From the NCBI GenBank assembly GCA_964551525.1, contig CAZKCH010000001.1, positions 1,831 to 65,830 on the forward strand: DNA of 64,000 nucleotides, written 5' to 3'. How positions within the stretch are numbered: position 1 is the first letter of the stretch; the number at the start of each line of letters is the position of its first letter. Shown here piece by piece: positions 1 to 64,000 of this stretch. Position numbers and translations under genes: made by a program. This DNA comes from an uncultured Candidatus Saccharibacteria bacterium (GTDB lineage Bacteria; Patescibacteriota; Minisyncoccia; Minisyncoccales; GWA2-46-15). The notes under the pieces were generated by a model, which saw nothing but the letters and a program-made list of their open reading frames with translations, had not been told where the DNA came from and searched no databases.

Positions 1-252
1 CAATTTTCTCGATTTTGCCCAATCAGCCACTTTAGTGATCGCCGCTTCGGCCTTCCTGGCTGAACCGGCTAATTCCAACAACTGCTTGGCCGGCCGGACA
101 AACCGCGAATAAACAATTTTCTTTTTCCGGGCGTCTTTTTTTATCTGTTCCAAAGACAGCCCCTTGGTATAAAAGTAGTGGTTAACGATCCGCTGAATCG
201 CGGTTTCTTCCTGCTGTTTCTTTTTTAACTTATCTTTTTTCGTTTTTATCAT
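1..252 (-). CDS. hypothetical protein, N-terminal 84 aa only (continues beyond window start)
   Basis: ATG at 250-252 on the minus strand. Open frame with no stops back to position 1 (MIKTKKDKLKKKQQEETAIQRIVNHYFYTKGLSLEQIKK...). Not in the ORF track because it is truncated. Confidence 0.3.
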   Translation of the reverse strand, partial: MIKTKKDKLKKKQQEETAIQRIVNHYFYTKGLSLEQIKKDARKKKIVYSRFVRPAKQLLELAGSARKAEAAITKVADWAKSRKL

Positions 253-257
253 TGAAA

Positions 258-1064
258 TTATTCCGCTTTCTCAAATTTTATCTTATCAACAATCATTGCC
301 ATTATTTCTTTTAGCATAATTTGGCTGCCAAAGGCAGTGGCATGAATGCCGTCCGAGGCCCGGGCCAAACGTCTCTGCCCGCTTTCATCAGTCAAATAAG
401 CGGCGTATTTGCCCTCGGCAGTGGCCAAAATATCCCAAGTATCAAGATAAAGGCAATTGAGATATTCTCGGCAAACGCTTTGATAAACCGAATTAAGGTT
501 AGCCATTTTGTCAGCGTAGTATTGGTCGCGGGCAATGGGATTGCCGATCCAAAAAACAAAAATCTGGTTGTTCTCCAAAATTCTCAGAAACCGGCCCACG
601 CGCCGGCCGTATTCCGGATTCCATTCTTCATCGCCGTAATGAATGACTGTTTTATCAAAGCTGGTTTGATCTTGACCGTCATTGGCGCCGAACATCACAA
701 AAGCAATGTTGGGCTTTTTCTCTAAAATGAGCTTATTAATTTCATCCTCCCAATTGAAATAATCGGGCCGGGAAAACCCGGTGGAATAAATGCCGCGGCG
801 GAAAACTTGGGCATCTTTAAAAGAAAATAATTCTTTCTCCAAAGCCGGTCCGAATGACTCGGCAATGAAAGAATCGCCGACAATCAAAATATTGTAAGGC
901 GGGCTGATAATTGAAAACGGGGCAGGGGATTCGTGACTGATGATTGGCTCAATGATCATTTCCGACCTGTCTAAAAACGGCTTCAGCTCCAATTTGTAAA
1001 AAGAGACAATCAGCATGGTTGAAATAATAGCGATCACGGCTTTGGCGGGACTTGATAGTTTCAT
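258..1064 (-). CDS. SGNH/GDSL-like hydrolase domain protein, probable partner of the adjacent MBOAT (AlgJ/DltD-like)
   Basis: N-terminal TM helix, then a GDS-like block (ILIVGDSFIAESFG) and NDG/DxxH-like C-terminal blocks. Transcribed with, and 1 nt from, the MBOAT gene. Confidence 0.5.
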   Translation of the reverse strand: MKLSSPAKAVIAIISTMLIVSFYKLELKPFLDRSEMIIEPIISHESPAPFSIISPPYNILIVGDSFIAESFGPALEKELFSFKDAQVFRRGIYSTGFSRPDYFNWEDEINKLILEKKPNIAFVMFGANDGQDQTSFDKTVIHYGDEEWNPEYGRRVGRFLRILENNQIFVFWIGNPIARDQYYADKMANLNSVYQSVCREYLNCLYLDTWDILATAEGKYAAYLTDESGQRRLARASDGIHATAFGSQIMLKEIMAMIVDKIKFEKAE

Positions 1065-1065
1065 C

Positions 1066-2484
1066 TCAGAATTTAAAATAAATAAAAGGAGGAACGATAT
1101 CCGGGCCCAGTTCGATTATCAAAATGACAACAATGGCCAAAAACAGAATTAAAAAAGGCAAAGACAGACGTTTTTGGACAGAAACCAGCAACTCTTTGGT
1201 TTTCTGCTCAAAAGCAAATCCCAAAAAACTCAACAAAATCAAGCCGACGACATAAATATTAACCGGTTCGCCCGCGCTTTGCCAGTTAAAAAGCTGTTTG
1301 ATGACATCAAAAGCATTTTGCAGATTTTGGGCTCTGAAAAAAATCCAGAGAAAACAGACAGCGTTAAGAGTGATAAACCAGGAAAGAATTTTCTCCAGGC
1401 GCGCCAATTGATTTTTCCCTTGCGCCATTACCTCGGCCTTAATCCGGCTGAAAGCCAATCCCAACCCGTGCAGCAAGCCCCAGGCAATAAACTGGATGCC
1501 GTTGCCGTGCCAAAGGCCGCTGACAAACATAGTGGCCATTAAGTTTAAATAAGTTCTGGCTTTGCCCTGACGATTGCCGCCCAAGGGGATGTAAACATAA
1601 TCCCTTAACCAGTTGGAAAGGGTGATGTGCCAGCGTCGCCAAAAATCCTGAAAATCAACTGAAAAATAAGGGGAAATAAAGTTAACCGGCGATTTAAACC
1701 CCATTAAGCCGGCAATGCCAATCGCCATGTCGCTGTAACCACTGAAATCGCAATAAATAACAATAGCAAAAGCATAAACCGCCAGCAAAACCGCCATTTG
1801 AGAATGGTTTTGGGGAACGGCAAAAACATCGTCAACAACATTAACCGTGAGGTAACTAGCAATGACAATTTTTTTAAAAAGGCCAACCAGGATTAAGGTG
1901 AAGTTTTCTTCCAAATTTTCCATAGTTTTCTGGCCGCCGTTTTTAAGCTGGATTAAAAAATCCTGGGCTCTTAAAATCGGGCCGGACAAAAGCTGGGGAA
2001 AAAACGAAATGTAAATCGCCAAATCCAAAAAGGATTTTTCCAATGGAATTTTCTTGTGGAAGACATCAACGCTGTAAGAAATCGCCCGCAGAATATAGAA
2101 AGAAAGGCCGATGGGCAAAATAACGTGCAAGAGCAGGGCATTGCTGGAAAAACCAATTTTATTCAAAAGCAGATCCGCGCCCTCGCGGAAGAAATTAAAA
2201 TACTTGAAAAAAGCCAGGACTAAAACATCGGCGCCGACAACTAAGGCCAACCAGAATTTCCGGTACTTTTCAGTATTGGCCCGATCAATAAAAACAGCGC
2301 CCAGATAATTAAAAACAGAAACAAGAAAAATCAGTGCCAAGAAACGGATATCCCAAACGGCATAAAAGAAATAACTAACGGCTAATAGAAAAATCCGCCA
2401 AAGCAAAGGTCTTTTTTTCAAAAACCAGTTAAAAGCCAAGACGATTGAAAAAAAGATAAAAAATGAAAAAGTCGGGAAAAGCAT
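1066..2484 (-). CDS. membrane-bound O-acyltransferase (MBOAT family, AlgI/DltB-like)
   Basis: About 10 TM helices. Conserved MBOAT His region (FWRRWHITLSNWLRDYVYIPLGGNR, then W-H-G). Confidence 0.75.
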   Translation of the reverse strand: MLFPTFSFFIFFSIVLAFNWFLKKRPLLWRIFLLAVSYFFYAVWDIRFLALIFLVSVFNYLGAVFIDRANTEKYRKFWLALVVGADVLVLAFFKYFNFFREGADLLLNKIGFSSNALLLHVILPIGLSFYILRAISYSVDVFHKKIPLEKSFLDLAIYISFFPQLLSGPILRAQDFLIQLKNGGQKTMENLEENFTLILVGLFKKIVIASYLTVNVVDDVFAVPQNHSQMAVLLAVYAFAIVIYCDFSGYSDMAIGIAGLMGFKSPVNFISPYFSVDFQDFWRRWHITLSNWLRDYVYIPLGGNRQGKARTYLNLMATMFVSGLWHGNGIQFIAWGLLHGLGLAFSRIKAEVMAQGKNQLARLEKILSWFITLNAVCFLWIFFRAQNLQNAFDVIKQLFNWQSAGEPVNIYVVGLILLSFLGFAFEQKTKELLVSVQKRLSLPFLILFLAIVVILIIELGPDIVPPFIYFKF

Positions 2485-2521
2485 GATTTAATTTTAACCT
2501 TAATAATGATATAATTCAACC

Positions 2522-3073
2522 ATGAATCACCGCGTTTTCATTGCCATTAATCTGCCCGAAAGCGCAAAAAAGGAGCTTTATTTGTGCCGCGATCGGTATT
2601 TTGACTTGCCGGCCAGATGGACAAAGAAAGAGAGTTTGCACGTCACCCTCTTATTTTTAGGTTATGTTTCTGACGAAGAGCTGCCGGAAGTATGCGGCAT
2701 CTGCCGGGAAATCGCCAAGAAACACCCTGCTTTTTCTTTGGAATTAAATAAAATCACCTATGGGCCGCCGGACAGAAAAATACCACGCATGATCTGGGCT
2801 CAAGGCGAGGCAGTGCCGGAATTAATCGAACTTCAAAAGGATTTGGAAAACGCGCTTTTTGAAAACGTTAGCGAAAAACCCAGCAAAGATTTTCATATTA
2901 CCTTGGCGCGGCTGAAGCAATGGGAATTTCAGAAAATAGAGCCGGAAGAAATCCCGGACGTGAATCAGGAAATCTCGATTAAGTTTCCCGCTAATTCAAT
3001 TGAAGTGATGGAGAGCGAATTAAAGCGCGAAGGGCCGGAATATACGATCCTTGAATCAGCACCGTTAAAATAA
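2522..3073 (+). CDS. thpR: RNA 2',3'-cyclic phosphodiesterase / 2'-5' RNA ligase family (2H phosphoesterase)
   Basis: Two H-x-T-x motifs (HVTLLFLG and HITLARL), about 180 aa. Confidence 0.7.
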   Translation: MNHRVFIAINLPESAKKELYLCRDRYFDLPARWTKKESLHVTLLFLGYVSDEELPEVCGICREIAKKHPAFSLELNKITYGPPDRKIPRMIWAQGEAVPELIELQKDLENALFENVSEKPSKDFHITLARLKQWEFQKIEPEEIPDVNQEISIKFPANSIEVMESELKREGPEYTILESAPLK

Positions 3074-3202
3074 TTCAAAAATCCAAATCCCAATTCCAAT
3101 ACTACCAATAATACCAATGACCAATCTCCAAAGTTTTGATTATTGGAATTTGGATATTGGAAATTGGAGTTGGACATTGGTTTTTTGATAGTCATTGATG
3201 TT

Positions 3203-4663
3203 ATGCGTATTCATCTAATCGGCATCGGCGGCATCGGCGTTTCCGCCTTGGCGCGGCACTATTTGGCGCAAGGCGATTTTGTCACTGGCTCGGATCTGAC
3301 CAGGTCGGAGATTACCGATGGCTTGAAAAAAGCAGGGGCAAGGGTCTTTATCGGTCCGCATAAAACCGCCAATTTATCTTGTGCTAAGCTAAGCCTAGCA
3401 CAACCGAATTTAGTGATTTACAGCCCAGCGATCGAAAAAAATAATCCCGAATTAAAACAAGCATACAAAATATCCTCCTTCGCTAAAGCTTCGAAGGACA
3501 GGCAAAATACAAAAGTAAAAAGTTATCCTGAGGCACTTGGCGAGCTGACGAAAAAATACTTTACCATTGCCGTTTGCGGCACTCACGGTAAGGGCACCAC
3601 TACTGCCATGATCGCTCTTATCCTGATTAAAGCCGGCCTCGACCCAACCATTATCATCGGCACGAAACTTAAAGAATTTAACGACAGTAACTATCGACAT
3701 GGGCAGTCAAAATATTTATTAATCGAAGCAGATGAATATAAATCATCTTTTTTGAGTTATTGGCCAAAAGCGATTGTCATCACCACTATTGATGCGGATC
3801 ACCTTGATTACTTTAAAAATTTAGGAAACATTATTAAAACATTTGGAAAGTTTGTTAGTCAACTGCCCAATGATGGTATTTTAATAACAAATAAAAACGA
3901 CGAGAACACTCAAAAAGTAATTACCAAGTACCAAGTACCAAGTACCAATAAATTTTCAATTACCAATTTTCAATTAATAAAATCGAAAGACGTCGAAAAA
4001 CTTAAGCAAGTTTTAAAACTGCCGGGCGAGCACATTCTCGCTGACGCTCTGGCAGCGTTGACACTGGCCCGCGTCCTGAAAATTCCAGACAGAATCAGTT
4101 TCAAGGCATTAAGCGAATATCGCGGCGCCTGGCGCAGGTTCGAAGAAAAAACAATGTTTCATGTTTCAGGTTTTAAGTTTCATGTTATTTCTGACTACGC
4201 CCACCATCCGACCGAAATCAAAGTCACTCTGGACGCGGTTAGACAAAAATATTCTGATAACCGAATTTGGTGCGTTTTCCAACCTCATCAATACCAAAGA
4301 ACTTTTTATTTATTCAAGGATTTCATCGATGTCTTGGCCAAGGCGCCCATCGATAAGCTCATTTTAGCCCCGATCTACAGCGTGGCCGGCCGCGAAAGCC
4401 AAACCATAAAAAATAAAGTGAATTCGCAAGAACTTGCTCGGGCTATCCAAAATAAATACCCTCCTTCGTCCCGCTTCGCGGGACTTCGGCGGGCAGGCAA
4501 AATACTAAATACTAAATACAAGATACAAAATACAGAAACCATTTATATTGCGTCTATACCGAAAATAGCTAAATACCTGAGAAAAAATCTGCAAGGCAAT
4601 GACATCCTCGTCATCATGGGCGCTGGGGATATTTACAATCTGTTAAAATTGATGGAAAATTAG
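3203..4663 (+). CDS. murC: UDP-N-acetylmuramate--L-alanine ligase
   Basis: MRIHLIGIGGIGVSALA N-terminal Rossmann motif and a GTHGKGTTT P-loop (Mur ligase). The ATG at 3203 is the likely true start (the track ORF begins at 3143). Contains low-complexity in-frame inserts. Confidence 0.8.
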   Translation: MRIHLIGIGGIGVSALARHYLAQGDFVTGSDLTRSEITDGLKKAGARVFIGPHKTANLSCAKLSLAQPNLVIYSPAIEKNNPELKQAYKISSFAKASKDRQNTKVKSYPEALGELTKKYFTIAVCGTHGKGTTTAMIALILIKAGLDPTIIIGTKLKEFNDSNYRHGQSKYLLIEADEYKSSFLSYWPKAIVITTIDADHLDYFKNLGNIIKTFGKFVSQLPNDGILITNKNDENTQKVITKYQVPSTNKFSITNFQLIKSKDVEKLKQVLKLPGEHILADALAALTLARVLKIPDRISFKALSEYRGAWRRFEEKTMFHVSGFKFHVISDYAHHPTEIKVTLDAVRQKYSDNRIWCVFQPHQYQRTFYLFKDFIDVLAKAPIDKLILAPIYSVAGRESQTIKNKVNSQELARAIQNKYPPSSRFAGLRRAGKILNTKYKIQNTETIYIASIPKIAKYLRKNLQGNDILVIMGAGDIYNLLKLMEN

Positions 4664-4668
4664 ATAAC

Positions 4669-4899
4669 ATGACTCTTTTCTTTATTATTCTCTTCGTCAT
4701 CTGCTTGGGCCTTTATCCTTTTTTGAATTGCCGGAGAAACAAAAAACCCCGGTCTTTAATAAAACTCTCTTTACCCGCCATACCGACAGTCAGGCCGAAA
4801 ACCGAAAAAACATTGGCAAAAACAGAGCCGAAACTGACCATCACCATCCTGCCGCCGCCGGGCCCGGAGCCGCCCCCGATCGGCAAATTAAGGATTTAA
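4669..4899 (+). CDS. small hypothetical membrane/Pro-rich protein
   Basis: ORF with an N-terminal hydrophobic helix and a proline-rich tail. No homology recognised. Confidence 0.2.
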   Translation: MTLFFIILFVICLGLYPFLNCRRNKKPRSLIKLSLPAIPTVRPKTEKTLAKTEPKLTITILPPPGPEPPPIGKLRI

Positions 4900-4909
4900 A
4901 AAATCATAC

Positions 4910-5593
4910 ATGATGTCTTTTTGGAACCTATACGCCCGCGTTTACGATGTGATTAACCAAAACGTCCCGTATCTTAAAATGCTCGCCGACGTAGAGCGCG
5001 AATTAGACGCTAAAGAAGGGGATAGGATTTTAGACGCCGGCTGCGGCACCGGCAATTTCAGCAACAGAATGCAAAAATCTCATTCTCGTATAGAAATTTT
5101 TGCCGTTGATTCATCTTTGGCAATGCTCGCCCGGGCAAAAAATAAATTAGCCGGCACCGGCATAATTGTTAAAGAAATCAATTTGGAAGGAAGGTTTAAT
5201 CTGGCTGACAATTATTTTGACCGGATTGCCACTATTAATGCGCTTTACACTATTAAGGATCAGGCCAATTGTTTAAAAGAATTTTACCGGATATTAAAAA
5301 GCGACGGGCAACTGGTAATCTCTAATCCCGACAATAAATACAGATTGGGAGCAATTTTTATCGCTCAATTAAAAGAACTGGGCTGGCTGAAATTCATCAT
5401 CAAATTCCTGCAAAACTTACCGGCGCTGTTGATTATAATTTTCGTTAATGTTTTTTTTATCAAAAAAAGCAGGTTCAATTTTCTAAGCGGGGGAGCGCTG
5501 GCCGGATTATTGACCGCAGCCGGTTTCCAAATCATAAAGAGTCAACGAACCTACACCGATCAAAACTTATTAATTACAGTGATAAAAAAATAA
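4910..5593 (+). CDS. class I SAM-dependent methyltransferase
   Basis: ILDAGCGTGNFS motif I and a downstream acidic motif II. Confidence 0.65.
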   Translation: MMSFWNLYARVYDVINQNVPYLKMLADVERELDAKEGDRILDAGCGTGNFSNRMQKSHSRIEIFAVDSSLAMLARAKNKLAGTGIIVKEINLEGRFNLADNYFDRIATINALYTIKDQANCLKEFYRILKSDGQLVISNPDNKYRLGAIFIAQLKELGWLKFIIKFLQNLPALLIIIFVNVFFIKKSRFNFLSGGALAGLLTAAGFQIIKSQRTYTDQNLLITVIKK

Positions 5594-5628
5594 ATAACTG
5601 AATCGTTGCTGATGGCAACGCCAAAAAC

Positions 5629-7143
5629 ATGTCTTTTAAATCTTTTGTCTTGCGCCATCGTCGCTTAGCCACATCATTTATGTCTTCTCGCGGCGCCACG
5701 TCTTGGGAAAAATCAGGCGCAAAAAAAGCATTAAAGAGATTTTTAATAGTAGCGAAAACCGTTCCCGCTTATCAAAAATTTCTAAAAGAAAAGGGGATTG
5801 ATCCGGAGAAAATAAAAACAATTGATGATTTCAAAAATCTGCCTATTTTAGATAAGAACAACTATTTAAGAAAATACGAGATTGAGGACTTATGTCTCGA
5901 TGGAAAACTGCATGATAAATATCTGATTGACAGAAGCTCGGGATATTCTGGAGCATCTTTTTTCTGGCCCAGAACCGCCTCAGAGGACCAGAATTACCCG
6001 CTCTATATGAAATTGGCTTATGAACAATTCTATCAAATCCATAAGAAAAAAACTTTGATGATTATTTCTTTGGCCTTAGGAAGCTGGGTTGGAGGAGAAA
6101 AAATCTCTTGGGCAACTAGGGAAATTGCCATAAATAATAAAATCCCTTTCACCGTTATCACGCCCGGTTTAAATTTAGAAGAAATCCTTGAAATCATCAC
6201 TTTCTTCAAAGGCAAATACGATCAATTCGTTTTAGTGGGCTATCCGCCATTCATAAAAAAAGTAATCGACGAAGGGGAAAAACAAGGTATTGATTGGAAG
6301 AAAATCAACATGAAGATCGGTCTTGGAGGAGAAGGATATTCTGAGGAATGGCGGGAATACATAAAAAACAAAGTGGGCTTACCCGAAAACGATCTTATGG
6401 GAGTTGCGGGCGGTTATGGCGCTGCCGATTTGGGCATGAGTGTCGGCCGAGAATACCCTATTTCTGTTCTTATCAGAAAACTTGCCCACCAAGATAAAAA
6501 TTTAGCTGTTGAGCTTTTCAAAGACGAAAACCTGCCTTCCTTATGCCAATACGACCCTAGCGCATTCTATATAGAAGAAGTCAACAAGGAATTAATCTTT
6601 TCTTGCGCGCCTGGAATTCCTTTGATCCGCTATAATATTCGGGATCGAGGCGGAGTACTTCCGTTCGCTAAGGCGATAAGCGTTTTAAACGCCCACGGAT
6701 ATGATCCGATCGCCCTGTTAAAAGAAAAAGGTTACAGCCAAAAAGATATCTGGCAATTGCCGTTCTTTTATGTTTTCGGCAGAAGCGATGGAACAATACC
6801 GGTCTGCGGCGGAAAAATATATGTTGAAAATATTAAAATGGCCTTAGAAAATTCCGAATTGGCCGAAACCAATACTGGAAAGTTTAATATGAAAATCGAT
6901 TTTGATCAAAAACAAAACCAAAAACTTATTATTAATATAGAGCTTTCAAACGGAATCGTGCCGAATGAACAATCAAACACGTTATATCAAAATGTCATTG
7001 TTGATACTTTAAGAAAAGTTAATTCGGAGTATAATATTCTTTATCAAACAAACAAAGAAGGAGTAACGCCGATAATCAATCTATTTTCCTTCAACGACAA
7101 AAAGAATTTCCCCGATGATCCGATTAAAATAAAATACATTTAA
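5629..7143 (+). CDS. adenylate-forming enzyme, PaaK/CapK/coenzyme-F390-synthetase-like
   Basis: Domain architecture and blocks resemble phenylacetate-CoA ligase family proteins (LPILDKNNY..., GGEG, YNIRD). Substrate unknown. Confidence 0.45.
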   Translation: MSFKSFVLRHRRLATSFMSSRGATSWEKSGAKKALKRFLIVAKTVPAYQKFLKEKGIDPEKIKTIDDFKNLPILDKNNYLRKYEIEDLCLDGKLHDKYLIDRSSGYSGASFFWPRTASEDQNYPLYMKLAYEQFYQIHKKKTLMIISLALGSWVGGEKISWATREIAINNKIPFTVITPGLNLEEILEIITFFKGKYDQFVLVGYPPFIKKVIDEGEKQGIDWKKINMKIGLGGEGYSEEWREYIKNKVGLPENDLMGVAGGYGAADLGMSVGREYPISVLIRKLAHQDKNLAVELFKDENLPSLCQYDPSAFYIEEVNKELIFSCAPGIPLIRYNIRDRGGVLPFAKAISVLNAHGYDPIALLKEKGYSQKDIWQLPFFYVFGRSDGTIPVCGGKIYVENIKMALENSELAETNTGKFNMKIDFDQKQNQKLIINIELSNGIVPNEQSNTLYQNVIVDTLRKVNSEYNILYQTNKEGVTPIINLFSFNDKKNFPDDPIKIKYI

Positions 7144-9330
7144 ATGAGCTCTGGCCAAATAATCTCTCTGCTCATAGCGGGCATCAACACTCTTTTAGCT
7201 ATTTTTGTATTGGGGAAAAATCCAAAAAGCATATCTAATCGCTATTTTTCTCTTTTTACTTTTTCGGTTACTTTTTGGGGAATAGGATTATTAATGACGC
7301 AAATGACCGGAAAGATGATATGGGCAGAAATAACTTTCGCTTTTGGAATCTTAATGGGGCTCAGTTTTGTTTTATTTTCTTATGTTTTCCCTCGGACGGA
7401 TAAAAAAATTCCTCTTTATGTTTATATTATCTTTTTAATCCCCGCCGTCTTGTTTTTAGGACTACTGCCATCCGGTTCTATCATTAAAGGATTCCAGATT
7501 ATCGGAGACAGCTTGAAGCCAGAATTAGGACCTCTCTACGGATTCTTTATGAGCTATGTTGTCCTTTCCGTAATTTACGGCATCGGTCTGCTCATAATAA
7601 GGTGGCGCCGCGCCACAGGGATAACAAAAATGCAATTTCGTTATTTGGGCGCCGGGTTTGCCTTATTCTCTATGGGAGCAGTCTTAACAAATATTATCTT
7701 ACCGGCAATTGGAATTTATCAATTCAATAACCTTGGCCCTTCTTTATCAATAACGGTTGTTATTTTCACGGCTTATTCTATTACCAGATATCGTCTAATG
7801 AATCTCCGTTTGGTTTTAGGGAAAAGCGCCGTTTATCTTTTATCTTTCTGCGCTACCATCGTTTTGATTTTTATATTCACTTACTTTTTAGACATATCTA
7901 AAGAACTTTTTGTTTTAAATACCACCAGCGTCAGTATACTAATTTTAAGCATGATTTTATTGCAATTTATCCTTGGAATCGGAAGGAAATTTGCCGCCAA
8001 ATATTTCTATTCCTCTTTCTACAATTATCAAGGAACATTAACAGAATTAGGGAGAAAACTAACTCAAGTTTTGGACATAGATCTTTTAAGTGATTTGTTT
8101 TCGGATACTCTTTCGCAAACAATGAAACTGGATCGAATCGTTGTCCTTTTAAAAGACGCTGGTGGAAATTATCGAATCCAAAAAAACATCGGTTTCGATG
8201 GAAAAAACGGAATTTCTCTTGTTAGAAACAACTTTTTGACAGATTACTTAGAAGCCACACAAAACCTTCTATCTTATGAAGAACTGTCTTTGATTATTAA
8301 GGAGGTTACTGATTTAAAGAAAAAAAATGACCTTCAGGTAATAAAAACGAATATGGAAAGAATAGAAGCCATGGTTTGCCTACCCCTCTTAATAGAGAAG
8401 AAAATGATTGGTATGATTGTCTTGGGAAATAAGGCATCTAGAGATCCTTATTCCAAAGAAGATTTCGATCTTTTAACTAATCTGATGAATCAAGCATCGG
8501 TAGCATTACAGAATGCAAAACTTTTCTCGCAAGTTAAAGATCTTTCACAAAATCTCCAGGAAAAAGTGGATGAACAAACCAAAGAGTTGAAAGACGCTTA
8601 TGACGAATTAAAACGCTTAGATCAAGCCAAGTCGGAATTTATTTCCATTGCCTCGCACCAGTTGAGAACGCCTTTGGCGGCCATCAAGGGTTATATTTCA
8701 ATGATATTGGACGGCTCCTATGGCGTCATTGAAACCACCACTAAAAATACGCTGATAAAAGTTTCCCAAGCCAATGAACGGCTGGTGAAAATAGTCAACG
8801 ATCTTTTAAACTTGTCCCGCATTGAAGGCGGCCGGATGAAATTCGAACCGCAACTGATCTCTTTGGAAAAACTGATTGAGGGAGCGATCAATATCTTTAA
8901 GATCGAGGCGCAGAAAAAAGGCCTCACTCTAAAATTCCAAAAACCAAAAATACCATTACCGAAAATAATGGTTGACCAGGAAAAATTAGACCAGGCGATT
9001 TTCAATCTGATCGATAATGCCATCCATTATACCGAAAATGGTAGCATCGCCATAAGCGCGGAGGTGATTAAAAATAAAGATAAAGAATCCGGAAGCAAAG
9101 CGCTGATAAGAGTTCAGGACACCGGCCGAGGGATGGAAACGAAAGAATTAGGCGCGCTTTTTGAAAAATTCTCCCGCGGTAAAGAAGCGGGCCGATTTTG
9201 GACCGAGGGCACGGGCTTAGGGCTTTTTGTGGCAAGAAAGTTTGTGGAAATTCATCGAGGCCGGATTTGGGCGGAATCAGAAGGAGAAGGCAAGGGATCA
9301 ACGTTTATAATCGAATTACCAATTAATTAA
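7144..9330 (+). CDS. sensor histidine kinase (multi-TM sensor, GAF-like, HisKA, HATPase_c)
   Basis: About 8 N-terminal TM helices, a coiled coil, an H-box (ASHQLRTPLAAIKGYI), an N-box (NLIDNAIHYT) and G1/G2 boxes (DTGRGM, GTGLGL). Confidence 0.8.
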   Translation: MSSGQIISLLIAGINTLLAIFVLGKNPKSISNRYFSLFTFSVTFWGIGLLMTQMTGKMIWAEITFAFGILMGLSFVLFSYVFPRTDKKIPLYVYIIFLIPAVLFLGLLPSGSIIKGFQIIGDSLKPELGPLYGFFMSYVVLSVIYGIGLLIIRWRRATGITKMQFRYLGAGFALFSMGAVLTNIILPAIGIYQFNNLGPSLSITVVIFTAYSITRYRLMNLRLVLGKSAVYLLSFCATIVLIFIFTYFLDISKELFVLNTTSVSILILSMILLQFILGIGRKFAAKYFYSSFYNYQGTLTELGRKLTQVLDIDLLSDLFSDTLSQTMKLDRIVVLLKDAGGNYRIQKNIGFDGKNGISLVRNNFLTDYLEATQNLLSYEELSLIIKEVTDLKKKNDLQVIKTNMERIEAMVCLPLLIEKKMIGMIVLGNKASRDPYSKEDFDLLTNLMNQASVALQNAKLFSQVKDLSQNLQEKVDEQTKELKDAYDELKRLDQAKSEFISIASHQLRTPLAAIKGYISMILDGSYGVIETTTKNTLIKVSQANERLVKIVNDLLNLSRIEGGRMKFEPQLISLEKLIEGAINIFKIEAQKKGLTLKFQKPKIPLPKIMVDQEKLDQAIFNLIDNAIHYTENGSIAISAEVIKNKDKESGSKALIRVQDTGRGMETKELGALFEKFSRGKEAGRFWTEGTGLGLFVARKFVEIHRGRIWAESEGEGKGSTFIIELPIN

Positions 9331-9336
9331 TCTGAA

Positions 9337-10014
9337 ATGGCGAAATTATTTTTATTAAGGCACATTAAGTCCCAGTGGAATGAAGAAAATCGATTCACCG
9401 GTTGGGTGGATGTGCCGTTAGCCAAGGACGCAAGCAATAAAGCCAAAGAATTGGCTGATAAAATATTCCAATTAAAAATTGATAGGATTTATTCCTCGCC
9501 GCTGTTCAGGAATGAAGACACGGTTTCCAAGCTGTTCGATTTCAGCAACGAAAAGTACCCGGTTTTCGTTCATCTTGATGGGGGAAAAATGGAAAATTGG
9601 AGCCGCTTCACCAGCGCAAACAGAAACGAAGTTCCGGTCTTTGTCACCGAGAACCTAAATGAAAGGCATTATGGCAAGCTACAGGGGGTGAATAAAACCG
9701 AAGCAATGAAAAAATACGGAGAAGATATGATCCGCCTTTGGCGCCGGAGTTATAAAGCCGCGCCGCCGGGAGGGGAAAGCTTAGCCACGGTCTGCAAAAG
9801 AACAAATCTTTTTTATCGCCGATACGTTGAAAAAGATCTTCGGGAAGGAAGAAATGTCCTAATTGTTGCCAGTCATAATTCTTTAAGGTCGATTGTCAAA
9901 TATATTGAGAAAATCTCTGATAGTGATATCATTAACACGGAAATCCCTTATGCCGGTTTAAGAGAATATGAATTTGATAATTCATTAATAATAAAAAACA
10001 AAAAAGAATTATAA
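9337..10014 (+). CDS. histidine phosphatase family protein (phosphoglycerate mutase-like)
   Basis: LLRHIKSQWN matches the RHG catalytic motif of the PGAM family. Confidence 0.6.
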   Translation: MAKLFLLRHIKSQWNEENRFTGWVDVPLAKDASNKAKELADKIFQLKIDRIYSSPLFRNEDTVSKLFDFSNEKYPVFVHLDGGKMENWSRFTSANRNEVPVFVTENLNERHYGKLQGVNKTEAMKKYGEDMIRLWRRSYKAAPPGGESLATVCKRTNLFYRRYVEKDLREGRNVLIVASHNSLRSIVKYIEKISDSDIINTEIPYAGLREYEFDNSLIIKNKKEL

Positions 10015-10015
10015 T

Positions 10016-10978
10016 ATGAAGAAGAAATTAATTATCGGGATCGCTGTTTTAGCCGTTATCGTAGCCGTTGTTTTACTAATCAAAGATAACCGCCTTCCTC
10101 TTGGTTGGCTTTCTATTAAATCAAGGGCGGAACGAGTCGGAGAAGAAGCGCTCAGTTTTATCAACGAAAATCTTCTTAGCCAGCAAGGCATCACTGCTTC
10201 TTTAAATAAGGCCTCTGACGACGGCAGTGTTTACAAGCTGGAAATAAAAATCGGCGATCGGGACACGATTGTTTACGTTTCCAAAGACGGCCGGTATCTT
10301 TTCCCAGAGGGCATTGAATTGAAACCAAGCCCGTCTCCGTCTGCCAGTCCCTCAGCGCCGCCCGTCAGCGCCAAACCAGAGATAAAACTTTTTGTGATGA
10401 GTTATTGTCCTTTTGGTTTGCAGGCGGAAAAGGCCTATTTGCCGGTTTACGAATTACTGAAGGATAAAGCGGACTTCGGCATTTATTTCGTTGATTACAT
10501 TATGCACGGCAAGCAAGAAATCGATGAAAATCTAAGGCAATACTGCATTCAGAAAGAACAAACAGCGAAATTCAGCGCCTATCTTGACTGCTTTACCAAA
10601 AGCGGGGAATCGGCCTCGTGTTTAACCCAAACGGGAGTCAATCAACAAACCATGGCCAATTGCGTGGCAGAAACCGATTCTGCTTTTAAAATCACCGAAC
10701 TCTATAACGATGAAACCACTTGGTTGAGCGGCACTTATCCGCAATTCAATGTCCAGAAAGAACTTAACGACCAATATAATGTTGGCGGTTCGCCAACCAT
10801 TGTTATTAATGGCCAAGAAATGTCTTTAGCCAAGCGCTCGCCGGAAGCGTTTAAAAATCTTGTTTGCCAGGCATTTGAAACAAGGCCAGCAGAATGCGAC
10901 CAGGAACTTTCCACGGCCGTTAGCGAATCGGGATTCGGCAGCGGCAGCGGCAATAGCTCGGGAGGGGAATGCCAATAG
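10016..10978 (+). CDS. membrane-anchored thioredoxin-fold (DsbA-like) protein with Ser/Pro linker
   Basis: N-terminal TM helix, a PSPSPSASPSAPP linker, and a thioredoxin-like segment with CPFG plus several more Cys residues. The redox motif is atypical. Confidence 0.35.
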   Translation: MKKKLIIGIAVLAVIVAVVLLIKDNRLPLGWLSIKSRAERVGEEALSFINENLLSQQGITASLNKASDDGSVYKLEIKIGDRDTIVYVSKDGRYLFPEGIELKPSPSPSASPSAPPVSAKPEIKLFVMSYCPFGLQAEKAYLPVYELLKDKADFGIYFVDYIMHGKQEIDENLRQYCIQKEQTAKFSAYLDCFTKSGESASCLTQTGVNQQTMANCVAETDSAFKITELYNDETTWLSGTYPQFNVQKELNDQYNVGGSPTIVINGQEMSLAKRSPEAFKNLVCQAFETRPAECDQELSTAVSESGFGSGSGNSSGGECQ

Positions 10979-11027
10979 ATCTAAATCCTAAATCCTAATT
11001 TCTAATTTCTAAACACGTTTAAATTTT

Positions 11028-11279
11028 ATGGAAGAAATAAAACCGAAAATCAGGGTTTTCAGTACGCCGACGTGCCCTTACTGCGTTACCTTAAAAGAAT
11101 TTCTCAAAGAGAAAGGTTTTGAGTTTGCCGACATTGATGTTTCCCAAGACCAAGGCGCGCTTGAGGAAATGGTAGGCAGAACAAAGCAAATGGGCGTACC
11201 GGTAATTGACATTAACGATGAGTTTATTATCGGATTTGATAAGGAAAAAATAAGTAAATTGCTCAACATTAATGACTAA
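11028..11279 (+). CDS. glutaredoxin-like protein (YruB/NrdH-like)
   Basis: CPYC active site (STPTCPYCVTLKEFL), 83 aa. Confidence 0.7.
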   Translation: MEEIKPKIRVFSTPTCPYCVTLKEFLKEKGFEFADIDVSQDQGALEEMVGRTKQMGVPVIDINDEFIIGFDKEKISKLLNIND

Positions 11280-12312
11280 AATTGCGGTCAACGGATTTGG
11301 CAGGATTGGCCGGTTGACATTGCGCCGAATTCTTGAAAATCACCCGGATTTGGAAGTAACAGCAGTTAATGATTTGATGGATGCGGAAACGGCAGCTTAT
11401 CTTTTAAAACACGATTCGGTTTATGGCCAGTTATCGCCATCAATAGCAATAAAAAACGGGGAAAAAGGCGCCAACGGCAAATTACTAATAGGCGATCGGG
11501 AAGTCCTATTTTTCAGTGAGCCGGATCCGCTCAATCTGCCCTGGGATAAACTCGGTGTCGAGCTTGTCATTGAAGCAAGCGGCCAATTCACCAGCCGTAG
11601 TAAAGCGATCAAACATTTGGAAGCGGGCGCTAAAAGAGTGATTATTTCCGCCAATAGCGACGACGCTGATTTAGCCATTATTTTCGGCGTTAACCACGAA
11701 GAATATTCTCCGAAAAAACATCAAATCATTGCTAATAACTCTTGCACTACTAATTGCGCTGTGCCGGTTTTCCTTGTTATTGATAAAAACTTCGGCGTGG
11801 AAAAGGCCCTGTTCACCACGGTTCATGCCGTTACCGCCAGCCAAAGTCTGATTGACCAACCCAAAAAAAACTTGAGAGAAAGCCGGGCGGCTTTTAGTAA
11901 TATTATTCCTTCTGATACGGGCGCGGATAAGGCCGTGGCCCAGGTTCTGCCTTGGTTAAGCGGGAAAATTTCCGGCACAGCTTTTCGGGTGCCGGTTTTG
12001 TCCGGATCAATCTTAGAAATCAATATCCAGACAAAAAAAGAAACTTCAGTTGAAGAAATAAATAAGGCCCTTGAAAAAGCCGCCACAGAAGAATTAAAAG
12101 GCGTCTTGGCTGTTTCCCGCGAACCATTGGTTTCCAGCGACATTGTCGGCTCAAGTTTTGCCGCCATCGTTGATTTAAATTTGACTAAGGTAATTAACTT
12201 GCCGAACGCCAAAGACCAAAATCTGATTAAAGTCGTGGCCTGGTACGACAACGAATACGGTTATTGCTGCCAGCTGGCAAAATTAGCGGAATATATTTCA
12301 AAACAAAATTAA
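11272..12312 (+). CDS. gap: glyceraldehyde-3-phosphate dehydrogenase
   Basis: NGFGRIGR NAD-binding motif and SCTTNC active-site motif. Confidence 0.9.
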   Translation: MTKIAVNGFGRIGRLTLRRILENHPDLEVTAVNDLMDAETAAYLLKHDSVYGQLSPSIAIKNGEKGANGKLLIGDREVLFFSEPDPLNLPWDKLGVELVIEASGQFTSRSKAIKHLEAGAKRVIISANSDDADLAIIFGVNHEEYSPKKHQIIANNSCTTNCAVPVFLVIDKNFGVEKALFTTVHAVTASQSLIDQPKKNLRESRAAFSNIIPSDTGADKAVAQVLPWLSGKISGTAFRVPVLSGSILEINIQTKKETSVEEINKALEKAATEELKGVLAVSREPLVSSDIVGSSFAAIVDLNLTKVINLPNAKDQNLIKVVAWYDNEYGYCCQLAKLAEYISKQN

Positions 12313-12332
12313 TTTTAAAACCAGGTGAAAAA

Positions 12333-12356
12333 GCGCCCGCTGGGCGTCTTTTTTGT
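12333..12356 (+). terminator. rho-independent terminator after gap
   Basis: GC-rich hairpin gcgccc-gct-gggcgt followed by a T-run. Confidence 0.5.
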
Positions 12357-12390
12357 TTTAAGCTATAATGAAATTACTAACAAAATTACT

Positions 12391-14292
12391 ATGGAAAAAA
12401 ACAAAGAGGTTTATCAAATCGCCAGCCAAGATCCGATCAAGTTTTGGGGCGAGATAGCCAAACAGGAAATCGTTTGGAAGAGGCCCTGGAAAAAGACATT
12501 TGTTCATAAACCGCCTTATTTCCAATGGTTTTGCCGCGGCGAACTCAACATCACGGAAAATTGCCTTGATTTGAATGCGAAAAGCAATCCGGACAAAATC
12601 GCTTTGATCTGGGAACCGGAACCAGTCGACGAAAAACCCAAAATCATAACCTATGGAGAACTGTTCTCCGCCACTTGCCGGTTTGCCAATGCCTTGAAAA
12701 AACTGGGCGTCAGAAAAGGGGATCGGGTGGCAATTTACTTGCCCATGATTTCCGAAGGAGTGATCTCTATGCTCGCTTGCGCTCGTATCGGCGCCGTCCA
12801 CTCAATTGTTTTTTCTGCTTTTTCCAGCGCCGCCCTTAATGCCCGGCTTCAAGATGCCGGCGCTAAGATTTTAATTACTGCTGACGGTTATTTCCGGCGC
12901 GGCCAGATCATTAATCTCAAGGCGAGTGCCGATGCCGCCCTGGAAAACGTGAGAGTTAAGAAAATCATTGTCGTTAAAAGAGCGGGTAATCAAATTGCCT
13001 GGAATCCAAAAACTGATCTTTGGTATCACGATTTAATTAAAAACGAAAAGGACACTTGTCCTGCCGCGGCGATGGACAGCGAAGATCCGATGTTCATTCT
13101 TTACACTTCAGGCAGCACGGGCAAGCCCAAGGGCTGTTTGCACGCCTGCGGCGGCTATGCCGTCCAGACCAAAATCACGGGCAAATGGATTTTTGATTTC
13201 AAAAACAATGATGTTTTCTGGTGTACCGCTGATATCGGCTGGATTACCGGCCATACTTATGCTGTTTATTCGCCCTTGCTCAATGGCATCACTACGGTTA
13301 TGTTCGAAGGCGCGCCTGATTGGCCAAATCCTGACCGCTGGGCAAAAACCGTTGAAAAACACAAAATCACGATTTTCTATACAGCGCCGACGGCAATCAG
13401 GATGTTTCAAAAATACGGCATTGAACAAATTAAAAAAGAGGATTTAACCACTTTGCGGTTGTTGGGATCAGTAGGCGAGCCGATCGATGAAGCGGCTTGG
13501 CAATGGTATTTTGAAAATGTCGGTCAAAACAGATGCGAAATTGTTGATACCTGGTGGCAAACAGAAACCGGCGGCATTTTAATATCTTCTTTGCCGGGAA
13601 TCGGACCAATCAAGCCCTGTTTTACCGGCCTGCCTTTTCCGGGAATAAAAGCAGAAATCTTTGATGATAAGGGCGAAATTTGCGCCCCTGATAAAACCGG
13701 CAACCTTGTCATTTTGCCGCCGTTCTCGCCGGGTATGTTCCGAGGAATATATAAAAACCCGAAAAAGTATCTGGAAACCTATTGGTCGCAATACGGTAAA
13801 AAAACATATTTCACCTCTGACGCCGCCCTCAAAAACGAAAATGGCTTGATTAGGATTTTGGGCCGAGTTGATGATGTTTTAAAAGTGGCCGGTCACCGCA
13901 TTGCCACGGGCGAACTGGAAAACGCTGTGAATAAACACGCTTTTATCGGCGAATGCGCCGTCGTGGGCATACCCGATGCCATCAAGGGAGAAGCGATCGT
14001 TATTTTTGCAGTCAGAGAACATAGCCCGTTTTTTGACGCCGCCGACGCTAAAGATAAACCAAACCCAAATAAGGACGAATTAAAACAAGCAGTGGTCGAC
14101 CAGATTAAAAAAGAAATCGGCCCAATCGCCCTGCCCAAACAAATTTATATTGTTGAAGATCTGCCCAAAACCAGATCGGGCAAAATTATGCGCCGGGTCT
14201 TGAAAAAACTGCTTGCCAATGAAGATCCGGGCGACCTTTCCACTTTAGCCAACCCCGAAATCGTCTCCAAAATTAAATCCCAAATAGAATAA
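12391..14292 (+). CDS. acs: acetyl-CoA synthetase (acetate--CoA ligase)
   Basis: YTSGSTGKPKG AMP-binding motif, Acs-like N-terminus (WKRPW) and a conserved C-terminus. The track ORF starts at 12325 but overlaps a terminator hairpin. The ATG at 12391 is the likely start. Confidence 0.85.
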   Translation: MEKNKEVYQIASQDPIKFWGEIAKQEIVWKRPWKKTFVHKPPYFQWFCRGELNITENCLDLNAKSNPDKIALIWEPEPVDEKPKIITYGELFSATCRFANALKKLGVRKGDRVAIYLPMISEGVISMLACARIGAVHSIVFSAFSSAALNARLQDAGAKILITADGYFRRGQIINLKASADAALENVRVKKIIVVKRAGNQIAWNPKTDLWYHDLIKNEKDTCPAAAMDSEDPMFILYTSGSTGKPKGCLHACGGYAVQTKITGKWIFDFKNNDVFWCTADIGWITGHTYAVYSPLLNGITTVMFEGAPDWPNPDRWAKTVEKHKITIFYTAPTAIRMFQKYGIEQIKKEDLTTLRLLGSVGEPIDEAAWQWYFENVGQNRCEIVDTWWQTETGGILISSLPGIGPIKPCFTGLPFPGIKAEIFDDKGEICAPDKTGNLVILPPFSPGMFRGIYKNPKKYLETYWSQYGKKTYFTSDAALKNENGLIRILGRVDDVLKVAGHRIATGELENAVNKHAFIGECAVVGIPDAIKGEAIVIFAVREHSPFFDAADAKDKPNPNKDELKQAVVDQIKKEIGPIALPKQIYIVEDLPKTRSGKIMRRVLKKLLANEDPGDLSTLANPEIVSKIKSQIE

Positions 14293-14296
14293 ATCC

Positions 14297-14899
14297 ATGT
14301 CTAAAAAACAAAACATCAAAAATCTGGCGTCTTTCTTCTTTGAGATCGGGAACATGAGGAAAATTCCCCGAGCCCACCAACAGACTCTTTTAACTCAGGA
14401 CTTGAGCGATAATATCGCCAGCCATTCTTTTCGCACAACTATTATTGGCTATTTTTTAGCTAAAGAGTTAAAGGCTGATGCCGACAAAGTAATAAAAATG
14501 TGCCTTTTACACGACACAGAAGAAACTCGTTGCGGTGATCAAAACTGGGTACACAAAAAATACATTAAGGTTTTCGAGAATGAAATCAGACAAGAACAAC
14601 TCGGTTCGTTGCCAAACAATAAGGAATTATTGGAATTATCCAAAGAATATGACGAAAGAAAAACCTTGGAGGCAAAAATCGCTAAAGATGCCGATCTATT
14701 AGATCAAATACTAATCTTAAAAGAATATTGCCAACAAGGAAACCAAGAAGCAGGACATTGGCTGAAAATAGAAGAAAAGACAGAATGCCAGCAGGAAAAA
14801 CTACTTTTTAACCAGTTATCAAAACAAATCTCTAAGGAAATTAAGAAGCAGGAACCAAGCGACTGGTGGGCCAACGCCTGGACACCCAAACGCCGTTAA
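14297..14899 (+). CDS. HD-domain hydrolase (YfbR-like 5'-deoxynucleotidase family)
   Basis: H...HD metal-binding pattern (ASHSFR, LLHDTEE). Confidence 0.55.
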   Translation: MSKKQNIKNLASFFFEIGNMRKIPRAHQQTLLTQDLSDNIASHSFRTTIIGYFLAKELKADADKVIKMCLLHDTEETRCGDQNWVHKKYIKVFENEIRQEQLGSLPNNKELLELSKEYDERKTLEAKIAKDADLLDQILILKEYCQQGNQEAGHWLKIEEKTECQQEKLLFNQLSKQISKEIKKQEPSDWWANAWTPKRR

Positions 14900-14900
14900 A

Positions 14901-14930
14901 AATAAGCTCGCAGAGACCCGTTCTCTGCAA
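14901..14930 (+). repeat. REP element (hairpin cagaga-cccgt-tctctg) with conserved aagctcg prefix
   Basis: The same about 25 nt unit recurs at 15671-15692 and 59252-59312. It sits immediately after a stop codon. Confidence 0.7.
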
Positions 14931-14938
14931 ATCTATAT

Positions 14939-15664
14939 ATGCCGTATAGAAAAGAAGTATTCGCTAACGAGGAAATTTATCATATCGCCATAAGAAGCAT
15001 TGACGACAATTTACTATTCAAAAATATTGATGATTATTATCGAGGAATTTTTTCTATATACGAGTTCAACACAGATAAATCAGTGGTCATTCGCGAACGT
15101 CGTCATGCACGATTACGAATAAAAGAAATGCTGAAACAAATACCTAAAAACAGCATTTCCGTAATTGATCCTCGAAACAAATTAGTAGGAATCATGGCTT
15201 TCTGTTTTATGCCAAATCATGTCCATTTATTGTTAAGACAAATCAAAGACAACGGTATCACAAAATTCATGAGAAAGCTTGGCGCCGGTTATGGCGGATA
15301 TTTCAACAAAAAATATAGCCGCAAAGGGCATGTTTTCCAAAACAGATTTAATGCAGTCCACGTCAAAACAGATAATCAATTAAGAGCCGTATTAATTTAC
15401 ATTCACACTAATCCTATATCTTTAATAGAACCTGGATGGAAAATGGGAAAAACCAAAAACCTAAAAGAAACAACTAAGTTTTTAAATAATTATAAATGGG
15501 TAAGTCATCGCGACTATCTCGGCATAAGTAATTTTCCGTCAGTCACTGAAAGAGAATTTCTCTTAGAAACAATGGGTGGGATAAATGGTTACCAAAACGC
15601 CATCAAAGATTGGATAAAACACAAAAAAGAAATCAAGGGTTTTAATAACCTCGCCATAGAGTAA
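14939..15664 (+). CDS. REP-associated tyrosine transposase (RAYT; IS200/IS605 TnpA-like HUH Y1 transposase)
   Basis: HUH motif (MPNHVHLLL) and the catalytic Tyr motif YIHTNP typical of RAYTs. Flanked on both sides by REP hairpins. Confidence 0.75.
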   Translation: MPYRKEVFANEEIYHIAIRSIDDNLLFKNIDDYYRGIFSIYEFNTDKSVVIRERRHARLRIKEMLKQIPKNSISVIDPRNKLVGIMAFCFMPNHVHLLLRQIKDNGITKFMRKLGAGYGGYFNKKYSRKGHVFQNRFNAVHVKTDNQLRAVLIYIHTNPISLIEPGWKMGKTKNLKETTKFLNNYKWVSHRDYLGISNFPSVTEREFLLETMGGINGYQNAIKDWIKHKKEIKGFNNLAIE

Positions 15665-15670
15665 AAATAA

Positions 15671-15725
15671 GCTCGCAGAGACCCGTTCTCTGTAAAATCT
15701 ACAAAGAACGGGTCTCTGTTTTTCT
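15671..15725 (+). repeat. REP pair in inverted orientation (BIME-like), also terminator-like
   Basis: cagagacccgttc ... gaacgggtctctg is a perfect 13-bp inverted repeat around a 17-nt loop, followed by ttttt. Confidence 0.7.
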
Positions 15726-15788
15726 CTACTTACTCTTTTTGTTTTGGCTGAATTTAAGCTATAATAAGGTTGGATAACCTTCATCAAA

Positions 15789-18131
15789 ATGGCAAAAACT
15801 ATTCTTTGGTTTAGGGAAATTGGCATTAAGGACGTGCCCTTGGTGGGCGGGAAAAACGCTTCTCTGGGAGAAATGTTTTCCAAACTGACCAAAAAAGGGA
15901 TTAACATCCCGGATGGTTTCGCTTTGACCACTGATTTTTACTGGACCTTTATCAAAGAAAACAAATTAGATAAAAAACTGAAGGAGATTTTTGCTGTTTT
16001 TAATCCCAAAAGCATTGTCAGCTTGCAAAAAACCGGCAAAGCGGCAAGATCTTTATTTTTAAAAGCCGTTATTCCTGACGCTGCCAAAAAAGAAATTCTC
16101 AGGGCCTATCAATTACTCTGCCAAAAATATGGGCAAAACTGCGACGTGGCCGTGCGCACCTCCGGCGTGGCCGAAGACAGCCCCACCACTTCTTTTGCCG
16201 GCCAATTTGAAACATTCTTAAATATCAGTGGCAAAGAAAAACTCTTAGGGGCAATCAAACAAAGTTTAATTTCTACTTTTACCGACCGCGCCATTGCTTA
16301 TCGGGACCAAAACAAAATTCCGCAATTAAAATTCGCTCTTTCTGTCGGCGTCCAAAAGATGATCCGATCGGATTTGGCCAGCTCGGGTATTATCTTCACT
16401 ATCGACACCGAAACCGGATTTTCCAACGCCGTGATCATTAACGGCATCTGGGGCGTGGGCGAAATGATCGTCAAGGGTAGGATTACGCCTGATGAATTTC
16501 AGGTTTTCAAGCCGACCCAAGCCATTGTTGTCAAAAATCTGGGAAGTAAAACAAAAAAACTCATTTTTAACCAAGCAGGCGGATTAAAGGAAGTGAGCGT
16601 GCCTAAAGCGGAACAGGAAAAATTTTGCCTGAACGACGAAGAAGTTTTAACCTTAGCGAAATGGGCAATGGCAATTGAAAAACACTATGGCCTGGCTCAG
16701 GATATTGAATGGGCTAAAGACGGCAAAACCAAAAAATTATTCATTGTCCAATCAAGACCGGAAACAGTCCATCGCCAAGCCAATAAACTTATCGTTCAGG
16801 AATACGAGATAAGAGCAAAGAAACCGGCTCTTTTCCAGGGCATTGCCGTCGGCAATAGCATCAATCACGGCAAAACAAAAATCATTGAAAACGCTTCAAA
16901 AATCAGTCGATTTAAACGGGGCGAGGTTTTGGTCACTAAAATGACTGATCCGGACTGGCTGCCGGCCATGAGACAGGCCTCTGCCATTGTCACTGATGAG
17001 GGCTCAAGAACCTGTCACGCCGCCATTATTTCCAGAGAATTAGGCATACCGGCAGTGGTGGGAACAAAAGTAGCGACAAAGATGTTAAAAACCGGCCAGG
17101 AGATAACCATTGATTGTTCAACCAGCCGCGGCCAAGTTTTTTCCGGCAACATCCCATTCGAGACCAGAACCTACAACCTCAAACAGCTGCCTAAAACCAG
17201 AACCAAGATTATGGTTAACATTGGCGCGCCGGAAATCGCCTACAAAACTTCGTTCCTGCCCGCGGCCGGAGTGGGATTGGCAAGAATGGAATTTATTTTG
17301 GCAGAGAAAATCAAAATACATCCATTGGCCTTGTATCATTTTAACGAATTAAAAATTAAAAATTTAAAATTAAAAATTGAGGGATTAACCATCGGTTACA
17401 AGGACAAGAAACAATATTTTATAGATGAATTAGCAGAAGGGATTTCGCAGATTGCCGCTGCTTTTTGGCCCCGGCCGGTGATTTTGCGGCTTTCCGATTT
17501 GAAATCAAATGAGTATCGCGCCTTAATCGGCGGCGAACTGTTTGAACCACAGGAGGAAAATCCGATGATGGGCTTGAGGGGCGCTTCAAGGTATTACCAT
17601 GAAAAATTCCAACCGGCTTTTGTTATGGAATGCCAAGCAATCAAAAAAGTCAGAGACGAATTCGGATTAAGAAATATCTGGCTGATGGTGCCTTTTTGTC
17701 GAACAGTAGAAGAAGGACAAAAGGTCTTGGGCCTGCTTAAAGAAAATGGCTTGGAGAATGACCGAGAGTTAAAAGTCATCGTCATGGCGGAGATTCCTTC
17801 TAACATAATCTTGGCGAGTGAGTTTTTGAAAATCTTTGACGGCATGTCCATCGGCTCGAATGACCTCACTCAATTAGTCCTGGGATTAGACCGGGATTCA
17901 AGCGCTATGGCTGAAGTTGACAACGAGAAAAACAAAGCGGTTCAAACCATGATCGCCAAAGTGATAAATGAATGCAAAAAACAAAAGAAATACATTGGCA
18001 TTTGCGGCCAGGCGCCGAGCGACTTTCCCGACTTCACTGAATTTTTGGTCAAAGAGGGGATTGAGTCAATTTCCGTCAATCCGGATGCTTTAATAAAAAC
18101 AATTTTAACTGTTAAAAAAGCGGAAAAATAA
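15789..18131 (+). CDS. ppsA: phosphoenolpyruvate synthase (pyruvate, water dikinase)
   Basis: PEP-utilising phospho-His motif GSRTCHAAIISRELGIPAVVG, ATP-grasp N-terminus and a PEP-utilising C-terminal TIM domain. Confidence 0.9.
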   Translation: MAKTILWFREIGIKDVPLVGGKNASLGEMFSKLTKKGINIPDGFALTTDFYWTFIKENKLDKKLKEIFAVFNPKSIVSLQKTGKAARSLFLKAVIPDAAKKEILRAYQLLCQKYGQNCDVAVRTSGVAEDSPTTSFAGQFETFLNISGKEKLLGAIKQSLISTFTDRAIAYRDQNKIPQLKFALSVGVQKMIRSDLASSGIIFTIDTETGFSNAVIINGIWGVGEMIVKGRITPDEFQVFKPTQAIVVKNLGSKTKKLIFNQAGGLKEVSVPKAEQEKFCLNDEEVLTLAKWAMAIEKHYGLAQDIEWAKDGKTKKLFIVQSRPETVHRQANKLIVQEYEIRAKKPALFQGIAVGNSINHGKTKIIENASKISRFKRGEVLVTKMTDPDWLPAMRQASAIVTDEGSRTCHAAIISRELGIPAVVGTKVATKMLKTGQEITIDCSTSRGQVFSGNIPFETRTYNLKQLPKTRTKIMVNIGAPEIAYKTSFLPAAGVGLARMEFILAEKIKIHPLALYHFNELKIKNLKLKIEGLTIGYKDKKQYFIDELAEGISQIAAAFWPRPVILRLSDLKSNEYRALIGGELFEPQEENPMMGLRGASRYYHEKFQPAFVMECQAIKKVRDEFGLRNIWLMVPFCRTVEEGQKVLGLLKENGLENDRELKVIVMAEIPSNIILASEFLKIFDGMSIGSNDLTQLVLGLDRDSSAMAEVDNEKNKAVQTMIAKVINECKKQKKYIGICGQAPSDFPDFTEFLVKEGIESISVNPDALIKTILTVKKAEK

Positions 18132-18132
18132 C

Positions 18133-19107
18133 ATGCTGAACATCATTACTATCGGCTCAGCCACTAAAGATATTTTCCTTGACGCCTCGAAATCGAAAAA
18201 AGGGCAAGGTTTTTACTTCCCTCTGGGGGGGAAGATCGAATTAGAAAACATTAAAACCTTTATTGGCGGCGGGGGAGTCAACACGGCAATAACTTTTAGC
18301 CAACAAGGCCTTAAAACCGGCTTTTGCGGCGTGGTGGGCCAGGACTTAGCCGGCCAGACCATCTTAGACGAACTCAATGAAGCCGGGATCGAAACCACTC
18401 TGGCCAAAGTGAAAAACAATCGGCAAACCGATCTGGGCATAATTTTTCATGCCAAGTCAGAAAGAACAATCTTGCTTCATCACGATGCTTCCCGAAGCTT
18501 TAATGAAAACGACGTTGACTGGCCGACGCTAAAAGATACTTCATGGCTTTATCTCGCGCCTCTTTGGAGCAAAACAACTGGTTTAACCTTAAAAATAATT
18601 GATTTTGCGGAAAAGAATAAAATTAAAATCGCCATTAACCCGAGCCAAGAACAACTGGCTTTGTCTGCTTTTAAAAAAACGATTGGAAAAATTGATGTTT
18701 TACTTTTAAATAACGATGAGGCAAGTTTTTTAACCGGCATTAAACCCTATAATGAAAAAGCTATTTTCTCCTCAATTTATTCTTGTGCTAGGCTTAGCCT
18801 AACACAAGATAAACGATTGATAACGGTGATAACTAAGGGCAAAGAAGGGGCGATTTGCTTCGATGGTAAATATCTTTACAAGATTTCCGCTCCGCCGGTC
18901 AAAGTGGTGGACGCTACGGGCGCGGGTGATTCGTTCGGCTCCGGTTTTGTCGCCGGACTGATGCAAAAGAAAAATATCGAATCGTCATTGCAATTAGCCA
19001 TGGCCAATGCCATTTCTAATATTCAAGTTTTCGGGGCAAATAAAGGATTATTATCTAAAAACAGCAAACTGCCGGAAATAAAAATCATTAAAATCAAAAA
19101 TGATTAA
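18133..19107 (+). CDS. PfkB-family carbohydrate/nucleoside kinase
   Basis: DATGAGDSFGSGFVAGL ribokinase-family signature 2 and an N-terminal GG motif. Confidence 0.65.
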   Translation: MLNIITIGSATKDIFLDASKSKKGQGFYFPLGGKIELENIKTFIGGGGVNTAITFSQQGLKTGFCGVVGQDLAGQTILDELNEAGIETTLAKVKNNRQTDLGIIFHAKSERTILLHHDASRSFNENDVDWPTLKDTSWLYLAPLWSKTTGLTLKIIDFAEKNKIKIAINPSQEQLALSAFKKTIGKIDVLLLNNDEASFLTGIKPYNEKAIFSSIYSCARLSLTQDKRLITVITKGKEGAICFDGKYLYKISAPPVKVVDATGAGDSFGSGFVAGLMQKKNIESSLQLAMANAISNIQVFGANKGLLSKNSKLPEIKIIKIKND

Positions 19108-19846
19108 TCTGGACAAACTCACCACTAACGGCAAGGCCTTGTTTCTTGCTTACGATCAGGGCCTGGAACTAGGGCCTGATGATTTAGGCGATCAAGCCGT
19201 TAATCCGGAGTTTGTCTTGCAAATCGCCATTAAAGGCGGTTATAATGCCATTGTTCTCCAAAAAGGTCTGGCGGAAAAATATCAAGAACTGCAAGTAAAA
19301 ATACCATTAATCCTGAAACTCAATGGCAAAACCGAACTGAGCGGGGGAGACCCAATTTCCCGGCAAATTTGCTCAGTGGAAGAGGCCATTGCCTTGGGCG
19401 CCGAAGCAGTCGGCTATACCATTTATCCGGGAAGCGAGCACGAATCAATCATGATGGCTGAGTTCGGCCGCATCGCCGAACAAGCCCATCAAAAAAATCT
19501 GCCCGTTATTGCTTGGGTTTACCCACGAGGGAAAAGCATTCAAGACGAAACCGCGCCGGAAAATATCATTTATGCCGCCCGCGTCGGCTTAGAGATCGGC
19601 GCTGATATTGTTAAAATAAAATATTGCGGATCAGAGGAATGTTTCCGCGAAGCGGTCAAAGCCGCCGGCAAAGCCAAAGTCATGCTGGCGGGCGGGCCGG
19701 AAATAAGTGAAACCGATTTTTTAAGCAAGGTTGAGGCGGCAATGACGGCTGGCGCCATGGGCACCGTCGTAGGCAGAAACGTTTGGCTCAATGAAAATCC
19801 GCTGGCAATAACCGAGAAAATAAAAAAGATTATATTTAAAACATGA
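19100..19846 (+). CDS. class I aldolase, DhnA/FbaB-type (fructose-bisphosphate aldolase or ADH synthase-like)
   Basis: About 250 aa TIM-barrel aldolase blocks (VKIKY Lys region). Overlaps the PfkB kinase gene, as in archaeal-type glycolytic pairs. Ends with TGA. Confidence 0.55.
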   Translation: MINLDKLTTNGKALFLAYDQGLELGPDDLGDQAVNPEFVLQIAIKGGYNAIVLQKGLAEKYQELQVKIPLILKLNGKTELSGGDPISRQICSVEEAIALGAEAVGYTIYPGSEHESIMMAEFGRIAEQAHQKNLPVIAWVYPRGKSIQDETAPENIIYAARVGLEIGADIVKIKYCGSEECFREAVKAAGKAKVMLAGGPEISETDFLSKVEAAMTAGAMGTVVGRNVWLNENPLAITEKIKKIIFKT

Positions 19847-20028
19847 AGATAATTTTAGATAAAAACGTGTGCATCGGCTGCGGCGCTTGCGCTGCCATTT
19901 GCCCTCGCTATTTCGAAATGGGCAAAGACGGCAAATCAAGTGTTAAAAAATTGACATTTAAAGAAATTGACTGTATTAAAGAAGCAGCCGACAGTTGCCC
20001 CGTAAAGGCAATTTCTATCAATAAATAA
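19843..20028 (+). CDS. 4Fe-4S ferredoxin
   Basis: CIGCGACAAICP plus a second Cys cluster (CPVKA), 61 aa. Confidence 0.7.
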   Translation: MKIILDKNVCIGCGACAAICPRYFEMGKDGKSSVKKLTFKEIDCIKEAADSCPVKAISINK

Positions 20029-20064
20029 ATTTTACTTTTTCATTTTTAATTTTTAAATCGAAAC

Positions 20065-20772
20065 ATGTTAACCTTAAAAGCAAAAATCCGTTCTGTTTTT
20101 GGGAAAGAGGTAGAGCAATTGAGAAGCCGGGGAGAACTGCCCGCGGTGCTTTATGGTCCGGGAATTAAAGAAAGCTTGAATCTTCAGGTCGGCGCCAAGG
20201 ATTTCATTAGAGTGTTTCAAGAAACGGGCCGGACTTCTTTTCTCCAACTCGAAGTGGAAAGCGAAAGCGGCAAAGCCAAATCATTTTTGGTCATGGTCAA
20301 GGATTTACAAAAAGACCCGATCAAGCTGTCAATCTCTCATATTGATTTTTACCAGCCCGCTACCGACAAAGAAATTAAGGTAATGGTGCCCTTAGTATTT
20401 ACGGGCGAGTCAAACGCGGTCAAAAATCTTAACGGCAACCTTTTAAAGAATATCCAGCAAATTCAAGTCCAGGCCCTGCCGCAAAACCTGCCTCATCAGA
20501 TAGAAATTGATCTGACGCCCTTGGATGAAATCGGCAAGATGATTTTGGTAAAGGACTTAAAAATTCCCGAAGGCGTCAAGGTTTTGAAACACGCGGAAGA
20601 AATTGTCGTCCAAGTGACAGAACAGCAGAAGATTGAAGAAGAACTGGAAAAACCGGTTGAAGAAAAGGTAGAAGAGGTGGAAAAGGTGGAAAAGGAAAAG
20701 AAAGAAGAAGAAATTCCGGAAGAAGAAACAAAGACAACTGCTCCTCCCAAAGCAACCCCAAAAAAGGAATAG
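20065..20772 (+). CDS. rplY: 50S ribosomal protein L25 / general stress protein Ctc, with acidic K/E-rich C-terminal tail
   Basis: N-terminal RSVFGKEVEQLRSRGELPAVLYGPG matches L25. The C-terminal EEKVEEVEKVEKEKKEEE tail is low-complexity. Confidence 0.7.
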   Translation: MLTLKAKIRSVFGKEVEQLRSRGELPAVLYGPGIKESLNLQVGAKDFIRVFQETGRTSFLQLEVESESGKAKSFLVMVKDLQKDPIKLSISHIDFYQPATDKEIKVMVPLVFTGESNAVKNLNGNLLKNIQQIQVQALPQNLPHQIEIDLTPLDEIGKMILVKDLKIPEGVKVLKHAEEIVVQVTEQQKIEEELEKPVEEKVEEVEKVEKEKKEEEIPEEETKTTAPPKATPKKE

Positions 20773-20784
20773 CGTTCTATTTAA

Positions 20785-22137
20785 ATGAAGACGCCAGTAA
20801 GCACTCAAAGGAATAAAAACGGTTTTGTGCTTTTAATCGTTGTTTTTGCTTTTTCTCTTTTCTTTTTTAATTTAACGACGGCACAGACTCCCGAAGAGGA
20901 AAGGAGCGCTCTGGAAAAGGAATTACAGGCGCTGGAGGAAAAGATAACCCAATACGAATCGGATATCGGCAGCGTCCAAAAAGAGAAAAAAACGCTCCAA
21001 AACCAGATCACGATTCTTCAACAGAAAATCAAGAAACTCGATACTCAAGTCCAGCAAGGGACGCTGATGATTAAAGATCTGAAAATCCAAATAACGGAAA
21101 CGGGCGAGGCCATTGATAAAACCGATGACCAGCTGCTCAGAAATAAAGAGAAACTGAAAGAGTCATTAAGAGCCATTTACCAGGAAGAACGGAAAACCGG
21201 TTTAGAAACGATTTTAGCCAATCAACGGCTTTCTGATTTTTTCAATGATTTATCTAATCTGGAGACCTTAAGCACAAAACTAGCCCAGGTCTTAGACAAT
21301 ATTAAAACCGCCAAGGTTCTTCTGGAAGGAGAAAAGGAAAGTTTGGACAAACAGAAGAATGACCTCCAGAAAACCATTAACGTCCAAACGCTGCAAAAGC
21401 AGTCGAGCGTAGAGACCAAAAAACTGCAGGAAACCATTTTGGAACAGACCAAGGGCAAAGAAGCCCTTTATCAGCAATATTTGGAAGAAACAAAAAAAAG
21501 AGCGGCGGAAATCCGCTCGCGCATTTTTGAGATCATCGGCGTGGCCCAAGCGCCGACTTTCGGCCAGGCGTACGAAATTGCCAAAATTGTTTCCAAGGCC
21601 ACGGGCGTGAGAGCGGCCTTTTTGCTCGCTGTCCTCACTCAAGAATCAAACATCGGCAAAAATGTCGGCCAGTGCTATATCGATACCAGCAACACTGGCG
21701 ATGGCACAAGAATTTCCAACGGCCAAAAAATCGCCAAAGTGATGAGCAAAACAAACGTTCCGCTTTTCCTCCAGATCACCAGAGAACTTGGCCGCGACTC
21801 ATACCACACGCCCATTTCTTGCCCGATCCCCAGCGTAGGCGGCTATGGCGGCGCCATGGGACCGGCTCAATTTATTCCTTCCACTTGGATGGCCTATAAA
21901 AACAAAATCCAAGGCCAAACCAGCCGGACCGCTGATCCTTGGAATATTAATGACGCTTTTATGGCGGCCGGGCTCTATCTGGGAGATTTAGGCGCCACTA
22001 ACGCCTCTTCTGAATTTCGGGCGGCAATGAAATATTTTTCCGGCTCGACCTGGACTAAATATGAGGAGTTTTACGGCAATAACGTCTTAGCCATTGCCGC
22101 TGATTACGAAAACGACATCAAAGCAATCAACGACTAA
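20785..22137 (+). CDS. secreted coiled-coil protein with C-terminal lytic transglycosylase (SLT/lysozyme-like) domain
   Basis: Signal/TM helix, a long heptad-rich region, then AVLTQESN (catalytic Glu-Ser) and GPAQFIPSTW blocks typical of the SLT fold. Confidence 0.5.
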   Translation: MKTPVSTQRNKNGFVLLIVVFAFSLFFFNLTTAQTPEEERSALEKELQALEEKITQYESDIGSVQKEKKTLQNQITILQQKIKKLDTQVQQGTLMIKDLKIQITETGEAIDKTDDQLLRNKEKLKESLRAIYQEERKTGLETILANQRLSDFFNDLSNLETLSTKLAQVLDNIKTAKVLLEGEKESLDKQKNDLQKTINVQTLQKQSSVETKKLQETILEQTKGKEALYQQYLEETKKRAAEIRSRIFEIIGVAQAPTFGQAYEIAKIVSKATGVRAAFLLAVLTQESNIGKNVGQCYIDTSNTGDGTRISNGQKIAKVMSKTNVPLFLQITRELGRDSYHTPISCPIPSVGGYGGAMGPAQFIPSTWMAYKNKIQGQTSRTADPWNINDAFMAAGLYLGDLGATNASSEFRAAMKYFSGSTWTKYEEFYGNNVLAIAADYENDIKAIND

Positions 22138-22588
22138 TCACTTTGATCTCTTTTTCACAAAGGCGATTATTGCCGTTTTGATCAACAATAAGCATTTTTA
22201 AACGATAATCGCCGGGATTTTGGAAAATGAATTCTTGGGGCTCCTTACTGACGCCGGTATCCCAGGCACCATCGCCGGTAAAATCCCATTGGAAACCGAG
22301 AATATCGTATTGTGTTTTCCTGGCCGTGCCGACAACCGTTACTTTGAAAGGGGCAAAACCCTGAAAAGAAGGAATGGGCAAGATCTCGCCGCATAAGGGC
22401 GAGTTTTCGTTTTCATTGATTTGACTGATCGGATTACCAAGAGGAATATTTTCTGCTTTTTTAACAACTTGAGGCAGAGCGGCTGCCATAATAAAAAGAA
22501 TGCCCCCAATCAAAAGAAACCCCTCTAATCTGCCTTGGCCGCGATTACTTGTTTTTCGCCAATTGTTTTTCCAGTTCTTCAATGACAT
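22127..22588 (-). CDS. membrane-anchored PKD-like domain protein
   Basis: TM helix and a WDFTGDGAWD motif (PKD-like). Overlaps the prfA 3' end by 44 nt. Confidence 0.3.
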   Translation of the reverse strand: MSLKNWKNNWRKTSNRGQGRLEGFLLIGGILFIMAAALPQVVKKAENIPLGNPISQINENENSPLCGEILPIPSFQGFAPFKVTVVGTARKTQYDILGFQWDFTGDGAWDTGVSKEPQEFIFQNPGDYRLKMLIVDQNGNNRLCEKEIKVISR

Positions 22589-23627
22589 GGCTTAATTTGC
22601 CTTTTATGATTTCTTGAAGGTTTTTCCAGCTTTTTTTGATGCGATGGTCAGTCAGCCGGTCTTGGGGAAAATTATAAGTCCTGATTTTTTCCGCTCTTTT
22701 CGCCTGACCGATTTGCTGCCGCCGCTCGCTCAAGACTTCTTCTTTTGAAACCGAGCTGGAATTTTCCTCTAATTTCGCCACCAAAATCGCCAAAGCGCTT
22801 TCCTTGTTCTGTAATTGGCTTCTTTCAGTCCGGCAGGTGACCACGATGCCCGTGGGAATGTGCAAAACCCTGACCGCGGTTTTTCTTTTATTAACGTTCT
22901 GGCCGCCCGGTCCGGAAGCATTGGAGAATTCGATCTGGACTTCATTCGGATTAATTTTAACCGCGCTCGTTTCTTTAGGTTTTTTCAAAACCGCCACGGT
23001 TGCTGTTGAAGTATGGACGCGACCGGATTTTTCCGTATCCGGAATCCGCTGGACACGATGGACGCCTGCTTCATAAAACATTTTAGAAAAGACATCGCGA
23101 TCTGGACCGGCGCTCGTCCCCGGCTTTATTTCAAAAACAACTTCTTTCAAACCACCGATGGATGTATCAGAACTGTCCAAAACATTAATCTGCCAATTCT
23201 GAAACTTAGCGAAACCAACATATATATCAAATAAATTCCTAGCCCAAAGAGCGGCTTCATCGCCGCCCACGCCGGCTCTGATTTCAATAATTGCAGCGCT
23301 ACTCACTTGGCTGGGTTTTATTGCCGGCATAACTGATAAGATCTCCATCTCTGCCAATAATGATTTTTCTCGTTCGCCCAGGGATTTGATCTCTTCGTGG
23401 GCCAGAACGGTTAAATCCTGGTCTTCGGCAGCGGAGATAATGGCCTCGTTTTCCGCCTTTTGTTTTTTAACTTCATCTAAACCGGCGAGTTTTTCCAAGA
23501 TCGTTTCCAAACGCGCCTTTTGAGCAAGCAAATGAGAAAAATGTTCGCGATCAGAAACCACCTCGGGATCAGCGAGTTCTGTTAAAAGAGAATTATATTC
23601 CTGTTTTATTTGTTCTCTATCAAACAT
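22545..23627 (-). CDS. prfA: peptide chain release factor 1
   Basis: GGQ motif (SGPGGQNVNK) and an RF1-type PxT-like tripeptide region (RIPDTE). 360 aa. No SPF motif as in RF2. Confidence 0.75.
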   Translation of the reverse strand: MFDREQIKQEYNSLLTELADPEVVSDREHFSHLLAQKARLETILEKLAGLDEVKKQKAENEAIISAAEDQDLTVLAHEEIKSLGEREKSLLAEMEILSVMPAIKPSQVSSAAIIEIRAGVGGDEAALWARNLFDIYVGFAKFQNWQINVLDSSDTSIGGLKEVVFEIKPGTSAGPDRDVFSKMFYEAGVHRVQRIPDTEKSGRVHTSTATVAVLKKPKETSAVKINPNEVQIEFSNASGPGGQNVNKRKTAVRVLHIPTGIVVTCRTERSQLQNKESALAILVAKLEENSSSVSKEEVLSERRQQIGQAKRAEKIRTYNFPQDRLTDHRIKKSWKNLQEIIKGKLSHVIEELEKQLAKNK

Positions 23628-23629
23628 GC

Positions 23630-23839
23630 CTATTTTCGCTTTTTGGCCAGCCGCTCTTTGAACTTCTGCACTCGGCCGGCCTTATCAACGAGTTTTTCCC
23701 GGCCCGTATAAAAAGGATGGCACTTGGAACAGATTTCCACTTCCACCAATTCTTTGGTTGAGCCGATCTGAAAACGGTTGCCGCACGTGCACTGTACCTG
23801 CGCTTCAGGATAATATTTCGGATGGATGTTCTTTTTCAT
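23630..23839 (-). CDS. rpmE: 50S ribosomal protein L31
   Basis: [10 protein letters not shown] plus a CxxC...CxxH zinc-ribbon L31 signature. Confidence 0.85.
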
Positions 23840-24015
23840 TTGTTGTCGTTATTTTATTAAATATCCTCTAACCGCGAAGAAAATCATCGCCAAAAGCCCG
23901 AGAATGAAGATGATATCGAGTATTTTGTTCATATTATAGTATTCTAAACAAATCTTGAAAAAAATCAACACCCCATCTTGTCTTGATTTAAATGATATGA
24001 TATATTCAATCTCAT

Positions 24016-24744
24016 ATGGCAAAAGAAGATATTAAAACCGATGTTAATGTCAGTCCGGACGAGATGGTCAAAGCGGGTACGCATTTCGGCCACCGGATTT
24101 CCGCTTCTCACCCGAAGATGAAGCCGTTTTTGTTTGGCACGCGGAACACTATCCAAATCATTGACGCGGAAAAATCAGCCGCCAAACTCCAAGAAGCCCT
24201 GGCCTATATCCAAGAAATAATCAAAGAGGGCAGTGTTTTGCTTTTTGTCGGCACCAAAATCCAAGTCAAAAAAACCCTGGAAGAAACCGCTAAAGAATGC
24301 GGTTTGCCCTGGGTTTCAGAAAGATGGCTGGGCGGCACTTTTACCAATTTTGAGATCATTAAAAAAAGGGTTGATTATTTGAAAAACCTGAAAATTCAAA
24401 AAGCAGCTGGCGATTTGGAAAAATACACTAAGAAAGAACAGCTGAAAATCGAGAAAATAATCCAGGGCCTGCAATTGCGGCTCGGCGGCATCGAATCCAT
24501 GGACGTCCTGCCTAAAGCGATTTTCGCCTGCGATCTTCGCAAAGACCTTTTGGCAATAAAGGAAGCGAAAAAGAAAGGCATAAAGATTATCGCCATTGCC
24601 GACACCAATACTGATCCCGGCTTAGCTGATTATCCCATCCCGGCCAATGACGACGCCGCTTCTTCGGTAAAATACATTTTAGATAAAGTTAAAGAAACAA
24701 TTCTGTCAGTTAAAACCCAACCGATTAAAGAATTAAAGGATTAA
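24016..24744 (+). CDS. rpsB: 30S ribosomal protein S2
   Basis: MVKAGTHFGHRISASHPKMKPFLFG matches the S2 signature. Confidence 0.9.
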   Translation: MAKEDIKTDVNVSPDEMVKAGTHFGHRISASHPKMKPFLFGTRNTIQIIDAEKSAAKLQEALAYIQEIIKEGSVLLFVGTKIQVKKTLEETAKECGLPWVSERWLGGTFTNFEIIKKRVDYLKNLKIQKAAGDLEKYTKKEQLKIEKIIQGLQLRLGGIESMDVLPKAIFACDLRKDLLAIKEAKKKGIKIIAIADTNTDPGLADYPIPANDDAASSVKYILDKVKETILSVKTQPIKELKD

Positions 24745-24748
24745 CGAA

Positions 24749-25345
24749 TTGAATAATTCAATGGATACTGATTTATTAAAACAACTCCGCGAGGAAACCC
24801 AGGCGCCTTTTCAAGAGTGCCAAAAAGCCCTGGAAGAGGCAAAGGGGGACTTGGTCAAAGCCAAAGAAACCTTGCGGAAATGGGGGAAAACATTAGCGGA
24901 AAAAAAAGTGGAAAGAGAAGCAAAGGAGGGGATTATTGAGACCTATCTTCATCCCAATAAAAAGGTGGGGGTTATCCTTGATTTGCGCTGCGAGTCGGAT
25001 TTTGTCGCCAAGAATGAGGACTTTCTGAAATTAGCCCATGAAATTTGTCTGCAAATTGCCGCCACCAACCCCTTGTTCGTGAACGAAGAAAGCGTACCCG
25101 CTGATTTCCTCGCTAAGGAGAAGGAGATTTTTCAAGAACAAGCGAAAAATACCGGTAAAGATCAAAAATTCGTCGGACAGATTTTGGAGGGCAAATGGAA
25201 GAAAAGAAAGGAAGAAATCTGTCTTTTAGACCAACCCTGGATTAAAGACGAAACTAAAAAAATCAGGGACTTGATCACTGAAACCATTGCCAAACTCGGG
25301 GAAAACATCGTTATCAAAAACTTTTCCCGCTTAAGTATCAGATAA
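24749..25345 (+). CDS. tsf: elongation factor Ts
   Basis: LLKQLREETQAPFQECQKALEEAKGDLVKA UBA-like N-terminus of EF-Ts. Synteny with rpsB. Confidence 0.85.
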   Translation: MNNSMDTDLLKQLREETQAPFQECQKALEEAKGDLVKAKETLRKWGKTLAEKKVEREAKEGIIETYLHPNKKVGVILDLRCESDFVAKNEDFLKLAHEICLQIAATNPLFVNEESVPADFLAKEKEIFQEQAKNTGKDQKFVGQILEGKWKKRKEEICLLDQPWIKDETKKIRDLITETIAKLGENIVIKNFSRLSIR

Positions 25346-25347
25346 AA

Positions 25348-25755
25348 ATGTCTCTCTTGGAAATTATCTTCCTCTGTTTTTTTGCCGCCAGTTTCGCGGG
25401 CCTGGTTGCCTTTTTTATGAAAAAAGCGCCGTTATTAGCCGCCTTGCCTAAAACAACTCATGTTTTTGAAAAGAAAGAAAACCAGCCCTTGGTTGTTTTA
25501 ATGAAAATCAAGGAAAAGGCGGAAAACTTACCGGCCCTGAAGAATTTTTCCATTGAGATTCTTCTGCAAAGAATCCTTTCTAAAATCAGGATTTTGGCAT
25601 TAAAGTTCGAAAATAAAACCGGCGGCTGGCTGGAATCATTGCGCCGAAAAGCGCAAAACGATCGCAATAAAAGCGATAAAAACGCCTTAAAACAAGCGGA
25701 TAATTATTGGGAAAACCTGCAAAAAAAAGACGATAACACTAACTTGCCTGAGTAG
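25348..25755 (+). CDS. hypothetical membrane protein
   Basis: One N-terminal TM helix. No recognisable domain. The 3' end overlaps tRNA-Thr. Confidence 0.25.
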   Translation: MSLLEIIFLCFFAASFAGLVAFFMKKAPLLAALPKTTHVFEKKENQPLVVLMKIKEKAENLPALKNFSIEILLQRILSKIRILALKFENKTGGWLESLRRKAQNDRNKSDKNALKQADNYWENLQKKDDNTNLPE

Positions 25756-25818
25756 CTCAGTTGGTAGAGCACCAGTTTTGTAAACTGGTTGTCGTCGGTT
25801 CGATCCCGACCTCAGGCT
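25746..25818 (+). tRNA. tRNA-Thr (anticodon UGU)
   Basis: Manual cloverleaf: acceptor gcctgag/ctcaggc, D-arm gctc-agttggta-gagc, anticodon stem ccagt/actgg with loop tttgtaa, T-arm gtcgg-ttcgatc-ccgac. No encoded CCA. Confidence 0.8.
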
Positions 25819-26013
25819 CTTAGGCTCAGGCTTTGGCAGGCGGGTAAACCACTTACGTCAGTTCGATTCTGGCAGGCGGCTCAAAATCATCGCGGCATTT
25901 ACGGGCTAAACAAGTAGGTTGGGGGCCCGCCCCGTATACACGCCACCATGAGGCAAGAACGTAGATCTTGCGAATGGAAAGTGTTATACGGGGTTCAAAT
26001 CCCTCTGCCGGCT
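25819..26013 (+). ncRNA. unassigned GC-rich structured RNA candidate with tRNA-like T-arm motifs (tmRNA-like? unconfirmed)
   Basis: A 195-nt GC-rich block in AT-rich surroundings. It has a duplicated tggcaggcgg, gtcag-ttcgatt-ctggc and cgggg-ttcaaat-ccctc T-arm-like elements, and stable hairpins. No ORF. Confidence 0.25.
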
Positions 26014-26041
26014 TAAATAAACAATATAAACATTTGAACCC

Positions 26042-26641
26042 ATGATAATGGATAAATTAAGCGTGTGGTTCTGTAACACTCCTCCGCGAAGATGGATTTT
26101 AGATTTTATAACAAAGAAGTACTATACGGAATATTTTGATACTTTGGCGAATAAAGAAGTGTTAGAAATAGGATGTGGCAGTGGCTTGGGAACAAAAATA
26201 ATTTTAAAATATTTTACGCCTTCAAAAATAATCGCCACCGATCTTGATGAAAGGCAAATCACATTAGCCAAAAAAAACGTAAAAGATGTCAATATTATTT
26301 TTGAGATAGCAGATGCCGCGCGGTTAAACTACCCGGACAATAGCTTTGACGCCGTATTTGAGTATGGCGCGATTCATCATATACCTTCGCCTGATTGGCA
26401 AAAATGTCTTCAGGAGGTATTAAGGGTATTAAAACCGAACGGAAAACTATTTGTGTATGATGTTAGTATTGAATCGTTCAGCAAAGGAATATATGGTAGA
26501 TTCATAAAATATACTTCAGTTCATCCATACGACAAAATGTATAAAAAAGAGGAGTTCATAGATTATGTAAAATCTATTGGTTTCCGGATTTTAAAAAGAA
26601 AAGACGGAGTAAGATACTTTAATATTATTGCGGAAAAATGA
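26042..26641 (+). CDS. class I SAM-dependent methyltransferase
   Basis: VLEIGCGSGLGT motif I and a LKPNGKLFV motif. Confidence 0.6.
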   Translation: MIMDKLSVWFCNTPPRRWILDFITKKYYTEYFDTLANKEVLEIGCGSGLGTKIILKYFTPSKIIATDLDERQITLAKKNVKDVNIIFEIADAARLNYPDNSFDAVFEYGAIHHIPSPDWQKCLQEVLRVLKPNGKLFVYDVSIESFSKGIYGRFIKYTSVHPYDKMYKKEEFIDYVKSIGFRILKRKDGVRYFNIIAEK

Positions 26642-27045
26642 TTAACTTTTTCCATTTTTAAAACAACTAACAATTGAAGCGGTCGCAATAAATGTTAGTT
26701 GTTAAGAATTCTGTTAATAAAACAGCGAGCGTATCATATGTCATGAACCAGTACATATCCTTGACAAAAGCAATGGAATTTTCAATAATGGGTACAGATA
26801 AGAAATGACGATTAAAAACATGATTGGACTCGAGACCGGCGGAAAAAAATAAAGAATACGCGATACAAAAGATCTGACAGAAAATACAGGGCTGTCCGCC
26901 TGTTTTTTATTCCGAAGAGAAAGATCTTTGAAAATTAAATAATTAGTAATTAGTAAATAGTATTGGTAAGGATTAAGGATCAGTAAAAGCAACGCCCTCG
27001 CGATGAAAAATTATTAAATTTTTCATTTTGCGGGGTTCTCAGAGT

Positions 27046-27067
27046 TGCTCCGCTCTTATTTTTTCCC
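27046..27067 (+). promoter_or_regulatory. 16S leader half of rRNA processing stem
   Basis: ggttctcagagttgctccg is the reverse complement of cggagcaactctgagaa at 30413-30431. Confidence 0.6.
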
Positions 27068-27611
27068 TTCGGGGAAGAATTATTTTTGAGGATTTGATCC
27101 TGGTCCAGGATGAACGCTGGCGGCGTGGATAAGGCATGCAAGTTGAACGCTCACCTGATTTTTCGCAAGAAAAGTTGGGTGGGAGTGGCAGATTGGTTAG
27201 TAACACGTGGGTAACTTACTCCGAGGACAGGAATAGTCCGCCGAAAGGCGGGGTAATTCCTGATAGAAATGAGGGGTCGCAAGACATTCTCATTTAAAAC
27301 CCGTCCCGCAAGGGATAGGGGCCACGGAAAAGGCCTGCGGCCTATCAGCTAGTTGGTGAGGTAACGGCCCACCAAGGCAATGACGGGTAGGGGAAGTGAG
27401 AGCTTGTTCCCCAACAAAGACACTGAAACATGGGTCTTACTCCTACGGGAGGCAGCAGTCGAGAATATTCGGCAATGGGGGAAACCCTGACCGAGCGACG
27501 CCGCGTGAGTGAAGAAGGCCTTCGGGCTGTAAAACTCTTTTTTGAGGGAAGAATCCCGAGCGCAAGCGAGGGATGACGGTACCTCAAGAATAAGGGGATG
27601 CAAATTCTGTG

Positions 27612-28481
27612 GTCGATCCGCTCAAAATCGTAAGCGAAGATCGACGGGCGCAGAATAGTCGTGGTAACACGGCTTAAGTAAACTTGGCTCATATGCTGGA
27701 AGCTATTTAAGAAGCGGCATTAGCCATCGGGCTAATTTTCTTAATAGTAATCAGCAGGGAAGTTCGATATAATGGAGAAATGAACAAAAAACAAAGAGAC
27801 ATAATTCTCGGAACATTATTGGGAGACGGGTGGATCGAAAAACAAGGGTCCATTCGTTTCAAACAATGTCTAAAGCATAAAGAATATATCTTTTGGCTAT
27901 ACGGGGAATTAAAAAATCTTTGTCGTAGTTCTCCCACACAAAGACGAGACAATAAACAATGGTATTTCCAAACCAGAAGCAATGACGAAACGCGCTTTTA
28001 TCGATCTATTTTTTATCGGGGTGTTAAAAAACGAGTCCCGAAAAATATAGGAAAATTGATAAAATCTGCACTAAGTTTGGCTATCTGGTTCATGGATGAT
28101 GGAACAATAGATTGGAGAGAAAAAAGTCATTATGCTTTCCGTCTAACTACAAATTGTTTCTCGATGAGCGATAACCGACTATTAATTGAAATGCTGAAAA
28201 AGAGATTTGGCGTTAAAACAACGCTCCAAACAACATTGATTAGAGGAAAAAGATATCCAAGGATATATATCGGCAAAGATGGAAGAGGAAAATTCGCAAA
28301 TCTAATAGAACCATTCGTATTAAATTGTTTTCGTTATAAATTACCTCCATTTCTTCGTAACCCCTCAGAGACTGTTCGGTGATGAACCGACGTTAACGGT
28401 GAAACATATTATCCGTTAAAATACGCCGAGCCCCGTTTCAAAAAAACGGGTGATGGTATAGTCCAATAAAATTATTTATTA
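27612..28481 (+). mobile_element. 16S intron 1 (probable group I) inserted just upstream of the GCCAGCAGCCGCGG block
   Basis: About 870 nt with no 16S homology, between ...gcaaattctgtg and gccagcagccgcgg. Contains an HE ORF and the shared aacggtgaaa motif. Confidence 0.6.
27780..28382 (+). CDS. LAGLIDADG homing endonuclease (two-motif)
   Basis: ILGTLLGDGWIEK and IWFMDDGTID LAGLIDADG motifs. Located entirely within the 16S insertion. Confidence 0.75.
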   Translation: MNKKQRDIILGTLLGDGWIEKQGSIRFKQCLKHKEYIFWLYGELKNLCRSSPTQRRDNKQWYFQTRSNDETRFYRSIFYRGVKKRVPKNIGKLIKSALSLAIWFMDDGTIDWREKSHYAFRLTTNCFSMSDNRLLIEMLKKRFGVKTTLQTTLIRGKRYPRIYIGKDGRGKFANLIEPFVLNCFRYKLPPFLRNPSETVR

Positions 28482-29032
28482 GCCAGCAGCCGCGGTAAGA
28501 CAGAATCCCCAAGCGTTATCCGGATTTACTGGGCGTAAAGCGTCTGTAGGCGCCTTGTTGCATCTTTGGTTAAATTTTCGGGGCTCAACCCTGAAGCTGC
28601 CAAAGACATGGACAGGGTAGAGGGCGTTAGGAGTTGACGGAACGGTCGGTGTAGGGGTGAAATCCATTGATATCGACCGGAACACCAAAAGCGAAGGCAG
28701 TCAACTAAGACGACCCTGACGCTGAAAGACGAAAGCGTGGGCATAAAAAAGGATTAGATACCCTTGTATTCCACGCCCTAAACCATGGAGACTGGCTTCT
28801 TGAAGTGTCGACCCTTCAGGTGGCGAAGCTAACGCGTTAAGTCTCCCGCCTGGGAAGTACGATGGCAACATTAAAACTCAAAGGAATAGACGGGGACTCA
28901 CACAAGCGGTGGATCATGTGGCTCAATTCGACAACAAACGAGGAACCTTACCAGGGCTAGAAACCGTAGCGGACAGCTTACTGAAAAGCGAGCTTTCTCA
29001 CAAGGACCGCTATGGCAGGTACTGCATGGTTG

Positions 29033-29857
29033 ATCCCTAAGCTATTGCTGCTTGGGATACGACCCTTTTCGCCGTAAGGCGAATCGAAAAACCAGCTCAT
29101 AACGGCGAACCCCTAACCAAAAACTTATGGTAAAATGAACTATAAGAACTAAGGCGGGCAATGCCGTGGGAAGTACGAACACTAATTTTTGCAATTTCTT
29201 TAAGGGAGAAGAGAATGCTTATATTCTCGGCCTTTGGTGCGCTGATAGTTATTGGTGGTCAAGTTCAGTAGGATTAAGCAATACCAATCCATATCTGATC
29301 GAAAGAACTAAAAAGTTTTTAAGAAACTTTTTCCCGGAAGTAAGAATAAAATTTAACAGAAACCATATTTTTGTTAATAGCAGGCCATTATTAAGAGACT
29401 TCGTTATTGCTAAAAACAATCTTGATCGTCTTAAAAAACCAGGTATGATTAAGGCCTATTTCGCCGGCCGTTTTGACGGCGATGGTTCTGTAGACAAGGA
29501 TTTCAGAAAAGATTGCCGAATAGTTTATGGCAAGCTGAACGAAGCAGAAATGGATAAAAAGCTATTAAGAAGAATGGGAATCAGAAAAACAAAAATATAC
29601 TATTACAAAAGCGCAAAAACATTTTGCTTATATATATCTCGTTACGAAACGAAAAAATTCTAGACAATATTTATATTCATTCTACAAAGTTGCAAAAATT
29701 AGTGTCCGTACCCCGTAGAGACTTAACTCTCGCCAAGGACCAATTAAGAGAGTTAGATGGCGGAAAAACCAAAAACCGTCATAAAACGCTGGCCTCCGCA
29801 TAATTATATGCGGAAGATGGCATAGTCCATACTACAAGTAATTGTAAGAAAATATGG
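29033..29857 (+). mobile_element. 16S intron 2 (probable group I) inserted in the CATGGTTG|TCGTCAGC region (near E. coli position 1050)
   Basis: Exon sequence catggttg ... tcgtcagcaggtcccgtgagg is restored after removing about 825 nt. Contains an HE ORF and ccgtgggaag / aacggcgaa motifs. Confidence 0.6.
29166..29663 (+). CDS. LAGLIDADG-type homing endonuclease
   Basis: YFAGRFDGDGSV motif and a degenerate first motif YILGLWCADS. Located within the 16S insertion. Confidence 0.6.
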   Translation: MGSTNTNFCNFFKGEENAYILGLWCADSYWWSSSVGLSNTNPYLIERTKKFLRNFFPEVRIKFNRNHIFVNSRPLLRDFVIAKNNLDRLKKPGMIKAYFAGRFDGDGSVDKDFRKDCRIVYGKLNEAEMDKKLLRRMGIRKTKIYYYKSAKTFCLYISRYETKKF

Positions 29858-30412
29858 TCGTCAGCAGGTCCCGTGAGGGTCTCCCTTAAATGGGGAAACC
29901 TGCGCAACCCTTACTCTGTGTTTTAAATGTCACAGGGAACTGCCCGGGATAACTGGGAGGAAGATGAGGATGACGCCAAATCAGCATGGTCCTTGATGCC
30001 CTGGGCCGCACACGTGATACAATGGAGCCGACAATGGGTTTGCCAAGCCGTAAGGCGGAGCTAACCCCATCAAACGACTCCTTAGTTCGGATTGAGGGCT
30101 GAAACTCGCCCTCATGAAGCCGGAATCGCTAGTAATCGGGAATCAGCTATGTCCCGATGAATATGTTCCTGAGTCTTGTACTCACCGCCCGTCACGTGAG
30201 ACGAGCCGGGAGTGGCCGAAGGCGCCTGTAAGGGCGACTAAGCCAAACTCGGTGAGAAGCACGAAGTCGTAACAAGGCACGCGTAGCGGAAGCTGTGCGT
30301 GGATCATTACTTTTTTTCTAGACTTTTTGTCTAGGAGCGTCGATCATAGTTGAAAATTGAGAATTCTATTTTCAACTGCGGACAATTGACTGGAATGTCT
30401 TTAAACTACAGT

Positions 30413-30431
30413 CCGGAGCAACTCTGAGAAG
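30413..30431 (+). promoter_or_regulatory. 16S trailer half of rRNA processing stem
   Basis: Complementary to 27046-27067. Additional local hairpins (ctagac-ttttt-gtctag; gttgaaaat...attttcaac) at 30320-30395. Confidence 0.55.
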
Positions 30432-30481
30432 TTTCCCCTCCAATACTAAAACCCGGAGCAAAGCGCAGCGGGTGATTTTGG

Positions 30482-31837
30482 TTAATGAAAAAGCTTAATT
30501 ATGGCTTGGTAAATATTGCTAATCTCCGCGGGCATGACCAAACCGTAACTGATGGGCACGATTAAAATAAAAACAATCAGGGTTATCATTAAAAAGCCGT
30601 AAAAAATCCAAGGTCGCTTTTCCCATAGCTTTTCTCCGGCCAAAGCCAAAAGCAAAATAGCAAAACCCAAGGCGGGCAAATAGTGGTATAGAAAAGCAAT
30701 GCGGCTGACAAAAATAAAAGGCAAAAGATTGGCAAAATAGCCCAGCAATAGGATGCCTTTGTGTTTAAGCTTTCGGAAAATGCTCAATAAAACCGCCAAT
30801 CCTGACAGCCACCAGATTAAAGGATTACCCCAGAGATAAATATTGGCTGTTTCGCTCGGGCCCGTCGAACGGGCCCAATACCAAACCGGCTTTTTGTCTA
30901 TTGGCCATTCGGTCCAGGCACTGGCGTCAGGATGGGTCTTTGCTAAACCGGAATTATAAGACCACATCATTTTATTCAGCTCGACGAACTTCTGTAAAAA
31001 GGGCATGGTGGTTATTTTTTCTTTGGAAAAAACATTGCCTTTCAGTGTTGTCTGGAAACTACGACTCATAAAGGCATCGCCGGGCCCGGATTGGTCAAGA
31101 AGCTTAAAATGAGCCGCAAAAGGAAGGGCATAAATAATCGCGACCAGAAATAAAGAAATGACAACTTCAACGGAAAACTTTAGGAATCGTTTAAAATTAA
31201 TGTTTTTGAGAAAATTAATAAAGGACAAGAAGAGATTGATGCCGAGAAAGGCCAGGCCGGTCCATTTAATAGAGAAAGCCAGCCCCGCCAAGGCCATGGC
31301 AAGAAAGTAAAGCAAATGCTTTTTTAGCCGGTTTTCCTGCTTTTGAGAAATCAGAAAAACAAGTATCGATAAAAAACCAAAAAGAAACAGAAAGCTGTCA
31401 ACTAAAATAAATTTTGATTCGATTAAAAAAGCATTGTCGAAAATGACCAGAAACCCGGCCAGAAAAGCCGCTTTCTTCGATCCGCCCAAGACCCGGATAA
31501 TGCCGTAAAAAATCAAAGGCAATAAGGCGCCGAAAAGAGCGGACAGAAAGCGCAAAACAAAAAGCGTTTTGGCGTCCATGGCTTCCCCAATTTGAGCAAA
31601 CCCGCCAAAATTTACTGGCGTAAAATTTAGGCGGGCAAGCCCGCTAATCATCAATTTCCCCAAGGGCGGATGAATATCAAAATAATATTGATGGGTGGAA
31701 TAGGCGGAAACGAACTTGCCGAAATGAACCTCGTCAAAGACCACCTCGGCCGGATAGGCCAAAAAAATAAACCTCGTTGCTAAAGCAAGGATTAGTAAAA
31801 TGATTAGGGGCAGTTTTTCTTTCATCGCTAAGGACAA
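30482..31837 (-). CDS. GT39/PMT-family glycosyltransferase (dolichyl-phosphate-mannose protein mannosyltransferase-like, GT-C fold)
   Basis: VVFDEVHFGKF (DE motif) and HPPLGKLM motif in the first extracytoplasmic loop. About 11 TM helices. Confidence 0.7.
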   Translation of the reverse strand: MSLAMKEKLPLIILLILALATRFIFLAYPAEVVFDEVHFGKFVSAYSTHQYYFDIHPPLGKLMISGLARLNFTPVNFGGFAQIGEAMDAKTLFVLRFLSALFGALLPLIFYGIIRVLGGSKKAAFLAGFLVIFDNAFLIESKFILVDSFLFLFGFLSILVFLISQKQENRLKKHLLYFLAMALAGLAFSIKWTGLAFLGINLFLSFINFLKNINFKRFLKFSVEVVISLFLVAIIYALPFAAHFKLLDQSGPGDAFMSRSFQTTLKGNVFSKEKITTMPFLQKFVELNKMMWSYNSGLAKTHPDASAWTEWPIDKKPVWYWARSTGPSETANIYLWGNPLIWWLSGLAVLLSIFRKLKHKGILLLGYFANLLPFIFVSRIAFLYHYLPALGFAILLLALAGEKLWEKRPWIFYGFLMITLIVFILIVPISYGLVMPAEISNIYQAIIKLFH

Positions 31838-33798
31838 ATTACTTTTAATATTTTCCGCGGCCCGGCCGGCGTTTCTTGGCTAAAAACAATCTCAACATGG
31901 TCTGAAACTGAAAGATTATCGCTGCCGGGAAAACTCTTTCTTGAATCATCGTCTAAGATAATATAATCAATTTTTTCAACGCAAGCCAAGCCCAAGTCGT
32001 TGTTAAATATCTTTTTCGCATTAGATTGGTGCTGGCTAATGTCCAAACCCTCGGTGATAAGCCAGCTTTCATAACCGAGATAAATTGGCCGGCCAGCCAG
32101 AAACAACGGCATCGGGTCCACTAAGGCCGGCGTCAAAAACAAAGAATCGGGTAAAGTATTTTCTTTTATCCATTGGCCGGCTCGAACTTTTTCTTGATCA
32201 GAGTCAGAATAGCCGAAATAATGGCGATAGAGCAATCTTGCGGAAAAATCAATGGCGCCCGCCAAAGTGCCGAAAAACACAATGGCGATAATGACCAATA
32301 AACCGATAACTTTTTTCTTTGAAAGAAAAACCAAAATCGGGCCGATGCCAAAAATAATTGCCAGAATCCACCAGTAAAAAAGGATTTTGCCGTTATCAAA
32401 GGGCCAGACCTGAAAGAGAAATAAGTTGGGAAGAATAAACAAAACCATTGAGGCAATAAGAAACTCCGATTTAAAACCGAGGTCAAGCTTTTTCCGAAAA
32501 CGAGAAAGAATAAAAAGAAAAAGAGCCGCCAGCCAAAACCAGAAAACAACACCGAAATTCTTTGACCAAAATACGAAAACATTGCTATCAGTGCCGGCTA
32601 ACGTCAGCCAGCCGAGCCACGGCCTAATATTATCGCCCAAACCGTTGGCCGAATTGAAATACAATAACTGGGGAAGAGCCAAAATAGCGGCCAGCCCGGC
32701 AAAAATCAGCCAGGACTTTTTGTTTTTCAAGTTAAACCAAAACAAAGCCGCCATCAGTAAAAACAAAGCTAAAAAGCTATGAATATGAATAAAGGGTAAA
32801 AGTCCGGCAAAAATGCCAAATCGCCAGAAATCCTTGTCCCTACCGTAATGGTAAATACCCAAAAGAATAAGGCAGAAAACAGCCAAACCAAGAGAAAAAG
32901 TCCGCTGGTGCGATAAAAAAGAAATAATCGGCACAATCCAAACAATATTATCGGCGGCTTCTTTCTCAATTGGTTTGCCGCCGGTCCGATTGTCCAAATG
33001 AGTGTATTCGTGCGGCGGATTAGTGAAAAAAGTGCCAAGCGCGGAAAAACCATTTTGCTGCACGAAACCGGAAACATCTTTGAAAAAAGTAATGAATCCC
33101 AAACCGGCGCCGAAAAGAATCAAAACCAAAACCAGAATAGCAACGCCCCTTGAACCGAGAAATCTTCCGGTAAGAGAAAACAATAAAACAATCGCGGACA
33201 GGCCGGAAATCAAAAGAGGCAAGGCGTAAGCGAAAACGCGGCTGGCGCCGAGAAAACGATAGATGGCGGAAATAAAATTAAGCAGAAACGGATAGGTAAG
33301 CGGTGCGCCGGCCATTAAGGGGTGCTGTAAGATAAAATGCTTAGCCGTGGCGAATCTTTCAATAATACTCAAATGCAGGGCGGTGTCGCCCCAGCTGAGA
33401 AAAGAAGTTCGCAACGTGTTATCGGGCGCCTCGAAAAGCACAGTTTTAATCAAAAGAAAATAAAGAACCAAGATTGCCAATAAGGGCAAAAGCCAAAAAA
33501 TTTGCCGCCAGTCCTGTTTTTGCAATTCCGTGGCTATTTCAATAAAAAAACATCGCAATGATTTAATCCGCAAGGCAAGAACGACCAAGGCCAAGGCGCT
33601 GAAAAGGATAATGGCCAAAAACAACGAGCCGGTGGCCAAGGCGGCCAAAAGGATCAAAAAACCGCTGACAATTAAACCCGTAATCAGGCTGGCAAAAAAT
33701 CTTTCGAAACAAGACAATTTTTCCTGCCGGTCAAAAAAACCGAAAACCGCCAGGCCGAAAAGAAATTGGAAAATAAGAAAAATTAAAGGGATGATCAT
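31828..33798 (-). CDS. large polytopic membrane protein, putative GT-C-like glycosyltransferase
   Basis: More than 14 TM helices plus a C-terminal soluble domain. Overlaps the downstream PMT-like gene by 10 nt (operon). No firm family assignment. Confidence 0.3.
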   Translation of the reverse strand: MIIPLIFLIFQFLFGLAVFGFFDRQEKLSCFERFFASLITGLIVSGFLILLAALATGSLFLAIILFSALALVVLALRIKSLRCFFIEIATELQKQDWRQIFWLLPLLAILVLYFLLIKTVLFEAPDNTLRTSFLSWGDTALHLSIIERFATAKHFILQHPLMAGAPLTYPFLLNFISAIYRFLGASRVFAYALPLLISGLSAIVLLFSLTGRFLGSRGVAILVLVLILFGAGLGFITFFKDVSGFVQQNGFSALGTFFTNPPHEYTHLDNRTGGKPIEKEAADNIVWIVPIISFLSHQRTFSLGLAVFCLILLGIYHYGRDKDFWRFGIFAGLLPFIHIHSFLALFLLMAALFWFNLKNKKSWLIFAGLAAILALPQLLYFNSANGLGDNIRPWLGWLTLAGTDSNVFVFWSKNFGVVFWFWLAALFLFILSRFRKKLDLGFKSEFLIASMVLFILPNLFLFQVWPFDNGKILFYWWILAIIFGIGPILVFLSKKKVIGLLVIIAIVFFGTLAGAIDFSARLLYRHYFGYSDSDQEKVRAGQWIKENTLPDSLFLTPALVDPMPLFLAGRPIYLGYESWLITEGLDISQHQSNAKKIFNNDLGLACVEKIDYIILDDDSRKSFPGSDNLSVSDHVEIVFSQETPAGPRKILKVICP

Positions 33799-33904
33799 CT
33801 TGCTCTATTTTAGCATGGGGAAATCGCAATTTAAACCAATGGAATTCTTGCTGTCGCCTAAATTTTTTGCTATCCTAAAACCAGTTAAAAATTAACTTAA
33901 ATAT

Positions 33905-34468
33905 ATGCCTATTTCTGCCAAATTAGCCAAGTTTTTGAGCCAAAACGAAATTAAATTTGAGGAAATTGAACATCGCACCGTTTATACTGGGCTGGACAAA
34001 GCCGCCACTTTAAGGGTAAAACCAAGCTTGATTGCCAAAACCATTGTTGTAAAATCAGGCAAGGAGTTGGCAATGGGAATACTGGCCGCTAATAGAAATG
34101 TGAATAAAAAGAAATTGGCCAAGGTCAGTAAATTAAAGAATCTTGATTTCATTTCCGAAAAGCTGATGAAATCCAAATTCGTTGGATTCAAAGTCGGCGC
34201 CCTGCCGCCTTTCGGCTTGCTTTTCAAAGTAACGTCGTTTATTGATAGGGGACTGGCTAAGGAAAAATTCGTTTACGCCAGTTCGGGCAACTACGAGATT
34301 TCTTTGAAAATATCGCCGAAAATCCTGGAAAAATTAGGGGCAGCGAAAGCAGATTTCTCTGTCGCAAAGAAAATAAACAAATTTAGCCTTCCGAAGAAGG
34401 TTGCAAAACCAAAACCAAAGAAGAATCCGCCTCGTCGGCAGGCGTCGTTTCCGCGCGCCCGCCGATGA
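33905..34468 (+). CDS. YbaK/ProX-family aminoacyl-tRNA deacylase domain protein with basic C-terminal tail
   Basis: GALPPFG motif and the YbaK fold length. Lys/Arg-rich tail. Confidence 0.6.
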   Translation: MPISAKLAKFLSQNEIKFEEIEHRTVYTGLDKAATLRVKPSLIAKTIVVKSGKELAMGILAANRNVNKKKLAKVSKLKNLDFISEKLMKSKFVGFKVGALPPFGLLFKVTSFIDRGLAKEKFVYASSGNYEISLKISPKILEKLGAAKADFSVAKKINKFSLPKKVAKPKPKKNPPRRQASFPRARR

Positions 34469-34478
34469 GGCGCAAAAC

Positions 34479-34550
34479 GGGCGTGTGGCTCAACGGTAGA
34501 GCGCGTTCCTGATAAGAACGAGGCCGAAGGTCCGACTCCTTCCACGCCCA
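34479..34550 (+). tRNA. tRNA-Ile (anticodon GAU)
   Basis: Acceptor gggcgtg/cacgccc, D-arm gctc-aacggta-gagc, anticodon loop ctgataa, T-arm gaagg-tccgact-ccttc. Confidence 0.85.
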
Positions 34551-34603
34551 TAACACGAGTATTTAGGATTTAGAAGTTAGAAGATAGAAAACGCCTGATT
34601 TCC

Positions 34604-34676
34604 GGGCCGTTGGCGCAGTTGGTAGCGCGCTTCATTTGCAATGAAGAGGTCGCCGGTCCGAATCCGGCACGGTCCA
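34604..34676 (+). tRNA. tRNA-Ala (anticodon UGC)
   Basis: Acceptor gggccgt/acggtcc with G3:U70, anticodon loop tttgcaa, T-arm gccgg-tccgaat-ccggc. Confidence 0.85.
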
Positions 34677-34830
34677 CAGTAGTAGTTTTTTAGAATTTAG
34701 AGTTTAGTATTTAGAGTTTCATTTCCCAGGGGTGCCGGATCACCGCAGAGCGGGATCCCGTCTTACGGGATCACCGCGAAGCGGGACTCCGCTACGCGGA
34801 GGTGGCCAATCGGGACAAAAAATACAAAAA

Positions 34831-35079
34831 ATGTATACTGTTTATATCTTAAGAAGTTTAAAATCTAAAAGGTTCTATATTGGACAAACAAATAATATCG
34901 CGGATAGATTAAGAAGACATAATCGAGGATTGGTCAAATCAACAAAATGGTTTATACCTTGGGAAATAGTCATAACAGAAAACTTTAATAATAGAAGCGA
35001 CGCATATAAACGCGAACAAGAGATCAAAAAATTTAAGTCCGGAATATTGTTTAAAAAAATAATTACCAGGGATGGCTGA
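34831..35079 (+). CDS. GIY-YIG nuclease domain protein (small, standalone)
   Basis: YTVYILRS...KRFYIGQTNNIADRLRRHN is the GIY-YIG core. Likely start is the ATG at 34831 (the track ORF starts at 34732 inside a direct-repeat region). The 3' end overlaps tRNA-Tyr by 14 nt. Confidence 0.55.
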   Translation: MYTVYILRSLKSKRFYIGQTNNIADRLRRHNRGLVKSTKWFIPWEIVITENFNNRSDAYKREQEIKKFKSGILFKKIITRDG

Positions 35080-35138
35080 GCGGTTAAGGCGCTGGTCTGT
35101 AAAACCAGTCTAGGTAGGTTCAACTCCTACTCCCTGGA
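35066..35138 (+). tRNA. tRNA-Tyr (anticodon GUA), type I (short variable arm), C1:G72
   Basis: Acceptor ccaggga/tccctgg, D-arm with GG, anticodon stem ctggt/accag with loop ctgtaaa, 5-nt variable loop, T-arm gtagg-ttcaact-cctac. Confidence 0.65.
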
Positions 35139-35167
35139 TCAACTACTACCAAACAAAAGATCGCCAA
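35136..35167 (+). repeat. direct repeat copy 1 (att-like) at tRNA-Tyr 3' end
   Basis: ggatcaactactaccaaacaaaagatcgccaa. A near-identical copy lies at 37752-37783. Confidence 0.55.
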
Positions 35168-35282
35168 GAAGGCGATTTTTTGATATGCAACATCATTAAA
35201 TTAGTTCGCTAGACTTAGTTGGTTATCTGTGCTAATTTTCTTATAGTAAACCTTCGATGTTTCACGGTTCAAGGAGGACCAT

Positions 35283-35912
35283 ATGAAACTCAAACTTTCC
35301 GACCTGATCGCTCTTTTGTACTTTGCGGCTATAACCGCATTCATCTTCCTGGCCAAGGACACTTTCATCTATCTGACCAAGACCTATCCTTACCCGATGG
35401 GTTTTATCAAGGTCGGGCTACTGGCCACCTTCGGCGAATGCCTGAAATACAGACTGACCAATCACAAATGGATCCCGTACAAGATCTGTCTTCGTTTCCT
35501 TGTCTGGGGGCTCTTTGGCATCTGGTTCGCCGCTGCCTTCCCGTATTCTGACGGAGGCGTTGTCGCCCTCGACAACGGCGGGCTATGGCCTGGCGCCTCG
35601 GCGCTATCCAAAAGCGCCTGGATCAACATCCTCGGCGGTTACGCCTTCTTCATGATGTTCATCCACTACTGGATGGATACGATGATTGCCGAAGGACCGT
35701 GCTGGCCATGGAAGATTTTCGGGACACCACAGTCGGTAAAGTGGGCGAAGATTGTCTTCATCGCCATGTTCGTCTGGTGGTTGCCGGCCCATACCTTCAC
35801 CTTTTCCCAACCGCCGGAATGGCGAGTCGTGATCGCCGCCTATCTTTCGGTCAGCCTCGGCCTGATCCTAGCCTTTGCATCAGGTTTCGAGGTGAGGAAA
35901 ACTATCACCTAA
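35283..35912 (+). CDS. polytopic membrane protein, foreign (high-GC) origin
   Basis: By eye about 52-55% GC versus about 40% around it, with GC-rich codon usage. Preceded by a canonical SD (aaggagg, 5-nt spacer), unlike other genes here. 5-6 TM helices. Confidence 0.5.
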   Translation: MKLKLSDLIALLYFAAITAFIFLAKDTFIYLTKTYPYPMGFIKVGLLATFGECLKYRLTNHKWIPYKICLRFLVWGLFGIWFAAAFPYSDGGVVALDNGGLWPGASALSKSAWINILGGYAFFMMFIHYWMDTMIAEGPCWPWKIFGTPQSVKWAKIVFIAMFVWWLPAHTFTFSQPPEWRVVIAAYLSVSLGLILAFASGFEVRKTIT

Positions 35913-36189
35913 ACAAGTAAGAGACGCATCGTAACGGTGCGTCTCTTTACTTACTTAAATTCTAAACAGGTTCTAACGTCGTCCCGTAGGCAGGACCAAA
36001 AAACTTTATTAGCGACTAAGTGATTGAGTGATTAGGACAATCGCCTCTATGCCGTTTCTCAGGCTGGGCAGTTTTTTTGACCAAAAATATGATATAATTA
36101 ATTTAATAAAAGAGTTGATGAACACGTTCGTGAAATTAAGGGCATTTTAACATAACACTTGACGATCACTACTTGACAACATATCATCT

Positions 36190-36567
36190 ATGATATATAC
36201 TGATAACATAGATTATAAAGTAAATTTTTACAGAAACTCTCAAACCAGTAAAAGTCCTGTTTTAGAGTATATAAACAATCTAAGTCATAAAGAAAGGGCA
36301 AAAATCTTAAAATACGTTGAATTCCTAAGGGAACACAAGGGGTATCTAGACGAACCATATTCAAAACACGTCAAGGGAAAAATTAGAGAATTAAGGATAG
36401 ATTTTGGCAAAAACAGATTCAGAATCTTCTACTTTACATTCATCAAGAAAACGATAGTTCTGCTTCACGCGTTCTTGAAGAGAACCGAAAAAACGCCAAT
36501 TAAAGAAATCAAGAAAGCTGAAGAAAATTATTACGACGTCTTAAATAATCCGAAATTATATGAATAG
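36190..36567 (+). CDS. type II toxin, HigB/RelE-like (phage Gp49-like addiction module killer)
   Basis: About 125 aa. Gp49/HigB-like blocks (KIRELRIDFGKNRFRIFYF...IVLLHAFLK). Overlaps the downstream HTH gene by 8 nt. Confidence 0.6.
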   Translation: MIYTDNIDYKVNFYRNSQTSKSPVLEYINNLSHKERAKILKYVEFLREHKGYLDEPYSKHVKGKIRELRIDFGKNRFRIFYFTFIKKTIVLLHAFLKRTEKTPIKEIKKAEENYYDVLNNPKLYE

Positions 36568-36874
36568 AACAAAGAAAATACAAAAAGCAGTTGATTTTCA
36601 AGAATACTTGAAAAGTCAATTGAAAAATCCCGAGGTCAAGAAACACTATGACGAATATGGTAAACGCCTGGAAATCGCTTACCAGATTTTAAGGTTGCGC
36701 AAACAGAAAAAAATGTCGCAAGTGGAATTGGCCAAGAGAATCGGCACCAAACAAAGCAACATCGCCCGCCTAGAAACGGGCCAGCAAAATTTTACTACCG
36801 AAACCCTGCAGAAAATAGCTTTGGTCTTTAACCGCGATCTCAGAATAGAATTCTGCTCGCCAAACAAGTTCTAA
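36560..36874 (+). CDS. HTH XRE-family antitoxin (HigA-like)
   Basis: MSQVELAKRIGTKQSNIARLETGQQNFT is a classic Cro/C1-type HTH. Confidence 0.7.
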   Translation: MNRTKKIQKAVDFQEYLKSQLKNPEVKKHYDEYGKRLEIAYQILRLRKQKKMSQVELAKRIGTKQSNIARLETGQQNFTTETLQKIALVFNRDLRIEFCSPNKF

Positions 36875-36909
36875 CCCATTCGTCGTTTCCTAACTCCTCA
36901 GGGCAAGCT

Positions 36910-36958
36910 GTCGTCCCGTAGGCAGGATACGAGTTTATTAGCAATTAGTTATTAGTTT
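36910..36958 (+). repeat. intergenic repeat unit (gtcgtcccgtaggcagga ... tttattagcaattagttattag)
   Basis: Same unit at 35978-36036. Related copies at 37737-37754 and 38600-38625. Confidence 0.5.
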
Positions 36959-36970
36959 TTAGCACTGACG

Positions 36971-37010
36971 AAACCGCCTTTTTATTAGGGCGGTTTTTTG
37001 GTATAATTTA
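36971..37010 (+). promoter_or_regulatory. hairpin/T-run terminator fused to extended -10 promoter (TGGTATAAT), leaderless start
   Basis: aaccgcc...ggcggtt stem, tttttt, tggtataat, then ATG 6 nt later. The same architecture (GGTTTTTTGGTAnAGT) recurs at 37821-37877, 38896-38937 and 39402-39437. Confidence 0.55.
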
Positions 37011-37013
37011 GAT

Positions 37014-37643
37014 ATGAGAACATATACTTTTATTGATGCCTCCAATTTATTTTACGGCGGGGAAAAGAATTTAGGATGGAAAATCGACTATCAAAAGCTT
37101 TTGTATTATTTAAAAGAAAAATATGGAGTTTCTCGGGTCTTATATTTTGGCGGTATAGAATTGCATGGTTTTAAGTTTGATTATCTCAAAGAGGAAACTG
37201 TGCCGGTTGAAAAAGCGGAAAACTATCTTTCCTCATTAGTCAAAGAGAAGGGTGATAAATTTACTGAAGCAATATTGTTATTAATTAACCGACATCTACA
37301 ACGAGCTCGTTTTTACTCAAAACTACAGAAATTCGGCTATGATCTCCATCTGAAGCCGGTTAAACTTTATGAACAGGAAGATGGCACGACTAAAAGAAAA
37401 GCGAACTGCGATGTCGATATGACATTCCATCTAATGAAGGAAAAAGATAATTTTGACAGAGCGCTTATTCTTTCCGGCGACGGAGACTTTTTACCAGTTT
37501 TGAAATTCCTAAAACAAAATGGTAAAGAGATAATCGTTCTGGCTCGTGGTTCGCGAACCGCCAAAGAAATCAGGCAATTTGCTGGTAGTAATTTTCGAGA
37601 TTTTGAATATCTAAAATATCTTCTAAAAATGGACTTGAAATAA
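37014..37643 (+). CDS. NYN-domain (LabA/PIN-like) predicted ribonuclease
   Basis: FIDASNL N-terminal Asp block and a LSGDGDFLPVL block typical of NYN/LabA-like proteins. Confidence 0.6.
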   Translation: MRTYTFIDASNLFYGGEKNLGWKIDYQKLLYYLKEKYGVSRVLYFGGIELHGFKFDYLKEETVPVEKAENYLSSLVKEKGDKFTEAILLLINRHLQRARFYSKLQKFGYDLHLKPVKLYEQEDGTTKRKANCDVDMTFHLMKEKDNFDRALILSGDGDFLPVLKFLKQNGKEIIVLARGSRTAKEIRQFAGSNFRDFEYLKYLLKMDLK

Positions 37644-37751
37644 AAACGAAGCGGACTCGTATAGAATCCGCTCCACGTTTAGTAGTTTCATTATACCTCG
37701 ACTGGCAACAGTGTCAACCTCCTAAAAAGGTCTAATGTCGTCTCGTAGAGA

Positions 37752-37783
37752 GGATCAACTACTACCAAACAAAGAATCGCCAA
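37752..37783 (+). repeat. direct repeat copy 2 (att-like)
   Basis: ggatcaactactaccaaacaaagaatcgccaa matches the tRNA-Tyr 3' flank (35136-35167) at 30 of 32 positions. Confidence 0.55.
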
Positions 37784-37820
37784 ACCCGCCCGCAACACTT
37801 CGTGTAGCGATGTGGGTAGG

Positions 37821-37877
37821 GGGGCGGCCTGCCCCGTAGTGAACTTGTTCTACTACAGGGTTTTTTGGTAGAGTACA
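37821..37877 (+). promoter_or_regulatory. hairpin/T-run + extended -10 (TGGTAGAGT) module
   Basis: ggggcggcctgcccc and gtagtgaac..gttctactac hairpins, tttttt, ggtagagt, then ATG 7 nt later. Confidence 0.5.
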
Positions 37878-37881
37878 ATAT

Positions 37882-38508
37882 ATGACTAGAAAAATTCATA
37901 AGAACTATTTTGATATAGTAATACTGCCAACAAAAGAAATTGGAGATTATTCTATTGCTCTAAGTAAACGGCTGCATAAATATGGATCAAATTCAATTTT
38001 AGGCAGAAAATCCTTTTTGCCCCATATTTCTCTTTATCACATTTCGATAAAAAAGAGGGATTTCGGGAATTTTATTGCTGAAATAGAGAAGATAACAAAT
38101 GATTTTAAGACGGGGCAGCTGGAAATCAAAGACCTGATATTATGGAAAGGCCATCGTTCGGTTCTTCTAATGACGAACAAACCGAAGTGGCTAAAAAATC
38201 TACACCTAAAAATAATAAAAGGGACATTAAAATATTTTAACTGGGATTACGGTATAGAGAAACTATGGAATCTTGATCACTGGTCTAAACTTATGCAGAA
38301 AAACATAAAACAATACGGAACGCCATTGGTAGGGAGATATTTTATGCCACACATCACATTAGGTGTATTAAATGATAAGAAGGGAGTAGTAAAGTTTTTT
38401 AACAAACTGAAGCTTAAAAAATATAAATTCAATCCTGTTTGTATCTACGTTTGCGAAATTGGCGAAGATCATACTTGTCAAAAAATAGTAAGAAAGATTC
38501 GTTTTTAA
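37882..38508 (+). CDS. 2H phosphoesterase superfamily protein (LigT/CPDase-like)
   Basis: Two H-x-S/T-x motifs (PHISLYH, PHITLGV) with appropriate spacing. Confidence 0.6.
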   Translation: MTRKIHKNYFDIVILPTKEIGDYSIALSKRLHKYGSNSILGRKSFLPHISLYHISIKKRDFGNFIAEIEKITNDFKTGQLEIKDLILWKGHRSVLLMTNKPKWLKNLHLKIIKGTLKYFNWDYGIEKLWNLDHWSKLMQKNIKQYGTPLVGRYFMPHITLGVLNDKKGVVKFFNKLKLKKYKFNPVCIYVCEIGEDHTCQKIVRKIRF

Positions 38509-38640
38509 CTTAGATTGTTCTTAAACGGGTCAACCCTTCAGTGTGATTCAGGGCCGGCTCTTTGATATGACTCAGGGCAAGTAGAGAAGGTCATGAAAGT
38601 GGCTAAGTGATTAAGTGGTTGAGTGGCCAAAACCAGAGAT

Positions 38641-38669
38641 TTGACAGCGATTATCTAAAGAATATAATG
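38641..38669 (+). promoter_or_regulatory. canonical sigma70-type promoter (TTGACA-17-TATAAT)
   Basis: ttgacagcgattatctaaagaatataat, 8 nt upstream of the Zn-ribbon ORF ATG. Confidence 0.5.
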
Positions 38670-38676
38670 GAAACGT

Positions 38677-38850
38677 ATGATGATAATTAAGTGCAATATA
38701 TGTAAAAAGACGATAAAGGGCAATGATCCCGTAACGGCAAGCGGGGGATTTGCCTCGAGAGTTGAATTATGCGAAAAATGCGGTTTGCCGATAATCAAAT
38801 TCTTGAAAAAACATAAATTTATAGCGGGCGGGACGCCCGATATATCGTAA
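38677..38850 (+). CDS. small zinc-ribbon protein (57 aa), not in ORF track
   Basis: MMIIKCNICKKT...VELCEKCGLP carries two CxxC pairs. Consensus promoter immediately upstream. Confidence 0.4.
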   Translation: MMIIKCNICKKTIKGNDPVTASGGFASRVELCEKCGLPIIKFLKKHKFIAGGTPDIS

Positions 38851-38895
38851 TCGCTATTAAAGAAAAACGATAGAGATTTCATCGCGGAATTTATC

Positions 38896-38937
38896 TCGTA
38901 TAAACCCTGTATTTACGCGGGGTTTTTTGGTAGAGTA
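38896..38937 (+). promoter_or_regulatory. hairpin/T-run + extended -10 (TGGTAGAGT) module
   Basis: Stem around ccctgtatttacgcgggg followed by ttttttggtagagt. Confidence 0.45.
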
Positions 38938-38954
38938 AAAAATAGAAATAAACC

Positions 38955-39368
38955 ATGAATATTAAACTAGCGACAGAAATAATTTTTCTACTCTGCATCA
39001 CGACTTTAGTTGTGACCATAATATTATCCAAATTATTTAGAGTAGAGCTTAAAAACACCGACCCCTCGGATATACCACCGGCGATGTGGTATATCGCAAT
39101 AATATCCGTAGTTTTGTTAGCTGCCGAAGGTACGGCGTGGTATTTTGAATCGCCAGAAACGGTTCCTAATGCGAAAAACGGTTTTCTGTTTGGACTTATG
39201 GCTGCCACCGTTGGTTTTATTAGCGACATACTTCTTTTAATTCCGCATAAGAATGGATCTAATATTTTGTTGGGCTATTATACTAAACCATGGTATTGGG
39301 CGGCATTTATCCTAATTTTAATCGTCTGCACCTTAGTTGGTTTTATAATGGCCAAAAGGGGCATATAA
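38955..39368 (+). CDS. hypothetical 4-TM membrane protein
   Basis: Four hydrophobic helices. No recognisable domain. Confidence 0.35.
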   Translation: MNIKLATEIIFLLCITTLVVTIILSKLFRVELKNTDPSDIPPAMWYIAIISVVLLAAEGTAWYFESPETVPNAKNGFLFGLMAATVGFISDILLLIPHKNGSNILLGYYTKPWYWAAFILILIVCTLVGFIMAKRGI

Positions 39369-39401
39369 TCCTTCGATGAAGTTTATGGTGAGCTTGTCGA
39401 A

Positions 39402-39437
39402 CCGCTCAGGACAAAAAGGCGGTTTTTTGGTAAAGTA
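39402..39437 (+). promoter_or_regulatory. hairpin/T-run + extended -10 (TGGTAAAGT) module
   Basis: ccgc..gcgg stem, tttttt, ggtaaagt, then ATG 7 nt later. Confidence 0.45.
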
Positions 39438-39443
39438 AGCAAT

Positions 39444-40040
39444 ATGATAAAGGCAGCGATATTCGACCTTAACGGAATATTTATTCAAGGCCCAAGATTG
39501 AGCGATAGATTCAAGGAGATTTTTGGTATTGAAACAAAAGATTTCTTGCCCGTGTTAAAAGAGATCATGGCAAAGATAAGAAAACCAAATGCGGGGAGTG
39601 CTTTTAGCCATTGGAAACCATATTTGGAGAGATGGAATGTCAGTCTGACGGAAGAACAGTTCCTTGATTTTTGGTTCGGTGCTGAAAAAGAAATTCCAGA
39701 ATTAATTGAATTGGCAAAACAGATAAAAACGAAAGGTGTTAAAGTGTTTATCCTGTCAAATAATTTTGCCGAAAGAGCCGATTATTATAAAAAGAGTTCT
39801 CCGTTCTTAACAGAAATTCCTGATAAAGTTTATTATTCTTGGCAAACGGGTTTCGTCAAACCGGACCCACAAGCATTCAAGAATCTGTTAACCGAGAACA
39901 ATCTTGAACCCGAGGAATGTATTTATTTTGATGATTTAGAAGAAAATATTAAAGTGGCAAACGACTTAGGAATGAAGGCCTTCCTTTATAATAACGTTAT
40001 CGGCTTAGAGGAAGCCCTGAGGAACAATCGGGTAATCTAA
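39444..40040 (+). CDS. HAD-superfamily hydrolase (subfamily IA-like phosphatase)
   Basis: AIFDLNGIF (motif I variant DxN), ILSNN (motif II-like) and YFDDLEENI (motif IV). Confidence 0.55.
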   Translation: MIKAAIFDLNGIFIQGPRLSDRFKEIFGIETKDFLPVLKEIMAKIRKPNAGSAFSHWKPYLERWNVSLTEEQFLDFWFGAEKEIPELIELAKQIKTKGVKVFILSNNFAERADYYKKSSPFLTEIPDKVYYSWQTGFVKPDPQAFKNLLTENNLEPEECIYFDDLEENIKVANDLGMKAFLYNNVIGLEEALRNNRVI

Positions 40041-40141
40041 TTCATCAAACAGGTTTCCAGCCTACGGCTGGTCAACCGAAGCAAGGGGCGAGCTGTCAAT
40101 CCCGTATTCAAAGCTTTAATATAAAGAAACAAACCGTATTT

Positions 40142-40906
40142 ATGAAATACTATCCAACTTTATTGCACGAGAAAGCCGCAAATAAAATGGTGGAGATTTT
40201 CAGTAGAGATAAATCGGTAATGAGCATCTTACTGACTTGTTCTTGCGCTAGGGGAAAGGCGTCGAAGGACTCCTGTCTGGACATATGCTTAATTGTAAAA
40301 AACAAGAATGATATTAAAAATATCAAAAGCAAATTTAATAAAGTTTATGGCCGAGATAAAATATTAAAGGGGCTTTCGAGGGCAGGGAAATACTCTCACA
40401 TAGATATAGAAATAACTGACGGAAAGATTATTCCCGTCGAAAGGGGATGGACCTCCGGTCCCGATGAATACGAATTAGAGATCGGAAACGTTTTCATCTA
40501 TTCAATGGTTTTATTCGACAGAAATAATCATTTTAAGAGACTAAGAAAGAACTATACCCCTTATTATTACGAGGGCCTGAGAAGAAAAAGATTAAAAGAA
40601 GTGAAGGAATTCATGTTTAACAACCTGGGCCACGTCCCTCTGCTCGTTAAAAGAAAACTATACTTCCAGGCCTTTAAAAGGTTTTATGATGCCACCAGGG
40701 AATTCTTGCAGGCGCTCTTTATAGAGAACAAAAAATACCCGATTGCTTATGATAAATGGGTAAAAGACCAACTAACAGAAATACTCGATAAGCCCGAACT
40801 TTACAAGGAATTCGTGGCCTTGTATGAGATTAAAAAACTGGAAAGCAACGAACTGGCCCTAAAAGCCGATAAGCTTAAAAAATTAGCAAAAAGATATTTA
40901 CCTTAA
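40142..40906 (+). CDS. pol-beta-superfamily nucleotidyltransferase, kanamycin nucleotidyltransferase (ANT(4')/KNTase)-like
   Basis: CSCARGKASKDSCLDICLIV matches the GS...SD.D minimal NTase signature. The 254-aa length and helical C-terminal domain resemble KNTase. Confidence 0.5.
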   Translation: MKYYPTLLHEKAANKMVEIFSRDKSVMSILLTCSCARGKASKDSCLDICLIVKNKNDIKNIKSKFNKVYGRDKILKGLSRAGKYSHIDIEITDGKIIPVERGWTSGPDEYELEIGNVFIYSMVLFDRNNHFKRLRKNYTPYYYEGLRRKRLKEVKEFMFNNLGHVPLLVKRKLYFQAFKRFYDATREFLQALFIENKKYPIAYDKWVKDQLTEILDKPELYKEFVALYEIKKLESNELALKADKLKKLAKRYLP

Positions 40907-40957
40907 GTTATATCGAAGGACTTGCCCTGAGCCGGGTCGAAGGGATAGAATAATACA

Positions 40958-42073
40958 ATGACTACTGAAGAACGGCTTGATCTCGTCAAACAAGTAGGGG
41001 AGGAGATTACCACCGAAGAAGAGCTGCGGCGGCTTTTAGAAACCGAAAAGAACTTGGTTGCCTATGACGGCTTTGAGCCCTCGGGCCAGATTCACATTGC
41101 CCAAGGTCTTTTACGCGCCATCAATGTCAACAAAATGATTAAGGCCGGCATCAAGTTTAAAATGCTGGTGGCTGACTGGCATGCGATGTGTAATGACAAA
41201 ATGGGCGGCGATCTGGAAAAAATTAAAATCGTGGGCCAATATTTCATTGAGGTTTGGCGGGCTTACGGCATGGATTTGAAAAACGTGGAGTTTGTTTGGG
41301 CTTCGGACTTAGTTAAAAACAGCAAATATTGGGAATTAGTTTTAAAGGTGGGCCGGACTAATAAACTGGCGCGCTTTATCAGAACCGCGGAATTCATGGG
41401 CCGAGAAGCAGCCGCGGAAACCTTGTCAGCGGCTCAGTTGTTTTATCCCTGCATGCAAATTGCTGATATTTTTACTCTGGGCGCCAAGATCACTCAATTA
41501 GGCATGGACCAGCGCAAAGTTAATATGTTGGCCCGGGAGATCGGATCCCAGCTCGGTTTTTGGAAACCAATAGTAATTTCACACCACATGCTCATGGGTT
41601 TGGATCAACCCCCCTCCGCCAATGCTTCGGAGGGCGAGGCCGCCATTGATAAAACCGCCAGGACCATAGCCCTCAAGATGTCTAAATCGAATCCTGATAA
41701 TGCGATTTTTATGACTGATTCAAAAGAAGAGATTGAAAGAAAAATTAACAAGGCCTGGTGCCCGGAAGGGGAGAGCCAAGAAAACCCGATTCTGGAATAC
41801 TGCCGTTATATAATTTTTGAATCCCTGGACCGACTTGGAACCAAAGAGATAAAAATTGAAAGACCGGAAAAATTCGGCGGCACCATTACGGTCAAATCCT
41901 ATGCTAAATTAGAAACGCTTTTCAGCCAGAAACAAATCCATCCCCAAGATCTGAAAAAAACAGTCGCCGAACTCTTAAACAAACTAATAGCGCCGGTCAG
42001 AGAACACTTTATCAAGGACAAGAGAGCGAAAAAACTGCTTGAACAAGTGACAGGTTTTGCCGTAACAAGATAA
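40958..42073 (+). CDS. tyrS: tyrosine--tRNA ligase, archaeal/eukaryotic type
   Basis: Strong collinear similarity to Methanocaldococcus-type TyrRS: YDGFEPSGQIHIAQG (HIGH), KMSKS, IERPEKFGGTITVKSYAKLETLFSQKQIHPQDLKKTVAELLNKLIAPVRE. Confidence 0.85.
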   Translation: MTTEERLDLVKQVGEEITTEEELRRLLETEKNLVAYDGFEPSGQIHIAQGLLRAINVNKMIKAGIKFKMLVADWHAMCNDKMGGDLEKIKIVGQYFIEVWRAYGMDLKNVEFVWASDLVKNSKYWELVLKVGRTNKLARFIRTAEFMGREAAAETLSAAQLFYPCMQIADIFTLGAKITQLGMDQRKVNMLAREIGSQLGFWKPIVISHHMLMGLDQPPSANASEGEAAIDKTARTIALKMSKSNPDNAIFMTDSKEEIERKINKAWCPEGESQENPILEYCRYIIFESLDRLGTKEIKIERPEKFGGTITVKSYAKLETLFSQKQIHPQDLKKTVAELLNKLIAPVREHFIKDKRAKKLLEQVTGFAVTR

Positions 42074-42154
42074 GTGGTATAATATTTTAATACCCAAAGG
42101 TCGACAATAATAGTGATTAGTTATTAGAAATTAGTTTTTTAACTTTTTACAAAT

Positions 42155-42835
42155 ATGCCTCAAGATTGGTTATCAGTAACCGTTGGCGCCCTCCAAGACC
42201 TTTGGCTTGGATTCTTGTATTTTATCCCGAATCTGATCGGCGCCGTAGTTGTTTTCGTTGTCGGCTGGCTCGCTTCTTCGTGGGTCGGCTGGGGAGTATC
42301 GAAAGTATTAAATCTTGCTAAATTGAACCAGCTTTTTGCCCGCGGCCAGTGGGATGAGGCCTTAGAAAAGGCCGGCATCAAAGCTGATGTCGCCGGTTTC
42401 ATCGGCCAGATTTGCCGCTGGATTCTGGTTTTGGTTTTCTTATCCGCCGCAGTGGAGATTCTCGGCCTGACGCAATTTGCTTCTCTTTTCGGACAAATAA
42501 TCGCCTGGCTGCCTAATGTGGTGGTGGTTGTTTTGATTATGGTCGTCGCCGTGATTGTCGCTGACATCTTAGAAAAATTAGCTGTCGCTTCAGTAGCGAG
42601 AGCAAAAATAAAATCCACTCAAGCCGTGGCTTTAGTGGTCAGATGGTCAATTTATATCTTCACTGTTCTAGTTGTTCTGATGCAATTGAAAATCGCTTCG
42701 CCCTTAGTCCAAACCGTGCTCACCGGCGTGATCGCCCTATTGGTGATTGCCGGCGGCTTGGCCATTGGCTTAGGTGGAAAGGATTTGGCAAAAGAAATCC
42801 TGGAAGACATTTACCGAAAGCTTAAGAACGAATAA
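42155..42835 (+). CDS. membrane protein with repeated conserved TM-helix units (MscS-N-terminal-like)
   Basis: Internally repeated hydrophobic helix plus amphipathic segments. No catalytic motif. Confidence 0.35.
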   Translation: MPQDWLSVTVGALQDLWLGFLYFIPNLIGAVVVFVVGWLASSWVGWGVSKVLNLAKLNQLFARGQWDEALEKAGIKADVAGFIGQICRWILVLVFLSAAVEILGLTQFASLFGQIIAWLPNVVVVVLIMVVAVIVADILEKLAVASVARAKIKSTQAVALVVRWSIYIFTVLVVLMQLKIASPLVQTVLTGVIALLVIAGGLAIGLGGKDLAKEILEDIYRKLKNE

Positions 42836-42867
42836 TTACCCGGGTTTTGACGTTAATTGGATCTCGC

Positions 42868-42892
42868 TTCGCCCCGGCTTTCAGCCGGGGCG
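42868..42892 (+). terminator. rho-independent terminator
   Basis: ccccggctttcagccgggg hairpin. A second hairpin/T-run (gcttcgaagcggtttttt) lies at 43022-43045. Confidence 0.5.
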
Positions 42893-42896
42893 GGCT

Positions 42897-42925
42897 ATTG
42901 ACAAACATATTCGTATTTAATACAA
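42897..42925 (+). promoter_or_regulatory. candidate rRNA promoter (TTGACA-17-TACAAT)
   Basis: ttgacaaacatattcgtatttaatacaat. A second TTGACA lies at 43133, upstream of the 23S leader. Confidence 0.4.
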
Positions 42926-43805
42926 TCAAAAATACTCTTAGATTTAAACATTCCTATGAATACCATTCTTTATACTCTCACCAAAAGAAGCGGCTAATTC
43001 CTTAGGATTTTTTATTGCCTAAGCGACCGCTTCGAAGCGGTTTTTTCTTTTCTCGCGCCGGCATTGACGCTGAATAAAAAATTGGCGGTAAAACCGGATT
43101 GAGAACCAAAAAACGAAAGAAAAAGAACGGACTTTGACAACTTAATAAAATTCTAGCTAATTAAGTAAAAACTCCTTAAATTTACAGACGAATCTGGTGA
43201 ATCTAAGGAGGGTAAGAAATTGTGGTTACAACAGGTTGATGGCGGATGCCTTGGAAAGTCGAGGCGACGAAGGACGTGGCGTGACTGCGATAAGCTCCGG
43301 GGAGGTGTCAAGCAACCCGTGAACCGGAGATGTCCGAATCTGGAAACAGGGCCGCGCAAAACGCGGTCGACCCCGAGCGCAAGTGAGGGGTAGCGTACCT
43401 GGGGAAGTAAAACCTTTCAGTACCCAGAGGAAAATAAAACAATGTTTCGTGTTTTACACGAGATGATTCCCTTAGTAGCGGCGAGTGAAAAGGGAAATAG
43501 CCTAGAGTTCTAAGCTTCGCAAGAAGCTTGGAGCAGTTAAAAGAGAGCGACGCCTGAAGTTTTCCCCTTTATCCCGAGAGAAATCGAGGGACAAGGAGAA
43601 AACTTTGGAAAGAGTAAAAAAATTGATTGTTAGCCAAAGTCCCCTGGAAAGGAACACCAAAGAGGGTAATAGTCCCGTAGGCGAAAACGATCAATCTCTT
43701 AGTCTCTTAGTCCCGCAAGGGACAAATCTTAAGTACTATAGGGCATGATAAATCTATAGGAAGTCGGCTGAACTACTTTCAAGCCAAGGCTAAATACTCG
43801 ACTTT

Positions 43806-43844
<39 letters not shown>

Positions 43845-45279
43845 CAGCCCGGCGAGGGCGATGAAATAGTACCTGAAACCATCTAACCTACAAAGAGTCG
43901 GAGCCCCACAGAGCGCAAGCTTTTGCGGGGTGACGGCGTACTTTTTGGAGAACGAGCCAACGAGTTGTTGTGCATAGTTGTCTAACCCCGTTAAACGGGG
44001 GAAGGCAAAGCGAAAGCAAGCGTTAATAGCGCGACTAAAACTGTGCACCCCAGACCCGAAGCCAAGCGAGCTTGCCAGCGTCAGGGTGAATCCCGCCGAA
44101 GGGCGAGAAGAAGCCCGTACCTGTGAGCCGTGCAATACTCTAGGACGAACGGTGGCACGAAGAGAAAACCTAAACGAGCTTGGTAATAGCTGGTTCTTCC
44201 CGAAATAGCTTTTGGACTAGCTCCGCCGTATTATATTTTTCAGGGGTAGAGCACTGAAAAGAATATCGTGGCTTTTAGCCAGGTATTCTTATCAAACTCC
44301 GAATACTGAAAAATTCAGGCGGAAGTAAGAACCCGGGCGCTAAGGTCCGGGCTCAAAAGGGAAACAGCCCAGACCTTCATCTAAGGCCCCCAAGTTTAAA
44401 CTAAGTGCTAGGAAGGAAGTGATTTTCCTATGATAGTCAGGAGGTGAGCTTAGAAGCAGCTACCCTTTAAAAAGTGCGTAACAGCTTACTGATTAAGGAA
44501 TTTCGCACCAAAGATTAACGGGGCTCAAGTTTAACGCCGAAGATAAGGGCCCGCCCACATCTGCAAAGTTGTGGCGGGCGGTAGGGAAGCGTCCTTTGTT
44601 CAGCGAAGCCCCTCCGTAAGGTCGGGGTGGAGAACAAGGGAGTGAGAATGTTGGCATGAGTAACCGCAATCCGGGTGAGATCCTCGGACACCGAAAGCCC
44701 AAGATTTCCTTGGCAATGATTTTCAGCCAGGGGTTAGGCGGCCCTAACACTGCGACCAAATGGCCTCAGTGGATGGACAGCCGGTTAATATTCCGGCCCT
44801 TCGGTTGTTTTTCAAAAGGGTGACGCAATCAAAGTTCTTGATAGGATTATTGGATTTCCGAGAGTCGAGATTTATCTCGACCGTTTCAAGAATCAGATTG
44901 CCAAGAAAAACCCTGAGATTTAAAACAACCGGATCCGTATCGCAAACCGACACAGGCAGGCAGGTCGAGTAGACCAAGGTGAACGGGTGAAAGCTCCTGA
45001 AGGAACTCGGCAAAAAAGCTACCCGTAAGTTCGCAAGATGGGTTGCCCCGACCCGCAAGGGTTATGGGGCCGCAGCTAACGATTCCTTAGCGACTGTTTA
45101 TCAAAAACACAGGCTCCTGCTTAACTCGTAAGAGGAAATATAGGAGCCGAGACCTGACCAGTGCTGGAACGTCAAACTCGACGATTTTACCGCAAGGTAA
45201 AACTGATCGAGCTAAGCGCCAGTGAACGTCCGCTCTAACTCTGAGAGTGTTAAAGTAGCGTAACCCCTTGTCAGGTAAG

Positions 45280-46035
45280 AGATTTGCCTGTGCTCACAGC
45301 AGTGAGCAATAAATCCGGCTAATAACGGTGAAATCCTCGTTAGAGTCCCGCATCAAGGGCGGGACGTTGAAAACAAGATAATACCGTGGGAAGTCCCGTT
45401 AAACGGGACCCCGTAACGACTGACGTCGCCGATAGCTATTGGCGACCGAGATAGTAGATGCTATGATGAAATAACATTTACGGATTTAATGAAAAAAATA
45501 CTATCATATGCCGGCACTAAACAATTCTAAATCAAAGAAAAATCTACCAGTATATATTTCTGGTTATGTAGACGGGGAAGGATGCTTTAGTGTTTCCTTC
45601 TCAAAAAGAGAAAAACTGTCAGTGGGATGGGAAACAAAACCAAGTTTTGCCGTAGGGCAAAACTATGACCGATCAGAAGTAATTAAATTACTAAAGCTTT
45701 ATTTAAATTGCGGAAGTATAAGACGTGATTATTCTGACAAAACATTGAAATTCGAGGTCCGTAGTTTAAATGACCTGGTAGAAAAAGTAATTCCTCATTT
45801 TCGTCAGTACCCTTTATTATCAAATAAGCGAAAAGATTTCGATTTGTTTGTAAAAATATGCGGGCTGATGAAAAAAGAAAAACACCTTCAAAGAAGGGGA
45901 TTAAAAAAGATTGTCAATTTCGCGTATCAAATGAACGCAAGCGGTAAACGAAAATACAAAAAAGAGGAAATTACAAAAGAATTGTCTATTTGAAGATATA
46001 GTCTGCACCATAAGAAATTATGAGACAATGTGAAG
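45280..46035 (+). mobile_element. 23S intron (probable group I) in domain IV, GGGTAAG|TTCCGACC site (about E. coli 1917-1923)
   Basis: About 756 nt with no 23S homology restore the universal sequence when removed. Contains ctaataacggtgaaa and taataccgtgggaag motifs, shared with the other introns. Confidence 0.6.
45508..45993 (+). CDS. LAGLIDADG homing endonuclease
   Basis: LPVYISGYVDGEGCFSVSF is a classic LAGLIDADG motif. 161 aa, within the 23S insertion. Confidence 0.8.
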   Translation: MPALNNSKSKKNLPVYISGYVDGEGCFSVSFSKREKLSVGWETKPSFAVGQNYDRSEVIKLLKLYLNCGSIRRDYSDKTLKFEVRSLNDLVEKVIPHFRQYPLLSNKRKDFDLFVKICGLMKKEKHLQRRGLKKIVNFAYQMNASGKRKYKKEEITKELSI

Positions 46036-46568
46036 TTCTGACCCGCATGAAAGGTTTCACGACTAAGGAACTGTCTCCAGGAGTTGCCCGGTGAAAATGC
46101 AGTAGGGGTGAAGATGCCCCTTACCTGCGGCTAGACGGAAAGACCCCGAGAGCTTCACTGTAAGGTGGTATTGGATTTTGGGTTTGGATGCGTAGCGTAG
46201 TAGGGAGGATTTGAAGTCCCGTTTTTGGACGGGATGGATCCGACAATGAAACACCTATCTTTTAAACTCTCAATTCTAATTCCGCTGATGAAGCGGATAA
46301 CAGTGCCACCCCGGCAGTTTAAGTGGGGCACTTGCCTCCCAAAAAGTACTGGAGGCGTTTAAAGGTCGGCTAGCTCCGGATGGAAATCGGAGCGATAGGG
46401 CAAAGCCATAAGCCGGCTTTACTGCAAGGCGGATATGCCGCGCAGTTGGGAAACCAGAACTTAGTGAACCGATGCGTCATAGTAGAAGGCGCAAAGATCA
46501 ACAGACAAAAGTTACCTCGGGGATAACAGGCTAGTAGGGCCCGCGAGTCCACATCTACGGCCCTGTTC

Positions 46569-46601
<33 letters not shown>

Positions 46602-46730
46602 GTGAAGCAGCTCCCAAGGGTCTGGCTGTTCGCCAGTTAAAGTGGTACGTGAGCTGGGTTCAAACCGTCGCGAGACAGGTTGGTCCCTATCTACCGCAGG
46701 CGTTGAGTCTTGAGGAGAGTCTCGGACAGT

Positions 46731-47527
46731 AAATAAAATTGCTGCTTCAGAGAGTAATCTCTGATGACAAATTGGCTAATAACGGTGAAACCTTCATTGG
46801 AATTATGCGGAAAGCGTATTTTTCCGCTTGTAGGTCCAACGGAAAAATGATATGATTTTCTTGAGGACCGCATAATTTTAAATAAGGTAATACCGTGGGA
46901 AGACAAACAAAAATACCCAAAACAGATTTAGCTTATATCGCTGGTTTTTTGGACGGTGACGGAAGTGTTATAGTCCAAATGAAAAACAGAAGGCACAATC
47001 CAAGAGGATGGCGATTAATGTTCACAATCTGCTTTTATCAGGATACGCGTCATGAAAAACCGCTATCCTGGATAAAAAAGACATTAGGAATAGGTTATAT
47101 TTCTCGCCGGAAAGATGGAATTACCGAACTAAGAATTAATGGTTTTGGAAGAACCAAAGAGATTCTGGAAAATTTATCACCATATATCAAGTTTAAGAAA
47201 AAACAGGTAAACATTTTACTAACGATCTTAAAAAAGATCGTAGGCAAGAATTTTCCTGATTTGACCAGAAAACAGCGGTTAAAAATAGCAGATATGATTT
47301 ATGAATCAAGACAGTTAACCTATCAATCTGGTTGGAAAAAATTCTCTAAGTCAAAAAGGGAATTAAGAGAAAGATTGGGTTTTTAATTAAAGTTTGTCCC
47401 CGTAACGACTTTCCGCATTAATGCGGAGGATGGCATAGTTTTATACGCCATAATACGCCAACCACGCGTTCAATTTATGAACGCGCGGAAGATATAGTCT
47501 AAGCTTGTAGAAATACAAGGCAACTTG
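46731..47527 (+). mobile_element. 23S intron (probable group I) inserted in the sarcin-ricin loop (AGU|ACGAGAGGACC)
   Basis: Removing about 797 nt restores ggacagtacgagaggacc. Same conserved core motifs (ggctaataacggtgaaa, aataccgtgggaag). Confidence 0.6.
46895..47386 (+). CDS. LAGLIDADG homing endonuclease
   Basis: LAYIAGFLDGDGSVIVQ motif. 163 aa, within the 23S insertion. Confidence 0.8.
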   Translation: MGRQTKIPKTDLAYIAGFLDGDGSVIVQMKNRRHNPRGWRLMFTICFYQDTRHEKPLSWIKKTLGIGYISRRKDGITELRINGFGRTKEILENLSPYIKFKKKQVNILLTILKKIVGKNFPDLTRKQRLKIADMIYESRQLTYQSGWKKFSKSKRELRERLGF

Positions 47528-47852
47528 ACGAGAGGACCTCTGAGAACTGACCTCTGGTGTACCAGTTGTCCTGCCAAGGGCATTGCTGGGTAGCTATGTC
47601 GGGCATGGATAAGTGTTGAAAGCATCTAAACACGAAGCCAACTCCAAGATTAGGACTCATAGATTCCTTGAAGACCACAAGGTTAATAGGCTGCAGGCGT
47701 AAGGCCCGCAAGGGTTTAAACCGAGCAGTACTAATAAATCATCAACCATAATTTTCTTACCTTCCTTAGCTTTGCCAGATATTCATTATATCCTGGCGTT
47801 TTGGCAAAAAAATGAAGCTCCCTTCTCTCATCTTGAGATAAAATTAAACACA

Positions 47853-47966
47853 GAGGTGGGGACTATACCGAGGTTGTCCCACTCGTTCCCATTCCGAACA
47901 CGACCGTGAAATACCTCATGGCTGATGATAGTCCTTCCGGGCGAAAGTAGGTAGTCCCCACCCCTT
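47853..47966 (+). rRNA. rrf: 5S rRNA
   Basis: ccgaacacgaccgtgaaatacc and gggcgaaagtaggtagtccccaccc blocks. Helix I pairing ggtgggga/tccccacc. 100 nt downstream of the 23S. Confidence 0.75.
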
Positions 47967-48038
47967 TGTTTAATCTGACGATGTCCGTTATCAAAAACGC
48001 GCTTTTAAAATTGGCCCAAAAGGGGATATAATAGGTAA

Positions 48039-48872
48039 ATGGATAAATACTTTTTCAAAACCAAAAAGAGGCCCTTGCCACCGGCAATTTTAATTGCCTT
48101 GGTTTTTCTTTCATCCTTGCTGGCAATTAAATTCTTGGGCTTAGAGAAAAAAGTCCAAAACGTTTTTCTTCTGGCTTCTTCGCCCGTCGAAACATTTCTC
48201 TGGCAAAGCGGGCAAAAAACCAGCCAGTTTTTTGATAACTTTATTCAAAAAAAACTCTTGGCCAAAGAAAACACCACTCTCCGGCTCGAAAACCTGTCTT
48301 TAAAGAGAAAAATTAGCCAGCTCCAAGAATTGAAACAGGAAAACCAATCCCTGCGGGAAGCCCTAAACTTGGAATTAGAAAAAGACTTTGATTTATTAGC
48401 CGCCCAGATTATAAGCAAAGATCCTTTTAACGACGCTATTTTTATCGATAAGGGCAATGCCGACGGCTTAAAAAACGGTTGGGCCTTGATCAGCCCGCAA
48501 AGAATTCTTCTGGGAAAAATAACCGAGGTCTTTGAAAACTTCTCGCGGGTGGTGCTTATTTCCGATAAAAGCGTTTCTTTTGATGCGGAGGTTAAAAAAA
48601 TCAGCGCGGAAAACAGCGAAAAAATAAGGGGCGTGGCCAAAGGAGAGGGGAATAACCGGCTTTCTTTTGATTTAATTCCTCAAGAAGCAGTGATCGAAAT
48701 AGGGGACAAGGTTATTACCAGTTCTCCTTCTAATGCTTTTCCCGGCGGCATTTTAGCCGGAGAAATCGAAGGGATAAACTTTTCCGATGTCAGACCATTC
48801 CGCAGCGCCAAAATCAAGCCCTTGTTCAAAATCAGCGAATTAAAAACTATCTTCATAATCAAAAACTATTGA
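48039..48872 (+). CDS. mreC: rod shape-determining protein MreC
   Basis: N-terminal TM helix, coiled coil, C-terminal GDKVITSSPSNAFPGGILAGEI block typical of MreC. Confidence 0.75.
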   Translation: MDKYFFKTKKRPLPPAILIALVFLSSLLAIKFLGLEKKVQNVFLLASSPVETFLWQSGQKTSQFFDNFIQKKLLAKENTTLRLENLSLKRKISQLQELKQENQSLREALNLELEKDFDLLAAQIISKDPFNDAIFIDKGNADGLKNGWALISPQRILLGKITEVFENFSRVVLISDKSVSFDAEVKKISAENSEKIRGVAKGEGNNRLSFDLIPQEAVIEIGDKVITSSPSNAFPGGILAGEIEGINFSDVRPFRSAKIKPLFKISELKTIFIIKNY

Positions 48873-49168
48873 TGCTTTTAAAAACCGCTGTCTTTTCTCT
48901 AATCGGCTACTTTCTGATTGTTTTTCAAACCAGCTTCCTGGCGGCTTTAGAAATCAATTTTTTTCTGCCCAACTTGGCGATTATTTTTATTCTCGTCGCC
49001 GGTCTTTTTGAAAAACAAGAAGAAACCCCTTCTTTAATGGCGGCTTTTATCGTCGGTTTATTCTTGAGCTGGAAATCAAAACCAATGGCCATGCCTTTAT
49101 GGCTGATCCTGCCAACCATGGTTTTATTCATAAAATTAGTGGTTAAAAAATATGTCCGTTTTGTTTAG
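48869..49168 (+). CDS. mreD: rod shape-determining protein MreD-like small membrane protein
   Basis: Three TM helices. Position between mreC and the PBP2 gene. Confidence 0.45.
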   Translation: MMLLKTAVFSLIGYFLIVFQTSFLAALEINFFLPNLAIIFILVAGLFEKQEETPSLMAAFIVGLFLSWKSKPMAMPLWLILPTMVLFIKLVVKKYVRFV

Positions 49169-51086
49169 AAATTATTCGGTCAAAAGATTAAAGCAAGAAC
49201 TCGAACCCCATGAGATTTTTCTTGATAAACTGACGGAGAAAAAACAGAAAGAATCAGGCATTAAAGAGCTGAAATTCGAGGTGCCGCCGCCGAAAAAAGC
49301 GATTATCGGACTTTTAATTTTTTCCTTGCTGGGGTTAGGAGCGCTTTTCTTGAAAACCGGTCAGTTAACTATTTTTCAGGGAAAAACATTGGCTGAAACG
49401 GCAGATCAAAACCTTTCCCGGCTTTCGCCTATCAGGGCAAATCGGGGCATTATCTATGACCAAAATTTTGAAAAATTAGTGACTAATTCTCCCAGCTTTG
49501 ATTTAGTTTTGGAAAAAAGGGACCTGCCAGAAAATAGCGCCAGCGAAGAAATATTTACCATTGCCAAAATCTTAGACCAAGACCCGAATGGAATCCAGGA
49601 AAAAATTAGCCAGGCGACCGAGAATACACTGATCATTGCCGAAAACCTTAGTCACGAAGCCATTATTTCCTTAGAAACACACCTTAACAACAACGCCTTG
49701 CCCGGGTTCAAAATTGAAGAGAATACCATCCGAAGCTATTTCGAGGGCTCGGTTTTTTCTTCTATTTTGGGCTATACCGGCCGGATCAATGCCTCGGAAT
49801 ATAAATCTTTAAAAGAAAACGATTACTTTATTTCTGACTATATCGGCAAGCAGGGCTTAGAAAAATCTTACGAAGAAATATTGCGAGGCAAGCCAGGAAT
49901 TTATGAAATCAAAAAAGACGCCAACGGCAATAAGATACAAGAAGGGATAAGGAGCGAATCCGAGGCGGGTCAAAGTTTAGTGCTTTGGCTTGATGCTAGC
50001 TTGCAAGAAAAACTTAAAACAGAATTGTCTCGAATTACCGGCGAGATCGGGACGCGCCGCGCCGCCGCCATAGCCATGGATCCCAAAACCGGCGGCATCC
50101 TCGCCATGGTTTCTTTGCCGAGTTTTGACAATAATGATTTCTCCCAGGGTATTTCCCAAAAGGACTTGGAAAAGCTTCTTTCTGACCCGGCCAAGCCGCT
50201 TTTCAACCGCGCCGTTTCCGGCCAGTATGCTTCCGGCTCAACCATCAAACCGCTGATTGCCGCCGCCGCCCTCCAAGAAAAAATTATTTCTCCTGACAAA
50301 CAAATTTATTCCCGGGGTTTTATCAGCGTGCCTAACCAGTACGATCCTGACATCATTTACACTTACCGCGACACCGCCCCTCCCGGCTGGGTGGATATGA
50401 GAAAAGCGATTGCCATTTCCTGCAATGTCTATTTTTATACCATCGGCGGCAGCTATGAAGGCCAGAAAGGCCTTGGTTCCACTAAGATTAAAAACTATCT
50501 CAACCTTTTCAATTGGGGACAATTAACCGGCATTGATTTGCCCCAAGAAAGCCGGGGCTTGATTCCCGATCACCAATGGAAAGAAAAAAATATTGGCGAA
50601 ACCTGGTACACCGGCGATACTTATAACCTTTCTATTGGCCAAGGCTATTTACAAGTCAGCCCGCTTCAGGTCGCCACTGCCTTTTCTGCGATTGCCAATA
50701 ACGGCAAAGTAATGAAACCACAAATGGTGGCGAAAATCATTGAAGGAGATCTCGATAACCAAAAAATCATTAAAGAACTTTCTCCGGAAGTGATCCGCGA
50801 CCTACCTATAGACCAAGAAAATCTGGCCGTGGTCAGGCAAGGGATGAGAGATGCGGTTATTTACGGTTCATCAATAACTCTGGCTGATTTGCCCATCAAA
50901 GTCGCGGCCAAAACCGGCACGGCTCAAACTTCAAAAACCAATTATTACGACAACTGGGTGACGGTTTTTGCTCCCTACGACGACCCCCAAATCGTCCTGA
51001 CAGTTCTGATTGAAGATGTGCCGGGCGTCCGCGCCGCCGCCTTACCGGTGGCGCACGAAACCTTAAAATGGTACTTTTCAAAATAA
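49152..51086 (+). CDS. mrdA: penicillin-binding protein 2 (peptidoglycan D,D-transpeptidase)
   Basis: SGSTIKP (SxxK) and KTGTAQ motifs. N-terminal TM helix and PBP dimerisation domain. Synteny with mreCD. Confidence 0.85.
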   Translation: MSVLFRNYSVKRLKQELEPHEIFLDKLTEKKQKESGIKELKFEVPPPKKAIIGLLIFSLLGLGALFLKTGQLTIFQGKTLAETADQNLSRLSPIRANRGIIYDQNFEKLVTNSPSFDLVLEKRDLPENSASEEIFTIAKILDQDPNGIQEKISQATENTLIIAENLSHEAIISLETHLNNNALPGFKIEENTIRSYFEGSVFSSILGYTGRINASEYKSLKENDYFISDYIGKQGLEKSYEEILRGKPGIYEIKKDANGNKIQEGIRSESEAGQSLVLWLDASLQEKLKTELSRITGEIGTRRAAAIAMDPKTGGILAMVSLPSFDNNDFSQGISQKDLEKLLSDPAKPLFNRAVSGQYASGSTIKPLIAAAALQEKIISPDKQIYSRGFISVPNQYDPDIIYTYRDTAPPGWVDMRKAIAISCNVYFYTIGGSYEGQKGLGSTKIKNYLNLFNWGQLTGIDLPQESRGLIPDHQWKEKNIGETWYTGDTYNLSIGQGYLQVSPLQVATAFSAIANNGKVMKPQMVAKIIEGDLDNQKIIKELSPEVIRDLPIDQENLAVVRQGMRDAVIYGSSITLADLPIKVAAKTGTAQTSKTNYYDNWVTVFAPYDDPQIVLTVLIEDVPGVRAAALPVAHETLKWYFSK

Positions 51087-51087
51087 T

Positions 51088-51534
51088 ATGGATATTACCG
51101 CTGAGGGTTTGGAAAAATTAAAACAGGAACTGGAATACCTGAAAACGACCAAGAGAAAAGAAATGGCCCAACGGCTCAAAGAGGCGATTGCTTTTGGCGA
51201 TCTTTCAGAAAACTTCGCCTACCACGAGGCCAAGGAAGCCCAGGGATTCTTGGAGGGCAGGATTATAGAATTACAAAGAGCCATCAAAAGCGCCCGAATT
51301 ATCCAGAAAAAACAAAGTGATTGCGTCGCTTTAGGGTGCCGTATTATTGTAGAGCTCGATGGCGAAAAAAACGAATTCGAGATTGTCGGTCCCAATGAAA
51401 CCGACCCCGCTCACGGCCGGCTCTCAAATCAATCGCCGTTAGGCGCTTGCCTTTGCGGCAAAAAGCCCGGCCAGAACGGCATCTTCGAAATTAACGGCAA
51501 CAAAATGAAATTCAAAATTATATCCGTATCATAA
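51088..51534 (+). CDS. greA: transcription elongation factor GreA
   Basis: N-terminal coiled-coil with acidic tip (AFGDLSENFAYHEAKE) and a C-terminal FKBP-like domain. Confidence 0.85.
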   Translation: MDITAEGLEKLKQELEYLKTTKRKEMAQRLKEAIAFGDLSENFAYHEAKEAQGFLEGRIIELQRAIKSARIIQKKQSDCVALGCRIIVELDGEKNEFEIVGPNETDPAHGRLSNQSPLGACLCGKKPGQNGIFEINGNKMKFKIISVS

Positions 51535-51641
51535 TATTACCGCATCCTTGTTAACACTCCGTACGGATAATTAACAAGTATGAGGATTCAAATGATTTTA
51601 GAATATTTGAATTAGAAATGTTTTTCCTCTATAATTAGAGC

Positions 51642-53108
51642 ATGGAAAAGACGCTTGAAGAAATCAGAAAAACGAGAATCCAGAAATTAAAGGCCTTGGA
51701 AATGGCTGGTTTTTCCGGTTATCCGGCAAAAACACGACGCACTCACCGGATAGGCGATGCGCTGACTGATTTCGAAAAACTAAAAAAAACCGAAAAAACA
51801 ATTACCTTGGCGGGCCGGGTTAGGTCTTTGCGCCAGCACGGCAAGATTACCTTTTTGCAATTGGAAGATGGCTCAGGAAAAATTCAGGGCATGCTCAGGG
51901 AGAATCGGCTCGGTGAAAAAGGTTATCAGTTTTTCACTGACTATTTCGACATCGGCGACTTCATTGAGCTAAAAGGAGAGCTGATCGAAAGCAAAACCAA
52001 CGAAAAAACCATTGACGCAATTGATTTCAGAATCCTGACAAAATCAATCAGGCCTCTACCGGAAAAATGGCACGGCTTACAAGATGAAGAAGAAAAACTG
52101 CGCAAACGATATTTAGACATCCTTTTTAATCCCGAGGCGAAATCAATGGTGGAAAAACGATCGGTTTTCTGGCAAACCATGCGCGACTTCCTTTTAAAAC
52201 GCGGTTTTTTGGAAGTGGAAACTCCGGTCTTGGAAACCACGCCGGGCGGCGCTGACGCCAAAGCCTTTGCCACTCACCATAACGCTCTTGATATGGAAGT
52301 TTTCTTAAGGATCTCTATGGGCGAGCTCTGGCAAAAACGCCTGATGGTCGCTGGCTTTGAAAAAACCTTTGAACTGGGCCGCCAATTCCGCAACGAAGGC
52401 ATGAGCCCAGAACACTTGCAGGATTATACCCAAATGGAATTTTATTGGGGCTACGCTGATTTTGAACAAGGCATGGAATTAGTAGAAGAAATGTACAAGG
52501 AAACAGCAAAGAAAACCTTTGGCACGCTTAAATTTAATATCCGCGGCTTTGAAATTGATCTTGGTAAAAAGTGGGAAAAATACGACTATCGCGAGATAAT
52601 CCAGAAAAACACCGGCATTGACGTTTTAGACACCGGCATCAAAGAAATCGAAACCAAACTTAAAAAATTAAACATCGATTACGATAAAGAAGGGTTTAAT
52701 TTCGGCCGCGCCATGGATAATCTTTGGAAATACTGCCGCAAACAGATTGCCGGCCCGGGATTCTTGATTAATGTGCCGGTGGCGGTTTCGCCCTTGGCCA
52801 AAAGATTGGATAAGAATCCGGAGCTGACCCAGCGCTTCCAAGTCATTATCGCCGGCAGTGAAATGGGCAATGGTTATAGCGAATTAAATAACCCCATTGA
52901 CCAAGCGGAACGATTTGAAGAACAGCAAAAACTACGCGAGCAAGGCGATCAAGAAGCGCAAATGGACGACAAGGACTTTGTCGAAGCCCTGGAATACGGC
53001 ATGCCGCCGACCTGCGGCTTTGGCGTTTCGGAACGGCTCTTCAGTTTTCTTATGGACAAACCAGGCCGCGAATGCCAGATTTTCCCCTTAATGAAACCCA
53101 AGCAATAG
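51642..53108 (+). CDS. lysS: lysine--tRNA ligase (class II)
   Basis: OB-fold N-terminus and class II motifs (FLEVETP, GNGYSELNNP, TCGFGVSERL). Confidence 0.9.
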   Translation: MEKTLEEIRKTRIQKLKALEMAGFSGYPAKTRRTHRIGDALTDFEKLKKTEKTITLAGRVRSLRQHGKITFLQLEDGSGKIQGMLRENRLGEKGYQFFTDYFDIGDFIELKGELIESKTNEKTIDAIDFRILTKSIRPLPEKWHGLQDEEEKLRKRYLDILFNPEAKSMVEKRSVFWQTMRDFLLKRGFLEVETPVLETTPGGADAKAFATHHNALDMEVFLRISMGELWQKRLMVAGFEKTFELGRQFRNEGMSPEHLQDYTQMEFYWGYADFEQGMELVEEMYKETAKKTFGTLKFNIRGFEIDLGKKWEKYDYREIIQKNTGIDVLDTGIKEIETKLKKLNIDYDKEGFNFGRAMDNLWKYCRKQIAGPGFLINVPVAVSPLAKRLDKNPELTQRFQVIIAGSEMGNGYSELNNPIDQAERFEEQQKLREQGDQEAQMDDKDFVEALEYGMPPTCGFGVSERLFSFLMDKPGRECQIFPLMKPKQ

Positions 53109-53109
53109 G

Positions 53110-53619
53110 ATGTTTACCTTTACTCATCTGGGTCCTTCGCTTTTTCTGTTATCCCTCAAGCCAAAATCGCTCAACTGGTGGGCTTTGCTATTAGGCAGTG
53201 TGGTCATGGACGGCGAAAACGCCTATTTGTCCCTCGCTAATATTTTTGCTGGTTGCCCTAAATGTCCTCATCACGGCTTCTTCCATTCAATTATTGGCGC
53301 CCTCATCGGCTCTTTTGTCCTGGCTTTTTTTCTTTTTGAAATTAAAAAACTACTTTTAAAAACCTGCTCTAAACAGCCGATCTGCTTTCCCGTTTTGTTT
53401 TTCAGCGCCCTGATCGGTTGGCTAAGCCATATTTTCGCCGACGCCCTAGTCCATAAAGACGTTTTTCTTTTCTGGCCATTGGAAATCACACCGCTTTTAA
53501 TCAGCTGGAGTCTTTACTGGCCCGTCAGCTACTGGCTGACCGGTTTAGGCGTTATTAGTGCCATTGTTTTAATCACCAGATCAAAGTGCCAAAAATTCAA
53601 ACAAACACCCCAAAATTAA
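53110..53619 (+). CDS. membrane-bound metal-dependent hydrolase-like protein (YdjM/DUF457-like)
   Basis: Multi-TM protein with conserved His residues (HHGFFHS, SHIFADALVH). Confidence 0.45.
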   Translation: MFTFTHLGPSLFLLSLKPKSLNWWALLLGSVVMDGENAYLSLANIFAGCPKCPHHGFFHSIIGALIGSFVLAFFLFEIKKLLLKTCSKQPICFPVLFFSALIGWLSHIFADALVHKDVFLFWPLEITPLLISWSLYWPVSYWLTGLGVISAIVLITRSKCQKFKQTPQN

Positions 53620-53629
53620 GCTTAATCTT

Positions 53630-54196
53630 GTGGAATATATGAATCGAGACGAGGCGTTAAATTTAGTCAGACAACATGTCAAAAGCGAAAACAGCATCAA
53701 ACACATGCTCGCCACCGAAGCGATCATGACTGCCTTGGCTAAACATTTCGGCGAAAACGAAGAAACTTGGGGCTTGGCCGGGCTATTGCACGACATGGAT
53801 ATGGAAATCGTTGATTGGAAAAACCACCCCGAACAACAAGGCGCAATCGGAGCGGATATGCTTGAAAAAATGGGTGTTGATCCTATCATCACTAATGCTA
53901 TTCGCGCCCATAATGAAGCAACCGGAAAAACCCGCGATAATCTGATTGAAAAAGCGATTTACGCCGCTGACTGCCTGACCGGCTTAATTGTCGCCTCGAC
54001 TTTGGTTCTGCCCAGCAGGAAAATAGGGGATTTAATGCCGGAAAATGTTCTTAATCGCTTCAAAGAAAAATCATTTGCCAAGGGCGCCCGGCGCGACGCC
54101 ATCGCCACCTGTGCAAAAATCGGCCTTTCCCTCGAAGAATTCGCCGCCCTCGGCCTCAAGGCAATGCAAAGCATCAGCGTCGCGTTAGGGTTATAA
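53630..54196 (+). CDS. HD-domain phosphohydrolase
   Basis: H...HD pattern (KHMLATE, LLHDMDM), 188 aa. Confidence 0.65.
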   Translation: MEYMNRDEALNLVRQHVKSENSIKHMLATEAIMTALAKHFGENEETWGLAGLLHDMDMEIVDWKNHPEQQGAIGADMLEKMGVDPIITNAIRAHNEATGKTRDNLIEKAIYAADCLTGLIVASTLVLPSRKIGDLMPENVLNRFKEKSFAKGARRDAIATCAKIGLSLEEFAALGLKAMQSISVALGL

Positions 54197-54211
54197 TGTC
54201 ATAATGTCAAA

Positions 54212-54250
54212 AAGTGTGGGAGGTCCGACCTCCCACACTTTTCTTTTTAT
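54212..54250 (+). terminator. strong rho-independent terminator
   Basis: 14-bp perfect stem aagtgtgggaggtc/gacctcccacactt followed by a T-run. Confidence 0.75.
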
Positions 54251-54340
54251 CAAGGCCCGGTCGCGGAAAAACCAGGCCCTTAATTTCTAACAAAGGCAAA
54301 AAATGCTATTATATAGGATTAAAAACTTATTCTTATCAAT

Positions 54341-55606
54341 ATGCTTGATTTAAAATTCATCAGGAACAATCCCGACAAAATAAAGGAGGGTTGCCGGAAA
54401 AAGCAGGTTAAAGTTGATATTGACCGGCTTTTAGAGATCGATAAAAAACGCAGGGAATTGATGCTCGCCCTTGAAGACACGCGGGCGAAAAAAAACAAAG
54501 CCAATGAAGAGATAAAATCGGCCCACGACCAGCAGGAAAAAGAAAGCATTGTTTTAAGGATGCGCGAATTAGATAAAAACGATGACCGCATCGAGACCGA
54601 GTTTAAAGACATTGACGCCGAATTCCAAGGCCTAATGTCTATCATCCCCAACCCGCCCTTGGATAGCGTTCCCGAGGGGAGAAACGACAGCGAAAATATA
54701 GAAATTAAAAAATGGGGACAAATTCCGCAGTTTTCTTTTCCCGTAAAAAGCCATTTTGAATTGGGAGAATCATTGGATATTATTGACACCCAACGCGCCG
54801 GCAAGGTCTCGGGTTCCAGATTCGGTTACCTTAAAAACCAAGGGGTAATATTAGAACTCGCCCTTCTTGATTTCGGCTTCAAAACCCTTATCAAAAAGGG
54901 ATTTATTCCGATTTTGCCGCCGGTCATGATTCAAAAAGATGTTCTTTCTGGATTAGGATACAACAACCACGGCTTTGAAGAAACATATTGTTTAGATCAA
55001 GACAATCTTTGTTTGGTCGCCACTGCCGAACACGCCATCGTTCCTTATTTCAAAGACGAAATATTGCCGGAAAACGAACTCCCCAAAAGATTTGTCGGTT
55101 TTTCTACGGCTTTTCGCCGCGAAGCCGGCTCTTATGGCAAAGACACCAGGGGCATCTTGCGAGTCCATCAGTTTAATAAGTTGGAAATGGTTTCTTTCGT
55201 TAAGCCCGAGGATTCGGAAAAAGAGCACTCTTTTTTAATGGCCATAGAAGAAGAACTAATGCAGGCCTTAAAACTTCCTTATCATATACTACAAATGTGC
55301 ACTGGCGACTTGGGCGACCCGGCCGCGGCCAAATACGACATTGAGGCCTGGTTCCCGTCAGAAAATAAATACCGGGAAACCCACTCCGCTTCCAATTGCA
55401 CTGATTATCAATCAAGACGATTAAATACTCGCCTCAAGCGCAGATCAGGAGAGATGGGATTTGTCCATATTCTCAACGGCACGGTTTTTTCCGAAAGGCC
55501 AATTTTGGCAATCTTGGAAAATTACCAGCAGAAAGACGGGTCAGTCAAAGTACCTGACGTCTTACAAAAATACTGCGGCTTCAAAATGATTAAAAACAAG
55601 AAATAA
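54341..55606 (+). CDS. serS: serine--tRNA ligase
   Basis: N-terminal coiled-coil arm and class II core (FRREAGSYGKDTRGILRVHQFNKLE). Confidence 0.9.
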   Translation: MLDLKFIRNNPDKIKEGCRKKQVKVDIDRLLEIDKKRRELMLALEDTRAKKNKANEEIKSAHDQQEKESIVLRMRELDKNDDRIETEFKDIDAEFQGLMSIIPNPPLDSVPEGRNDSENIEIKKWGQIPQFSFPVKSHFELGESLDIIDTQRAGKVSGSRFGYLKNQGVILELALLDFGFKTLIKKGFIPILPPVMIQKDVLSGLGYNNHGFEETYCLDQDNLCLVATAEHAIVPYFKDEILPENELPKRFVGFSTAFRREAGSYGKDTRGILRVHQFNKLEMVSFVKPEDSEKEHSFLMAIEEELMQALKLPYHILQMCTGDLGDPAAAKYDIEAWFPSENKYRETHSASNCTDYQSRRLNTRLKRRSGEMGFVHILNGTVFSERPILAILENYQQKDGSVKVPDVLQKYCGFKMIKNKK

Positions 55607-55648
55607 AAAAGTGGAATATACAGGCGATCGCCTTCATATTCCACAAAA

Positions 55649-56380
55649 TTGAGCTTATTTTTGACAATGGAAAACCGAAAAACCATACTCATCCTTCACG
55701 GCTGGCAGAGCTCCAAAGAGAAATGGCAAAAGGTAAAAGAAGGACTGGAAAAACAGGGAATGAAAGTCATTTTACCCGATCTGCCCGGTTTCAAGTTGGA
55801 AAATAAACTGGATACGGCTTGGAATCTCGATGACTATGTCAGGTGGACCAGAAATTTCGTTGACAGAGAAATGCCCAAAGAAAAGTTTTTTCTCCTCGGT
55901 CAATCCTTTGGCGGCAGAGTCGCCATAAAATTCGCCGTCCAGCACCCGGAAAAACTCGAAGGATTAATTTTGGTTTCCGCGGCAGGCATCAAAACCAAGT
56001 TCCATCTGATTGCCGGCTGGAAACTACTTGGTTTTCTTAAAACTCTGTCTTTTTTGCCTGGCTATAATTTTTTAAGAAAAGTTTTTTACTTTAAAGTCCT
56101 TAAAAGAACTGACTATTACATGGCCGAGGGAACGATGAAAGACGTCTTTCTTAAAGCCATCAACGAAGACCTTTCTCTTTTGTTGCCGGAAATAAAAATC
56201 CCAACCGCTATCATTTGGGGTAAAAAAGATTTTACCACCCCCTTAAGAGACGCTTATTTTATGAAAGGAAAAATCAGTCATTCCCGATTATTTCTACTCG
56301 AGAACATTGGCCATACACCCCATTTAGAAAATCCAGAGTTATTAGCGCAAAAGATAATTGAATTCATCAAGACCAATTAA
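55649..56380 (+). CDS. alpha/beta hydrolase fold protein
   Basis: GQSFGG nucleophile elbow (GxSxG) and a C-terminal His. Confidence 0.65.
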   Translation: MSLFLTMENRKTILILHGWQSSKEKWQKVKEGLEKQGMKVILPDLPGFKLENKLDTAWNLDDYVRWTRNFVDREMPKEKFFLLGQSFGGRVAIKFAVQHPEKLEGLILVSAAGIKTKFHLIAGWKLLGFLKTLSFLPGYNFLRKVFYFKVLKRTDYYMAEGTMKDVFLKAINEDLSLLLPEIKIPTAIIWGKKDFTTPLRDAYFMKGKISHSRLFLLENIGHTPHLENPELLAQKIIEFIKTN

Positions 56381-56381
56381 T

Positions 56382-57962
56382 ATGTCAGCCGAAGCCCTTT
56401 TACCGGTTCTAATCATTCTTTGGTCGGTCCAGGCGGCGAAATCCGTTCTTTTTTGGCTTTATTTATGGCAGCTTAAAGAATACCACACGGGCCGTTTTCT
56501 TGATCACTTCCGCACTGACAAGGGCAAAAAGATTATTTTCAACCTTTTCCGATTGATTAAGATTCCGGTCTTACTTTCCGCCATAATTTTACCGATCTTT
56601 TGGCCCTTGTTTTTGATCTACGCTTTAGAAACGATTTTCTTCTTTGCCAAGAAAGAAGTGAAAATGCCGGTTTTCACTGCCAAAATCGTGTTTTTATTGG
56701 TAGCGAATTTGGCTGTTTTGCCTCTCGTTGCCAGCCAATTCAATGTCTGGCTTTCAAATCGCACCCCTCTGGCCTTATTAATTACTGATATTCTTCTACC
56801 GATTATTGTTTCAATCATAATCTTGGCTCTCCAGCCATTAGCGGTTATGTTCCGCTGTCAAATCATTAACAAAGCCAAGGCGAAAAGGGCGCGCTTTAAG
56901 GGACTGAAAACCATTGGCATTACCGGCAGTTATGGCAAGACCTCAACTAAAGAAATCTTGAAAATAATCCTGGAACAAAGGTTTAATGTTTTGGCCACCA
57001 AGGAAAATCAGAACTCGGAAATCGGCATTGCCAAATGCGTTTTAAATCAATTGAAGGCAAGCCATCAAATTTTCATCTGTGAAATGGGCGCTTATGATAA
57101 AGGGAAAATAAAAGAAGTGGCCCGTATTGCCAAACCGGAAATCGGCATTGTCACCGGCATTAATGAACAGCATTTGGCGCTTTTCGGCTCCATGGCCAAC
57201 CTTATTTCCGCTGAAGGAGGATTAGAGCTTAGTGAAAATTTGCCCCAAAACGGAGTATTAATTTTAAACGGCAACAACGAAATAATACTAAATACTAAAT
57301 ACCAGACACTAAATACTAAATACTGTTCAACTAAAGAAAAATTAGATTTGTGGGCAGAAGACATCAGAGTAGAGAAAGACTTGCTTTTCTTCAAGGTTTG
57401 CAGTAAAGCGGGGGAGAGTGCTGATTTTAAAATCAATTTAATCGGCAGGCATAATATAGAAAATGTTTTATTGGCTGTTGCTGCTGCCAATGAATTAGGC
57501 ATGTCTTTAGTGGAAATCGCCGCGGCCTGCGGAAAAATCACGCCCCGGCAAGGCGCCATGCAACTTGTGCTTGGCCGGGCCAAGCACGAAACCGATGTGC
57601 TTGATTCAAGTTATTCTGCTAATCCGGATGGCGTTTTGACTGCTTTAGAACACTTAAAACTATGGCCGGGAAACAAAATCATTGTTATGCCTTGCTTGAT
57701 CGAGCTCGGGCCGACGGCCAAAGAAATTCACCAAAAAATCGGTAGAAAGATCGGCGAAATCTGCGATCTGTCTGTCATTACCACCAAGGACTGGTTTGAG
57801 GAAATAAAAACCGCCGCGTTAAACGCGGGGATGAAACCGGAAAACATTATTTTTTCCGAAAACCGCAAAAAAATTATTGAAAAAATAAAACCATTTTACC
57901 AGGCGGAAAGCGTTGTTCTTTTGGAGGGCAGGGGACCGATTAAACCAAGTGATTTATTTTAA
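56382..57962 (+). CDS. murF: Mur ligase (UDP-MurNAc-tripeptide--D-Ala-D-Ala ligase-like, MurF) with N-terminal 4-TM extension
   Basis: ITGSYGKTSTKEIL P-loop with Mur ligase middle and C-terminal domains. About 130 aa of N-terminal TM helices. Low-complexity in-frame insert NTKYQTLNTKY. Confidence 0.7.
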   Translation: MSAEALLPVLIILWSVQAAKSVLFWLYLWQLKEYHTGRFLDHFRTDKGKKIIFNLFRLIKIPVLLSAIILPIFWPLFLIYALETIFFFAKKEVKMPVFTAKIVFLLVANLAVLPLVASQFNVWLSNRTPLALLITDILLPIIVSIIILALQPLAVMFRCQIINKAKAKRARFKGLKTIGITGSYGKTSTKEILKIILEQRFNVLATKENQNSEIGIAKCVLNQLKASHQIFICEMGAYDKGKIKEVARIAKPEIGIVTGINEQHLALFGSMANLISAEGGLELSENLPQNGVLILNGNNEIILNTKYQTLNTKYCSTKEKLDLWAEDIRVEKDLLFFKVCSKAGESADFKINLIGRHNIENVLLAVAAANELGMSLVEIAAACGKITPRQGAMQLVLGRAKHETDVLDSSYSANPDGVLTALEHLKLWPGNKIIVMPCLIELGPTAKEIHQKIGRKIGEICDLSVITTKDWFEEIKTAALNAGMKPENIIFSENRKKIIEKIKPFYQAESVVLLEGRGPIKPSDLF

Positions 57963-57964
57963 AC

Positions 57965-59278
57965 ATGTTGTCTAAATTTTGCCGAAAACCGATTTTCACC
58001 TCGCTTTCGCCCAATACCGAAAAGGACGACATCGCCTTAGCATTTAAACTAATTTCCCAGCCACGGAAATGGATCAATGACGAAAAACCCACGATCGTAG
58101 AAAATCCGTCGTTGATGTTAGAGAATAAATTTAAGGAATACTTATCAGTAAAACACGCCTGTGCCTTCAACTCTGGCCGGACGGCCTTCTTGGCAATTCT
58201 GAAGTGTTTGAATTTTGAGCCCAATAGTGAGGTTTTAATTCAGGGATTTACCTGTAACGCCGTGGTCAATCCGATTTTAGCCGCTGGCCTGAAACCGGTT
58301 TTTGTTGATATTGATGAAAACACGCTCAATATCAGCCCGCTCGACTTGGAAAAGAAACTGACTGATAAAAGCCGCGCTGTTATTATCCAACACACCTTCG
58401 GTCTGCCTGCCGACATAGAAAAAATCCAGGAGATTTGCCAGAAATATAATTTAATTTTGATAGAGGATTGCGCTCACTCGCTTGGTGCCCTTCACGCCTA
58501 CGGCGCTCAGGGCAAGCTGCTCGACACATTCGGCCAAGCCGCCTTCTTTAGTTTTGGCCGCGACAAAGTTATTTCTTCTGTCAGCGGCGGCATGGCTGTT
58601 ACCAACGACGATCAACTAGCGCAAAAATTAAAAGAGTTTCAAGATAATTTGCCCGAACCCTCTTGTTGCTGGATTTTTCAACAATTATTGCATCCGATCT
58701 TAACTAATTTTCTAGTCATGCCTTTATATAATTTCTGCTGTCTGGGCAAATGGACTTTGATATGCCTTCAAAAAATCGGCCTGCTCTCTAAGGCGGTTTC
58801 TAATCAGGAAAAACAAGGAAAATTGCCGAGAAATTTTGCCCGAAAAATGCCTGCGGTTTTGGCAATAATAACTCTGCGCCAGATGGAAAAACTGAAAAAA
58901 TTTATCAGCCACCAGCGCCAGATCGCCAAACTTTACGATCAAAACCTGGCCGGTCTTGATTTAACGCTGCCGTCAAACACGAATAACCGGATTTATCTAC
59001 GCTATCCGCTTTTGCTCAAAAACATTGATACCGATAAGATATTAGATAAGGCGCGCAAAGAAAAAATCTTCCTTGATGATGGCTGGCGTAAAGCCGTGAT
59101 TGTGCCGCCGGACACAAATCAGGAAAAAATGGGCTATCAAGCAGGGGATTGCCCGATCGCGGAAAAAGTCGCCAGAAATATCATCAATTTACCGACCCAC
59201 ATCAACATTTCCGAGCAAAAAGCCCAAAGAATCATCAATTTCCTCAAGAATAAGCTCGCAGAGACCCGTTCTCTGTAA
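57965..59278 (+). CDS. DegT/DnrJ/EryC1/StrS-family PLP-dependent aminotransferase with extended C-terminal domain
   Basis: Collinear DegT blocks (FTCNAVVNPI, EDCAHSLGA, FSFGRDKVISSVSGG with the PLP Lys). The last 7 codons (LAETRSL) are encoded by a REP element. Confidence 0.7.
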   Translation: MLSKFCRKPIFTSLSPNTEKDDIALAFKLISQPRKWINDEKPTIVENPSLMLENKFKEYLSVKHACAFNSGRTAFLAILKCLNFEPNSEVLIQGFTCNAVVNPILAAGLKPVFVDIDENTLNISPLDLEKKLTDKSRAVIIQHTFGLPADIEKIQEICQKYNLILIEDCAHSLGALHAYGAQGKLLDTFGQAAFFSFGRDKVISSVSGGMAVTNDDQLAQKLKEFQDNLPEPSCCWIFQQLLHPILTNFLVMPLYNFCCLGKWTLICLQKIGLLSKAVSNQEKQGKLPRNFARKMPAVLAIITLRQMEKLKKFISHQRQIAKLYDQNLAGLDLTLPSNTNNRIYLRYPLLLKNIDTDKILDKARKEKIFLDDGWRKAVIVPPDTNQEKMGYQAGDCPIAEKVARNIINLPTHINISEQKAQRIINFLKNKLAETRSL

Positions 59279-59315
59279 AATTAAGCAGAACCCTACAGAG
59301 ACCCGTTCTCTGTAA
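59252..59315 (+). repeat. two tandem direct REP copies (hairpin cagagacccgttctctg x2)
   Basis: Same unit as at 14901 and 15671 (aagctcgcagagacccgttctctg). The first copy overlaps the stop of the preceding gene. Confidence 0.7.
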
Positions 59316-59320
59316 ATTAT

Positions 59321-60364
59321 ATGGAAATTAGAGAAATACGAGACAAAGAAATATGGGAGGATTTTCTCGGACAATGCCAAGAAAAAACGTTTTTGCAATC
59401 CTGGAATTGGAGCGAGTTCCAGCAGAAAATGGGCCACCAGATCTGGCGCTTCGGTATTTTTGACAATGAGGAATTAATAATGATTGCCTTGGTTTCTAAA
59501 ATCACGGCCAAGCGGGGAACCTTTTTGTTGATACAGCACGGCCCCGCCTTCGTCCCGCTCTGCGGGACTACGGCGGGCAAGCCCGTTATAGCGATAGAAA
59601 CGCTTATTAATAGACTAAAAGAAATTGCTAAACAAGAAAAGGCGGTTTTTGTCAGAATAAGCCCCTTATGGGAAAATAACCAAGAAAATCAAGACCTTTT
59701 GAAAGAATCTGGCTTGAGAGAAGCGCCCATGCACGCCAATGCCTATGAAGCCACTTGGCAACTGGATCTCCAACCGGCCGAAACCGAACTTCTAGCGCAA
59801 ATGAGAAAGACCACGCGTTATTTAATCCGCCAAGCGCAGAAAAATCAGGATATCGTCGTCGAAAAAAGCCAGGACCTAAAAGACATTGAGGCCTACCAAG
59901 CGCTCAATAAACAAACTGCCAAAAGGCAAAAATTCACGCCTTTTTCCTCTGAACACATTAAAAACGAATACGAAATATTTCTTAAAGATAACCAAGCTAC
60001 TCTGTTTTTCGGCAAATATAAGGGTGAAATTATCTGCGGCGCTTTGATTATTTTCTGGTCCGGCATTGGCTTTTACCATCAGGCCGCCTCATCGGGTGAA
60101 CAAACAAAACTGCCGATCCCATATTTAGTACAATGGGAAGCAATCAAAGAAGCAAAAAACCGGGGCTGCCGGCTTTATGATTTCTGGGGCTATACTGACC
60201 CGCAAAAATATCCGAAACATCCTTGGGCCGGCCCGACTTTATTCAAAATGGGCTTTGGCGGCCAGGCCAAAGAATACGTCAAAACCCAGGATTTGGTCTT
60301 TTCGCCCCAATATTGGTTAACCTATATTTTTGAAAAGGCGCGGAAATTAAAAAGAGGATTTTAA
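59321..60364 (+). CDS. FemAB-family peptidyltransferase (aminoacyl-tRNA-dependent peptidoglycan bridge formation)
   Basis: FemX-like architecture and blocks (YHQAASSGEQTKLPIPYLVQWEAIKEAKNRGCRLYDFWG). Confidence 0.65.
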   Translation: MEIREIRDKEIWEDFLGQCQEKTFLQSWNWSEFQQKMGHQIWRFGIFDNEELIMIALVSKITAKRGTFLLIQHGPAFVPLCGTTAGKPVIAIETLINRLKEIAKQEKAVFVRISPLWENNQENQDLLKESGLREAPMHANAYEATWQLDLQPAETELLAQMRKTTRYLIRQAQKNQDIVVEKSQDLKDIEAYQALNKQTAKRQKFTPFSSEHIKNEYEIFLKDNQATLFFGKYKGEIICGALIIFWSGIGFYHQAASSGEQTKLPIPYLVQWEAIKEAKNRGCRLYDFWGYTDPQKYPKHPWAGPTLFKMGFGGQAKEYVKTQDLVFSPQYWLTYIFEKARKLKRGF

Positions 60365-60365
60365 A

Positions 60366-61172
60366 ATGAAATTCCGGAAATACCGCTTAAAAAAGAAAAA
60401 AACAATTATTAAAAGCCGGATTTTTTGGCCGGCATTATTGGCTTTGACGGCAATGAGCGGTTTATTCTATTTGATCGTGCTGGCGCCTTTTTTCCAGATT
60501 AAGGACATTTTTGTTTCCGGCCAGGAAAGGATTCTCACCGAAGAGATTAAAGACCCGGCCTGGCAAATGATTAACCGGAAAGTCTTGTTTTTCAACAGTA
60601 AAAGCATTTTCTTGGCTAGGACAAAAACGCTAAAAACCATGCTTTTGAAAAGCGTTCCTACTATTAAAGAAATAAAAATCGAACGGCTTTGGCCCAACCT
60701 GCTCAGCATTGAGATTAAAGAAAGGCAGATGGTCGGCTCTTGGAAAAATAATGACAGTTATGATTCTTTCCGTTTTGATGAAACCGGAATTGCCTTTGCC
60801 TTTGATAGTTTCTTGATGCCGAATGATTTAAGGATTGTCTCTAAGCAATCTTCTCAGGCCGCCGATGAAACCGCTTTGGGGAAAAAAGTGATTGAAGAAA
60901 AAACTCTCAATCAAATCCGCAATATCAAAAAAACCGTAGCGGAAAAAACAGGGATTTTAATGTATGATTTTGTCCTTTTTGAACAAGAGGGCCGATTAAA
61001 CGCGGAAACGCTCAAAGAGAGCTGGTCGGCCTACTTTGACCTTAATGGCGACCTTAACTGGCAGATACTGGAGTTGGAATTGGTTTTGGAAAAAAGCTTG
61101 CCTTTGGAAAAAAGAAAAGGGTTGGAATACATTGATCTCCGTTTCAGCAAAGTGGCTTATAAATACAAGTAA
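60366..61172 (+). CDS. ftsQ: cell division protein FtsQ/DivIB-like (POTRA domain)
   Basis: N-terminal basic segment, one TM helix, and a POTRA-like IKDIFVSGQERI...IEIKERQ block. Confidence 0.5.
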   Translation: MKFRKYRLKKKKTIIKSRIFWPALLALTAMSGLFYLIVLAPFFQIKDIFVSGQERILTEEIKDPAWQMINRKVLFFNSKSIFLARTKTLKTMLLKSVPTIKEIKIERLWPNLLSIEIKERQMVGSWKNNDSYDSFRFDETGIAFAFDSFLMPNDLRIVSKQSSQAADETALGKKVIEEKTLNQIRNIKKTVAEKTGILMYDFVLFEQEGRLNAETLKESWSAYFDLNGDLNWQILELELVLEKSLPLEKRKGLEYIDLRFSKVAYKYK

Positions 61173-62342
61173 ATGGCAGCGATGAGAAACTGGCTAATTT
61201 TTTTATTAACCGCCGCTCTTGCGGCGGGAGTTGTGATTTACGCCGGCAGCCAGCCCATGCCCGAACAGAAAAACGCGCTCATCGCTCCTCTTACCGATGC
61301 GGCGCTGAAAAAAATGATTGGGCAAATGATTATTATGGGCTTTCGCGGCACCGAAGCCAGTTCTGAATCAGGCACAGGCGAAGCGATCAAGGACTTAAAT
61401 CTTGGCGGCGTGGTTTTGAGCGACTATGACGTGCCTTCGCAAAGTTTTCCTCGGAATATTATCAATCCCGAACAGACAAAAAAACTCATTTCTGAATTAA
61501 AAACGCTTTCACCTTCTTTGTTCGTTGCCGTAGATGTTGAGGGCGGCCAGATTAACCGCTTAAAGCCCGCTTACGGCTTTAGCCAAATCTTATCCGCTGA
61601 AAAAATGGCCCAAGACGCTACTTTGGCCCTCACGAATCAAGAAGCGGAAAAAATCAGCCAAGAACTTCAGCAAGCCGGTTTTAATATGGACTTTGCGCCC
61701 GTGGTTGATTTAAATCTAAACCCGAAAAATCCGATTATCGGCAAGCTGGAACGTTCGTTTTCCAATAATGCTCAAATGGTCACGGCTAATGCAACGGTTT
61801 TTATAGAAAAACTTCATTCTTATAAACTAATTAGCGTGGCCAAACATTTCCCCGGCCATGGCAGTTCATTTACTGATAGTCATCAGGGCTTGGTTGATAT
61901 CACCGATACTTTTCAAGAAAGCGAATTGATCCCTTATTTTGAATTACAAAAACAGGGCTTGCTCGAAGCGGTCATGGTCGGCCACCTGATTAACCGAAAC
62001 ATTGATGAAGAATTGCCGGCAAGCTTGTCTGAAAAGTTTTTACAAGGAATTTTGCGAAAACAAATCGGCTTCGAGGGCGTGATTATTTCAGATGATATAC
62101 AAATGGGCGCGATTATCAACGAATATGGCTTTGAGGAATCCTTAATCAAAGCCATCAACGCTGGTTGTAATATCGTTGCTTTTTCCAACAACAGCCGGAC
62201 AGCGGCCTATGATAAAAACCTGGCTTATAAAGTGGCGGATGCCATTTTTGAGGCAGTCAAAGAGGGGAGAATCTCCCAAGAAAAAATTATTGAATCAGCG
62301 CAAAAGATTCACGATCTCAAAAAGAAATTCGGCCTCATCTGA
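61173..62342 (+). CDS. nagZ: beta-N-acetylhexosaminidase (GH3, NagZ-like), secreted
   Basis: Signal peptide. GH3 N-terminal domain blocks (KHFPGHGSSFTDSHQG, VMVGH). Confidence 0.75.
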   Translation: MAAMRNWLIFLLTAALAAGVVIYAGSQPMPEQKNALIAPLTDAALKKMIGQMIIMGFRGTEASSESGTGEAIKDLNLGGVVLSDYDVPSQSFPRNIINPEQTKKLISELKTLSPSLFVAVDVEGGQINRLKPAYGFSQILSAEKMAQDATLALTNQEAEKISQELQQAGFNMDFAPVVDLNLNPKNPIIGKLERSFSNNAQMVTANATVFIEKLHSYKLISVAKHFPGHGSSFTDSHQGLVDITDTFQESELIPYFELQKQGLLEAVMVGHLINRNIDEELPASLSEKFLQGILRKQIGFEGVIISDDIQMGAIINEYGFEESLIKAINAGCNIVAFSNNSRTAAYDKNLAYKVADAIFEAVKEGRISQEKIIESAQKIHDLKKKFGLI

Positions 62343-64000
62343 TTTTGTAGACGAAAATGGAATAGCCGATTTTGGCCACGGGCTGATACTGGCCCGAAAT
62401 CAACCAGCGATAATGGCCAAACGAACCCTTGATGACTTCACCGGTTTCATTCTGCAAAAAAGTGGCGGAAATCGCTAAATAAGAACTTTCCGAAAGGCCG
62501 ACCGGATCATAAGCGCTATGCCAAAGCATATACTTGTCACCCAAATAGAATATGGCATCTGAACCGCCGAAATAATCAAGATAAACCTTATCGATTTTAT
62601 TTTCCTCCAGCCATTGGTTGAGCCGTTTTAAATCCTGGCCCCAGTCAAGATTGGAATCAACCACGTATTTGTAGCCCTGATCCGGCCCGCCGACAAATTC
62701 ATTAAAATAGGCCAAGAAAGAAGGAAAAACGCGCAAAACCGAAAAGGCCTGAAAACAAATCAAAGCCGCTAAAAACGCGGTTTTTAATTTCAAGAACGGC
62801 GGTTTTAACAGGCCGGCAATAGCGATGGCGATCAAAACAATGGTAAAAGGAAACACGGGCAACAAATGTCTGACGCCGATATTTAAGTTACCGGAAATGC
62901 TGATAAACCAGTAAAAAGCAATGAAAATGAGCATGGCGATCTCCCGAAACCGGCTAACTACCAATGTCTTCAATCCGGGGAAAAAGCCCTTAGAAACTGC
63001 TTTTATAGCGCTAAAAAGGGCTAAAATAAGGGCCATGGCGCTCAGGGCGTGGAAAACAATGGTCTCCTTTAAAAGGTAGACAATGGGGAAATAGGTTTTC
63101 CAGCCGCTGGTGGACACTTCACCTAAAAAGTAAGTGGTGTTGCCGGAAACCCCGCGGTGAAAAACCATGGCCAGGCCCAAAAGATACTGGGCCAAAGGCC
63201 GCAATAAATCAATGCTTGCCATTTTCAAAGCCAAGACCCTGACATAAGGAAGGGGATTAGGAGTAAGAAGAATATCAATATCACTGATTTGCCGCTCTTG
63301 GGGATAGTTCCAAACGTGATAAATATAAACAAGCCAAATTAACACTACAGCAATAATAAGAATAATGATAAATTTCAAGCAGTAAGCAAAAAAGGACTTA
63401 AAGCGGGAGCGCCAATCAGGATTTTTAATCATTGCCCAGAAAATGATAAACAGGCCGAAAAGCGGCAAGAGAATAAAAGTGGAGAATTTCAAAAGCAAAG
63501 CGATGCCCAAAAACACGCCGGCAAGAATCGTCTTTTTCCAATCGGGCTTGGCTAAGAATTTCAGAAAATAATAAGTGGCGGTGAAAAAACCAAAGGCGGC
63601 GGCCACGTCAGTGGTGACCAGCCGGCCGTGCGCCAAAAGAGTGGGGGAGAGGGAAAATAATAATAAAGACAAAATCCCGGCTTTATTGCCACCGAACTCC
63701 CTTGCCCATTTAAAAACATAAAAACCGAGAAGAACCAAGAGCAAAATCATGGGAATGCGGCCCCAGAAAATCATTTTTTCCGTCGGATTATCCGACCAGA
63801 ATAAAAACTTATTACCAAAAACCCATTGGCCATTGAGGTCGGTCTGCCAGCTCGCGTCCTGCGAAGGAAAGCTGATAAGTGGTGAGCTTGCCGAACCATT
63901 AATAAAGAGCAGGGGAATAGCAGATAAGTCCTTAATTAGGGGCGGATGCTCGGGATTCAAGCGCATGTCTTTTTGCGTCAGATAGGAATAGCCGGCCGGC
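62335..64000 (-). CDS. GT39/PMT-family (ArnT-like) glycosyltransferase, N-terminus beyond window end
   Basis: EHPPLIKDL (HPPLxK motif) near the apparent N-terminus. Many TM helices. The real start (with the DE motif) is probably upstream of position 64000. Confidence 0.55.
   Translation of the reverse strand, partial: PAGYSYLTQKDMRLNPEHPPLIKDLSAIPLLFINGSASSPLISFPSQDASWQTDLNGQWVFGNKFLFWSDNPTEKMIFWGRIPMILLLVLLGFYVFKWAREFGGNKAGILSLLLFSLSPTLLAHGRLVTTDVAAAFGFFTATYYFLKFLAKPDWKKTILAGVFLGIALLLKFSTFILLPLFGLFIIFWAMIKNPDWRSRFKSFFAYCLKFIIILIIAVVLIWLVYIYHVWNYPQERQISDIDILLTPNPLPYVRVLALKMASIDLLRPLAQYLLGLAMVFHRGVSGNTTYFLGEVSTSGWKTYFPIVYLLKETIVFHALSAMALILALFSAIKAVSKGFFPGLKTLVVSRFREIAMLIFIAFYWFISISGNLNIGVRHLLPVFPFTIVLIAIAIAGLLKPPFLKLKTAFLAALICFQAFSVLRVFPSFLAYFNEFVGGPDQGYKYVVDSNLDWGQDLKRLNQWLEENKIDKVYLDYFGGSDAIFYLGDKYMLWHSAYDPVGLSESSYLAISATFLQNETGEVIKGSFGHYRWLISGQYQPVAKIGYSIFVYKIR

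Follow-up and report, generated by a model that had tools for sequence, protein, structure and literature searches.

A 21-nt motif that follows small gene cassettes behind tRNA genes points to a possible, undescribed form of integron-like single-gene exchange

What occupies the DNA behind the tRNA-Tyr gene of this Roizmanbacteria-like member of the candidate phyla radiation, and how did it get there? In the stretch of DNA analysed here (the window, 64,000 nt), an earlier note had drawn a putative island at 35136-40110 that begins with a 32-nt direct repeat, and had offered two readings, a single decayed integrative element or a recombination hotspot. We found that the segment 35139-40950 is an array of eight co-oriented cassettes (A to H, Table 1) between tRNA-Tyr and the gene for tyrosyl-tRNA synthetase (TyrRS), within a split rRNA operon, with every ORF on the + strand and the start at the last base of the tRNA, i.e. 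directly 3' of the tRNA gene. The variable segment of the earlier note stands, but its right end moves to about 40950, just before TyrRS. The data support the view that the DNA behind tRNA-Tyr is foreign and variable: its composition is anomalous, and the closest relatives have the same tRNA-Ile/Ala/Tyr...TyrRS backbone and entirely different genes there. Metagenome locus L082 (TyrRS 78% identical at the amino acid level) reads 16S, PMT, a YbaK-like gene, tRNA-Ile, tRNA-Ala, tRNA-Tyr, five small genes and TyrRS, and none of its five small genes (0/5) is homologous to a window cassette; L086 carries about 13 other small genes ahead of TyrRS. The gene of cassette H is missing from the position beside TyrRS in all relatives examined. 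Synteny with relatives restarts at TyrRS, which is followed by an MscS-like gene and 23S; L083 and L084 have TyrRS, MscS and 23S in common.

The 32-nt repeat is real and non-random. Its two copies are 94% identical, and its first 22 nt have two exact matches in the window as against none in 100 shuffles. Copy 1 consists of the last 3 nt (GGA) of tRNA-Tyr and 29 nt of trailer, and an att-like duplication beginning at the tRNA 3' end, as the earlier note had it, recurs at an independent locus built alike: in L111, at tRNA-Asn, a 43-nt repeat (39/43) brackets one cassette, and a canonical end motif (see below) precedes the second copy. The share of the tRNA in the repeat is 5 nt in L111, about 15 nt in L120 and at least 16 nt of tRNA tail in L082, L125 and L113. 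Duplication of the tRNA trailer is typical of the cassette system described here, and the window's repeat is a case of it.

The specific signature of this system, missed in the earlier note, is a 21-nt motif at the cassette end, AAACAGGTTCTAAC(G/A)TCGTCC, which has sharp boundaries, precedes a tail of about 12 nt, resembles a tRNA T-arm (GGTTCnAA...TCC) and is not palindromic; neither Rfam nor the literature searched describes it. Its 19-nt core (CAGGTYCTAACGTCGTCCC) occurs in 69 metagenome loci (contigs) with GC contents of 30-56%, at up to 7 copies per 13 kb, and the copies within any one locus all lie on the same strand. The motif set was collected by exact matching of this 19-mer, so the apparent conservation within those 19 positions is inflated; the sequence logo of 130 unique copies has sharp limits at -3 to +17 and also contains AAA, though this lies outside the search pattern. 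A co-oriented tRNA gene lies at most 2 kb upstream of the first motif in 18 of the 34 loci with enough upstream sequence, and the tRNAs heading motif loci are those for Asn, Tyr, Gln, His, Glu and Thr. The tail ends like the acceptor 3' end of the head tRNA in only about two thirds of the arrays (about 11 of 17). The median spacing of motifs is 752 nt, and of 55 inter-motif intervals, 47 have a longest ORF that points the same way as the motif. An ORF of 60 aa or more lies upstream of 102 motifs; its stop codon falls inside the motif in 18 of these and no more than 30 nt away in 39 others (57 in total). When the window was searched with a motif HMM, the four best matches all fell within the array and nowhere else; a single window motif is fully canonical, a second is interrupted by 34 inserted nt, and the rest are degenerate.

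Table 1. Features of the tRNA-Tyr array and its anchors (window coordinates).
Feature	Position	Strand	Details
tRNA-Tyr (GTA), head/anchor of array	35066..35138	+	ARAGORN; Rfam tRNA, 58.9 bits; CCA not encoded
Direct repeat, copy 1	35136..35167	+	final 3 nt of tRNA-Tyr and tRNA trailer; runs into terminator hairpin 35160-35181 (ATCGCCAAGAAGGCGATTTTTT)
Cassette A	35139..35995	+	AGGAGG 35272-35277; ORF 35283-35912
A: terminator hairpin	35915-35952		
A: canonical end motif	35964-35984		AAACAGGTTCTAACGTCGTCC; motif HMM E 3e-10
A: tail	35985-35995		CGTAGGCAGGA
Cassette B	35996..36927	+	HigB-type toxin and HigA antitoxin
B: AGTGATT repeat	36011-36036		stop-codon-rich
B: promoter	36173-36201		sigma-70-like
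Cassette C	36928..37754	+	NYN-domain gene 37014-37643
C: terminator and -10 box	36971-37007		GGCGGTTTTTTGGTATAAT
C: bidirectional terminator	37646-37676		
C: degenerate end motif and tail	37724-37754		AAAAAGGTCTAATGTCGTCTCGTAGAGAGGA; motif HMM E 0.045
Direct repeat, copy 2	37752..37783	+	30/32; directly after cassette C motif and tail; head of cassette D
Cassette D	37755..38630	+	ORF 37882-38508
D: hairpin and -10 box	end at 37879		TTTTTTGGTAGAGT
D: degenerate end module	begins 38523		AAACGGGTCAACCC...
D: stop-rich repeat	38598-38628		
Cassette E	38631..38918	+	ORF 38677-38850, 57-aa zinc-ribbon-like protein
E: promoter	38641-38668		perfect TTGACA-16-TATAAT
Cassette F	38919..39417	+	ORF 38955-39368, 137-aa membrane protein
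F: terminator and -10 box	38919-38936		
F: REP-like element	39370-39414		39366-39413 matches L086 6075-6122
Cassette G	39418..40110	+	HAD hydrolase gene 39444-40040 (Pfam HAD)
G: terminator and -10 box	39418-39436		
G: degenerate end module	40046-40109		CAAACAGGTT...GTCAATCCCGTATTC; motif HMM weak, E 6
Cassette H	40111..40950	+	ORF 40142-40906, nucleotidyltransferase-like, 254 aa, GC3 0.44
H: inverted REP-like piece	40920-40943		
TyrRS, archaeal-type, conserved right-hand anchor	40958..42073	+	

The contents of the cassettes largely agree with what had been read from the sequence before. Cassette A encodes a 209-aa membrane protein of no Pfam family whose gene is the expected compositional outlier (GC 0.533; GC3 0.71, as against 0.38-0.54 in the 41 other ORFs that reach 100 aa, array and rRNA genes left out). 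Of 40 gene starts inspected in the window, this gene's is the sole one with a Shine-Dalgarno sequence, its AGGAGG; at many of the other starts a TATAAT-like box lies a few bases 5' of the ATG. The search for a donor of this protein, proposed in the earlier note, returned homologues of at most 65% identity from several phyla. GC3 is mostly low (0.32-0.50) in the array genes from 36190 to 40906, and composition differs from cassette to cassette. In cassette B, a Gp49/HigB-type gene (36190-36567; PF05973, E 2e-23) lies upstream of an XRE-HTH gene (36560-36874; HTH_3, PF01381, E 9e-15) and overlaps it by 8 nt, the gene order of a HigBA pair, as which we class it from its sequence. Its end motif is the interrupted one: AAACAAGTTCTAAC, at 36862-36875, includes the stop codon of HigA, and GTCGTCC with the tail lies at 36910-36927. 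The NYN gene of cassette C was also recovered (Pfam NYN, E 5e-19), and the ORF of cassette D is probably a 2H phosphoesterase, with a score below the Pfam cut-off. Likewise in keeping with the earlier note, Pfam scans of about 50 window ORFs detected no integrase, i.e. neither tyrosine nor serine recombinases and no member of the Phage_integrase family; the sole transposase-like match among them was Y1_Tnp at 14939-15664.

Comparison between genomes revealed turnover of whole cassettes. Strains L100, L134 and L129, which are 98-100% identical, differ by entire cassettes with breakpoints at ...GTCGTCCCA, and short inter-cassette modules are common to genomes whose cassette genes differ. For some cassettes, the similarity between genomes exceeds that of TyrRS: one cassette of L082 and L084 is 96.8% identical over the 586 nt up to the motif (TyrRS, 76%), and the window HigA cassette and its counterpart in L102 share 82% amino acid identity (TyrRS, 69%). 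At the nucleotide level, cassette B matches L102 3890-4275 with 78.5% identity, and the match stops at the motif. The cassette E protein is 65% identical to that of L102 4362-4508, directly after the HigA cassette; in L102 the HigA cassette thus abuts the zf57 cassette, whereas in the window NYN and 2H lie between them. The exact position of the breakpoints varies, from the junction of motif and tail (L100/L134, L120) to the T-loop (L082, L125, L113) and the very end of the tRNA (window, L111). A single decayed integrative element between two repeats does not fit these data: three cassettes lie between the repeats and every one of them has an end motif to itself, five further cassettes lie beyond the second copy, and the same inter-cassette modules reappear in other genomes beside unrelated genes. 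The recombination hotspot was the better half of the earlier proposal.

Taken together, these results suggest that 35139-40950 is probably a tRNA-anchored array of eight small mobile cassettes that are swapped between genomes at the motif or the tRNA 3' end. A cassette begins with a head copied from a tRNA trailer, which consists of a terminator hairpin (AATCGCC...GGCG and a T-run) and often has a -10 box after it, a few bases 5' of the ATG; it usually holds one ORF, and it ends in the 21-nt motif and a tail of about 12 nt, often mimicking the acceptor 3' end of the array's head tRNA. Recombination at the motif or the tRNA 3' end would allow cassettes to be gained, lost and exchanged between genomes, and insertion beside the tRNA would duplicate its last bases and trailer, giving the 32-nt repeat. 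We infer that the exchange is site-specific and performed by a recombinase encoded elsewhere, and that the cassettes of the window, most of which have degenerate motifs, were acquired longer ago. No recombinase was linked to the arrays, no protein family recurring beside them in the 69 loci, and no circular cassette contigs were seen. One small tyrosine recombinase adjoins a motif in L148, but six loci that encode homologues of it are without the motif.

Could such arrays arise by known routes? Homologous recombination with no dedicated recombinase would suffice if DNA taken up were swapped in by RecA through the conserved flanks (tRNA/rRNA, TyrRS) and the inter-cassette modules of 60-100 nt, the motif and the terminator/-10 modules being kept for expression, e.g. 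for termination, for defining transcript ends or for blocking read-through. The arrays lack a linked recombinase, the modules are long enough for homology and carry terminator hairpins and -10 boxes, stop-codon-rich repeats follow several of them, and breakpoint positions within them differ, all of which this explanation accommodates. Chromosomal hotspots of horizontal transfer without recognisable mobile elements are moreover common in bacteria (Oliveira et al. 2017, PMC5635113) and share with our loci a high gene turnover between core genes beside tRNA/rRNA without an integrase; they are not known to have an inter-gene signature in common, whereas our units are marked off by a specific motif in many contigs. 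We regard this explanation as unlikely, because the 21-nt block is maintained in contigs of 30-56% GC and behind six tRNA species, its edge is sharp and no hairpin is conserved, as one would sooner expect of a DNA site bound by a protein than of a terminator; because tails mimic the head tRNA, the motif being fused in L120 and L127 to an exact tRNA-Gln tail and trailer; and because the 97% identical cassette in genomes with 76% TyrRS identity implies a transfer between lineages too far diverged for homologous recombination to be efficient. Debris of serial, conventional integrase-carrying elements that target tRNA genes (phages, satellites, tycheposon-like islands), each leaving its cargo and an attR-type partial tRNA once integrase and backbone were deleted, would account for the position beside a tRNA, the att-like repeats and the partial tRNA 3' ends duplicated behind tRNA-Tyr and tRNA-His in L082, L125 and L113. 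Such elements do use these sites: in L127, but not in L120, the 3' end of tRNA-Gln is the exact site of a 7.6-kb island that carries a serine recombinase and a restriction-modification system, and a prophage end abuts motif and tail in L169. The same logic has been described for the tycheposons of Prochlorococcus, variable tRNA-seeded islands with partial-tRNA or att repeats and integrase-less remnants (bioRxiv 10.1101/2020.12.28.424599), in which, as here, newcomers push older arrivals away from the tRNA. The repeats of tRNA-integrated islands are typically partial tRNAs in which the 3' part contributes tens of nt; the window repeat has just 3 tRNA nt plus trailer, whereas at least 16 nt are duplicated in L082, L125 and L113. 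Our units are mostly single ORFs of about 0.3-2 kb, closely spaced and often with the motif at or inside the stop codon, an arrangement that random decay would not yield. Every 'attR' left part is the same 21-mer whatever the cargo or tRNA species, strain-level differences are whole single cassettes, integrase fragments were not noticed in the arrays examined, and no integrase-bearing parent element was seen, the integrase islands of the L127 type being separate elements at such sites. Debris therefore appears quite improbable.

A true integron cassette array that has lost its integrase (CALIN), its modules being attC sites, resembles our arrays in its rows of co-oriented, mostly single-ORF cassettes, its small accessory and toxin-antitoxin cargo, its cassettes common to unrelated arrays and a site-like element that begins at or in the stop codon; an intI tyrosine recombinase and attI beside the array are not required of a CALIN. 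The motif contains TTCTAAC, which nearly matches the attC R'' consensus (RYYYAAC), and in some copies the stop codon falls within it. In three rare modules GGTTCTAAC is paired with GTTAGAACC; two of these form a 9-bp terminal stem and fold better than shuffled sequences. An attC site is an imperfect hairpin whose R'' and R' boxes are complementary. Typical modules, however, among them the one folded from the window, have no R' to pair with, and their folds are not better than those of shuffled sequences (z +0.7 to +1.5): GTTAGAAC lies downstream in just about 3 of 193 motif-like matches, R' (GTTRRRY) being missing from about 190. Conservation is in sequence (21 nt plus a tRNA-like tail) and not in the structure of an attC hairpin, many cassettes have their own terminator and -10 box and several their own promoter-like boxes, IntI was not found, and anchoring at tRNA 3' ends in place of attI/intI, like the tRNA-like tails, is foreign to integrons; we consider a CALIN very improbable. 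The Xer-dependent pdif modules of Acinetobacter plasmids (IMEX included) are also small, often carry toxin-antitoxin or accessory genes between short conserved sites and presumably depend on a recombinase encoded elsewhere in the host. Their sites are 28 nt long, with two inverted 11-nt arms and alternating orientation; we rejected this match, the sites described here being non-palindromic, in direct orientation throughout a locus, chromosomal and tRNA-linked.

We tentatively propose that the cassettes may belong to an undescribed site-specific gene-capture system of the candidate phyla radiation, in which single-gene cassettes with a T-arm-like 21-nt site and a tRNA-like tail would be moved by a trans-encoded recombinase, with the 3' ends of ordinary tRNA genes as docking sites and integron-like arrays as the outcome. 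Bacteria of this radiation have tiny genomes, and little is understood of how accessory genes enter them. If the site-specific reading is true, this conserved and readily searchable 21-nt marker would be a direct handle on the flexible gene pool, since a text search could find the arrays, would provide a concrete target for tracing the recombinase by co-occurrence and might let genetic tools dock in a new way in organisms now hard to manipulate. If the motif is an expression signal instead, it would still be a widely conserved regulatory element that Rfam and the literature searched do not describe.

Comparison with genus-level relatives (the nearest TyrRS in the protein collection, 83% identical, lies on a 2.2-kb contig), a check proposed in the earlier note, revealed that the content between tRNA-Tyr and TyrRS differs on the same backbone. 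The metagenome contig L082 (TyrRS 78% identical) has the backbone of the window, with 16S, PMT, a YbaK-like gene, tRNA-Ile, tRNA-Ala, tRNA-Tyr and, later, TyrRS; in it five small genes, none of them homologous to window genes, fill the interval from tRNA-Tyr to TyrRS. Contig L086 carries ∼13 other small genes ahead of TyrRS, and TyrRS, MscS and 23S are common to L083 and L084. Since the same backbone thus holds different genes in relatives, the tRNA-Tyr/TyrRS interval is a replaceable compartment. It reaches to ∼40950, beyond the end at 40110 proposed earlier, and short intergenic pieces are common to the window and its relatives despite the different genes.

Whole cassettes make up the differences among three strains that are 98-100% identical (L100, L134 and L129), and identity stops exactly after ...GTCGTCCCA. 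A 152-aa cassette is 96.8% identical between L082 and L084 over 586 nt, up to the 21-nt cassette-end motif, with TyrRS genes at 76%; similarly, the HigA cassettes of the window and L102 are 78.5% (nt) and 82% (aa) identical up to the motif, with TyrRS at 69%. The HigA cassette of L102 is directly followed by a homologue of the window's 57-aa gene; in the window, the NYN and 2H cassettes stand between the two. L082, L084 and L086 share a coiled-coil cassette, whose neighbours differ in L086.

On reading L086 and L082, we found a repeated module after most genes, comprising AAACAGGTTCTAAC immediately 3' of the stop codon, GTCGTCC (at times with a REP-like insert between it and AAACAGGTTCTAAC), a tail such as CGTAGGCAGGA and, often, AAAGAATCGCC, a hairpin and GGCGGTTTTTTGGTAnAnT just 5' of the next ATG. 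The four best matches of a motif HMM on the window all fall within the array. REP-like pieces of the type CCTTCGAyGCGrCTCAGGrC are found at 36876-36909, 38530-38590, 39370-39414 and 40920-40943, and likewise in six of the compared loci (L086, L084, L096, L102, L126 and L134). They interrupt the motif or its tail between TAAC and GTCGTCC or between CGTAGG and CAGGA, two points at which the site tolerates insertions. Periodic repeats of 7-8 nt (AGTGATTn or TTAGnnn), rich in TAG, TGA and TAA and supplying stop codons in several frames, come after tRNA-Ala, several cassette ends and TyrRS (34688-34714, 36011-36036, 36936-36963, 38598-38628 and 42108-42148); L082, L086, L096 and L100 have the same kind. 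An RNA-family reading of the array was rejected after an Rfam search of 35139-40950 (E up to 1) gave no match.

The 19-nt core CAGGTYCTAACGTCGTCCC was detected in 69 metagenome contigs (GC 30-56%), with up to seven copies in 13 kb, and the copies within any one contig share one strand. Exact look-up of proteins from motif-bearing contigs yielded no organism names, and the host group of most is at best tentative. In a logo of 130 unique copies, the conserved block has sharp edges at -3 and +17 and takes in three A's outside the search pattern, conservation inside the 19 positions being partly ascertainment, as the set was gathered by exact 19-nt search. An ORF of 60 aa or more lies upstream of 102 motifs; its stop codon falls within the motif itself in 18 cases and no more than 30 nt away in another 39. 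Motifs are spaced by a median of 752 nt, and in 47 of 55 inter-motif intervals the longest ORF and the motif share a strand. Apart from two short chance matches, the core was absent from ∼1.2 Mb around TyrRS of 80 other species. The annotated phage and plasmid collections gave no meaningful match to a full module, viral contigs yielded one match (a prophage end abutting the motif), and a search for circular cassette contigs returned none. In the literature, a text search found no paper with the motif's 13- or 15-nt core string (10-mer matches were to unrelated papers) and nothing on cassette arrays in candidate-phyla-radiation bacteria.

The motif is associated with tRNA genes far above expectation from tRNA density: a co-oriented tRNA lies at most 2 kb upstream of the first motif in 18 of the 34 loci with enough upstream sequence, the head tRNAs being Asn, Tyr, Gln, His, Glu and Thr. 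The 12-nt stretch 3' of the motif closes with the same bases as the head tRNA in about 11 of 17 arrays, namely GGA with tRNA-Tyr, GGAGC with tRNA-Asn and CGCAGC with tRNA-Gln; with tRNA-His it agrees at 10 of 12 positions. An exact tRNA-Gln tail plus trailer is fused to the motif in L120 and L127, and L082, L125 and L113 bear a duplicate of the tRNA tail, starting in the T-loop, 117-145 nt downstream. The 32-nt repeat reported in the earlier note (35136-35167 and 37752-37783, 30/32 identical) was recovered and is not random, its first 22 nt occurring exactly twice in the window and in none of 100 shuffles. In L111, a 43-nt repeat (39/43) begins with the last 5 nt of tRNA-Asn, spans its terminator and recurs 969 nt downstream, right after a canonical motif and tail; as this reproduces the window architecture, the 32-nt repeat is a regular by-product of the cassette system.

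Other features noted earlier also stood up to measurement. The gene at 35283-35912 is anomalous (GC 0.533, GC3 0.71), GC3 being 0.38-0.54 in 41 other ORFs (at least 100 aa, outside the array and rRNA genes) and mostly 0.32-0.50 in the genes that follow it up to 40906. Its AGGAGG (35272-35277) is the sole Shine-Dalgarno sequence among 40 inspected starts; at many of the others a TATAAT-like box precedes the ATG by a few bases, as expected for leaderless transcripts. A search for a donor of this gene named none: the best homologues are 56-65% identical, unnamed or of different phyla, and lie among housekeeping genes in genomes of GC 36-55%. Pfam identified the predicted HigBA pair (Gp49/HigB-type toxin, XRE-HTH antitoxin) and NYN-domain protein, as well as a HAD hydrolase. 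The cassette ORF 37882-38508, under the Pfam cut-off, is probably a second, very divergent copy of the 2H phosphoesterase family, which has a clear core-genome match (LigT/2H, 2522-3073, E 2e-22). A perfect TTGACA-16-TATAAT on the minus strand (37690-37717) faces the NYN gene from its 3' side, beside a bidirectional terminator (37646-37676), and could drive an antisense RNA.

The host is Roizmanbacteria-like, within the candidate phyla radiation, and the contig containing the window comes from the read set SRR13007705. Against 80 species representatives, many of which bear the name Candidatus Roizmanbacteria or Microgenomates, the archaeal-type TyrRS reaches no more than ∼72% identity; with its nearest metagenomic relatives the figure is 75-83%. 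The rRNA operon is split, with ∼12.9 kb of protein and tRNA genes separating 16S from 23S.

Features of the rRNA/tRNA neighbourhood and motif copies (window numbering)
Feature	Position	Remark
16S	27090-30314	with insertions; first in gene order
Two membrane glycosyltransferase-like genes		after 16S; minus strand
YbaK-like editing gene	33905-34468	after glycosyltransferase-like pair
tRNA-Ile, tRNA-Ala, small GIY-YIG ORF		between YbaK-like gene and tRNA-Tyr
tRNA-Tyr	35066-35138	directly before the variable segment
Full motif copy	35964-35995	
Split motif copy	36862-36875 + 36910-36927	34-nt insert
Degenerate motif copy	37724-37754	directly 5' of second repeat copy
Weaker motif remnants	38523 and 40046	
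TyrRS	40958-42073	directly after the variable segment
MscS-like gene		between TyrRS and 23S
23S	43219-46735	
5S	47855	rRNA region to 47963

Two insertions in 16S carry LAGLIDADG ORFs by Pfam (27780-28382 and 29166-29663); 23S is ∼600 nt longer than the model and, by eye, contains a LAGLIDADG-like ORF (45508-45993), as does the 23S-5S spacer (46895-47386). Just upstream of 16S, the region 25746-27090 may be a second, small cassette site: tRNA-Thr is followed there by two tRNA-3'-end-like fragments (∼25860-25885 and ∼25990-26015), a low-GC methyltransferase gene (26042-26641, GC3 0.33) and a spacer (26678-26770) resembling, by eye, L082 4917-4995 inside the L082 array. In L086 (6781-7205), 2 kb ahead of the genuine TyrRS gene, a 41-codon ORF like the TyrRS N-terminus (its DNA is 74% identical to window 40957-41025) precedes a T-box leader that scores 100 bits in Rfam.

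Several enzyme candidates were considered. No integrase was evident earlier, and the window ORFs tested indeed yielded no tyrosine or serine recombinase; nor did we find a protein family recurring beside arrays. A small tyrosine recombinase adjoins a motif in L148, but six of six checked loci encoding homologues lacked the motif, so we rejected it as a linked enzyme; its family comprises >1100 proteins of ∼200 aa, top matches being 65-74% identical to one another. Members of this family sit among toxin-antitoxin genes (MqsRA, RelB, ParE/MazE, HEPN/MNT) in loci L163-L168 (GC 31-54%), which resemble a further type of TA-rich variable region. We dismissed the Y1/IS200-like protein at 14939, as the hairpin repeats around it are its own and bear no relation to the motif. 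Within 14900-15720, this low-GC gene (241 aa, Y1 domain E 3e-10), with GCAGAGACCCGTTCTCTGC on both sides and two further copies at 59259 and 59296, looks like a REP-associated transposase with its own REPs. The 82-aa GIY-YIG ORF (34831-35079, Pfam E 7e-16) shares bases with the 5' end of tRNA-Tyr. Six Roizmanbacteria loci (L012, L028, L035, L039, L051 and L059) have homologues (38-47% identity) near a tRNA or tmRNA gene, directly upstream of it and in the same orientation in at least three. The motif-bearing loci have none, and the ORF was therefore discarded as a system component.

In the main rival explanation, homologous recombination would run through the conserved modules, and the motif would have a role in expression. 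Decay, in series, of ordinary integrative elements is less likely, and so is a true integron: typical modules do not fold like attC sites, leading us to reject an attC-hairpin reading, and pairing of GGTTCTAAC with GTTAGAACC is confined to three rare palindromic modules, two of which fold better than shuffles. The array's closest analogues are integron arrays, tycheposon-seeded islands at tRNAs and pdif modules.

The motif resembles a T-arm (GGTTCnAA...TCC) with five extra bases, next to an acceptor-like tail, and this likeness suggests site-specific exchange, in which a recombinase would bring the cassette site together with the T-arm and 3' end of a genuine tRNA gene. The motif/tRNA sites also serve other mobile elements. 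In L127 (128-7746), a 7.6-kb island with recombinase and restriction-modification genes (by eye, a 507-aa large serine recombinase-like protein, a C5 DNA methyltransferase-like protein and an Mrr-like nuclease) lies exactly at the 3' end of tRNA-Gln; L120, with 100% identical flanks, lacks it. In L169 a prophage end abuts motif and tail.

What the first reader, a model, noticed from the sequence alone, without database searches (positions are those of the whole stretch)
36971..39437. Four cassette-like genes each preceded by a conserved hairpin/T-run/extended -10 module (GGTTTTTTGGTAnAGT) with leaderless starts
Upstream of the genes at 37014, 37882, 38955 and 39444 there is, in each case, a different GC hairpin followed by the same GGTTTTTTGGTA(T/G/A)A(A/G)T element and an ATG 6-18 nt later. 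The hairpin stems differ while the downstream element is conserved, which argues for functional terminator-promoter fusions rather than copies of one repeat. A similar module (hairpin-ttttttgatatgc) follows tRNA-Tyr. This modular, individually insulated organisation resembles phage moron or integron-cassette logic. It is not seen upstream of the core genes in this window.
Basis: seen in the sequence. Interest (0 to 1): 0.55.

Follow-up and report, generated by a model that had tools for sequence, protein, structure and literature searches.

The report
Portable terminator-promoter joints between gene cassettes
Four accessory genes in a Roizmanbacteria-like (CPR) genome are each preceded by the same compact unit, a terminator-type hairpin running straight into a promoter that should start the mRNA at the ATG; the same unit marks shuffled single-gene cassettes in many other CPR contigs, so it looks like a portable expression joint for horizontally moving genes.

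Summary
GGTTTTTTGGTANART occurs exactly four times in 64 kb, where none is expected, and there are no near-copies. Each copy follows a hairpin and lies 6-18 nt before an ATG.

The best reading is an intrinsic-terminator hairpin whose T6 tract supplies the T of an extended -10 promoter (TGGTAnAnT). The promoter would launch leaderless mRNA. This function is inferred, because no transcript data were available.

- Leaderless -10-to-ATG spacing is general in this genome, whose 16S rRNA lacks the anti-Shine-Dalgarno motif. Only the hairpin-T6-GG prefix is special.
- The sites are not independent inventions. They belong to a sequence family (consensus stem CGCC/GGCGG) found in at least 110 metagenome contigs.
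- The module lies only in a compositionally foreign array downstream of tRNA-Tyr. It is absent from core genes here and from 904 kb of 60 related Roizmanbacteria genomes.

DNA homology of the NYN and LigT-like cassettes to other CPR contigs starts at or 3 nt before the GG-T6 motif. Gene order differs between contigs. No integrase or phage genes are present.

Verdict: a new variant of known kinds (terminator, extended -10 promoter, moron-like cassettes). Moderately interesting.

The parts
36970..37013 (+). Module 1, upstream of the NYN gene. Hairpin 36970-36997 (AAACCGCC...GGGCGGTTT), T6 36994-36999, TGG extended -10 36999-37001, -10 TATAAT 37002-37007, then 6 nt to ATG 37014.
   Evidence: DNA homology to L333 begins at 36989.
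37014..37643 (+). NYN/LabA-like gene (209 aa), cassette 1. GC3 is 0.319 against 0.473 for core genes.
37640..37717 (-). Conserved small antisense RNA gene convergent with NYN. -35 TTGACA 37717-37712, -10 TATAAT 37695-37690, 13-bp hairpin 37676-37646, T-run reaching the NYN stop codon. It travels with NYN in every context seen.
   Evidence: 4 compensatory pairs in 7 sequences.
37752..37783 (+). Direct-repeat copy 2 of the tRNA-Tyr trailer plus the 5' arm of a module hairpin (30/32 identical to 35136-35167). Together with copy 1 it brackets the 2.6-kb segment memb209 + Gp49/HTH + NYN.
37815..37881 (+). Module 2, upstream of the LigT-like gene. Compound hairpins 37815-37833 and 37834-37859, T6 37861-37866, TGG, -10 TAGAGT 37869-37874, then 7 nt to ATG 37882. 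It is the AAAGAATCGCCAAA...GGGGCGG hairpin of L323/L316 with inserted stem-loops.
   Evidence: Homology to L323 starts exactly at 37859.
37882..38508 (+). 2H-phosphoesterase / 2'-5' RNA-ligase-like gene (208 aa), cassette 2. GC3 is 0.316.
38641..38850 (+). Zn-ribbon 57-aa gene (38677-38850) with its own canonical promoter (TTGACA-16-TATAAT, 38641-38668, 8 nt before the ATG). This cassette lacks the hairpin-T6 prefix. In L333 it lies directly after NYN.
38902..38954 (+). Module 3, upstream of the YhhN-like membrane gene. Hairpin 38902-38925, T6 38923-38928, TGG, -10 TAGAGT 38931-38936, then 18 nt to ATG 38955 (a short leader with no SD).
38955..39368 (+). YhhN-like membrane protein gene (137 aa), cassette 3.
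39399..39443 (+). Module 4, upstream of the HAD gene. Hairpin 39399-39425 (AACCGC...GCGGTT), T6 39423-39428, TGG, -10 TAAAGT 39431-39436, then 7 nt to ATG 39444.
39444..40040 (+). HAD-family hydrolase gene (198 aa), cassette 4.
35136..35188 (+). Direct-repeat copy 1 (35136-35167, starting at the last 3 nt of tRNA-Tyr) and a degenerate module (hairpin 35154-35182, T6 35176-35181, GATATGC). The syntenic relative L323 has an intact module (AAAATCGCCAAAGAGGCGGTTTTTTGGTAGGAT) at this position.
35964..35995 (+). Copy of a second conserved intergenic motif, AAACAGGTTCTAACGTCGTCCCGTAGGCAGGA. Partial copies lie at 36910-36927 and 37737-37754. The motif accompanies the modules in other CPR contigs.

Best explanation
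Each site is a compact, portable expression joint made of three parts.

1. A Rho-independent terminator hairpin, with an A-rich 5' flank, a GC stem (family consensus CGCC/GGCGG) and a variable loop. It would stop or insulate against transcription arriving from upstream.
2. A T6 tract that serves as the terminator's U-tract. Its last T, with the next G, forms the TG of an extended -10 promoter (TGGTAnAnT). Such a promoter needs no -35 box, and the position where a -35 box would sit is occupied by the hairpin.
3. Transcription starting 6-7 nt after the -10, at the A of the ATG in three of the four genes. This would give a leaderless mRNA, the appropriate form for an organism whose 16S rRNA has no anti-Shine-Dalgarno sequence.

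Each gene is thereby a self-sufficient, insulated transcription unit. The T6/-10 part travels with the downstream gene, and the hairpin is the junction.

The four genes are horizontally acquired accessory cassettes in a variable array downstream of tRNA-Tyr. The roughly 16-35-nt conserved joints are also the places where homology between differently ordered arrays begins and ends, so they probably serve as homology patches for cassette exchange.

Shown: the sequence anatomy, the spacing, the distribution, the foreign composition and the synteny breakpoints. Inferred: termination, promoter activity, the transcription start at the ATG and the recombination role.
For: Anatomy and distribution in this window:
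- There are four exact copies where none is expected, and no near-copies.
- A hairpin abuts each T-run.
- The -10 to ATG spacing is 6, 7, 18 and 7 nt.
- The 16S 3' end reads GGATCATTAC, with no CCUCC. Only 5 of 53 genes are SD-like. Loss of the anti-SD motif in CPR lineages is reported in PMC9297842.
- Core genes in the window have a plain -10 without the prefix.
- GC3 of the four genes is 0.32-0.38, against 0.473 +/- 0.042 for core genes.

The same module elsewhere:
- In loci fetched by protein homology only (64 kb), there are 16 modules. 15 have an abutting hairpin and 12 have the ATG 6-7 nt after the -10.
- A hairpin-first scan shows that T6+GG (14) and T6+GA (7) dominate, that is, TGn is placed exactly at the end of the run. 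There is no such class in 904 kb of Roizmanbacteria.
- A stem-restricted pattern found 110 metagenome contigs. In the viral collection the real pattern found 3, against 1 and 0 for scrambled -10 controls.
- Across a wider set, 67 of 131 modules have an ORF start 5-9 nt after the -10.
- There are 0 copies in 60 Roizmanbacteria loci, and the array genes are absent there.

Association with genes and cassettes:
- Most NYN orthologues in other CPR contigs, including Nealsonbacteria, keep T6-GGTAG(A/G)AT-N6-7-ATG while the hairpin differs. L333 has a T5-GATATAAT variant.
- Window-to-L323 homology for the LigT-like gene starts exactly at GGTTTTTTGGTAGAGT and ends at the stop codon.
- Window-to-L333 homology is 36989-37729, that is, from the hairpin's last stem bases and T-run to the antisense RNA.
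- L316 and L312 differ by a cassette swap bounded by the motif.
- In L334 a hairpin plus T5 precedes NYN even though the upstream gene is divergent. The hairpin is therefore part of the portable unit.
- Genes downstream of modules are accessory types: NUDIX, GNAT, methyltransferases, hydrolases, IS transposases.
Against: - No transcript 5' or 3' ends are available, so terminator and promoter activity are inferred from consensus only.
- Hairpins 2 and 4 are not more stable than shuffled sequence in their local windows.
- Three of the four -10 hexamers are TAGAGT or TAAAGT, which are weaker than TATAAT.
- Module 3 leaves an 18-nt leader with no SD.
- Functional need does not explain the exact T6 and the conserved G at -13. 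These point to common descent or a more specific recognition.
- Breakpoints at the motif are partly expected trivially, because the motif is the only sequence that otherwise unrelated cassettes share.
- NYN occurs without the module in a core-gene context (L335/L336).
- The rest of the source genome, beyond 64 kb, was not examined.
Confidence: 0.6

Rival explanations
1. Self-spreading small repeat (MITE/REP/Correia-like). The roughly 35-90-nt unit proliferates on its own, mobilised by some transposase. Its terminator and promoter effects are by-products.
For: - Near-identical copies occur within single genomes: five in 5 kb of L204 and three in L323.
- The stem sequence is conserved family-wide.
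- The same intergenic blocks are shared between contigs that have different flanking genes.
- The window does encode a Y1 (IS200/RAYT-like) transposase, at 14939-15664.
Against: - In every copy with a nearby downstream ORF the module is co-oriented with that gene, and the -10 is phased 6-7 nt from the ATG in about half of all cases. Random insertion would not give this.
- No terminal inverted repeats or target-site duplications were identified.
- The T6/-10 part stays with a given gene across distant genomes while the hairpin changes.
- The Y1 transposase is flanked by a different hairpin repeat, CAGAGACCCGTTCTCTG, not by these modules.
Confidence: 0.15
2. Site-specific recombination site of an integron-like or tRNA-targeting cassette platform. 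The hairpin with its flanking cores (GGTTCTAAC ... GGTAGAAT) would be an attC/att-like site cut by a dedicated recombinase, which inserts single-gene cassettes next to tRNA genes.
For: - Arrays start right after tRNA genes: this window and L323 (tRNA-Tyr), L204/L254/L328 (tRNA-Asp), L284, L297 and L324.
- Copies of the tRNA 3' end precede modules in L204. A 32-nt direct repeat that starts in tRNA-Tyr brackets a 2.6-kb insert here.
- Gene-sized swaps are bounded by the motif.
- GGTTCTAAC and GGTAGAAT are imperfect inverted repeats resembling RYYYAAC/GTTRRRY. This is my reading of the sequences.
- ORFs start a few nt after the 3' core, as in integron cassettes.
Against: - There is no tyrosine or serine recombinase in the 64-kb window, nor among the genes called in the roughly 100 kb of related contexts.
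- The cores miss the attC consensus (6/7 and 5/7), and the two arms are very asymmetric.
- The conserved part travels at the 5' end of the gene, not at the 3' end as attC does.
- Cassettes carry their own promoters.
- No Rfam family matches.
Confidence: 0.1
3. Regulon signature. The exact T6-GG-TAnAGT would be the recognition sequence of a particular sigma factor or DNA-binding regulator that co-controls these accessory genes. The hairpin would be an ordinary terminator that happens to lie upstream.
For: - Positions that a generic extended -10 does not require are invariant: the T6 length and G at -13.
- The -10 is TAGAGT/TAGAAT rather than the TATAAT common at the other promoters in the window.
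Against: - The hairpin-to-T-run contact is constant: 15 of 16 in the unbiased set and 59 of 73 non-seed modules. This argues for one composite unit.
- The downstream genes have no common function.
- The motif fits the housekeeping extended -10 consensus.
- No candidate regulator is linked to the modules.
Confidence: 0.08
4. Nothing special. The sites would be either chance or a recent local duplication within this locus, or simply the ordinary promoter type of the genome.
For: Leaderless -10/ATG spacing is indeed general in the window.
Against: - None are expected by chance.
- The flanks of the four copies are unrelated, while the same module is found with orthologous genes in other phyla.
- Other promoters in the window lack the prefix.
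- There are 0 copies in 904 kb of relatives.
Confidence: 0.02

Closest known systems
Phage morons (Hendrix/Juhala: a gene with its own sigma-70 promoter and factor-independent terminator, inserted between other genes)
   Same: - Single genes are each bracketed by their own promoter and a terminator-type hairpin.
- They are compositionally foreign and have unrelated functions.
- They are present or absent between otherwise collinear relatives.
   Different: - No prophage or phage genes surround them. The array sits next to tRNA genes in a cellular CPR chromosome.
- The terminator and the next promoter are fused into one conserved sequence family.
- The transcripts are predicted to be leaderless.
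Integron gene cassettes and attC sites
   Same: - Tandem single-gene units of unrelated accessory functions.
- A hairpin-forming junction between units.
- The ORF starts a few nt after the junction core.
- Cassette order is shuffled between genomes.
   Different: - No IntI integrase is present.
- The RYYYAAC/GTTRRRY cores are not met.
- The conserved element travels at the 5' end of the gene and is a promoter, whereas integron cassettes are usually promoterless.
- The hairpin looks like an RNA terminator with a U-tract.
Correia repeat-enclosed elements of Neisseria, and REP/BIME elements (intergenic repeats that terminate or stabilise transcripts, and in the Correia case create promoters)
   Same: - A short, multi-copy intergenic sequence family.
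- Hairpin-forming, with plausible terminator and promoter activities.
- Shared across related genomes.
   Different: - No terminal inverted repeats, target duplications or linked transposase were found.
- Orientation and phasing relative to the downstream ATG are strict.
- Members stay attached to particular genes across phyla.
Extended -10 (TGn) promoters and leaderless mRNAs (as in Actinobacteria and Deinococcus, where the -10 lies 6-7 nt before the start codon)
   Same: - TGnTAnnnT with no recognisable -35 box.
- The -10 lies 6-7 nt upstream of the ATG.
- There is no SD sequence.
   Different: The TG is supplied by the end of a terminator U-tract of fixed length (T6), so terminator and promoter share bases. 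This fused form is restricted to accessory cassettes.
tRNA-linked genomic islands formed by tandem accretion
   Same: - Located immediately 3' of tRNA genes.
- A direct repeat begins in the tRNA 3' end.
- tRNA 3'-end fragments lie between units in L204 and L333.
- Content varies between relatives.
   Different: - Units are only about 0.5-1.3 kb, one or two genes each.
- No integrase is present.
- The repeat covers only 3 nt of the tRNA plus its trailer.

Membership tests
Intrinsic (Rho-independent) terminator | GC-rich stem-loop followed immediately by a U-tract of at least 5-6 | tested here: met
   All four have a stem ending at or within the T6. Hairpins 2 and 4 are energetically weak. 59 of 73 non-seed family members have an abutting hairpin.
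Intrinsic (Rho-independent) terminator | RNA 3' ends form in the U-tract | not testable with these tools
   No transcriptome data are available. Term-seq is needed.
Extended -10 sigma-70 promoter | TG one base upstream of a TAnnnT hexamer; a -35 box is dispensable | tested here: met
   The sequences are TGGTATAAT, TGGTAGAGT (twice) and TGGTAAAGT. The -35 position falls in the hairpin. Family-wide, T6+GG or T6+GA places the TGn exactly.
Extended -10 sigma-70 promoter | Transcription initiates about 7 nt downstream of the -10 | not testable with these tools
   Needs 5'-end mapping.
Leaderless mRNA genes | -10 hexamer 6-8 nt before the start codon, no SD | tested here: met
   The spacing is 6, 7 and 7 nt for three of the four; module 3 has 18 nt. 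There is no SD, and the 16S rRNA lacks CCUCC.
Integron gene cassette / attC | IntI-type tyrosine recombinase next to the array | tested here: not met
   Pfam scans of the window's ORFs of 90 aa or more, plus the smaller array genes, found no Phage_integrase or recombinase. None appears among the called genes in related contexts.
Integron gene cassette / attC | R'' RYYYAAC and R' GTTRRRY cores pairing across a roughly symmetric hairpin at the 3' end of each cassette | tested here: not met
   The candidate cores TTCTAAC and GGTAGAA miss the consensus, and the arms are asymmetric (sequences). The conserved element stays with the 5' end of the gene.
Phage moron | Gene with its own promoter and terminator | tested here: met
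   Sequence-level only.
Phage moron | Embedded in a (pro)phage genome | tested here: not met
   No phage structural or replication genes are in the window. The neighbours are tRNAs, an aaRS and rRNA genes. The only phage-named hit is a Gp49-like toxin paired with an HTH antitoxin.
MITE / REP-type mobile repeat | Terminal inverted repeats, target-site duplication, or a flanking RAYT/transposase | tested here: inconclusive
   No TIR or TSD was recognised. The Y1 transposase at 14939-15664 is flanked by a different repeat. Multi-copy near-identity within genomes is met in L204 and L323.
tRNA-linked integrative island | Sits at the 3' end of a tRNA gene with a direct repeat of the tRNA 3' part, plus an integrase | tested here: inconclusive
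   Adjacent to tRNA-Tyr. The direct repeat 35136-35167 / 37752-37783 includes only the last 3 nt of the tRNA. No integrase is present.

The most novel reading that the evidence does not exclude
CPR bacteria share a pool of plug-and-play single-gene cassettes (NYN plus its antisense RNA, a 2H phosphoesterase, a Zn-ribbon protein, NUDIX, HAD and others).

- Each cassette carries a standard 5' joint of insulating hairpin, T6 and an extended -10 promoter for a leaderless mRNA.
- Many also carry a standard 3' motif (AAACAGGTTCTAAC...GGAGC).
- The joints double as the homology or recognition sites through which cassettes are inserted, swapped and accreted downstream of tRNA genes across CPR phyla.

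This would be a functional analogue of an integron that works without a linked integrase, for example by homologous recombination after natural transformation or through an unrecognised recombinase.
Probability: 0.3. Interest if true: 0.75.

Novelty: new variant of a known kind. Interest (0 to 1): 0.55.

Why it matters
Almost nothing is known experimentally about how CPR/Patescibacteria start and stop transcription, or about how these tiny genomes exchange genes.

If the reading is right, it provides three things:
- A concrete, testable promoter/terminator grammar for organisms that have lost the anti-SD sequence and therefore need transcripts that begin at the AUG.
- A sequence tag for finding recently acquired accessory genes in CPR metagenome bins.
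- A candidate mechanism by which genes remain expressible wherever they land: a portable joint that both insulates and expresses them, and that gives recombination a foothold.

The 45-nt unit would also be a useful compact insulator-promoter part for synthetic constructs.

Tried and rejected
- Scanning public collections with the bare 16-mer. I therefore did not spend the single genome-contig scan on it. I used a stem-restricted pattern on the metagenomes instead.
- Known RNA families. Rfam at gathering and at permissive thresholds gave nothing for the modules, for the AAACAGGTTCTAAC motif or for the antisense RNA.
- boxA/nut-like antitermination signal for GGTTCTAACA. The genuine rRNA leaders in the window carry GATCTTTGAAAA and GGACTTTGACAA, which are not this motif. 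Rejected.
- tRNA T-arm remnant as the origin of AAACAGGTTCTAAC...GGAGC. This is suggestive in L240, L333 and L204. However, position 57 of the would-be T-loop is a pyrimidine, the stems do not pair, and no partial tRNA hit appeared at E <= 5. Left open.
- DNA-uptake sequence. The motif is strictly co-oriented with the genes and sits 0-65 nt after stop codons, which fits an RNA-level or oriented site better. Not pursued.
- A generic Roizmanbacteria promoter. There are 0 copies in 904 kb. Rejected.
- Literature searches for CPR promoters, terminators, leaderless genes or integrons found no description of this module.
- A crude window-wide hairpin-plus-T-run scan was too noisy to give a terminator census.


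Full report
**What is there.**

The exact pattern GGTTTTTTGGTANART occurs four times in the 64-kb window, at 36992, 37859, 38921 and 39421, all on the + strand. None is expected in shuffled sequence. Allowing up to three mismatches adds only chance-level three-mismatch hits, so the four copies form a discrete class.

Alignment of the four regions shows that identity is confined to GG-T6-GG-TA-n-A-r-T and a few A/T positions before the ATG. The flanks are unrelated.

Each copy is preceded by a stem-loop whose 3' arm runs into the T-run:
- 36970-36997 (-16 kcal/mol).
- 37834-37859 (part of a compound structure).
- 38902-38925.
- 39399-39425 (-9.3 kcal/mol).

Hairpins 2 and 4 are not better than shuffles on their own.

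The -10-like hexamers end 6, 7, 18 and 7 nt before the ATGs of four genes:
- an NYN/LabA-like gene (37014);
- a 2H-phosphoesterase/LigT-like gene (37882);
- a YhhN-like membrane protein gene (38955);
- a HAD hydrolase gene (39444).

**Genomic setting.**

The window comes from a CPR bacterium.
- The 16S and 23S rRNA genes are interrupted by LAGLIDADG-encoding insertions.
- The class-I aaRS at 40958 is at most 72% identical to Candidatus Roizmanbacteria MAGs.
- The 16S 3' end reads ...GGATCATTACTTTTT, so the CCUCC anti-Shine-Dalgarno motif is absent.
- Only 5 of 53 genes have an SD-like sequence, and 22 of 53 have TANNNT 5-9 nt before the start codon.
- Loss of the anti-SD motif in some CPR lineages has been reported (PMC9297842).

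Leaderless-type spacing is therefore the genome's general habit. LysRS, MreC, the aaRS, the canonical LigT and others have a plain -10 hexamer 6-8 nt before the ATG. It is not a peculiarity of the four genes. What is peculiar is the hairpin-T6-GG prefix. No other promoter-like site in the window has it.

Core genes lack it. These include rpsB, tsf, RF, L25, GreA, LysRS, SerRS, Mur ligases, GAPDH and PPDK.

**The four genes are foreign.**
- GC3 is 0.32-0.38 for the four genes, against 0.473 +/- 0.042 for 41 other genes in the window.
- The neighbouring membrane gene (35283) lies at the opposite extreme (0.71) and has a strong SD that this ribosome could not use.
- None of the array genes is found near the aaRS in 60 Roizmanbacteria species, apart from a distant (27%) NYN homologue. 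Those 904 kb contain no TTTTTTGGTANART at all.

The remainder of the source genome was not available.

**The module is a widespread family.**

A pattern that fixes one stem type (AACCGC-N5-20-GCGGTTTTTTGGTANART, matching modules 1 and 4) found 110 metagenome contigs. In the viral collection the same pattern gave 3 hits, against 1 and 0 for two versions with a scrambled -10.

In the metagenome hits:
- Loops differ widely, and the -10 is TAGAAT, TATAAT or TAAAAT.
- An ATG most often follows after 5-9 nt.
- Over 168 unique modules from the metagenome and homology-fetched loci plus this window, 131 have an ORF start within 60 nt of the -10, and 67 of these start at 5-9 nt.
- The same contigs hold further modules with other stems.
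- L204 has five nearly identical modules within 5 kb, immediately after tRNA-Met/Met/Asp.

In eight non-redundant loci fetched purely by protein homology (64 kb), there are 16 modules. 15 have an abutting hairpin, and 12 have the ATG 6-7 nt after the -10.

A hairpin-first scan that did not fix the linker shows that T6+GG (14) and T6+GA (7) dominate. The last T of the run and the next G therefore form the TG of an extended -10. The same scan on Roizmanbacteria loci gives only scattered combinations.

Among 73 non-seed modules, 59 have a hairpin abutting the run, and the 3' arm is mostly GGCG(G/A). The modules are thus a sequence family with consensus (A)AA(T/C)CGCC-loop-GGCGG-T6-G(G/A)-TA(G/T/A)AAT. 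They are not independent inventions.

Module 2 of the window is the AAAGAATCGCCAAAG...GGCGG hairpin of L323 and L316 with extra stem-loops inserted.

**Cassette behaviour.**

The NYN protein has 2923 homologues at high identity. The best 120 listed are at 72-100%, and one is in Nealsonbacteria.

In most of the contexts fetched, the NYN gene is preceded by [variable hairpin]-TTTTTTGGTAG(A/G)AT-N6-7-ATG. In every context it is followed by the same 3' flank.
- L333 has a T5-GATATAAT variant.
- L334 has a weaker variant. There a hairpin plus T5 still precedes the gene although the upstream neighbour is divergent.
- L335/L336, in a gyrB-secE-nusG-L11 context, lack the module.

Homology boundaries:
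- DNA homology between the window and L333 covers 36989-37729 (84%). It runs from the last stem bases and T-run to just beyond the antisense promoter.
- It resumes at 38637-38822, the Zn-ribbon cassette with its own TTGACA-16-TATAAT promoter.
- The LigT-like cassette (37730-38636) is therefore an insertion relative to L333.
- Homology between the window and L323 for the LigT-like gene starts exactly at GGTTTTTTGGTAGAGT (37859) and stops at the stop codon.

L323 is a syntenic relative with PMT, YbaK, tRNA-Ile, tRNA-Ala and tRNA-Tyr. It carries a different set of cassettes after tRNA-Tyr, with intact modules after the tRNA, before the LigT-like gene and before the next gene.

Two near-identical strains (L316 and L312; flanks 99.3-99.9%) differ by replacement of a NUDIX cassette with a two-gene segment. 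Identity ends just after ...GGGGTTTTTTGGTAGAATA and resumes at CGGTTTTTTGGTAGGAT.

LigT-like homologues sit just downstream of tRNA genes in L328 (tRNA-Asp) and L324 (tRNA-Gln).

In the window, a 32-nt direct repeat (35136-35167 and 37752-37783, 30/32 identical) brackets the 2.6-kb segment memb209 + Gp49/HTH + NYN. The repeat starts with the last 3 nt of tRNA-Tyr and ends in the 5' arm of a module hairpin.

The array's intergenic regions share 20-39-nt blocks with intergenic regions of these other CPR contigs. The spacers outside the array do not.

Genes downstream of 98 metagenomic modules are accessory types: NUDIX, IS transposases, cupins, hydrolases, GNATs, methyltransferases and Zn-ribbons.

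A caveat on the breakpoints: because the motif is the only sequence that unrelated cassettes share, homology boundaries at the motif are partly expected. They do not by themselves prove that recombination happens there.

**Mechanism proposed.**

The shown facts are the anatomy, spacing, distribution and breakpoints. From these I infer a bifunctional joint:
- The hairpin plus T6 is an intrinsic terminator and insulator.
- The end of the T-run plus G(G/A)TAnAAT is an extended -10 promoter that needs no -35 box.
- Initiation about 7 nt downstream puts the 5' end at the A of the ATG.

In a cell whose ribosomes lack the anti-SD, a 5'-terminal AUG is a robust way to get a newly arrived gene translated. 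A terminator directly in front keeps read-through from occluding the promoter or producing transcripts with an internal AUG. This rationale is inference.

The T6/-10 part belongs to the downstream gene, and the hairpin is the variable junction. The conserved 16-35 nt would also provide micro-homology for cassette exchange.

**Alternatives.**
- A self-mobile MITE/REP-like repeat is favoured by near-identical copies within genomes (L204, L323). It is disfavoured by the strict orientation and 6-7-nt phasing to the ATG, and by the lack of TIR, TSD or a linked transposase. The window's Y1 transposase (14939-15664) is flanked by a different hairpin repeat.
- An integron-like or att-type recombination site is suggested by the tRNA-proximal arrays, the tRNA 3'-end fragments (L204, L333) and the imperfect inverted cores GGTTCTAAC/GGTAGAAT. 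However, no recombinase is present in the window or in about 100 kb of related contexts, the attC consensus is not met, and the conserved element sits at the 5' end of genes.
- A dedicated sigma factor or regulator cannot be excluded, because T6 and G-13 are more conserved than a generic promoter requires.

**Comparison with known systems.**

Functionally the genes are moron-like (promoter-gene-terminator units of foreign composition), but they are not in a phage. The array resembles an integron in logic, but it fails the defining tests. The joint resembles Correia or REP elements in being a multi-copy intergenic hairpin with expression effects, but it lacks their mobility hallmarks. Its parts (an intrinsic terminator, an extended -10 promoter, a leaderless start) are textbook.

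The fusion into one conserved, portable family that marks shuffled cassettes across CPR phyla was not found described in the searched literature. I rate it a new variant of known kinds.

**Limits.**
- There are no transcript data.
- Only 64 kb of the source genome was examined.
- The metagenome pattern fixed the stem and T6, so conservation of those positions rests on the non-seed and homology-fetched sets.
- The chance level of the 110 hits is estimated only roughly, from the viral controls.

Noticed in passing
window 37640-37717 (- strand): A small antisense RNA gene lies convergent with NYN. It has a perfect TTGACA-16-TATAAT promoter, the conserved sequence ACTAAACGTGG, a 13-bp hairpin and a T-run that ends at the NYN stop codon. 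It is conserved next to NYN in all seven distinct contexts examined, with 4 compensatory base pairs. This looks like a toxin-antitoxin-style or cis-antisense pair with an NYN RNase. No Rfam family matches.
   Followed up: partly
window 35964-35995 (partial copies 36910-36927, 37737-37754, 40047-40060); L265, L222, L219, L275, L299, L323: A strongly conserved intergenic motif, AAACAGGTTCTAAC(A/G)TCGTCCAGTnCCnGGAGC. It is co-oriented with the genes and starts 0-65 nt after the upstream stop codon, often just before the hairpin-T6 module. There are 38-49 unique copies in the fetched CPR contigs, depending on the pattern used, including 7 in the 7.6-kb L265. The long motif is absent from 904 kb of Roizmanbacteria loci. 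Its function is unknown. The boxA, tRNA-remnant, attC-core and uptake-sequence ideas were considered and none was established.
   Followed up: partly
window 30290-30314: The 16S rRNA 3' end reads GGATCATTACTTTTT. The CCUCC anti-Shine-Dalgarno motif is missing, which matches the near absence of SD sequences (5 of 53 genes).
   Followed up: partly
window 14897-15735 and 59249-59316: A Y1 (IS200/RAYT-like) transposase gene (14939-15664) is flanked on both sides by the repeat TAAAAATAAGCTCGCAGAGACCCGTTCTCTG. Two more copies lie after the gene that ends at 59278. This looks like a REP/RAYT-type system native to this genome, distinct from the array's modules.
   Followed up: no
window 35136-35167 and 37752-37783: A 32-nt direct repeat (30/32 identical; 22 nt exact) begins with the last 3 nt of tRNA-Tyr. 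It brackets a 2.6-kb segment (membrane protein, Gp49-like toxin + HTH antitoxin, NYN + antisense RNA). This looks like the scar of an insertion next to the tRNA, with no integrase.
   Followed up: partly
window 35283-35912: This membrane protein gene has 53% GC (GC3 0.71) and a strong AAGGAGG Shine-Dalgarno sequence, in a genome whose 16S lacks the anti-SD. It was probably acquired from a non-CPR donor.
   Followed up: no
window 34560-34590, 34688-34714, 36936-36962, 42108-42148; L333 1667-1707: Short arrays of about 7-nt TTAG-type repeats (for example TATTAGCAATTAGTTATTAGTTTTTAG) lie after tRNA genes and upstream of several promoters. One block is shared with L333 at 86% identity.
   Followed up: no
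window 27090-30314 and 43219-46735: The rRNA genes are interrupted by insertions encoding LAGLIDADG endonucleases (27780-28382 and 29166-29663 in the 16S; 45508-45993 in the 23S). A further LAGLIDADG ORF (46895-47386) lies between the end of the 23S match and the 5S gene. The 16S, the tRNA-Ile/Ala pair and the 23S are separated by protein-coding genes, and a small GIY-YIG gene (34831-35079) sits between tRNA-Ala and tRNA-Tyr.
   Followed up: no
window 40958-42073: The class-I (Trp/Tyr-type) aminoacyl-tRNA synthetase is 57-61% identical to those of Woesearchaeota and other DPANN archaea. This is nearly as close as to other Roizmanbacteria (63-72%).
   Followed up: no
L202, L218, L223, L228, L234, L238 and similar loci: One large subgroup of the pattern hits is the left end of an IS element (DUF772 + DDE_Tnp_1 transposase), with AACCGCTCTGGAGACCAGGGCGGTTTTTTGGTATAAT-N6-ATG. 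The same hairpin/T6/extended -10 design is therefore also used by a transposase gene, probably outside CPR.
   Followed up: no

Follow-up and report, generated by a model that had tools for sequence, protein, structure and literature searches.

As a rule, group I introns of ribosomal RNA occupy conserved positions that are critical to function, and it is the most conserved sites of rRNA genes that homing endonucleases colonise. The stretch of DNA analysed here, a window of 64,000 nucleotides, holds a 23S rRNA gene that is interrupted twice, once in domain IV and once inside the sarcin-ricin loop (SRL). The second position raises the question of what kind of element can reside there: a mobile intron that is spliced out with ligation of the exons, a resident intron that no longer moves, an insert whose excision leaves the rRNA in fragments, or a product of faulty assembly. 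The best explanation of the observations reported below is that of two mobile group I introns in a single 23S gene of a Nealsonbacteria-like CPR bacterium. We hold with high confidence that both inserts are group I introns carrying a LAGLIDADG homing-endonuclease gene, a judgement that takes in the fold together with the splicing and homing mechanism proposed for them. As a hot spot for such elements, the SRL fits the colonisation of conserved rRNA sites.

Position of the inserts in the 23S gene

The 23S gene was delimited with Rfam, which also places a 5S rRNA at 47855-47963, and its exons were aligned with MAFFT to the E. coli 23S sequence (L001). The annotated E. coli copy runs one nucleotide below standard numbering in this region; positions were corrected through landmarks and calibrated on H69 U1911, A2058 and SRL A2654. 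On this scale, window 46730 corresponds to U2656 and 47528 to A2657, and the junction falls within the SRL AGUACGAGAGGACC (2654-2667), where the insert separates AGU from ACGAGAGGACC. At the other insert, window 45276 corresponds to U1951 and 46033 to A1952. The gene ends approximately at 47755, which aligns with E. coli 2904. Following the 5' exon nucleotide, we refer to the inserts as L1951 and L2656, the latter also as the SRL intron; the features of both are collected in Table 1.

A sequence-only reading of this DNA had described a 797-nt insert inside the SRL (helix 95), and alignment to the E. coli reference bears this out, placing the junction inside the SRL and not outside helix 95. 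The second intron that it proposed in domain IV is also real, with a length of 756 nt, but its junctions were set 3 nt too far downstream (45280-46035 instead of 45277-46032). Its assignment of both inserts to group I introns with LAGLIDADG ORFs agrees with the E. coli alignment, with a fold supported by covariation and with Pfam.

Apart from the introns, the Rfam alignment reveals two additional stretches in domain I that remain unaligned to the bacterial consensus, of about 62 nt (~43545-43615) and about 19 nt (~43700-43720). Both resemble short expansion or intervening segments and are separate from the introns.

Table 1. Features of the interrupted 23S gene and of the other homing-endonuclease ORFs in the window. 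Pairing percentages refer to 52 homologous introns; in slid controls the 3' partner was shifted by 1-2 columns.
Feature	Position	Strand	Details	Evidence
23S rRNA gene including both introns	43219..47755	+		Rfam RF02541, 1886 bits; 3' end aligned to E. coli 2904
23S exons	43219-45276, 46033-46730, 47528-~47755	+		
Group I intron L1951	45277..46032	+	756 nt, between U1951 and A1952	E. coli alignment; relatives
L1951 core		+	P1: exon CAGGU (45272-45276) with guide GCCUG (45286-45290); P4, P6 hairpin, P7, P7.1, P7.2, P3, P9; omega-G 46032	
L1951 hairpins between P7 5' strand and P3 3' strand	45425-45446, 45451-45464	+		
LAGLIDADG_1 ORF of L1951	45508..45993	+	161 aa, between P3 3' strand and P7 3' strand (P8 position)	Pfam PF00961, E 1e-24
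Group I intron L2656 (SRL intron)	46731..47527	+	797 nt, between U2656 and A2657	exon alignment; 80/80 loci; 52-homologue pair counts; ORF-less relatives match RF00028
L2656 P1	46727..46744	+	5' exon CAGU and intron AA (46727-46732) with guide UUGCUG (46739-46744)	sequence reading
L2656 P2 hairpin	46748..46763	+	CAGAGA-GUAA-UCUCUG, GNRA loop	100% canonical; slid controls 30-41%
L2656 P3 5' strand	46772..46776	+	UUGGC, with GCCAA at 47457-47461; P3-P7 pseudoknot	96% canonical; slid controls 9-34%
L2656 P4-P5 domain	46782..46896	+	P4 ACGGUG (46782-46787) with UACCGU (46891-46896), around the P5 extension	P4 100% paired, nearly invariant
LAGLIDADG_1 ORF of L2656	46895..47386	+	163 aa, in the P6 loop, GUG start	Pfam PF00961, E 1.2e-11
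L2656 P6	46897..47401	+	GGG-AA-GACAAAC (46897-46908) with GUUUGUC-CCC (47392-47401), around the ORF	83.5% canonical
L2656 core 3' half	47407..47499	+	P7 GACU (47407-47410) with AGUC (47496-47499)	P7 invariant, 52/52
L2656 hairpins and P3 3' strand		+	P7.1 47412-47427; P7.2 47430-47451; P3 3' strand 47457-47461; P8 47465-47485	window sequence reading
L2656 3' end	47501..47527	+	P9.0 AAG 47501-47503 with CUU 47524-47526; P9 hairpin, GAAA loop, 47504-47519; omega-G 47527	
16S-internal ORF	27780-28382		200 aa	LAGLIDADG_2, E 3e-36
16S-internal ORF	29166-29663		165 aa	LAGLIDADG_3, E 2.6e-9

Fold of the SRL intron

A structure was read from the window and checked against 52 cleanly delimited homologous introns, from which the ORF was cut out before the two halves were aligned. 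The strands follow each other in the order P3, P4-P6, P7, P7.1, P7.2, P3', P8, P7', P9.0, P9, P9.0' and omega-G; this predicted order matches a group I intron that has a P3/P7 pseudoknot as well as IA-like P7.1 and P7.2. R-like GUAACGACU and S-like AAGAUAUAGUC elements can also be read in the core. Double changes occur in all six pairs of P2, in four of the five pairs of P3, in five of the six pairs of P9 (99.7% canonical), in all three pairs of P9.0 (95% canonical) and in four of the seven pairs of P6. Pairing in the slid controls amounts to 9-63% for P2, P3, P9 and P9.0, and to 9-66% when P6 is included. P4 and P7 show next to no variation at all (Table 1). P7.1, P7.2 and P8 are paired at 46-58% in the same alignment, which is too length-variable to assess these hairpins. 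Subgroup IA is marked by two extra hairpins that separate the 5' strand of P7 from the 3' strand of P3. Candidates for such a pair can be read in both introns of the gene; in the homologues they are of variable length and only 46-53% paired.

Both splice sites have the features expected of group I introns. At the 5' splice site, U2656 forms a wobble with G in the pairing of exon CAGU with guide GCUG. Because hairpins inserted into the P1 loop lower the alignment-based count of P1 (84%), exon and guide were extracted from each sequence instead: 63 of 70 relatives combine exon UAGU with guide GCUA, and the CAGU/GCUG combination of the window, a compensatory change, is found again in its closest relatives, L084 and L085. 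At the 3' splice site, every related intron has a terminal G before ACGAGAGGAC, and P9.0 positions this omega-G. Of the P1-P10 pairings with the exon flanks, which the sequence-only reading had put forward for modelling, P1 is present with its U-G wobble but P10 was not seen: the sequence upstream of the guide offers no pairing partner for ACGAGA of the 3' exon. P10 is not universal in group I introns.

The Rfam Intron_gpI model (RF00028) gives no match in 43000-48100 at E<=1, none in 45260-45520 at E<=10 and none at its gathering threshold, likely because ORFs of about 490 nt split the core of the window introns. A motif scan of metagenome contigs recovered 13 ORF-less introns at L2656, of 292-515 nt, and all five that were scanned match RF00028, with 57.5 (L145), 48.7, 40.8, 36.4 and 30.5 bits. 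Only L145 exceeds the gathering score of 50 bits; the introns below this score have E-values of 5e-10 to 1e-4. The five are 55-66% identical to the window's intron after deletion of its ORF, and their exon flanks are alike. In the subset of loci submitted to Rfam, the only RF00028 match lies on a different, ORF-less intron in L005. Weak sRNA and snoRNA matches inside the window introns (Polynucleobacter-1, SNORD61 and others) lie well below thresholds and were set aside as chance matches.

An SRL-like element in the P5 extension

The P5 extension of the SRL intron contains a hairpin loop with GGUCC (46833-46837) and a conserved GAGGACC (46863-46869), the latter present in 65 of 70 ORF-containing relatives. 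In three of these (L021, L022 and L064) the element takes the form GCGAGAGGACC and matches the 3' strand of the SRL, CGAGAGGACC, over 10 nt. The GGUCC loop is complementary to GGACC both in the intron and in the 3' exon; its variants GGUCU, GAUCC and AGUCC occur without compensation. We considered whether the element forms a full bulged-G (sarcin-ricin) module and rejected this: its 5' half UGNUAYRAU is too variable, GGUCC lies in a hairpin loop, and several ORF-less relatives do without the element.

The module is at best, and probably, a peripheral tertiary contact, because some of the ORF-less introns (L145, L110 and L130) lack it. It is improbable, in our estimation, that it represents a site-specific copy of the SRL strand with its complementary loop, which would capture or chaperone the 3' exon in replacement of P10, or would prevent the SRL halves from misfolding before ligation.

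The endonuclease encoded by the SRL intron

The protein encoded in the P6 loop scores 45.9 bits against Pfam PF00961, whose cut-off is 23.1, and bears the motif IAGFLDGDGS. It has 2054 homologues, and in an alignment with 33 of them it retains all family-invariant residues, including GFLDGDG and D20, G21, D22, G23, Q49 and K101. Its matches in the PDB are I-CreI, I-MsoI and I-CvuI, with E-values of 1e-13 to 1e-16; the match to I-CreI (E about 2e-13) extends over residues 5-122. By analogy with these enzymes, the 163-aa protein should be a single-motif, I-CreI-like endonuclease acting as a homodimer.

The sole plausible start of this ORF is the GUG at 46895, inside the junction of the P4 3' strand and P6 (46891-46908). 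The start codon being situated within the ribozyme core, the conserved N-terminal MGRQ of the protein family is dictated by the conserved ribozyme sequence ACCGUGGGAAG. It also follows from this position that an RNA molecule can probably either fold as the ribozyme or have its ORF translated, but not both at once. Expression of the endonuclease, with its GUG start within the P4/P6 core, is uncertain.

The intron-less consensus DNA of the SRL consists of CCCTAGT followed, across the insertion point, by ACGAGAGG. A palindromic GTAC is centred on the insertion point, and the consensus homing site is symmetric at 5 of 11 positions (P=0.14, not significant), the window at 4 of 11. Such palindromy agrees only weakly with an enzyme that acts as a homodimer. 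If active as predicted, the protein would amount to a natural meganuclease specific for the DNA that encodes the SRL, and might then be of some minor use to enzyme engineers.

Recurrence and mobility

A scan with an alignment of the homing endonuclease, using one genome per species, identified 551 genomes that encode a relative, and the best 80 loci, from 80 species genomes, were examined. In all 80 of these best loci the endonuclease gene is followed, 100-310 nt further on, by G and ACGAGAGGAC, which places an intron at the same nucleotide. Among 120 related metagenome 23S loci, the SRL is uninterrupted in 43 and interrupted in 21. Patchy presence and absence, together with the coexistence of ORF-containing and ORF-less forms, is what a homing element should show.

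It is nevertheless conceivable, though unlikely, that the intron is resident and no longer mobile, its ORF having become a splicing maturase or being in decay, with vertical inheritance as the only means of spread. Such a state would suit a start codon buried in the ribozyme core and the poorly palindromic homing site of the window, and LAGLIDADG maturases are known in organelles (PMC11270868). The ORF, however, is of full length and keeps every invariant residue of the catalytic motif, and the irregular distribution of the intron among related 23S genes, with ORF-less versions alongside, fits a homing cycle in which an intron is gained, then loses its ORF and is finally lost itself. Moreover, I-ShaI, a CPR LAGLIDADG enzyme of the same family, is an active endonuclease that cuts its own insertion site, in that case another site, 23IS7 (PMC11270868). 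Mobility is thus the reading that we retain.

The closest metagenomic relative, L084 (JGI 3300038439), has three LAGLIDADG ORFs (LAGLIDADG_2, LAGLIDADG_1 and LAGLIDADG_1) in a 2.2 kb 3' region of its 23S gene, from which it follows that neighbouring sites, probably 2593 or 2604, are occupied in the L084 lineage and not in the window. Several genomes with the SRL intron (L016, L017, L020-L022, L049 and L063) are recorded as WS2, Gammaproteobacteria or Elusimicrobiota, and the records of many others read 'uncultured Candidatus Saccharibacteria', although introns of this kind are reported to be absent from that group. Placeholder taxonomy or mis-binned rRNA contigs are the probable source of these labels.

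Splicing, homing and competing explanations

What is known of this family of introns, applied to the position, the covariation-supported fold, the intact ORF, the recurrence at one site and the presence/absence polymorphism observed here, predicts self-splicing with ligation, an endonuclease activity and the target of that endonuclease. In the precursor 23S rRNA, the intron would fold into a standard ribozyme with a P3-P9 core and a P3/P7 pseudoknot. An exogenous guanosine would attack after U2656, held in the U-G wobble of P1, and the terminal G would then be docked by P9.0 into the G-binding site of P7. Attack of the 5' exon after omega-G would religate U2656 to A2657 and restore the AGUACGAGAGGACC loop. 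At the DNA level, the I-CreI-like homodimer would cleave 23S genes that have no intron, around the GTAC in the middle of the stretch encoding the SRL, and repair from an intron-bearing copy would lead to gene conversion and to the spread of the intron. A homodimeric LAGLIDADG enzyme of this kind would be expected to cut the intron-less allele at or near the insertion site with 4-nt 3' overhangs, here across GTAC.

Ligation is the step that separates this scheme from excision without religation, in which the insert would be removed like an RNase III-processed intervening sequence (IVS) and the mature 23S rRNA would be left fragmented at the SRL. An IVS is a short insert that takes the place of the tip of a variable helix, 25 or 45, with a long flanking stem and neither ribozyme core nor ligation; the present insert instead interrupts the universally conserved SRL and has a complete group I core. 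Covariation in that core, the U-G pair, the omega-G, P9.0 and the RF00028 matches of the relatives all argue for a splicing intron. The cut made by alpha-sarcin, which inactivates ribosomes, is 5 nt away from such a break at 2656/2657, and this is apparently the only 23S gene on the contig. Fragmented 23S rRNA produced by IVS excision is known in bacteria and has been suggested for some short CPR inserts (PMC11270868), but IVS are known from the helix tips of variable regions and not from the SRL, and for the present insert we regard this outcome as very improbable. Splicing with ligation of the exons remains our preferred reading.

An assembly chimera or mis-join, the alternative that the sequence-only reading had itself named, is hardly credible: the contig is metagenome-assembled and the intron is poorer in GC than the exons (0.36 against 0.50), but the SRL intron is no artefact, because a separately assembled Logan contig of 908 nt (SRR13007705_119969) reproduces window 46672-47579, both junctions included, with 0 mismatches and because the same intron occupies the same nucleotide in the best 80 genomes, from many studies, and in metagenome contigs, while its guide sequence co-varies with the exon base C2653 of its own lineage.

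The L1951 intron

An AAG repeat at both junctions of the domain IV intron allows four possible registers. We place the junction between U1951 and A1952 because group I rules call for a 5' exon ending in U and an intron ending in G, and because the related intron of L018 starts with AAC and not AAG. In five relatives (L067, L018, L075, L005 and L016) the intron is inserted between GGU and AAGUUC and ends in G. In L018, exon CUGGU faces guide GCCAG, a compensatory change of P1 relative to the window. The same core was found at L1951 in 58 metagenome loci.

The protein of this intron scores 87.8 bits against PF00961 (cut-off 23.1) and bears the motif ISGYVDGEGC. In the PDB it matches each half of I-OnuI-family enzymes, with E-values down to 8e-44. 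The L1951 and SRL introns have long, near-identical core motifs in common (GGCUAAUAACGGUGAAA, AUAAUACCGUGGGAAG, CCCGUAACGACU and GAAGAUAUAGUCU), whereas their endonucleases differ in clade and in the loop that they occupy, I-OnuI-like in P8 for L1951 and I-CreI-like in P6 for the SRL intron. This suggests that different ORFs invaded related ribozymes independently.

Relation to known systems

Inserts in 23S genes are common in this part of the bacterial tree. In a survey of 348 CPR 23S genes by Tsurumaki et al. (2024, J Bacteriol), inserts were found in 82% (PMC11270868). LAGLIDADG_1 predominates at positions 1917, 1931, 1952, 2593, 2604 and 2657 (23IS6-8 and 23IS12-14); 1952 and 2657 are frequent group I/LAGLIDADG_1 sites in CPR 23S genes, and no other bacteria had been reported to carry group I introns at 23IS13 or 23IS14 (PMC11270868). 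Citing Brown et al., the same authors state that CPR inserts are removed from transcripts (PMC11270868).

When compared with these catalogued sites, 2657 is 23IS14 and 1952 is 23IS8. The window inserts agree with them in clade, in position (with a difference of 1 nt in convention), in their group I-like flanks and in a single-domain LAGLIDADG_1 ORF (PMC11270868). Each is at least 100 bp long, lies at ~2657 or ~1952 of a CPR genome and combines a group I intron with LAGLIDADG_1. The window introns are therefore instances of 23IS8 and 23IS14, ordinary for their lineage and located at a catalogued site, and do not constitute a discovery. The rarity implied by the sequence-only reading does not hold, position 2657 being a catalogued CPR hot spot (23IS14, PMC11270868) and the same intron being present in at least 80 species genomes.

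For 2657, the survey contains no mention of the sarcin-ricin loop, of a fold, of a splice-site definition or of covariation (PMC11270868), and our search for literature on a group I intron or homing endonuclease interrupting the SRL found nothing beyond its position list. What the present analysis adds is a nucleotide-exact site (U2656/A2657) and a covariation-supported fold for a class of CPR introns that was listed only as 'position 2657', and it identifies the hot spot as lying in the middle of the SRL. Beyond such documentation its significance is small, and it raises no new question on ribosome function. That ribosome function depends on accurate splicing is a reasonable inference, but it is not special to the SRL and applies equally to rRNA introns in the peptidyl-transferase region.

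Two further systems offer points of comparison. L1951 is a classical site for group I introns, in Coxiella and in organelles (Raghavan et al. 2007, cited in PMC11270868). The Cbu.L1951 intron of Coxiella burnetii and organellar L1951 introns lie at the same site as the first intron of the window, whose core likewise has putative P7.1 and P7.2 hairpins; the host differs, and the window intron has a LAGLIDADG ORF in the P8 position. The L2593 intron of the Chlamydomonas reinhardtii chloroplast LSU gene, with its enzyme I-CreI, likewise combines a universally conserved 23S site with a single-motif LAGLIDADG enzyme of about 160 aa. It differs from the SRL intron in its position in the peptidyl-transferase region, so that the DNA target is not the same, and in its host, an organelle and not a bacterium.

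Host and other rRNA genes

By sequence, the host is assigned to the CPR (Patescibacteria), near Nealsonbacteria. Among homologues with a named source, those of the homing endonuclease and of a histidine kinase encoded nearby belong to Candidatus Nealsonbacteria, Pacebacteria and Paceibacterota, and the related loci, among the best 80 of 551, are overwhelmingly Patescibacteria MAGs. Gene order is conserved with Nealsonbacteria GCA_016207115.1 (L085), where the 5S gene directly follows the 23S gene and is itself followed by MreC (48039-48872 in the window).

The 16S and 23S genes are unlinked, at a distance of ~12.9 kb (30315-43218) that holds tRNAs (34479-35138) and ORFs on both strands. The 16S gene (27090-30314) is interrupted as well, and is recovered by Rfam as two pieces, 27090-27642 (model positions 9-546) and 28362-30314. 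Counting the two ORFs inside the 16S gene (Table 1) with those of the 23S introns, the rRNA genes of this genome hold at least four homing-endonuclease ORFs from three Pfam families.
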